Shown here: positions 1-33,446 of the stretch, piece after piece
Numbering within the stretch: position 1 is the first letter of the stretch
How the letters are laid out: every line of letters begins with the position of its first letter
Assembly (NCBI GenBank): GCA_003990765.1
Contig: RBNJ01000310.1
Span: 1 to 33,446, forward strand
Length of the DNA: 33,446 bases
Reading direction: 5' to 3'
DNA from: Jimgerdemannia flammicorona
Taxonomy: Eukaryota
The notes under the pieces: model-generated
Told to the model about the DNA's origin: nothing
The model's input: the letters and a program-made list of their open reading frames with translations, nothing else
Databases searched by the model: none
Made by a program: the position numbers and the translations under genes

Positions 1-29
1 CCCCCCTCATTTTCATCTCCCTTACACAG

Positions 30-2595
30 GATGGAAGGCGACGCCTCTGCCCACGCCGCCTCCAAGCTCAATGCCGCGACCGAAACCATGTCCGCTGCGC
101 GTCGCTCACTCCTGTCCGTCGACACGCGATTCCTAGACGCCGACGCCGAGATGAAGCGCATATTCGGGTCCAAGGTCGTAAATAGCGAGAACCGCGCGAG
201 AAATCACGGCAGGTGCGCGTTTGTTGGAGATGGTGGGGAGGTGAAGTGCATAATTATCAATTGATTTTATTTGGTTGTATTAACTTTTCGCTCCTTTGCA
301 CGCGTTACGCGTTCTCAACCCGAGCAGAATAATCAAGAAATCCACACTAACTAATCCACGTGTCGATTGGCCCCGCTACGACAAGCTCGGCCTTGGCATG
401 GACCTTCTCGAGACCGCCGACGGTATGGACGCCTCTCTCCTCATTCATCTGTCCGCTTCAATCCCTTCTTATTGTTCACTCTCTCCTCTATCCTACTTGT
501 TCTTTTAGGCATTCTCCACTTCTCCTTCACCCACTCGAAGCAGTACCAGGACATACAGTATCAGTTCCTCGAGTGCGTCGCGACCCACGATCCCAACACC
601 CTCGTCGGTCTGCTACAGATGTACCCTTACCACGTTGACTGCTTGCTGCAGCTCAGCGAGGTTGCCAAACACAGCGGGGATTGGCAGATGGCAGGAGAAT
701 TTATTGGTGGGTATTTTGGCGGAAGGGAGAGATACGGACGGCAACCACCCCCTGCGTGGTTTCCACACATTTTCTGCTGGTCTTCTTCTTTAACTCCCAC
801 AATTCATATCCGCTGATTTCGCGACACCCCCCATCTGCAGAACGTGCCATGTATGCCTTCGAGCGTGCCTTCCATCCGCAGTTCAACATTAGCTCCGGGT
901 CCGTCCGACTATCGTACAACCGCGCCGAGAACAGAGCCTTCTCCCTGGCCATCCACCGCCACATCCAGTTCCTGACCAGGCGCGGCTGCTGGAGAACCGC
1001 GTTCGAGTTCAACAGGCTGTTGTTGAGGTTTGTGTTGGTGTTGAGTAAAATAGGGGAATGGAAGTGTGGGGTTTGGTAAATTCTGTAAGGGTATCGAGTG
1101 ATATTTCTGGCCAACCAATGAACATGCATTCATAACTCCGTTTACTTCTTCTCCCCCGCTCAGCCTCGACCCGACCACAGACCCGCTAAGCGCACTCCTG
1201 TCGATCGACTTCCACGCGCTCAAAGCCCACGAGCATGCCTATCTTCTCCGTCTCCATGCCGAATTCACCCCCGCCGCGTACTCTGACCATGGTGCGCACG
1301 CATCCGACCGCGGCGCCCACGCCGGCGATTCGCTCTCGCCCCTCCCGTCCTTCGTCTACTCGTCAGCGTACGCGCGATTCAAGCAGGAGTCCGAACGCGG
1401 CGCGGCCGGTGACGCCGAGAACCGGCACGAGGAGAGCACGCGACTGCTCCGCCGCGCTGTGTGCCTGTTCCCTGGCGCCGTCGTGCCGCTGTTCGAGAAG
1501 TGCGGCGAGAAGGATCGCAGGGTACTGGATAGTGCCGTGTGGGTTGCGTGCGAGGCCGATAGCCCATATTTAAATCTGCTAATTAGACTGTTTGTCGAGA
1601 GGAACTTTGCGTTGTGGAAGGAACCTGAGGTAGGGTTAGGGGCAGAGGTGATTGAGTGCAGTGTTTTTTTTTTTTTTTTGTGGATTTGATTTGGAATTTC
1701 TCCCCCTCCAATCACTCCCAGGTAATTTCGTGGCTCAAATCCACCATCCTCGCCACCCTCCCCCTGCTCGAGGATGCCTCCGACCCCACCGTGCAAGAAG
1801 GACTCCGCCTCCGCACCACTGACTACCCAAACATCCCGGTCCCCGACAACCTCTCCCGCCACATCCTCATCTCGGACCACCAGGCCCTGCTCCACTACCT
1901 TCCCCCGGAGGTGACCTCTCAAAGCTACCACATGTACGACCCGCTCCCCCCGCCAGATTCGATCGGCCCTTACGACGACGACGCATCCGGCCGTTCGGGT
2001 AACGGCACAGCCGCCGGCGCCGCCCACGACGTTATGGCCATGCTGCGCAACCTGCTCCCGTGGGGCGACCAGGCCGCGGCCGGCGGACGCGCGGGGCAAC
2101 TCCGGATGCAGCCGCGGGAGCTCGCGGAGCAGATCGAGGCGTTTGCGGCGGCGAGAGGGGCGGTGAACGACGGGAGGGTGCCCGGGCAATTCCCTGGCGG
2201 GGATGGAGAGGAGGGCGCGGCGGCAGCGACAGTGGCGGTGGCGGCGGGAGGAGGAACCGGGGAAGGCCAGGGGAACCGGTGGGTAGACGGCTTCTTTGGT
2301 TTCACGGGTCTGGCGGTCATTGGCGGGTATCTGGCAACGCTGGTTTGCATGTTCATGTTTTTCCACCCCGTCGGCGCCTATGACTCATGCCCTTGTTCCT
2401 TCACCGTACCCCACGCCATGCTCGCGCTCTACATACCCCCCACCATCATCCTACCATCACCTCCACCGCTATCATCATCGTAGAGATTTCATGGGCTCAT
2501 TGCGGAACGTGATCGCGTGGCTCAGAGCGCAACAAGGCGGCGCGGACGAGCCGCCGCCTCGAGACGAGAATCCCGGGCCGAACGAGGAACATTAA
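30..2595 (+). CDS. RQC1: TCF25/Rqc1 (ribosome quality-control complex subunit) homolog, 5'-truncated by the window. Exons ~30-212, 328-422, 509-706, 841-1027, 1164-1629, 1722-2278, 2484-2595
   Basis: Spliced translation gives TCF25-family motifs LDADAEMKRIFGSKVV, FTHSKQYQDIQYQF, YPYHVDCLLQLSEV, ERAMYAFERAFHPQF, RRGCWRTAFEFNRLLLSLDP..DPL, LWKEPEVISWL and YDPLPP. All six introns are GT..AG and exon phases join correctly. Confidence 0.9.
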
Positions 2596-3122
2596 AAGGG
2601 AAATCACTTTCTTGCAGGAGGCAGAATGTTACTCCCATCCAATAGAAATGGTCTTGCTCTCTTTTGTTCATTAATTTCTTGATAGAGATCGTTATTACAA
2701 TGATCTGTCCTGTCTCAAAAGGACGAAAATTTTCCCGTAAGGGATATTTTGTTTGGCATGAGTGGGTGTGGATTGGGACGGACCAAACCAACATTGAGCA
2801 GAGTAAATGTGTCACAATTGGGAAATGGCTTACAATCAATAACGAAAATGTACTCCAGGAACCTGACACGCAGTTACTAAAATCAACACCTCAAAAACAG
2901 CGACATCTGTGTCCTTCACTATAGAAGTTAGCTTTGAATTAGTTTTAGCAGGGGGTATGGACCGCTTCACAACGATTAATCACGCAACTATTGAATATTT
3001 TAGCAAAAATCACACTTTTTGTATTATTAATATCTTGATATACATATGGGTGAAGTTATTTATTTATTTATTTATTTATTTTTCAAATTTGTAAAAAAAG
3101 TGCATCAGTGTAGTATATCATC

Positions 3123-3156
<34 letters not shown>

Positions 3157-3965
3157 TAGACTAGATTTTTATTGAAAGAGAACCTAGACTATATAGGCAA
3201 AAACCCCTCCAAACATTACACTTCTATTAACCTAGGTTTGTTATTGTCCAGTAGCTCTACTATGCTAGATATAGCAGGGCTTAATAGTCTATATCTCATT
3301 CTGTATATCATGTTCTCTCTACTATCAGGGGGAAAATAACTATATACCAATGACTAAAAGTATATAATCAAAACTCTAATATATATATAAGATAATGTCA
3401 GAGTTAGATAGCAAAGCTCTTACCACTCCAAATAGAGTAATAGATAAAGAAAAAACTCTCTAAAAGATATAGAATAGTGGGTAAGACCTAGTTCTCTCTA
3501 ATGAGATGAGTGAAAAACTTATATATAAAGTAGAAGGAGATCTCTAATACTCTACTACTCAAGCCTACAGACCTCAATTATATTTCTAAATATCTAACCT
3601 GAGTAGTCTTGAGTCTCTTAATAACTCCAAATGAGCAAAGTCTAATCTTATATATAATTAAGAGTTATGAGAGTAATATTTACTATCTAATTACTCTATA
3701 TCAATCAGAAGGCCCTACTGATATAGTGTCTATAATAATTCTGATAACTATCACTAATCTGGTATCTGATTGATCTACTGTAATTACTCTTCTGTCTATC
3801 TATAATAATCATCTTCTCTCTCAACTCAATACTATCCAAAAAGCAGTTATTATATCAGAACCATACTCACTAAAAAGCTCACCAAAGCTCAGAGGGCTCT
3901 ATTATAGATACTGACAACCTGCAGATAATTTATACTGATACTTGATATCTAAGATTAGCTGACTA

Positions 3966-3992
<27 letters not shown>
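3123..3992 (-). mobile_element. Degenerate poly(A)-tailed (non-LTR-like) retroelement 3' fragment, copy 1
   Basis: ~3163-3965 aligns by eye with ~7693-8508 (e.g. gagaacctagactatatagg/gagaacctagactatataga, aaagctcagagggctctatta/aaagctcagaggactctatta, ttagctgact). Bordered by T-tracts at 3123-3140 and 3966-3992. No diagnostic RT motif is readable. Confidence 0.5.
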
Positions 3993-3998
<6 letters not shown>

Positions 3999-4092
3999 TC
4001 ACTTGAACTTCTATATTTATTACTAGTCTATATTAAATAATATATAAAGTTCAACTCCTACTCAATCTCTCTAGAGGGTCCACCCCCAATCT

Positions 4093-4183
4093 TAGTACTT
4101 CAAATAGATTCAATTTATCCAGATGAGATTTGATTCAGATTTATCATATGATAAATTTAAATCAACTTAGATTGGTCTTATAA
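4093..4183 (+). mobile_element. Orphan terminus of the same hAT family as the 9581-16809 element
   Basis: tagtacttcaaatagat...tccagatgagatttgattcagatttatcatatgata...aatcaacttagattggtct matches 9581-9670 closely, then the similarity stops. Confidence 0.75.
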
Positions 4184-4229
4184 TGTAAGAGGATTGCTTT
4201 TTAGGATAACTGTTATATAGTTCTGGAAG

Positions 4230-5070
4230 GGTTTTCTGGAAGTTCTCTTCTTCCACTACATTACAATGGATATCATTGAGCCACTACCAGTAATACTATC
4301 AGAAAACTGCTATATTATAGTTATTGTAGACCTCTTTACCAAATGAATAGAAGTAGGAGTATTACAAAAAGCCAATGCCCTCTCTATAGCCAACTTCCTA
4401 TACTGAGAAATCATCTGCTACTACAAGACACCAAGGCAAATCACCACAGACCACAGCACAGAATTTGTCAATAGATTTCATAAGATAATATATCAGAAAT
4501 ACAAGATTCAGCACATCAAGACCACTATATATCACTCTCAAGAAAATGGACAGACAGAGAGAACCAATAAGATTCTTAAGAACATTCTGGCAAAGATCTC
4601 AGAGACATATGAGAATTGGGATAACTACCTTCCAACTGCTCTCTCTGTCCTATAAGATATACAGTTACAGAGCACACTTTACCCTAAGAGAACTGCTCTT
4701 TGGAGAAGAAGATTCTGATGGAATCTCAGTCACAAATCTAGACCTAACTTGGAGATGGGTTGATGCAGAAATCCAGAGGCTATACCAAATCAGGAAGGAG
4801 GCTAAAGATTATATCATCAAGTTACAAGTACTGATAAGAAAGAATGCAGAAAAGAATCACAAGACTCTAGAACTCATCCAAATTGGAAAAAAGGTCCTAC
4901 TGTATCAAAATATGATAGAAACCTCATAGTTGTAAAAACTGGAGCCCAAATGGGAAGGATCCTTTTACATGCAAGATATCAAGAGAATTATCTTCTAGCT
5001 TAGAAAAATCTCAGGAACCATACTGCCTACTATGGTACATAGGAACAGACTCAAGAAGTACTATGAACCT
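4230..5070 (+). pseudogene. Ty3/gypsy retrotransposon integrase relic (DDE core plus GPY/F-like C-terminus)
   Basis: From 4266: MDIIEPLP..YIIVIVDLFTK*IEV..IANFLY*EII..PRQITTDHSTEFVN..HIKTTIYHSQENGQTERTNKILKNILAK..NWDNYLPTAL, and later LEPKWEGSF and VHRNRLKKYY. Contains in-frame stops and a frameshift. Confidence 0.9.
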
Positions 5071-5429
5071 ATATAAGAGAAGCAAAATGTGATAACTGCC
5101 TATGAGGTTCTAGTCCATGAATCATAACAGTATGTCTTATGACCAGCAGGCTATCTGTCTGGACTATTCTCTAAGAGATATGGCACCAGCAACTACTTAT
5201 CTATAAGACTTTCAAAGTCAGAAGAGTTCAAACCATCAACTAATTGATCAAGATCAGAATCAGGCCCTTGCTCTATATGAAGGGAGCAATCCTTCACCAT
5301 CATGCTAAAATATATAGAGAAGACACTAGTCTATAAATACCACTTTCAACCTCTTGTCAGAGGTTATGGAATCAGCAAATTTTTCAGGACTAGATCAATG
5401 AATAAGGATATTCAAGAAGATTCTTATTT

Positions 5430-5686
5430 AGGAGGAAGATGTAACAGTGACCTCAGAATGATGACATCAGTACAAGAGATAGCCTTTCCTTGTAAGCCAC
5501 TAGATCAGAACACAAGAAGATCATATGATATAACTCAGACTATAAGATGAGTAATAATAACCAACTATGAGTCATTGTGACCACAGTTCAGGCATCTTGA
5601 AGAATATAAAAGAAGGATCAAGAAACTACAGTAGCAGCAACTCAATAAGACCCACCAATTCCAAAATAACTCAAAGACTTACCACA
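5430..5686 (+). mobile_element. Polypurine tract (5430-5439) and putative gypsy LTR (5440-~5686)
   Basis: aggaggaaga is immediately followed by TGTAAC downstream of the integrase. A candidate right end ...TTACCACA lies at 5686. No second LTR is present to confirm the boundary. Confidence 0.55.
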
Positions 5687-7126
5687 AATGAAATACCTGC
5701 TGCTTGCCAAATCTCAAGATCAAGAAACCACTAAGGTACCTCAGTTGAAGAAAGAATGTTCTAAGATATCAGAAGAGTCATGAGGACCTATACAAGAAGG
5801 ACTTCTAGCCTCAACCTGGGTACTGCAGATCCTTATTACTTTATTCTCTACTGCTATGAGATGAAAACAAGAATCACTATTGCTACCAAATACCTCCAAA
5901 TGTGACAGAAGTATAAAATAGGAAACCTTCTCTGTTAGGAGTTCCCACAGGCCAGCCCCCAAGAGTTATAAAATACTACTCTCATAGATATATGAGAAGT
6001 AAGGACAGCTAAGAAGATTCATCAGATCTTCAGGCATATACTATGGTCAATCCCCAACTTGGAGTATATTAGAGTCTCAGATTTCAGAGATCTGTCAGCC
6101 CACTATATCAATGTACTAGAAGCCAAGATGGCTACAAAAGCCCAGTCCACTATTACTCTCAATAGTGATAAAATAGAAGACTTCTGGTATCCTATCCTCC
6201 AGGACAACTCAGATCAATTCCTGCAAGAATTGATCTCAGTATTCTAAGGCCCAAGTATCTAGGTTAGATCTCCCCAAGACTCTACATTTGTTCTCTATTT
6301 TGTGGAAGAGAACCTTATAGACTGGAGAGCCCCAGACCTCCTTATTCCCACCATTGCTAAAAATGATGATATCATCAGTGATGATATCATCCTGCATAAT
6401 ATATGCAAAGCATGTAAAACATGTGACCTATACAATGAGATCAAAACATTCATAGACCTCATCTCCTTTGAGGACAGCAATGATGAGGATAAAGCTCTTA
6501 TTGTCCTGAACATTCTGCTCTAAGTTCCTTAGTTATACTGAATTATGCTAGTATTCTTTTTCTGTATAACAGCTGTTCCTCTACTGGCATTCTGACCTTG
6601 TAACTCAGAATTATTCCAGCACTATTTTCCTGTATCACTAAAATTATACCAGCATCCTGAACCTGTGTAACCATCTGTGCTGATCCTGGAACTTGGCAGT
6701 TTTCTATATTCCAGTATTTTATTAGTTATTGAAATTTATATTTAGCTTTATATCTTAGTAATTATTAAATTATATTTTAAATAAATACTCTTCTTATTTC
6801 CTTTGAAATAAAGTCAGTTAAGTTTACTTATACATACTTCCTTGCAAGCAATCTAAAGAGATAACAAGATAAGAAGTTTGAGAACTATAAGACCTTGAGA
6901 AGGCACTCTAATAAGAACATACTTATAACAAACTTAAGTTAGTCTAAGAGATATATCTTGAAGAGAATCTGATATATTTGAAGGACTCAGCAACCGCTAT
7001 ATGACAGTATATATATTATCTACTTATATATATAATAATTAGAGAGTCTGAAATTATAGCTCAGACCAATCAGTCAAATCTTCAGAAATTAATTATAAAG
7101 AAACTAAGAAAGTAAAGTAGTATATC

Positions 7127-7251
7127 TAGTACTTCTAACAAATTGAATCAAAGGGTCTAATTTAACTCAAAATTTAATTTAAACTCAATTCAAATTGAAA
7201 AATCTCCATTTTGATTTAATTCAAATTAAGTCAATTTATTTGAGAACACTA
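7127..7251. mobile_element. Short, internally deleted and heavily decayed hAT-type MITE
   Basis: Ends tagtacttctaa / ttgagaacacta are decayed TAGTGCTCCCAA TIRs. The interior matches 15731-16154 (gaatcaaagggtc, aattgaaaaatctcca). Flanks agtatatc / gatatatc are compatible with an 8-bp TSD after G>A changes. Confidence 0.7.
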
Positions 7252-7639
7252 GATATATCTATATATTATATTCAAAAGATGATAGAACTATAATTATTAT
7301 CAAAATAAGAGTAGATTTTATAGCCAAGTAATTTTTAGTTTATTTCATATAAGGAGCCTTATATTTTATCACTTTAACAGCATAACTACTATTACTACTA
7401 TATTTGACTATTGTATAGTATTCACTATTTTTATATATTTGTAAATATTTGAAACATAGTGCCAATCTCTTATGAATATATATTTCCTTATAGTTCTCTA
7501 ACCTAGATAAAACTTGATAAGTCTTCTTGTTTGTACATAGCATCTACCAGAAAAATCCCACATATCTCATATTACTCAATTACTACTAGGATATCTCCAG
7601 CAATCTATTTGGCAAAAGGTTATACTGTATAAAGAGAAG

Positions 7640-7642
<3 letters not shown>

Positions 7643-7677
<35 letters not shown>

Positions 7678-9200
7678 GACCCAAAGTTCTGCAGATTTTA
7701 TTAGAAGAGAACCTAGACTATATAGACTGAAACCCTCCCCCACTACCCCCTGAGCACTATACTCTCATTAATCTAGACTAATTATTATCCAGTAGCTTAA
7801 TTATATTAGATATAATAGGATATTATTGTCTGTACCTCATTCTGTATACTATGCTCTCTCTACTACCAGGGAGAAACAACCATATACCCACAACCAAAGA
7901 CATATGCCTGAAACCCCAATATATATATATGTAAGGCTATATCTAAGCTAAATAGAAATCTCTACTACTTCAAAGAGAATTAGATAAAAAAAAACTCCAT
8001 CAAAGTATAGAGTAGTGGGTAGGGCCTAGTTCTCTCAGATTAGATGAGTAAAGAACTTATACATAAGGCAGGAGGAGACCCCTTACTTAAGTCTGCAGGT
8101 CTTGATTATATTACTATATCAGCTCTTAGTTTCAGTTAAGTATAGCCAAAATATCTGAAATAAGTAGCCTCAGGTCCTCTGACTCTCTCTAATAACTAGG
8201 ACCCAATCATCAAAAGAAGCTGAGAGTGATACCTACTACCTAACTACCAGAAGACTCTACTAATATAATACTTACTCTAGTCCTGATAACTATCTCTAGT
8301 TTGATATCCTACTAGACTACTATATATAATTATTCTTCTTCCTATCTGTAACAGTCATCTTCTCTCTCATCCTGACTCTATCTGAAAAGCAGTTACTATA
8401 CCAGAATTATGTTCACCAAGAAGCTTACTAAAGCTCAGAGGACTCTATTATTATAGTAGAGATCTATAAGTAGCCTATACTGACACTTGATACCCAAGGT
8501 TAGCTGACTCTATATATAGCTTATTATACTCCAGATAATATCTTATTGATGATAGCAAAAGGAAAAAAGTACTATATCAAAATAGATATACCTCAGATAT
8601 AGCTAAAGATATTAGAAACTATAAAAAAGTAGAGAAGATACTGATCTAATACTGATAAAGAGGCAATTCATCACTATTACCTCTCTCTCACTACTCTATA
8701 ATAGATACAGTAAACCAACCCAAGATAGAGGAAGTATTAGTTATAGAAAGTAGACTTGGAAGATTGCCTACCAAACCTTGTAACTGATAAGATAGTAGAA
8801 AAAGAACTATTTTTCAAATGACCTTCAGTCATATAACAGTAGATCTACTATCTGGGCTTTGAGCATATCTTTGTTCTTATTTAGTTCAACTCTCAGGTAA
8901 TGTCCTACTCCTCTCTTCTAATAGTATTCTGAGTACTCTAGTAGTAGACTAGCTATATTCTATATTAAAAGTATCAGAATACTACTGTAACCACACTCTT
9001 CTGATATTTTGATACTTTTCTAAGTATACTAGTAGTAGACTAGTCACATTTTACACCCAAGTAGTCCAGAACATACTTAAAGTTAAAGAGAGATGATTGG
9101 CAGAGACTTATAAGACAAGAAGAGCAAAGTATCATACTAGACTTTTAGAGAAAGTATGAGCCTTAGACCAGAAATACAGAGATATTTTTATATATATAAA
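7643..9200 (-). mobile_element. Degenerate poly(A)-tailed retroelement fragment, copy 2 (longer; right boundary uncertain)
   Basis: A ~31-nt T tract at 7643-7673 is followed by ~800 bp homologous to 3163-3965, with coding-like decayed sequence continuing beyond. Confidence 0.5.
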
Positions 9201-12194
9201 GAGATAATCTTCCAGAAACTAATATGACTCAGAAGATAATAAATTTTCTGTTTGTTCTTATTTAAATCTCAGTTGTAATTTTCAATTATATTGAAAAAAA
9301 TATTTAAAGTTATTAATAAATATGTAAATATCTATAGTATAAGACCAAATACTAATAGCTAAAGCAATGATGGTTTTTCAAGCTATTAATTTAGACTTTA
9401 GAAATAAATAAATAATTCTCTAAAATTGTCTACAGACCTCCATCAGCTGAATGATTTGGACAAGTAGTAGCATACTTACTAGTTCTTAGAACAGTTGGCT
9501 CTAGTCTTCAATTATTTATAAGATTAATTTAAAAATAATTACTCTAATCTATATTACTGATATTTCAGTATATATCTGGCTAGTGCTCCAAACAGATAGA
9601 ATTGATCCAGATGAGATTTGATTCAGATTTATCATATGATAGATTCGAATCAACTCAGATTGGTCTCATGATCTGATTCAGATTGATCCAGATTGATCTA
9701 TCTGGATTGATCCATCTGGATTGATCCATCTGAATTGATCATACAAAATCTTTGATGATATTATTCTTTCTTTTGTTTATTTTTCACTCTACTGCACTTT
9801 GGTAACATCACTCTTTCTTTTGTTTATTTTTCACTCTGATGTACTTTAGTGACATTACTCTTTCTTTTGTTCTCTCTCTTCTTTTGTTCTTTCTTTGTTC
9901 TTTTTCTTTATTCTTTTTCTTTCCTACTACATTATGAGCAAACAAAATAGCAGCTCTTTATTATATATTAGTCCAGTCTACTCATTTTTTTTACCCTATA
10001 ATGATTATCAAAAGAGAGAGTATTTGAGGTAAAAATATACTCTCTACTGATAATGTTAGATTATTTCTCATATGAGCAGCATACAAGCTGCTCATCAAGA
10101 GCTAAAGAGGTAACAGCAGTAGTAATGGTAGTAGTGATAGCAGTGGTGATAGCAGGGATGAGAGAGAATTCTGGCAATAACTCACAGTAGCCCTTTAAAC
10201 CTCAGAATTCACAGACCTCATAGCTATATACATGGTAGCCTTTTTGGAGTAACTAATAGTAGATATAGGTTACTTATTCTACCATCTCTTGTTTACTTAT
10301 GTTTACTTTTTTAATTTCCCCCAGTATGACCCAATTCACCTCATGCTTTTCTTAGAGTCTACAGCTCTATAGCAAGATTTGCTAACTTTATTCACAATAT
10401 CTGGTCAAGATGAAGAAAGGCTGATGGATATTATAGGTATATCTTTAGTGGCTGAGCTGTTGAGTCAATATATCATATAACAGAGATCTCAAAAGGAATA
10501 GAAGCAAGTCTTCATGAGTAATCTTATATAACTCATGCAACTCATTGGTATACAACTTGCTCACTCATGCTCTTTTTCTGAAATACTAATCTTCATGTTT
10601 ATTTAACTTCATTTTTATATAGTCTCTTCTAAAAACACCTATATGATATCTGTATGCAATTCATCTATATACAACCCATCTATATGCAACCCATCTGTAT
10701 ACTTATCTCAGCCCCTCAGATCAGGACTCAGTTCTATTAGAAAGAAGAGTTCAAAGTTACCTGAGTTCAATCATATCTGGTGTCTGATCAAATAGAGAAA
10801 TTTGAGGACAAGATATTCAGTATGAGCAGTATTAGTATCATCATTAAGGCTTGGGGGTCTATATTTGAATTAGAGCTAATTATTCTAAACCAAGAAGTCA
10901 ATTGGCCAGCAAGAGTAATCAATGATAAAGAGAACTATATCATTATTAATAATTGTAGAGAGGTGATTATAATGGTAATAAGGAACCTCTACAGTAATGA
11001 GCTTTGCTACTACATAAATGAGATTTGTGAGGATTGCATCAAATACTGGATAACAGAAAAGAGGGGGCAAAAAAAGCAAGAAGGGGGGTTTTGGACAGGA
11101 ATTGAGTATACTGCAATACTGGTGAAGAGTGGGTTTCAGAGTTCTGAAATCCTCCATACTCATCTTTCTCTTTTTTTTTTTCCTCCTCTCTAAATAATCA
11201 CTCTCTTTACCAATATACTCTTTTTGATACAAATCTAGAGATGTATAAGAATCTGTACCCCTACCAGAACTTTAGAAGTACTGTTAAAGAGCAAACTACA
11301 TATGAGTACAATATGGCTTATATAGTAATAGCAGCTATGATCTAGAGTTCTTTGAGCAGATTGGTAGAATATATAGCAGGTCAGCTTGGTAGTGATCTCA
11401 GTACAGCTGTATATATTCTTGGTACAATTTAGTGTGCCATATAAGGTGAGAAGCTCTACTTCATTTGTGCTGTAATCTGGGAGATTTCTGCAGTCTGGGG
11501 GGTTTCTGTCTCTTATATACAAAAAGGACTAACTGGATGCCATCTGTTTTGACAGGTTTTCAAGCTGGGGCTCCTGGGGGCTAGACTGAGGGCAGATATC
11601 CACTAGTATAGTCTGACAGTATGAGGTTCTGAGCCAAGAGTTCACTCAATCATAACTCATATCATATTAGGATACATCAGATACAACATTTCTCTACCCA
11701 TATATATAGACAACAATATCATCTTGATAATGTTTTATATCCTGAAAAAGAAGAGCCCAATCTGAAAAGATAGCAGCAGAGTCTGATATGACCTCACCTA
11801 TAGTTTTGAGGTCCTGTTTGTAGTCAACATAGCCATTCTATTCCAACTATATGACCACCATGGTACTGTTATCTTCAAGAAGAGCTTAGACATAATAATC
11901 ATTATACTCACAATAGATGATAGGCTTATCAAGGCCTGAGACTGGTAGGTAGAGCAGTTTTTGTGAGAGTTAGGCAATATTTATAAGGATTTGGCAGTCA
12001 TTTTGTATAGGTTGGGCAGTTTTTTATAAGGATTGGGTCAGTAGCCAAGCATCTCTTCTATAGTGCTAGTTTAGCTATTATGCTGAGCCCTGCCAGCCCC
12101 TTGGCCCTGCTTTATAGTACTACTAGTATGGCACTATAGCATAGGGCCAGAGTACTCATAGGATTTGAACTGGTGATAGAACCTGAATCTATAG

Positions 12195-12306
12195 TAGACT
12201 TCAACTACCAGAAGTATTCTTCAACTACTGAAAGTATTCTCTAACTGCTAGAAGTACTCTCTGATCACCAGAAGTACCCTCTGACCACTAGAAGTACCCT
12301 CTGACC
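12195..12306 (+). repeat. ~20-21 bp tandem minisatellite (consensus ~cagaagtaccctctgaccac), about 5 copies
   Basis: Successive units gaagtattcttcaactact, aaagtattctctaactgct, gaagtactctctgatcacc, gaagtaccctctgaccact, gaagtaccctctgacc. Confidence 0.8.
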
Positions 12307-12325
12307 CAAACTCAGACTCCTTGGC

Positions 12326-13275
12326 AGCTTGGGATTGCCCCTTTGCTGCTGGCAGAGAGTTACAAATTTTGCATGCTCCTTCTACTAACCCTACTGACCC
12401 CCAGCCTAGGCATAGGCTGCTTAAGAGAGCCTAGTGCTCCCAATGAATCAAATTGAATTAAATTGGACCCAAATTCAATTCAATTTGAAAACTTCAAATC
12501 AAATTGAGGCCCAATTCTATTTGAATCAATTCAAATTGAGGTCCAATTCAATTTGAGGTCCAATTTGAACTCTATTTTTAGAAATTAAATAACTCGACGA
12601 ATACACATCCAAATTTAATGATCTTTAGTTTGTTTGTTAGATTTCTATTATATAGGGGAATCTAACAAGCTAAAGATCATTGAATTTGGATATGTATTCG
12701 TCAAGTTATTATATTTCTAAAAATAGGTTTTGAATCGGACCCTTAATTCAATTCAAATTCAATTCGATTTGAATAATTCAATTCATTTGGGAGTACTAGG
12801 GGAGCCCCATGCTGCTGGTGGAGGGCTGCAAATTTTGCATGCTCCCTCCACCTATCCTGTCTCCTGTATCTACTCTGCTCCCTCCACCACCCCTCCTGTC
12901 CTAGACACTTACAGCTTGGAGCTGCCAATAAAGGGTTGTAAATTTTGTACACTCCTTCCACCAATCCTATATCTATCAACCCCACCCACCAACCCAGATA
13001 CTGATGGCTTGGGGCTGTCTCTTACTGCTGGTAGAGGGCTGCAAATTTTGCATACTCTCTCCACCTATCTTACCCCCTTTACCAATACCCCTATTCTAGA
13101 TACTTATGGCTTGGGGCTGCCCCTTGCTACCAGTAGAGGGCCGTAAATTTTATGCACTCCCTCTGCTGACTCCACACCCACTGACCCTATCTACCAACCC
13201 AGGCACTGACAACTTGGGACTACTCCTTATTGCTAGCAAAAGGCTGCAAATTTTTTACACACCCTCTACCACTAC
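12326..13275 (+). repeat. Tandem array of six ~90-110 bp units, each with a conserved hairpin-forming core; unit 2 is split by a MITE
   Basis: The core gcttggggctgccc..tgctgctggyagagggctgcaaattttgcatrctccctccacc recurs near 12330, 12415/12800, 12913, 13005, 13107 and 13212. Confidence 0.85.
12432..12798. mobile_element. Fold-back hAT-type MITE (367 bp)
   Basis: TIRs tagtgctcccaa / ttgggagtacta. Long inner inverted arms (cgaatacacatccaaatttaatgatctttag ... ctaaagatcattgaatttggatatgtattcg). TSD agagagcc / ggggagcc, with both mismatches A/G transitions. Confidence 0.9.
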
Positions 13276-13431
13276 TAACTCTGCTGACCACTGCCCCACT
13301 TGGCCACAAACTTCAGGCTGAGTCCTCAGTTTTTTTTCCTTTTTTTATTTTTTGAAAAAGCATTAAATAACCCACAAGGCCAATTAACTTATCAGTGAAC
13401 CCCAGGACCTACTGAATTTTAGTAGCTCAAG

Positions 13432-16400
13432 CTCTACTAAGATTTCAGACATATACATGCCTGAATTATCTCAGCAATCAGCATATACCTCTTAGGGATA
13501 ATGAGATCTATCCTATCTGAGAACACCCACTTGATAGGAGCACTGATAGTAGAAATTGCCAGATAGTCCCAAGCTATACCATATAGACTAGAGAAGTCTA
13601 TTTAATATAGCTGTGGCCATATACCCCAGTAATCAGAATAGTAATTAGATTAGTAGATTAAATTGGCCCAATGCAACCAACCACTTATCTGACAACCTAC
13701 CTTCTACCAGTTGAGCATCTCTGCACCCTCTAATAGGATCATGTGATCACTGGTGAGGTAAATGGTAAGTTTATCTATTAATAGTAGCTCTTCTACTGAT
13801 GACTCTCTCTTCTTCTTTCTGCTGAAGTAAATGTGGGACAGGAGGGATCTCTCAGCATATTCATCTAGACTTCAGTCAAAACCTTACTGCAGTATATATT
13901 TCTCTAGTATATTTCAATTACAATCTATTTAGTTCTCTTAATGAAGTACTGCTCCCAGCCCTGATCTTTGTAGTATTATAGCTTTAAGTATAGGTCCAGC
14001 ACTGTTCAGAGAAAGAGAGTGAGTTTTTGTAGAGATTTCTCTGTTTTGGAAAAGAGCAACAGCCACATGCCAATATATCTATACTAATTGAGTATATGGC
14101 AGTATCTATTTTGAAGTAGTATTTTCTAAGCTTACTTAGAGCAACCTCCATAGTATCTCTCTAATCCAGGCTTAACCATAAATCACCACAACCCTCTAGT
14201 CTGTTCTTGAGCTTGTCCTCTAGTTAGTTAATTAGAAGGTTATATACTAGTATTGCAGAGCTTATTGTCAGGGCCATTTGTTTAACTATATACTTTATAT
14301 ATATAATTATCAAAACACTAACAGTTATGTATAGTGAGGTATTATATTATATAGAGACAGATAAAATAAGTGTAGGGTCAGAGCAATTACTACTTACTTC
14401 TAAAACTCTGACAATATTCCTAAGTATATTCTACTCACTTTCACCTAGAGCCTTGCTCCACATTTCTTTATCAGCAACAACTATTGAATCTATTGGCTTT
14501 TTTTGTTTTGTTTTTTTTTAAAATCAGCTAACTGAAGAAAAAGAATATATACTATAACAAACTTCAATGTACACTAGATCATTGCAAATGTTGAGTTCTA
14601 ATATATATAGATGTCCAATATAAGCTCTTTCAGGGCTAAACTGATTGCTTTACACTATGCAATGAATTTGTCTTATCATATTATTGTAGTGATAATCAGA
14701 CTAATATAACTAGTTTGTATAGCTTGAAAGCTATACTCAGAGCCCCTCCTCTCTCAGATATTTTATCTATATGTATAAGATAGTTCTGAATAGTGAGGTT
14801 CAGTATATGGGCCTGGTATTATATATGACAGCTTTCTATACTGAAGGTCATATTTTTCTATTTGAGACTGGTCACTAAAACTTGGAAAAATATTGAATTA
14901 TTTGTAGTATTATCTGTTATAATGGCCAAAATCTGTACTTGAAATATTTGGTCAGCAAATTTATATGAAAATAAATAACCAATAAAATCTGTTTTGTTTC
15001 AGAACCTCTCTCAAAATACTGACCTGATAGCAAGCCCCCCTTTTTTATCTTGATTATAATCCCAAGCTCCCAGATATAACCAATAAAAGTATCTGCAATA
15101 TTGTCTCCAGAATGAGGGCCAGCAAGTTTGACAAAGTCAAGGGTGAGAGATTTAAACTATCAATTGAGATCAATCTAATAACTAGTAATATTCAGAAATG
15201 AAATTATATTGAGAAATATCTATGTGTTGATTGTAAATAAAATTTTTCCTGCTGAATTCTACTTATTAAATATGAGATTAAATGTGAGATTAAATTGGTG
15301 AACTCTTTATAAATATATATATAATTTAGCTTACAAAGGTTACAGTACTATCTTTATTTATTTATTTTACCTGAAGTGTCTGGCAAAGATTGTCATACTC
15401 CTTTCTATAGGTCTCCAGGATATTTTTGTGAATAGTATTAATACTTGACAAATAAAAATCATACTTTAGAAGGCCAAAGATACTATGCAATTAATCACTC
15501 TCAATAGTTATAAATAGCTGATCTATATATACAATCAAGTGAATAAGTTGATTTTGAAATTCTGCTGAAGAGTATGGCTAAATATTTTTGATTAAATAGA
15601 GTTATTGATACAGAAATTGTCAGGCAATCAGATAAACATATCCACTATAGCTTAGATGTCAATTTTATTTGTCTCTATATTCTTTTTGATTTTATTCTTT
15701 TATGTATTAATATATGTTTGAAGTCATACCTAGTGCTCTCAATGAATCAAATCAAATCGAATTTGGCCCAAACTCAATTTGATTCGATTGAATCAAGGGT
15801 CCAATTTGATTCAATTCGAATCGAATCAAAGGTCCAATTCGATTCAAAGTTCAATTCGAACCTTAATTTTCAAAATGTAATAACTCGACGAAAACTCATC
15901 CAAATTTAATGTATTTTAGCTTGTTAGATTCACCGTATTAATGTGATTCTAACAAGCTAAAGTACGTTAGATTTGGATGAGTTTATGCTGAGTTATTACA
16001 TTTTGAAAATTAGTGTTCGAATCAGACCCTCAATTTGATTCAACTTTTGATTTGATTTGAATTGATTTGAATTGAAAAATCCCCAATTTGATTTGACTCA
16101 TTTAACCCTCAATTCGATTCGATTTGAATTGATTTGACTTGTTTGGGAGCACTAGTCATACTACCAAGCATTTTGAACTTCTGGCTAGTATAGTTTATAG
16201 AGGTACGTAGATGAAATAGTATCATATGTATGTCAAACAAAAAGTATCAGTTATATCATAGGTGCATTTTTTTTTTTTTTTAAATTTTTTACCTGCAATA
16301 GTTATAAACAACATCATCTTCCATCTTAGCACAATATTATCAGATTTAAGAGTAAGAATTGTATGGAAGGTATGGAACTATCAGGGATATTTGACTTAAA
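13432..16400 (-). pseudogene. hAT (Ac/Restless-like) transposase pseudogene with introns
   Basis: Minus-strand relics: BED-finger-like S*I**YCAKMEDDVVYNYC (~16290-16350); first-catalytic-Asp region KILFTINT*IFLNIISFLNITSY*IDLN**FKSLTLDFVKLAGPHSGDNIADTF (~15085-15247); KLRKYYFKIDTAIYSI / LDLYLKL*YYKDQGWE (~13950-14135); dimerisation domain IAWDYLAISTISAPIKWVFS..IIPKR..L.AEIIQACICLKS** (~13432-13580). Confidence 0.9.
15731..16154. mobile_element. Fold-back hAT-type MITE (424 bp) inserted in the transposase BED region
   Basis: TIRs tagtgctctcaa / ttgggagcacta. TSD gtcatacc / gtcatact. Inner arms taattttcaaaatgtaataactc..aaactcatccaaat..ttagcttgttaga / tctaacaagctaa..atttggatgagttt..gagttattacattttgaaaatta. 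Same family as 12432-12798. Confidence 0.92.
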
Positions 16401-16817
16401 GTATCATCAGTACTGTGAACTATTGAAGACTAATCTGTTAATATGTGTATTTGTGTATTTGCATATATATATATATTTATATATATATGTATTATATATG
16501 TAGATATATCTAGTATATGAGTCATATAGAGGATTTGGATTAGAAGATTTGATTGAAGGATTCAGATGAGGATTCAGATTAAAGGATTTGAATTGGAGAA
16601 TTTGGATTGAGTAATTCAGATTGAGTGATTTGAATTGAGTGATTCAGATTGGGGTGGTTCAGATGGATGATTTAGATAGAGTAATTCAGATGAGATAATT
16701 TGGATTAATCTGAGTTGATTCAGATGGCTTCAGATTTGAGATTTAGATCAAACTATTATATAATAAATCAAATCTGGATTTGATTTAAATTGACTCATTC
16801 AGAGCACTATAGCTGGC

Positions 16818-18179
16818 TCCTTGCCTAGGCAATGATGAAATAGAAACTACTTGATTTGATTTCTGGTCTTTTAAGCTCTGATGTTATATAATACTTATAG
16901 TAATGAACTAGAGAGTAGATTATTGAAATTTCACCAAGACTGATATAAGGACAGAATAGTATATCTATTTTAATTACCATACTTTCAAGTAATATAAGTA
17001 TTTTATAAAGTCAATAAGACTAAGTTCTCTCTAATCTATCAGTAGTATCAATATATTCTAGTCTATCTAACTATACTGTTCTGCCCAAATCTATGATCTA
17101 ATCATCTTCAGAAGTCTCTTTACCACTTATACTAAGAAGTCTAGATAATATCTAGAATAAAGGATAGTTCATTTATCTTTATTATACATAGATCTTAATA
17201 TAGCTGGAGTAGGTTGGCTTAGTATAGATTGGCTTGAAGTAGGTTAATATATTAGAATAGCTTGAGATATTGAAGTAGTTGAATATTAAAAGATTGTTGA
17301 AAGCTCTCTAAGAGGTAAACTTAAAACAATAAATAGATATAGAGATAGATTATTATAGAGTATATGGGGGAATTTACACTAGTATATACTAGTGAGAAGA
17401 CAATCAAGAGATTATAAGATCCCAGAGGCTAAATAAGATAGTTAAAGAGCTAAAGTTCTGAGATTGGTGAGTTTATTAATATTATTTTATAAAGTAGTAT
17501 ACTTAGTAAGACTATATATTTTATAGTAGTTCAAAATACTGTAAACATCAAGATAGCTTAAAGATAGATTAATATTAGCAAATTCTTATATTATTTATCT
17601 AAGATATTATTATTCAAAATATTATTCTCCAAATATAGATATATTATTATAGATATATATATGTATATATACTATAGTATAACTATACTAATATATTATA
17701 ATTTCAGCTCTACTTTTCTCTTTTAAGAATAAAGAAATATTCTTATTAAAAACCTTTAGACTCAACTTAGAATATATATATAGTATCTCTATTTAATATA
17801 TATAAAACTCAAAAATAATACTTAGACTATATATATCTCTATAATGAGTAAAAGAAATTTAGTACTTTCTTATAGAACTTAGAACTTAGGGCTAATAGTT
17901 ATCTCTGATTATTTATAATATATTAATTCTATTAATATATAGATTTTATTATAATAATAATTATCTAAAATATAATAATTAGTCAAAATACCACTACTAT
18001 TGTTTAGAATATAGTAATTATCTAGATTATAGTAGTTATTTATAATATAGTAGTAGTTATTTGAGATATAATTATCTGATATATAAATATCCTCTGAAAT
18101 ATCAGTATCTTTTATTAATAAAAGCTTATAGTATTTTATATTAAAAAAAAGTAAAGAATAGAATATTTTTTAAAGATAG

Positions 18180-18222
<43 letters not shown>

Positions 18223-18780
18223 ATATATCTATATATTATTTAAGAGCTACTCTAGAGAGCTATATAAGCTCAAACTCAAGCTTAAGCTTATATACTATCT
18301 AAGTAAAAGCAAAAGCCATATAAGCTTATATAATTTATATAATTATTATTTTTAATATAATTATAAATAAATAATTAAACTTAAATTAAAATCCTTTTTT
18401 AAAATTTATATATAAGTTTTTAATTTTTTTTAGTAATAATATTTTCTATAGTATATATTTAAATTTTATATAATTGAGTTTATATATATTTATTTATATT
18501 ATTTTCTTTATATCAATTTTCTTTATTATTATTATTATTATTAAAATCTTTTTTTTTTTTAAAAAAATAAAATAAAAATAAGTTAGTAAATAAATATATC
18601 TATAATATAGTTTAATGTTTTATTTAATTTTATTTATTTATAATTTTTCTATAATGATATTATCATATAATTTAAAGTATAATTATATAAATATTAAAAT
18701 AAATATAAAATCACTAAGAAAAGTAAAAATATGGAATTTATAAAGAATGTTATAAATTCTGATACTATATATTATATAAT
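16818..18780. other. Extremely AT-rich, terminally decayed repeat DNA including a ~41-nt A tract (18180-18220)
   Basis: Progressive loss of C and G and abundant TATA/TAG. No motif is assignable by eye. Confidence 0.6.
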
Positions 18781-19166
18781 ATGGTTTTAAGATAAATACC
18801 CCCTTAATGTTGAAATCAGAATAAGACTTATTGATAAGATGTCTGATAATATGGCGCTCAACTTTTACCTGGTCTTTTGGTTTATGAAAAGAAAAGTATG
18901 TTGGTCCAGCAGTCAGGCTCACTTTATAGACTAAAGATCCGTAAATGATAAATTTGACGCAGGTCATCAGAAAACAGAGAACTTCTGGTGATATGCTACC
19001 TTGTTCGGTTGTCTGGTGAGTAAGCAAGCTTGGTTGGTGCTAGTATCTACATGCAACAGTTATCAACAACGCCGCCATCAATACTTAAAGTGATCACTCA
19101 AAAACTTCAATATCAAACTCACAAATTCGCAATTTATTCACAATTCTTCACACGACAGCCAATTCG

Positions 19167-21657
<2,491 letters not shown>

Positions 21658-22387
21658 GATTGCGCTTGGGTACTCAAATGACTGCCCACGAAGAGCACCT
21701 TCGTCTCCTCTCCACCCGTCCGTTATTCACGTGACACCTCAAAACACTGCTGAAGCGCCGCCCTTTCGTACCTTCTCATCCATTACTCGCTGACCCGAAC
21801 AAGCATCCTATGGCTCGAATAAATGAAACTCGATTCATTGCACCATACGCCGTGGCCACAGAGCCACACAGTTGCATATTCTCATGTCAAACATAGGAAA
21901 GATTTCTGCCACACCCAATCTTCGAATCCATTCAATACCTCAAACCCTCAATGTTGTGCACCCTAGTGTCATTATCGAGTTTATTTATTAGAATCTGACA
22001 AGAATTGGTGTTTTTAGTCTATTTCTTCCGTTTGTTTTCCTTGCAGCCCTTTTGTTTCGTTTTTGAAATTTTCTGATCATTTGGCATTTATTCTAACGCT
22101 ACGAAAACGATTCTGATGTAATCGACATGAAAGGGATCACAAGCTACAGCAAAATTGGTTCGTCCCATTGGTTTGGGGGGGGGGGGGGAGAGAAAGAAAG
22201 AAAGAAAACATTTACTCACTCTGCATATTTTTCTTTTGTGGGAAAGCGAAAATGACTAGTATATTCATACTTCTATTGCATCGCTGAGGGACTTAAGACC
22301 ACTAGCCAGCATTTCCTTGACCCTCGCGTCAAAGAACTTGGACGACTGGAACGACGCTGCAAGTCACTGTATGCACATTGGGACTCA

Positions 22388-24211
22388 TCACCGTGCGCTT
22401 CGCGGTGCTCGGAGCCGCTTTTCTCCTTCTCGAATAACTTCGTCACTGGCCTCGCGCTCTCGCTCCTTCCTCTCACCACCTTCCATATGCCTAGCAGGTT
22501 CGCCAACACCGACGTTTCCCTCCAGCTCGGTGAAGCGGGCACGAGTCTCGCACCTTATCTTCTTTAGGTGCTCCAAGTGATCCTCAGCCCGCCTGACGCG
22601 CTGCTTGATTCGCGCAACTCTCGCTCGCTATCGTGGATCGCCTGCTCGAATTCGTCACCGAGCTGGTATATAACGGCATCAATGATGTGGTTAATCTCGC
22701 GGAGACGTGAGTTGTCAACAATGCGCTCGCGGCGGCCGGCGTAAATAGGTCCGACGTTCCCGAGGATTCGCGGCGGCTCCAGTGGTCTCAGTCGTGGAGG
22801 CGCCGGCATCGCTAGCAACGATAACGTTGGATTTCTCGGGTGAAAAATACGAAGGGTTCATTTCTATTGCAGGTGGAGACAAGCGAAATGTTATGAAATG
22901 GAATAATAAGGGCCGAAATAGAGAAGTAAGAAGGAACACATTTATTAGTATGCATTAAAATCATAAATTTTGTTGGAAAGGATTTCAATGAACTTGTCGG
23001 CGCGATAAAGTTCCATGAGCTCAACCATGCCTTTAGCTTGCCAGGGCTCCATCCCACGCCTCTCGAGGATGTCTGTGATACATTCGAACATCGCTCAACA
23101 TCATTTTTGATATGGAGAAGTGCCTCACAAAACGTACGTAAACACTTACATTGGAATTCTCTTAGCTGACATTGGCAAAAATGATCTCCCTGCCCAGTCC
23201 CTTGGAAGCGGCTTTGGCAATGCCATCACCATTCAACCCACGAGGTTGTAAGCTTTGCCTATATTATGATTCAAGATATATATATATTACAAATTATTAA
23301 CCATACCTCTATCTGAAAGTTTGCAATACCTAAACCAAAGAGATGCCAACTCTTACCAGCGTGGACTTGCGGGTCCGTGAAAATGGAACAAGCAGCACGG
23401 GCGACGTCGATCACGTTCAGGGGCGACATATGGCCTGCGTTGATCGGGAGCCGAATGACATTATCATCGGCCTGTAAGAGGAAGTTATGTTGGAAGTAGC
23501 CGCAGCGCAAGAAGCAATTCGGAATATTGCATGTGGCGACGTAATTCTAGGATATTGATTCACATAAAAATTATAATCAATAAGGATATATATTTTATCG
23601 CGAGGACCTCCATTATAGCTTATACCAAAAGAAATTCATACCTCCATTTCGTTGAATTGTTTGGCAAACAATATGTTCTCGTCCCTCGGGAGGACGATTG
23701 AGAGAAGGTTGAAGCTCATTTTGTTCTGGATTGCAGCATCGACGTAGGCCTTCACATGCTTGACATGATCTTGGCGAGAGCTTGTGGACCGAAAGGGAAA
23801 CAAACTTCAGCATAAAACTACAGAAAGATCAACATACCACGTATAGATTACTTGTTTAATAACCTCGGGATGATGAACAGAATGTCGATGTTGTTGAATG
23901 CCAGCGAGGTAGGCTCCTCTGCGTCGATATAAATGACCCTGGTGCGACCAGCCCAATGGCGCTGTTCCCGAGCCTTTTCCGACTTGCTGCGAACGCCAGC
24001 CACAATGTAGAACTGGTCCGAGTAGTAACGGGCCAACTCGTTGATGGTTTGAGAACCCACGCGCCCTGATTATTCGAGATAATGCAAGCTGCTGAGTTGT
24101 AGGCGCAGTTCAGAGGAGCTTTCACCTAGAACTAAGAGGCATATACTACTAACCGGTGGCACCTATGACGAGAATCTGCCGTTTCGTTGCCGTGGTAGTT
24201 TGGGTTGACAT
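22388..24211 (-). pseudogene. NmrA-like NAD(P)-binding (atypical SDR) gene, apparently disabled
   Basis: Spliced product MSTQ..ILVIGATGRVGSQTINELA..VAGVRS..DILFIIPSS..KAYVDAA..FLRCGYFQHN..IRLP..DVARAACSIFTDPQVHAGKAYNLVG. Then a frameshift at ~23236, an in-frame TAA at 23162-23164, and a probable second frameshift at ~22610. The 3' end is uncertain. Confidence 0.7.
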
Positions 24212-24843
24212 GGTGTTTGAAAAGCTGTTTCAGTTCGAACGATGTTTGGGGGATTTTGGATTTTGGCAAATCAGCAACCAGTGCGTAACATGACGATATG
24301 GTGTTGAAAGGCATGAATTGTGATGCATTCATGATGTAAGAGGTAGCTTTCGCCCTTCTATCACAATACATACTCCCCATTGACGCCATTGAGATCATGA
24401 TCACATCATCCTTGAGTTTCGCATGAAAAAAACGCTTGGCTGCTCAAACACCCCAACTTTGAGAATATTTCTCATGTTTATGATACACATGATAATTATG
24501 GTATTATTTTTATCATACTATGATCGTAGCCGTTTTTCTGAAGACCAATTCGTTAGCCGAAGCCATGTCCAAGAGGGTTCGCATGGATGATTGAAATAGA
24601 TGGAAATGCAACATGAGGTACCAGGGACAACGAGTGTATTTCATGATCCCAACTATTCTACGAAAAAGAGTCCCGCCCCCTCACTGTGCGGCGTAGGTCA
24701 CTTAAGACCGATTTTTGAGTAAAAGCGTGTGCACGGTGACTAGAGTGTAGAGGAGGAAACCCCCCCTCCCCCAAGCACCGGTTTGGTGTTCAATGATGCA
24801 CATGCTAGTTAGAATGTGATAACCGCGAGGGCACGCGCCTTAG

Positions 24844-24881
24844 CACGTGAAACACGTGGGCACGTGGACGTGTATATATAA
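24844..24881 (+). promoter_or_regulatory. Three CACGTG E-boxes plus GACGTG directly abutting a TATA box, upstream of ECT1
   Basis: CACGTG at 24844, 24853 and 24861; GACGTG at 24867; TATATATAA at 24873-24881; ATG at 24916. Confidence 0.65.
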
Positions 24882-24915
24882 GGACATCCCAAAAACTTCT
24901 GAACCACAACACCCA

Positions 24916-26817
<1,902 letters not shown>

Positions 26818-27222
26818 GACTTACAAGAATGTGCAAAAAAGGGTGACATAAATAAGGAGGTCGTGGGCGGTCCCAGGCACCCGTGGCACTAGACCTGAGG
26901 GTTCTGAAGGGTTGAAACTAATATCCATATTCTTGTAAGGGGTGGATGTATGGTGCGATTTGGAAGGAAAATATAGGAGGCTTAATTTAAAAGTGACGAG
27001 GTTTTAAAATTGGAAGGTTACCGATCAACCCAATAGAGTATGATAGTACTCTATAAACCCACCTGAATGCCTGAGCACAACGGCTGATCTATGTTCGTTG
27101 GTATGCCTCCTTACTGGTACACATACTACTATATATTAATAAACACGGCCTACACAAACTGATCTAATCGAATTGCCACACCACATGGTGACTGTCCTTT
27201 TAGTCACACTACCAATGCCATT

Positions 27223-29325
27223 TCACCAGCCTCGGAACCCCATCGGGCTCATCCCCATCCCCATTTGTGGTGGTATCGACATCGGCATTGCCATCGGTGG
27301 TGGACCGGGCGGACCAGGCGGTGGTCCCATAGGTGATCCTTGAGGGGCGGATGATTTACCCTTGTTCTTGCCTTGGCCACCAGGCGCGTTCTTGGCGTTC
27401 TTAGATGGTGGGGGTGATTTTGGACGAAGTTCTTCGATCTCTTGAAGGGGGGAAGAGGAAATGGAAAGAGAAGGCCCGACATGGTTGATTTGCAATGGTA
27501 ACGAGGTTCTACTCTGGATAGCTTGCCCCGACTACCAGCATTCAAGTATAGAGAAGTCGAAATGGGACTTACTTGGCGTGGACCCCAAGAGATAACCATT
27601 TTGATCACCCGAGAAGTATGAATTATACGTCTTTGCACTGAAGTTCGAGCTCGACAGCGCATTACCAATGGTCAACCAACCACGACGGATATTATGATCC
27701 TGGGTCAACAAACCAGAGATCACCAGTCAGATATGATGAGGCCCAGTCTGACGCAGTTCAAGACCATGCATACCTCTCCAAACAGTTCCAAACGCCGACG
27801 CCCAAGGCAGAAATGTTCGATAATATGGTACAGCTCTTCGGGTTTACGCTGGCCTTGAGTTATACCGCAGTCAAGTATGATGTGTCAGAAATGATGTTCA
27901 CTGATAAGAGCCAACCCTCCAAAATAAACATAAAACATCGTACTCACTCCCAAGGGATGGTTCCTCCGATATGATCACATCTGTGTCAACGTTACAATGG
28001 ATGAAATGCCCGTCTGTGCTCCGGCGCACGGTTCCCTTGATACCCATCAGGCAATGCTCCTTCGTGTGTTGGAGAACCGAGCGGGTCTCAATGAAGTGAC
28101 TGCCCTGGAAGTGATGGATAACACGGAAGCCACGAAATTGAAAAGGGGGTAACTTAGTGGTCAGTGGACTGAGGAATATAGCATACGCCCGTCCGATATG
28201 TCCAAGGAACGACATGCTCGCCAAACCTACCTCCCATGCCCTATTCGTCTTGATCCACACAATGTCCTCACATCTTCTGTACCCCCACTTGGTCAACAGC
28301 TGTCTGCCATGGTCTAGGCCCTCCGAATCGCCGCACCAGATCCAAATGAAGGACGGGTTGGCTGCGACATCCTCAATCTTGAGATTGGCAATTTCTTCAT
28401 ATGACCAATAATCGCGTGATTTGCCAGCAGTGAGTGGAGATCGGCGGCAGTACCTGAGGACGGGTTGTCGCCATCAATTTCCCATAGCCTGCTCAGAACT
28501 TCACATTGCAAATCAACGACGAGAGAAAACACAACTCACTCCTCTAGCGGCGGGTCGATAAGAATAACGTCAAATTTGCACTGCAACGACTTGAGATCAA
28601 AGTTACGCAGGTCAGCCTGCAGGTAAGCAGGGGGTGTGCTGCGCGCATCGACGAGGTCGTTTTTCAGCTTCGTGAGCTCCTTGAGCTTAGGGTATCTGGT
28701 GGAATGATTTTTGAGTATCAGTAATGTCGGGCGGAACATGCTGAAAGAACAGCAGTTGCACACGAAGAACGTACTCATCGAAGCGCTCCTTAAGGTTCGA
28801 GTCACGAATGTAATTATGCGGTCGTTGCCCCGAGTCGACAAAGTTCTGAGAATAGTCGTTTCGTATCGAAGTTTTGGATTGCTCATCCTGCGAACACGGA
28901 TTCAAAATTTAGTTGGTAAGCGTGTTGAGGTCCAGAGTGGTGTCTCATAGACTCCTTTGTTCAATTGAGACCCATCCATCGTAGTCACCCACCTCTCCAT
29001 CCACCGTCGCGCCTGACGAGTCCTTCTCTTTGTCCTTATCCGCAACTTTTTTCTCCTGAATTCTGGTCTCTTCCAAGCGACCACTACGCAATGACTGAAT
29101 CTGAACATCCGTAAAGGCTACTGGAGGAGACCTGCCCGTCGTTCGTCTTCTCTTGACGCGCGCGCCGTCGTCGCCGTCTGACTGACCATCGGTGCGTCGG
29201 AGGTTCACGCCAGCGGCCGTTGGCAAGGCCTGAAGTTTTGAACTGCGACGCTTTTGTCGGTCGGTAATGAGGGCGGAGATCTGGCGGTGTTTCAAGTAAT
29301 CCGCTTCGTCTGTGGGGGGGGCCAT
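27223..29325 (-). CDS. METTL14: METTL14/KAR4-type MT-A70 family subunit of the m6A methyltransferase, multi-exon
   Basis: [158 protein letters not shown] are characteristic METTL14 blocks. Confidence 0.93.
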
Positions 29326-29557
29326 GGTTTGGTCACAAGGACAGAGTTGCAAAGGTGGCGGTGGCCAAGGACGACTTCTCGTGAGCGTTGCGTCACCAAA
29401 TCAATTCCTCGTTATGGTGGCTTAAGCGAAAATACAAGGTCCATACATATATACACCCGTCCCCTTTTTTAATAATCCAAGAATCCCATGAACTCACATA
29501 GCTGCATTTACCGCACAAGTGTAATTCCTAGTCTATAATCATCGCATCCCACATAGC

Positions 29558-31893
29558 CTAGATGTCCAAGAGCAACCTCCTAGGGTCTTCGATGATGTTC
29601 TTAATCTTCACCAGGAAGGTGACGGCCTCACGACCATCGATGAGTCGGTGGTCATACGTGAGGGCGACGTACATCATGGGACGGATCTCGACCTGGTTTA
29701 CGGTTCACGAAAAGAGAGCTCGTAAATTAAGTTTCCTCTAATCGAAGTACCTTCGGAGAAAAAAAAAAAAAAAAAACGACGTACCTTGCCATTGACGGCA
29801 ATCGGCCTCTCCTTAATGGCGTGCATGCCTAAGATGGCGGTTTGGGGTAGGTTGATGATGGGGGTACCGTACAGAGAGCCATAGACACCGCCGTTCGAAA
29901 TGGTGAAGGTACCGCCGGTCATGTCCTCGATGGTGATTTTGTTATCGCGGGCCTGGAGAAATAATTGACGAAATTGAAAACCAAGGCCAATTAATATCAT
30001 GCCTCTTGAGCATTACCCCGCTCAACAACCGCGACAAGCAACACAATGTACAAAATACGATCGATACCTTGGCGCCCAACTCGGCGATCTGTTTCTCCAC
30101 CTCAATAAATGACATCTTTTCCGCATTCCTCAACACCGGGGTGACGAGACCTTTGGGCGTGGCGACAGCGACGCTCAAGTCAATGAAGTCGTGATAGACA
30201 ATCTCCTCGCCGTCGATGGAGGCATTGACGGAAGGTAGCTCGTGCAGGGCGGCGACGGAGGCCTTGACGAAGGCGGACATGAAACCGAGCTTGATGCCGT
30301 GGGTCTTGAGGACAGTGTCCTTGTAGGTGTTGCGGAGGTCGATGAGACTAGACATGTCAATTTCATTAAAGGTTGTGAGCGAGGCGGCGGTGTTCTGGGA
30401 CGCCTTGAGGCGGTTCGCGATGGTCGAACGCATACGGTTCATCTTCACACGGCGCTCTTCTCGGCTGCCATACGCGGACGGGGTACTCCTGGCCGAGGCT
30501 TCCGGACCGGGAGCGGGTTTCGAAGCCGGGGCAGATGTGGCGGGAGCAGGCGCAGCGGGGGCTTTCGGTGCTAACGTAAGATGTCACGGCAATACCCACA
30601 GACAGAACTTTAATTCTCGAGGCATGCTTATGCAAATGAATTCAATATATTTACATGGCAGATATACCAGGTACTGCGGGAGCAGGCGTGACGCCCTCTT
30701 TCTTGGAAGCTTCCTTCAGAGCCTCCTTCGGCGCTTCCTTTGGCGTTTCCTCTGGCGTTTCCTCTGGCGTTTCCTTCGGCGCTTCCTCCGGAGTCTCTTT
30801 CGGCGCTTCCTTGGGTGTCTCCTTAGGCGTCTCTGTGGCACCTGCAAGAATCATATCCCCCAAAAATCATAATATCTTAACAAAATGGAAGGTAAGCAAT
30901 TCCACACTCCGAGAATGCACTAAAACTACGAACCCCCCGACGGCGCATCGCCGAGCTCCAGTTTGAAGAGATCAGCACCAACAGCGACGGTGTCCTCCTC
31001 GTTGGCAAACACCTCGACAATAGTGCCAGAAGCAGGGGAATTCACCGAGATGTCAACCTGGATGGGCACAGACACGAAAAATCGTAGAGCTCATCATCAG
31101 CGGCGGTAATAATCTACAACCGAATCCAAACTCCCTTTAATTATGAACCAGAATTGCCATAAAATTAGCTGCAGAGATAGGTCACCTTGTCGGTTTCAAT
31201 TGTGGCGACTTCCTCGTCTTGTTTGACGAATTGGCCGACCTCTGTGTCATTTCAGTATTCAGAAAAGCGGGCATGAGAACTGAATCGATCATTGCCGCAA
31301 ACCGTTGAATAATCGTGATCAAATGAAAGCGAGCAAACCTACTCTTAAGCCACTGTTTTAGAGTGCCCTCAGAAATCGAATCAGCCATATGTGGCACCTG
31401 GACGACCTTGTCGGCTTCATATGTGTACATTGCATTGGGAACGTATAAATTCGGGGCCTAAGCCACCATAATACCAGACAAGATCACCCACCGTCTCTCC
31501 TCACCCTGGTCCCAAAATGAGCTCCAAGTGAAACTGACCATAGAACCGAACTTGCTGACGCGGGATCACACATAATTTCCTTAATAAAGTAGTTTCGGCG
31601 TTGAAAAGGAGAGACTTAAGAACACCTAATTCACTTTTGTGCTGAACAGCAAGCCGCTGACACCCTCCTTCCCATAAGCATGCCCATTAACATATAACTG
31701 ACAAACAGTATAACACATACCTAAGACGCTCGGAGCCGATCAGCAAGGGAGCTGCGGCGGGCACCTGAACGTGGATAGCACGCGTCTGAGCGACATGCCA
31801 GAGGCTAATGGTGGAGGATCTGGCGGCACTGGCGCGCAAGGCTCGGGCAGAGGACAGTAATAGCGGGGTGGCCCTTGATGAGGACATGATCAT
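29558..31893 (-). CDS. KGD2: 2-oxoglutarate dehydrogenase E2, dihydrolipoamide succinyltransferase (KGD2/DLST), multi-exon with mitochondrial presequence
   Basis: Arg/Ala/Ser-rich N-terminus; lipoyl domain [130 protein letters not shown]. Confidence 0.97.
30700..30835 (-). repeat. Coding 12-bp tandem repeat (E-[T/A]-P-[K/E]) in the KGD2 hinge exon (30841-30668)
   Basis: [46 protein letters not shown], bounded by ttgcag| and |gtatat. Confidence 0.85.
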
Positions 31894-32089
31894 TGGGGGG
31901 AGCAGGGGGCGGGGTAAGGGAGGAGGGGGGATTGTCAAGGGTTTGGTGGGTTTGTGAGAAGGTGTCAGGCGTTTTATTCGTTTTATTCGGATGATCGGGC
32001 CTTGTATTGTTTGGTCACGGGACTCTGACAATCATTCCCATCAACAAACACCTCACCCTCCCTCTCTCTCCACCCAATCCCACCAAACC
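31894..32089. promoter_or_regulatory. Probable bidirectional promoter between KGD2 and NDUFB4
   Basis: Under 200 bp separate the divergent ATGs, and each gene has a C-rich leader on its own strand. Confidence 0.65.
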
Positions 32090-32443
32090 ATGGCTGGCGA
32101 CCACAACCTCCTCAAAGTCGACCCCGCAATCGAGCGGTGGGCTCTCATGCGTGAGAACACTTACAAGCACTTCACCTGGAGCCCGCGGAACACCCGTATT
32201 GTCTTCTTCTTGGGAATCGTCATCCCAGTCGGTCTGACCTGGCTTGCCTTCAAGACCGACGTAAGGAGCTCTATTTCGGTTGTATTAGGAAGGGCCCTCT
32301 TATAACCCGACACTGGTCAATCTTTATAAATCTAACGCGTACTTGTCTGAATACCACTTTTGATCCCCTCATGTGTCCTCTCGTAGAACGTATGGAATTT
32401 TGCCGGTGCTCAGACGAAGGAGGATCTGAAGCGCAAGCGTTGA
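32090..32443 (+). CDS. NDUFB4: Complex I accessory subunit NDUFB4/B15 (exons 32090-32260, 32387-32443; 75 aa)
   Basis: MAGDHNLLKVDPAIERWALMRENTYKHFTWSPRNTRIVFFLGIVIPVGLTWLAFKTD|NVWNFAGAQTKEDLKRKR*. It has the DPAIERW..R...F.W.PR motif plus one TM helix typical of fungal B15, and a phase-0 GT-AG intron. Confidence 0.88.
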
Positions 32444-32942
32444 GGAGCGAACGCGGAGATCGCAACCGGTGGCTAGGCGTTACTGATTCACAATGGACAT
32501 TTAAGGGCTACCAACGAGATGACGGGTGCGAATTGGGACATAGAGAGCTGCTCATCATAAAGACTAACCAAAACAGACCGGTAAATGCATCTTGGCATAT
32601 TCGGCACTGCTTTGGGTTGGTTGAACTTCGTCGAGTATCATACGCGCGATGTGCTACCTCCAGAAGATGCCATTGTTGTCATTTTTGTGAACTGGCAGAG
32701 CACATAACGGTCTAACATTGTACGCAGATTAAAATTATGGACGAAAAGCCAACGCTGGCACCCTTGACGTGCATATAAATGTTTATATTCTATAAACAAG
32801 TGTCATGATACGACTACATCGAATAATTTCTCTTAGCGGCTAAAACAGATCAAAAAGACAGGAAAACAAAATGACTAATGTTACAGTGATGATATCTATT
32901 ATAGCGCAAACACCTACATCTCGCCCATAACCCCTTCCCAAT

Positions 32943-33351
32943 TCACGGCAGCCTGGCCTTCGTATTCACCACCCCCAACTGATCCAGCACAAACGCGTAC
33001 CAGAACGCTACCCCCGCATACCCGCCGTCTTTCGCATCAGAATGAAATCTCCCAAGATCACCGACCTCAACCAGCAGTGGTGTGCACTCAACTGATGCGT
33101 CCACTGCTTTGGCTTCCACGGCCTCATGATCTTCCTTCTCCGGGACCCCATGACACGCAGGATCGTTGTCCTTGTGGTCACGCAGCTTGGCCACGAACTT
33201 GACGGCGTCGTGGTACCGCACGTGGATGTCATTCAAACCCGCCGTGACGAGCGTGGCCGGATAGGATTTTCGAGTACGGATCTGGTCGTAAGGGTTGTAG
33301 ACGCGCATAGCGTCGTAGATGGTTCGATTGTTTGGGTCGCCCCATTCGGAT
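32943..33351 (-). CDS. Last exon of an S9A prolyl oligopeptidase / oligopeptidase B-like protein (gene continues beyond the window)
   Basis: SEWGDPN..YDAMRVYNPYDQI..YPATLVTAGLNDIHVRYHDAVKFVAKLR..AFWYAFVLDQL resembles the OpdB consensus EWGNP..Y.SPYDN..YP.LLVT.GL.D.RV.YWEPAKWVAKLR. Splice acceptor at 33352-33353. Confidence 0.85.
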
Positions 33352-33446
33352 CTGATTTGTACATAAAAAATCATATGTGCTCAAACACTACGATGGATTT
33401 CTCGAAGAACATAAAATGGCAAATGAACCCCCTCCCCCTCCTCCAA

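Follow-up and report, generated by a model that had tools for sequence, protein, structure and literature searches.

The window analysed here spans an entire contig (33,446 bp) of the mycorrhizal fungus Jimgerdemannia flammicorona (Endogonales, Mucoromycota; Mucoromycotina), whose genome is given as 240 Mb in one report (PMC7928374, citing Chang et al. 2019). A preliminary description of this DNA had predicted a fungus outside the Dikarya, and the identity of the host bears this out. Two normal, CpG-normal genes flank a 16-kb block of dead transposons (2984..18854, no strand assigned). This AT-rich island of decayed mobile elements is essentially devoid of CpG: dinucleotide counting found 22 where base composition predicts 390 (observed/expected ratio, o/e, 0.06). 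Once two palindromic elements (12531-12767 and 15743-16136) are excluded, 4 CpG are left against 376.4 expected. CpG o/e is 0.00 in 20 of the 30 1-kb windows starting between 3001 and 17501 and at most 0.15 in 27 of them, and the three remaining windows (0.21-0.71) are those covering the palindrome at 15.8 kb. The flanks have an overall CpG o/e of 1.04, with single windows between 0.74 and 1.37, and a GC content of 0.499 versus 0.314 in the island, where it falls to a minimum of 0.11. Outside the island, the nearest CpG is at position 2983 on the left and at position 18855 on the right, and both borders are resolved within approximately 150 bp. The near-absence of CG over 16 kb, the CG-rich flanks and the sharp borders that had been pointed out from the letters alone are thus borne out by the counts. 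Flank DNA outside open reading frames of at least 80 amino acids (3,542 bp) has a GC content of 0.44, a CpG o/e of 0.98 and a TA o/e of 0.81; unique non-coding DNA is therefore not CpG-depleted, and the claim that the changes are confined to the island holds over these 3,542 bp.

The composition of the island departs from that of the flanks at other dinucleotides as well. The CT/AG o/e is 1.41 compared with 0.89 in the flanks and the TA o/e is 1.06 compared with 0.74, while CA/TG is not raised (0.96 versus 1.07), even though decaying CpG ought to generate these dinucleotides. RIP indices had been put forward as a check. Of 53 windows within the island, only 21 have a classical composite index above zero and 32 have a negative one. 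It is positive across both copies of an 840-bp direct repeat and across the relic at 17.0-18.5 kb. The latter belongs to the most degraded segment (17000..18850), which has a GC content of 0.18 (down to 0.11), no CpG, a CA/TG o/e of 0.52, a CT/AG o/e of 1.69, a TA o/e of 1.21 and a composite index of 0.45-0.76, and whose remaining C and G, on direct reading of the sequence, stand mainly within AGCT, CT and AG contexts. A further stretch of unclassified CpG-free DNA (9100..12400; 1 CpG) has no partner repeat within the window, and a six-frame Pfam scan returned no domain at E<=0.1. All Pfam scans of island translations were run piecewise, with stops read as X.

The two LTR-like direct repeats, identified as blastn partners on the plus strand, are about 840 bp long each and lie 4.5 kb apart (copy 1, 3123..3964; copy 2, 7654..8509). 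Both have 0 CpG, and the composite RIP index of copy 2 is 0.45-0.71. Their blastn identity is 68% over 891 columns but 93-94% when the sequences are rewritten in a purine/pyrimidine alphabet, and the island's repeats in general are 92-94% identical in this alphabet versus approximately 68% in four letters. The aligned core of the pair holds 554 identical sites, 168 transitions and 39 transversions, corresponding to a Kimura distance of 0.37 with only 5% transversions; 14 discordant CA/TG sites represent former CpG that mutated on opposite strands. On the assumption that the copies were identical at insertion, C sites with both neighbours conserved had changed in 29 of 44 CpA, 24 of 32 CpC and 22 of 85 CpT contexts, and the odds for C before A or C differ 6.6-fold from those for C before T (Fisher p = 2.4e-8). 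The inferred ancestral GC content of the repeats is at least 0.43, compared with 0.31-0.35 at present. Transitions clustered by strand or copy were searched for in this pair and none were detected (permutation p = 0.66, 0.08 and 0.62); in the first of these comparisons, 41 of 167 adjacent transitions shared both copy and strand against 43.0 expected. Many rounds of mutation could mask such coordinated runs.

Just after copy 1 lies the remnant of a Ty3/gypsy-type integrase core (4257..4532, plus strand), which matches the Pfam rve domain just above the cut-off (E 7.9e-8, 32.9 bits) within a reading frame (4170-5057) carrying 9 stop codons. No reverse transcriptase, RNase H or gag domain was found by Pfam in the plus-strand frames of 4000-6500. 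A short plus-strand repeat with the end motif common to the MITE-like family described below (4093..4184; repeat family D7 by blastn and alignment, partner 9581-9672, 87% identity) is placed between copy 1 and the integrase, and the 840-bp pair may therefore not be the LTRs of one element. A word-seeded protein search with the integrase remnant recovered one match only, P0121, which is 30% identical and carries reverse transcriptase, RNase H and integrase domains, while 25,277 representative proteins match the integrase at E<=1e-3. The direction of change was polarised against 149 aligned homologues, requiring at least 60 of them per position and at least 50% agreement, which left 64 positions. 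At 40 of these the codon is unchanged, 16 can be reached only via C>T/G>A, 1 only via the reverse change and 7 through transversions or mixed changes; 16 forward against 1 reverse gives a binomial p of 2.7e-4. The changes touch both strands and CpG as well as non-CpG codons. Between 3 and 6 of them are possibly CpG-type, namely 3 at arginine CGN codons and 3 with a possible CpG-bearing ancestral codon. The RIP index of the integrase region is negative, which may reflect its starting composition. The idea that the RIP-like damage is limited to the 840-bp duplicates was ruled out, as the integrase between them shows the same directional changes.

A second coding remnant, on the minus strand, is the C-terminal dimerisation domain of a hAT transposase (13434..13640; Pfam Dimer_Tnp_hAT, PF05699), whose match stands exactly at the cut-off (E 2.2e-4, 21.4 bits) and which ends in TAG TAG. 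The peptide strings quoted in the preliminary description were all found as given on the minus strand: AWDYLAIS at 13551-13574, LDLYLKL at 13979-13999, and CLKS followed by two stops at 13434-13451, where the codons read TGT CTG AAA TCT TAG TAG. No hAT catalytic region was detected by Pfam at E<=0.01 within 13298-15801, and the remnant returned 0 relatives in a word-seeded protein search and 0 matches at E<=10 in a PDB sequence search. Neither the integrase nor the hAT remnant led to a close, less mutated relative; the comparison with hAT consensus motifs made in the preliminary description has its counterpart in the integrase codons polarised against actual homologues.

The remaining repeats are short. 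A repeat search with find_repeats and self-comparison in the purine/pyrimidine alphabet revealed a plus-strand tandem array of five units of approximately 103 bp (12799..13319, repeat family D1), which TRF did not detect. The units are 92-93% identical in that alphabet and diverge mainly by transitions (246 transitions and 126 transversions over the ten unit pairs), with changes at 71 of 115 CpA, 33 of 112 CpC and 27 of 97 CpT sites. Two palindromic MITE-like elements keep their CpG. The one at 12531..12767 (inverted repeat I3, 237 bp) has 5 CpG against 4.5 expected, with 15 transitions and 13 transversions between its arms. The other, at 15743..16136 (inverted repeat I1, 394 bp), is related to 12429-12774 and has 13 CpG against 9.1 expected, together with flank-like CT/AG and TA o/e of 0.76 and 0.56. 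These elements contradict the earlier claim that all repeat classes had been hit. Methylation spread over the whole heterochromatin should also strip CpG from palindromes embedded in it, and their normal CpG content is a point against a methylation-based view; nonetheless, 18 of the 41 arm transitions of the 15.8-kb element, which stand beside 16 transversions, are CpG-type. MITE-like copies differ mainly at CpG (26 of 52 transitions CpG-type, CpA changed at 4 of 22 sites), and a MITE-family fragment at 7121-7234 has 0 CpG, so that short copies are not immune.

Taken over the island, the odds of finding C rather than T relative to the flanks depend on the base that follows (G, 0.01; A, 0.28; C, 0.50; T, 0.95), and all four NCG trinucleotides were lost alike (retention odds 0.00-0.01). 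This comparison presumes that the elements once were flank-like in composition, and here as in the other comparisons ancestral states are inferred. The resulting order is CpG, completely lost, far ahead of CpA, followed by CpC and then by a barely touched CpT. CpC loss is inconsistent, as the high fraction in the LTR-like pair is not matched in the tandem array, and CpC as a favoured context was dropped because it is present in the former and absent from the latter. The locus shows clear hypermutation of the cytosine-deamination type (C>T), which is directional, depends on sequence context and has left the adjoining genes and the unique non-coding DNA untouched. That C>T/G>A changes affected either strand, as had been proposed, follows from the differences between repeat copies and from the polarised integrase codons, and that the damage reaches beyond CpG follows from the LTR-like pair, the island-wide trinucleotide retention and the 16:1 ratio in the integrase codons against 149 homologues. 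The initial observation is confirmed as a whole, while the interpretation attached to it is partly supported; all evidence from the island represents one locus.

Methylation-linked cytosine deamination of silenced transposons appears the most likely mechanism, and we give it an even chance of being correct. The island is a nest of dead elements: two LTR-like repeats of 840 bp with a fragment of a gypsy-type integrase between them, what is left of a hAT element, the satellite with its 103-bp unit, and DNA that could not be classified. Their silenced chromatin was presumably cytosine-methylated by enzymes of the DNMT1 superfamily. Such methylation would have been efficient at CpG and lower at non-CpG sites, mainly CpA, and methyl-cytosine would have turned into thymine over many generations, spontaneously or with the assistance of an enzyme. 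The palindromes that keep CpG would most simply have arrived later, or be of insufficient length to receive the mark. The outcome may be likened to RIP and to the Dim2-linked mutagenesis of repeats in Zymoseptoria, with neither a duplication trigger nor a tie to the sexual cycle being claimed. Published reports on other fungi speak for this view: Phycomyces, also a member of the Mucoromycotina, is stated to methylate mostly at CG and to possess DNMT1 together with a DIM-2-like enzyme (PMC7862722), its DIM-2-like gene is also given in a review according to which methylated repeats acquire C>T substitutions through the activity of DIM-2 (PMC13297926), and CpG methylation in transposons is described for mycorrhizal relatives of the Glomeromycotina (PMC8647823, PMC13443276).

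A true RIP-type defence would instead rely on homology to recognise duplicates, probably before karyogamy or at a sexual stage. An enzyme would deaminate their cytosines in bursts, preferring CpG and CpA, with short elements escaping a length threshold; we regard such a defence as possible but rather doubtful. The bimodal CpG content (4 versus 376 expected in long elements, 18 versus 13.6 in the palindromes of 237 and 394 bp) fits such a threshold, although this is compatible with RIP rather than specific to it and the CpG-free fragment at 7121-7234 is short as well. The preference for CpA over CpT in the LTR-like pair, the array and the whole island is in line with RIP, and the Kimura distance of the pair with its few transversions suggests bursts rather than long age; the absence of coordinated clustering in the same pair speaks against it. 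Likewise, the composite index, positive over both 840-bp repeats and the 17.0-18.5 kb relic, is negative in the majority of island windows, and the integrase region and the stretch at 9.1-12.4 kb are CpG-free and mutated without a repeat partner within the window. A RIP-index signal outside the Dikarya is reported for Zoophthora, with caveats (PMC11105155), whereas according to other articles no RIP signatures were seen in Mucoromycotina (PMC8647823, which cites Venice et al. 2020), only ascomycetes have repeat-enriched signatures (PMC12543289) and, among Mucoromycota, all but the arbuscular mycorrhizal clade have lost RID (PMC8298701).

It is improbable that only CpG was targeted, by ordinary 5mC deamination, and that the rest reflects neutral decay of long standing or a composition rich in AT and in CT/AG that is native to the element families. 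In favour of this reading, CpG loss outweighs every other signal by a wide margin, the MITE-like spectrum is CpG-dominated, the CpC effect differs between the LTR-like pair and the array, and the 16:1 ratio with its 3 to 6 possibly CpG-type changes has a modest lower confidence bound on direction bias. Neutral decay should, however, not yield the GC content of the island, as the unique non-coding flank (GC 0.44, TA o/e 0.81) is far from the 31% GC of the dead elements and the 11-18% at 17-18.8 kb. Non-CpG transitions and transversions stand at 154:39 in the LTR-like pair versus 26:34 between MITE copies (Fisher p = 1.9e-7), and the 6.6-fold difference between contexts, the lack of CA/TG enrichment and the higher inferred ancestral GC of the LTR-like repeats are equally at odds with CpG-only targeting. 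The abrupt change of composition at both borders might also suggest a mis-assembly or foreign DNA with a composition of its own, but this is very unlikely, since the block lies within one contig with fungal genes on either side, contains eukaryotic transposon remnants and has internal repeats that differ by directional transitions, which composition alone does not explain.

The RIP of Neurospora crassa affects contexts in the order CpA > CpT > CpG > CpC. RIP is known from Dikarya, chiefly from Pezizomycotina. The island resembles the RID-dependent RIP of Neurospora and other Pezizomycotina in that C>T/G>A changes in either strand have ruined the transposons but not the genes beside them, in that CpA is hit above CpT, and in its AT-rich, TpA-rich relics, with an index that is positive for the direct repeats and for the oldest of the relics. 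It differs in having CpG as the prime, fully erased target and nearly sparing CpT, in its mucoromycete host and in the lack of strand-run clustering in the LTR-like pair. RID is described as ascomycete-restricted (PMC13297926), and Mucoromycota outside the mycorrhizal clade are stated to have lost both RID and DNMT5 (PMC8298701, citing Bewick 2019). CpG decay linked to DNMT1/DNMT5-type methylation, as in Basidiomycota and in arbuscular mycorrhizal fungi, where transposon CpG methylation is documented for Rhizophagus and Gigaspora (PMC8647823, PMC13443276), shares the confinement of CpG loss to transposon-rich DNA beside CpG-normal genes; unlike it, the island shows total depletion (4 versus 376 expected) with heavy non-CpG C>T loss, no CA/TG enrichment and a GC drop far beyond that of CpG loss alone. 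Dim2 of Zymoseptoria tritici, a DNMT1-superfamily enzyme reported to methylate in all contexts, raises C>T mutation in repeats (PMC13297926, PMC8016269), but according to the review DIM-2 prefers CpT (PMC13297926), the context spared here. The TpCpG transposon hypermutation reported for Pucciniomycotina (Microbotryum, rusts) is another RIP-like signature outside the Ascomycota centred on CpG (PMC3318451), whereas the island lost all four NCG equally and CpA and CpC were also hit. In Zoophthora radicans (Entomophthorales), a non-Dikarya fungus, the transposon load is large and dinucleotide indices hint at RIP (PMC11105155); that report uses composite-index windows only, with major caveats of its authors, in contrast to the aligned copies and polarised changes from one locus presented here.

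The lineage of the Endogonales split from the Dikarya long before the documented RID-based RIP. No report of RIP-like mutation or CpG decay in Jimgerdemannia or Endogonales was found in the literature searched, for which Chang et al. 2019, Venice et al. 2020 and Bewick et al. 2019 may be relevant. The island represents a genome-defence-like scar in a group in which, according to publications, RIP signatures have gone undetected (PMC8647823), repeat-enriched mutation signatures being described as confined to ascomycetes (PMC12543289). Islands of this kind defeat similarity-based repeat annotation, and as word-seeded searches with the two remnants returned 1 and 0 relatives, the repeat content of these genomes may be underestimated. 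If the pattern is genome-wide, its CpG-dominated hierarchy could account for misses by dinucleotide screens tuned to CpA, it would bear on a mycorrhizal lineage carrying a large transposon load, and it would provide a test system for whether mutational genome defence predates the Dikarya or stems from ordinary DNMT1-superfamily methylation. It is conceivable, if on present evidence unlikely, that a cytosine mutator directed at repeats is active in Endogonales, with a target hierarchy peculiar to it (CpG >> CpA > CpC, CpT spared) and a length threshold sparing MITE-sized elements. Such a mutator would contradict the published statements that Mucoromycotina lack RIP signatures and that these are confined to ascomycetes, and would mean that RIP-like defence is much older than the Ascomycota or was invented more than once.

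The evidence for this locus comes from a single contig, from protein libraries and from papers. Base composition changes abruptly within the contig, with GC values of 0.44-0.62 in the flanks and of 0.11-0.48 at approximately 2950-18850. The last CpG of the left side is found at 2983 and the first CpG of the right side at 18855, and between these two positions 22 CpG dinucleotides were observed versus 390 expected, while the flanks showed an observed/expected ratio (o/e) of 1.04. CpG o/e was exactly 0.00 in 20 of 30 one-kb windows of this island. Most of the remaining CpG (18 of 22) fall in two MITE-like palindromes (12531-12767 and 15743-16136), without which the island contains 4 CpG versus 376.4 expected. 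The 3,542 flank bases located outside open reading frames of at least 80 amino acids had a GC content of 0.44, a CpG o/e of 0.98, a CT/AG o/e of 0.87 and a TA o/e of 0.81. As CpG is normal in these bases, the depletion is not a trait of the unique non-coding DNA of this genome; it is real and sharply bounded. The preliminary description of a CpG-poor island between CpG-normal flanks, with the effect confined to the island, is therefore borne out.

The island contains remnants of several mobile elements. Two direct repeats of approximately 840 bp each (3123-3964 and 7654-8509) enclose an integrase core (Pfam rve, E 7.9e-8; approximately 4257-4532, plus strand), whose single word-seeded relative is a gypsy-type polyprotein and which is matched by 25,277 representative proteins at E<=1e-3. 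As the integrase directly follows copy 1, while neither reverse transcriptase nor gag was found in the scanned plus-strand frames of 4000-6500, the repeats are termed LTR-like. A remnant of a hAT C-terminal dimerisation domain (13434-13640, minus strand) scores exactly at the Pfam cut-off and contains the peptide strings that had been read from the sequence. At 12799-13319 lies an array of diverged units, each about 103 bp long (with degenerate units from about 12230), which was missed by TRF because its units differ by many transitions. The array is satellite-like, on a strongly C-rich strand with a GC skew of about -0.25, and the variation GCATGC / GTACAC / GCATAC among its units suggests former CpG runs. 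The MITE-like family is represented by two near-perfectly palindromic copies (12429-12774 and 15728-16136, including the palindromes proper) and by fragments at 4093-4184, 7121-7234 and 9581-9672; a common end motif unites its members, which contain internal repeats of 17-33 bp. The island further holds short tandem repeats as well as extended tracts of A or T. The long homopolymers (T27 at 3966-3992, T31 at 7643-7673, A41 at 18180-18220, and, at approximately 3120-3155, a T run leading into an A run) adjoin the 840-bp repeats or sit in an AT-rich relic, and may be retroelement tails or C/G runs converted by mutation. A stretch of 3.3 kb (9100-12400) contains a single CpG; Pfam scans of all six frames gave no domain, and nothing else in the window pairs with it as a repeat. 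It represents either an element that can no longer be recognised or once-unique DNA hit by mutation together with its surroundings. The relic at 17000-18850 has a GC content of 0.18. An open frame of 118 amino acids (18686-19039, minus strand) starts or ends within this very AT-rich relic and reaches across the right border to the 3' side of a MYST acetyltransferase gene, and its staying open is unexpected in such stop-rich DNA.

Four lines of evidence indicate that the damage exceeds CpG loss, as had been claimed. The aligned core of the LTR-like pair comprises 554 identical sites, 168 transitions, 39 transversions and 90 gap columns, and CpG is absent from both copies. At 14 sites CA in one copy faces TG in the other, which is the mark of a former CpG mutated on opposite strands; all further transitions lie in non-CpG contexts. 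Among C sites with both neighbours conserved, C/T differences affected 29 of 44 when A followed, 24 of 32 when C followed and 22 of 85 when T followed (A or C versus T: odds ratio 6.6, p = 2.4e-8), and a 5' T was protective (17 of 59 sites changed versus 58 of 102 otherwise, p = 6e-4). On the assumption that every transition was C>T or G>A, the GC content of the repeat has fallen from at least 43% in the ancestor to 31-35% at present. Purine/pyrimidine recoding raised the identity of the pair from 68% in four letters to 93-94%; the recoded array units were 92-93% and the recoded palindromes 87-90% identical. In the array, CpA was changed most (71 of 115 sites), followed by CpC (33 of 112) and CpT (27 of 97), counted over ten non-independent unit pairs. 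As CpC is thus no higher than CpT in the array, the target order claimed is only CpG >> CpA > CpT, with CpC in between.

The third line, a trinucleotide comparison of the whole island on both strands with the palindromes left out, assumes a flank-like starting composition, and its result agrees with the copy-based rates. Relative to the flanks, the odds of C versus T were 0.01 before G, 0.28 before A, 0.50 before C and 0.95 before T, with 0.19 for ACA and CCA and 1.09-1.17 for TCT, GCT and ACT. From flanks to island, o/e rose from 0.74 to 1.06 for TA and from 0.89 to 1.41 for CT/AG. CA/TG was not enriched (0.96 versus 1.07 in the flanks), although CpG decay should feed these dinucleotides. On inspection of the sequence, the remaining C and G of the relic at 17-18.8 kb visibly stand in CT, AG and AGCT contexts. 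Finally, the direction of change on both strands, previously argued from hAT consensus motifs, was confirmed with real homologues. Of the 150 best representative homologues, 149 (25-47% identity) could be aligned with the integrase frame (4170-5057), and 64 codon positions were evaluated at which at least 60 homologues were aligned and at least half of them agreed. While 40 positions were unchanged and 7 require a transversion or a mixed path, 16 changes are reachable only by C>T/G>A and 1 only by T>C/A>G (p = 2.7e-4). The 16 forward changes affect both strands; among the codons hit are those for arginine with a CpG (CGN) as well as codons of non-CpG type (glycine GGN to GAN or AAN, tryptophan to TGA, histidine to tyrosine, proline to serine).

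The claim that all repeat classes were hit did not hold. Both palindromes keep normal CpG (5 versus 4.5 expected at 12531-12767 and 13 versus 9.1 at 15743-16136), and the dinucleotides of the second are flank-like (CT/AG 0.76, TA 0.56). The two MITE copies differ by 52 transitions, 26 of them CpG-type, and 34 transversions, with CpA altered at only 4 of 22 sites; their ratio of non-CpG transitions to transversions is 26:34, versus 154:39 in the LTR-like pair (p = 1.9e-7). These short elements thus show at most CpG-type decay, although their value as a control is limited, as MITE copies or arms may have differed already at insertion. As the family fragment at 7121-7234 has zero CpG, being short does not protect a copy indefinitely. 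The pattern also departs from plain RIP (repeat-induced point mutation). The composite RIP index was above 0 in 21 of 53 island windows, being positive in both 840-bp repeats and at 6500-9100, 13700-14300 and 17000-18500 and negative elsewhere, and the transitions of the LTR-like pair were not clustered by copy or strand (p = 0.66, 0.08, 0.62).

The guess of a non-Dikarya host proved right. An exon at 25345-26136 (plus strand) was 98% identical to the annotated ethanolamine-phosphate cytidylyltransferase of Jimgerdemannia flammicorona (Mucoromycota, Mucoromycotina, Endogonales), followed by matches from Endogone, Umbelopsis and other Mucoromycota. Flank reading frames encode MOZ_SAS/zf-MYST/Tudor-knot, cytidylyltransferase, MT-A70, 2-oxoacid dehydrogenase and peptidase S9 domains. 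The MT-A70 family methyltransferase exon (27898-28473, minus strand; Pfam E 2.9e-28), initially named METTL14, lies 9 kb away from the island; according to passages in reviews, this family also takes in DNA 6mA writers in early-diverging fungi. In the left flank (58-62% GC), long open frames overlap on opposite strands (1356-2384, minus; 1656-2921, plus), and the 342-amino-acid minus-strand frame had no Pfam match. Purine/pyrimidine self-comparison revealed a direct repeat with a 24-bp offset (30698-30834) within the 2-oxoacid dehydrogenase (KGD2-like) region, which may be a repetitive linker-coding stretch.

The cytosine loss is restricted to the island, directional and context-dependent, and goes beyond ordinary background, which fails as an explanation because the adjoining unique non-coding DNA has a GC content of 44% and normal CpG. 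The underlying chemistry would be deamination of cytosine or 5-methylcytosine. Methylation-linked decay of transposon DNA is the preferred reading since CpG, the main target of DNMT1-class enzymes, is also the leading target here. It is further favored because DNMT1 and a DIM-2-like enzyme, with methylation mostly in CG and some in non-CG contexts, are reported in another Mucoromycotina species (PMC7862722), and because a review passage describes C>T changes in methylated repeats as promoted by DIM-2 activity (PMC13297926). A homology-triggered RIP-type process would fit the bimodal CpG content, with long elements erased versus short ones intact, and the Kimura distance of 0.37 in the LTR-like pair with only 5% transversions; we consider it a serious, though less probable, rival. 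A CpG-only process with added neutral decay ranks last among the live rivals and appears improbable, as the LTR-like pair, the recoding, the trinucleotides and the integrase direction all show non-CpG damage.

RIP is described as a RID-dependent process centered on ascomycetes. A kingdom-wide k-mer screen presents repeat-enriched signatures in ascomycetes alone (PMC12543289), and both for Gigaspora and for Mucoromycotina species, RIP signatures are stated as not detected in PMC8647823, citing Venice et al. 2020. For Zoophthora, outside Dikarya, a RIP-index signal is given with explicit caveats (PMC11105155). The literature searched yielded nothing on such mutation signatures in Jimgerdemannia or Endogonales. 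Species-specific CpA, CpT and CpG signatures in ten Dikarya genomes are tied to Dnmt1 subfamilies (PMC4352252), and arbuscular mycorrhizal fungi have documented CpG methylation of their transposons (PMC8647823, PMC13443276). At this one 16-kb locus, the hypermutation resembles the known methylation- or RIP-like mutation of transposons.
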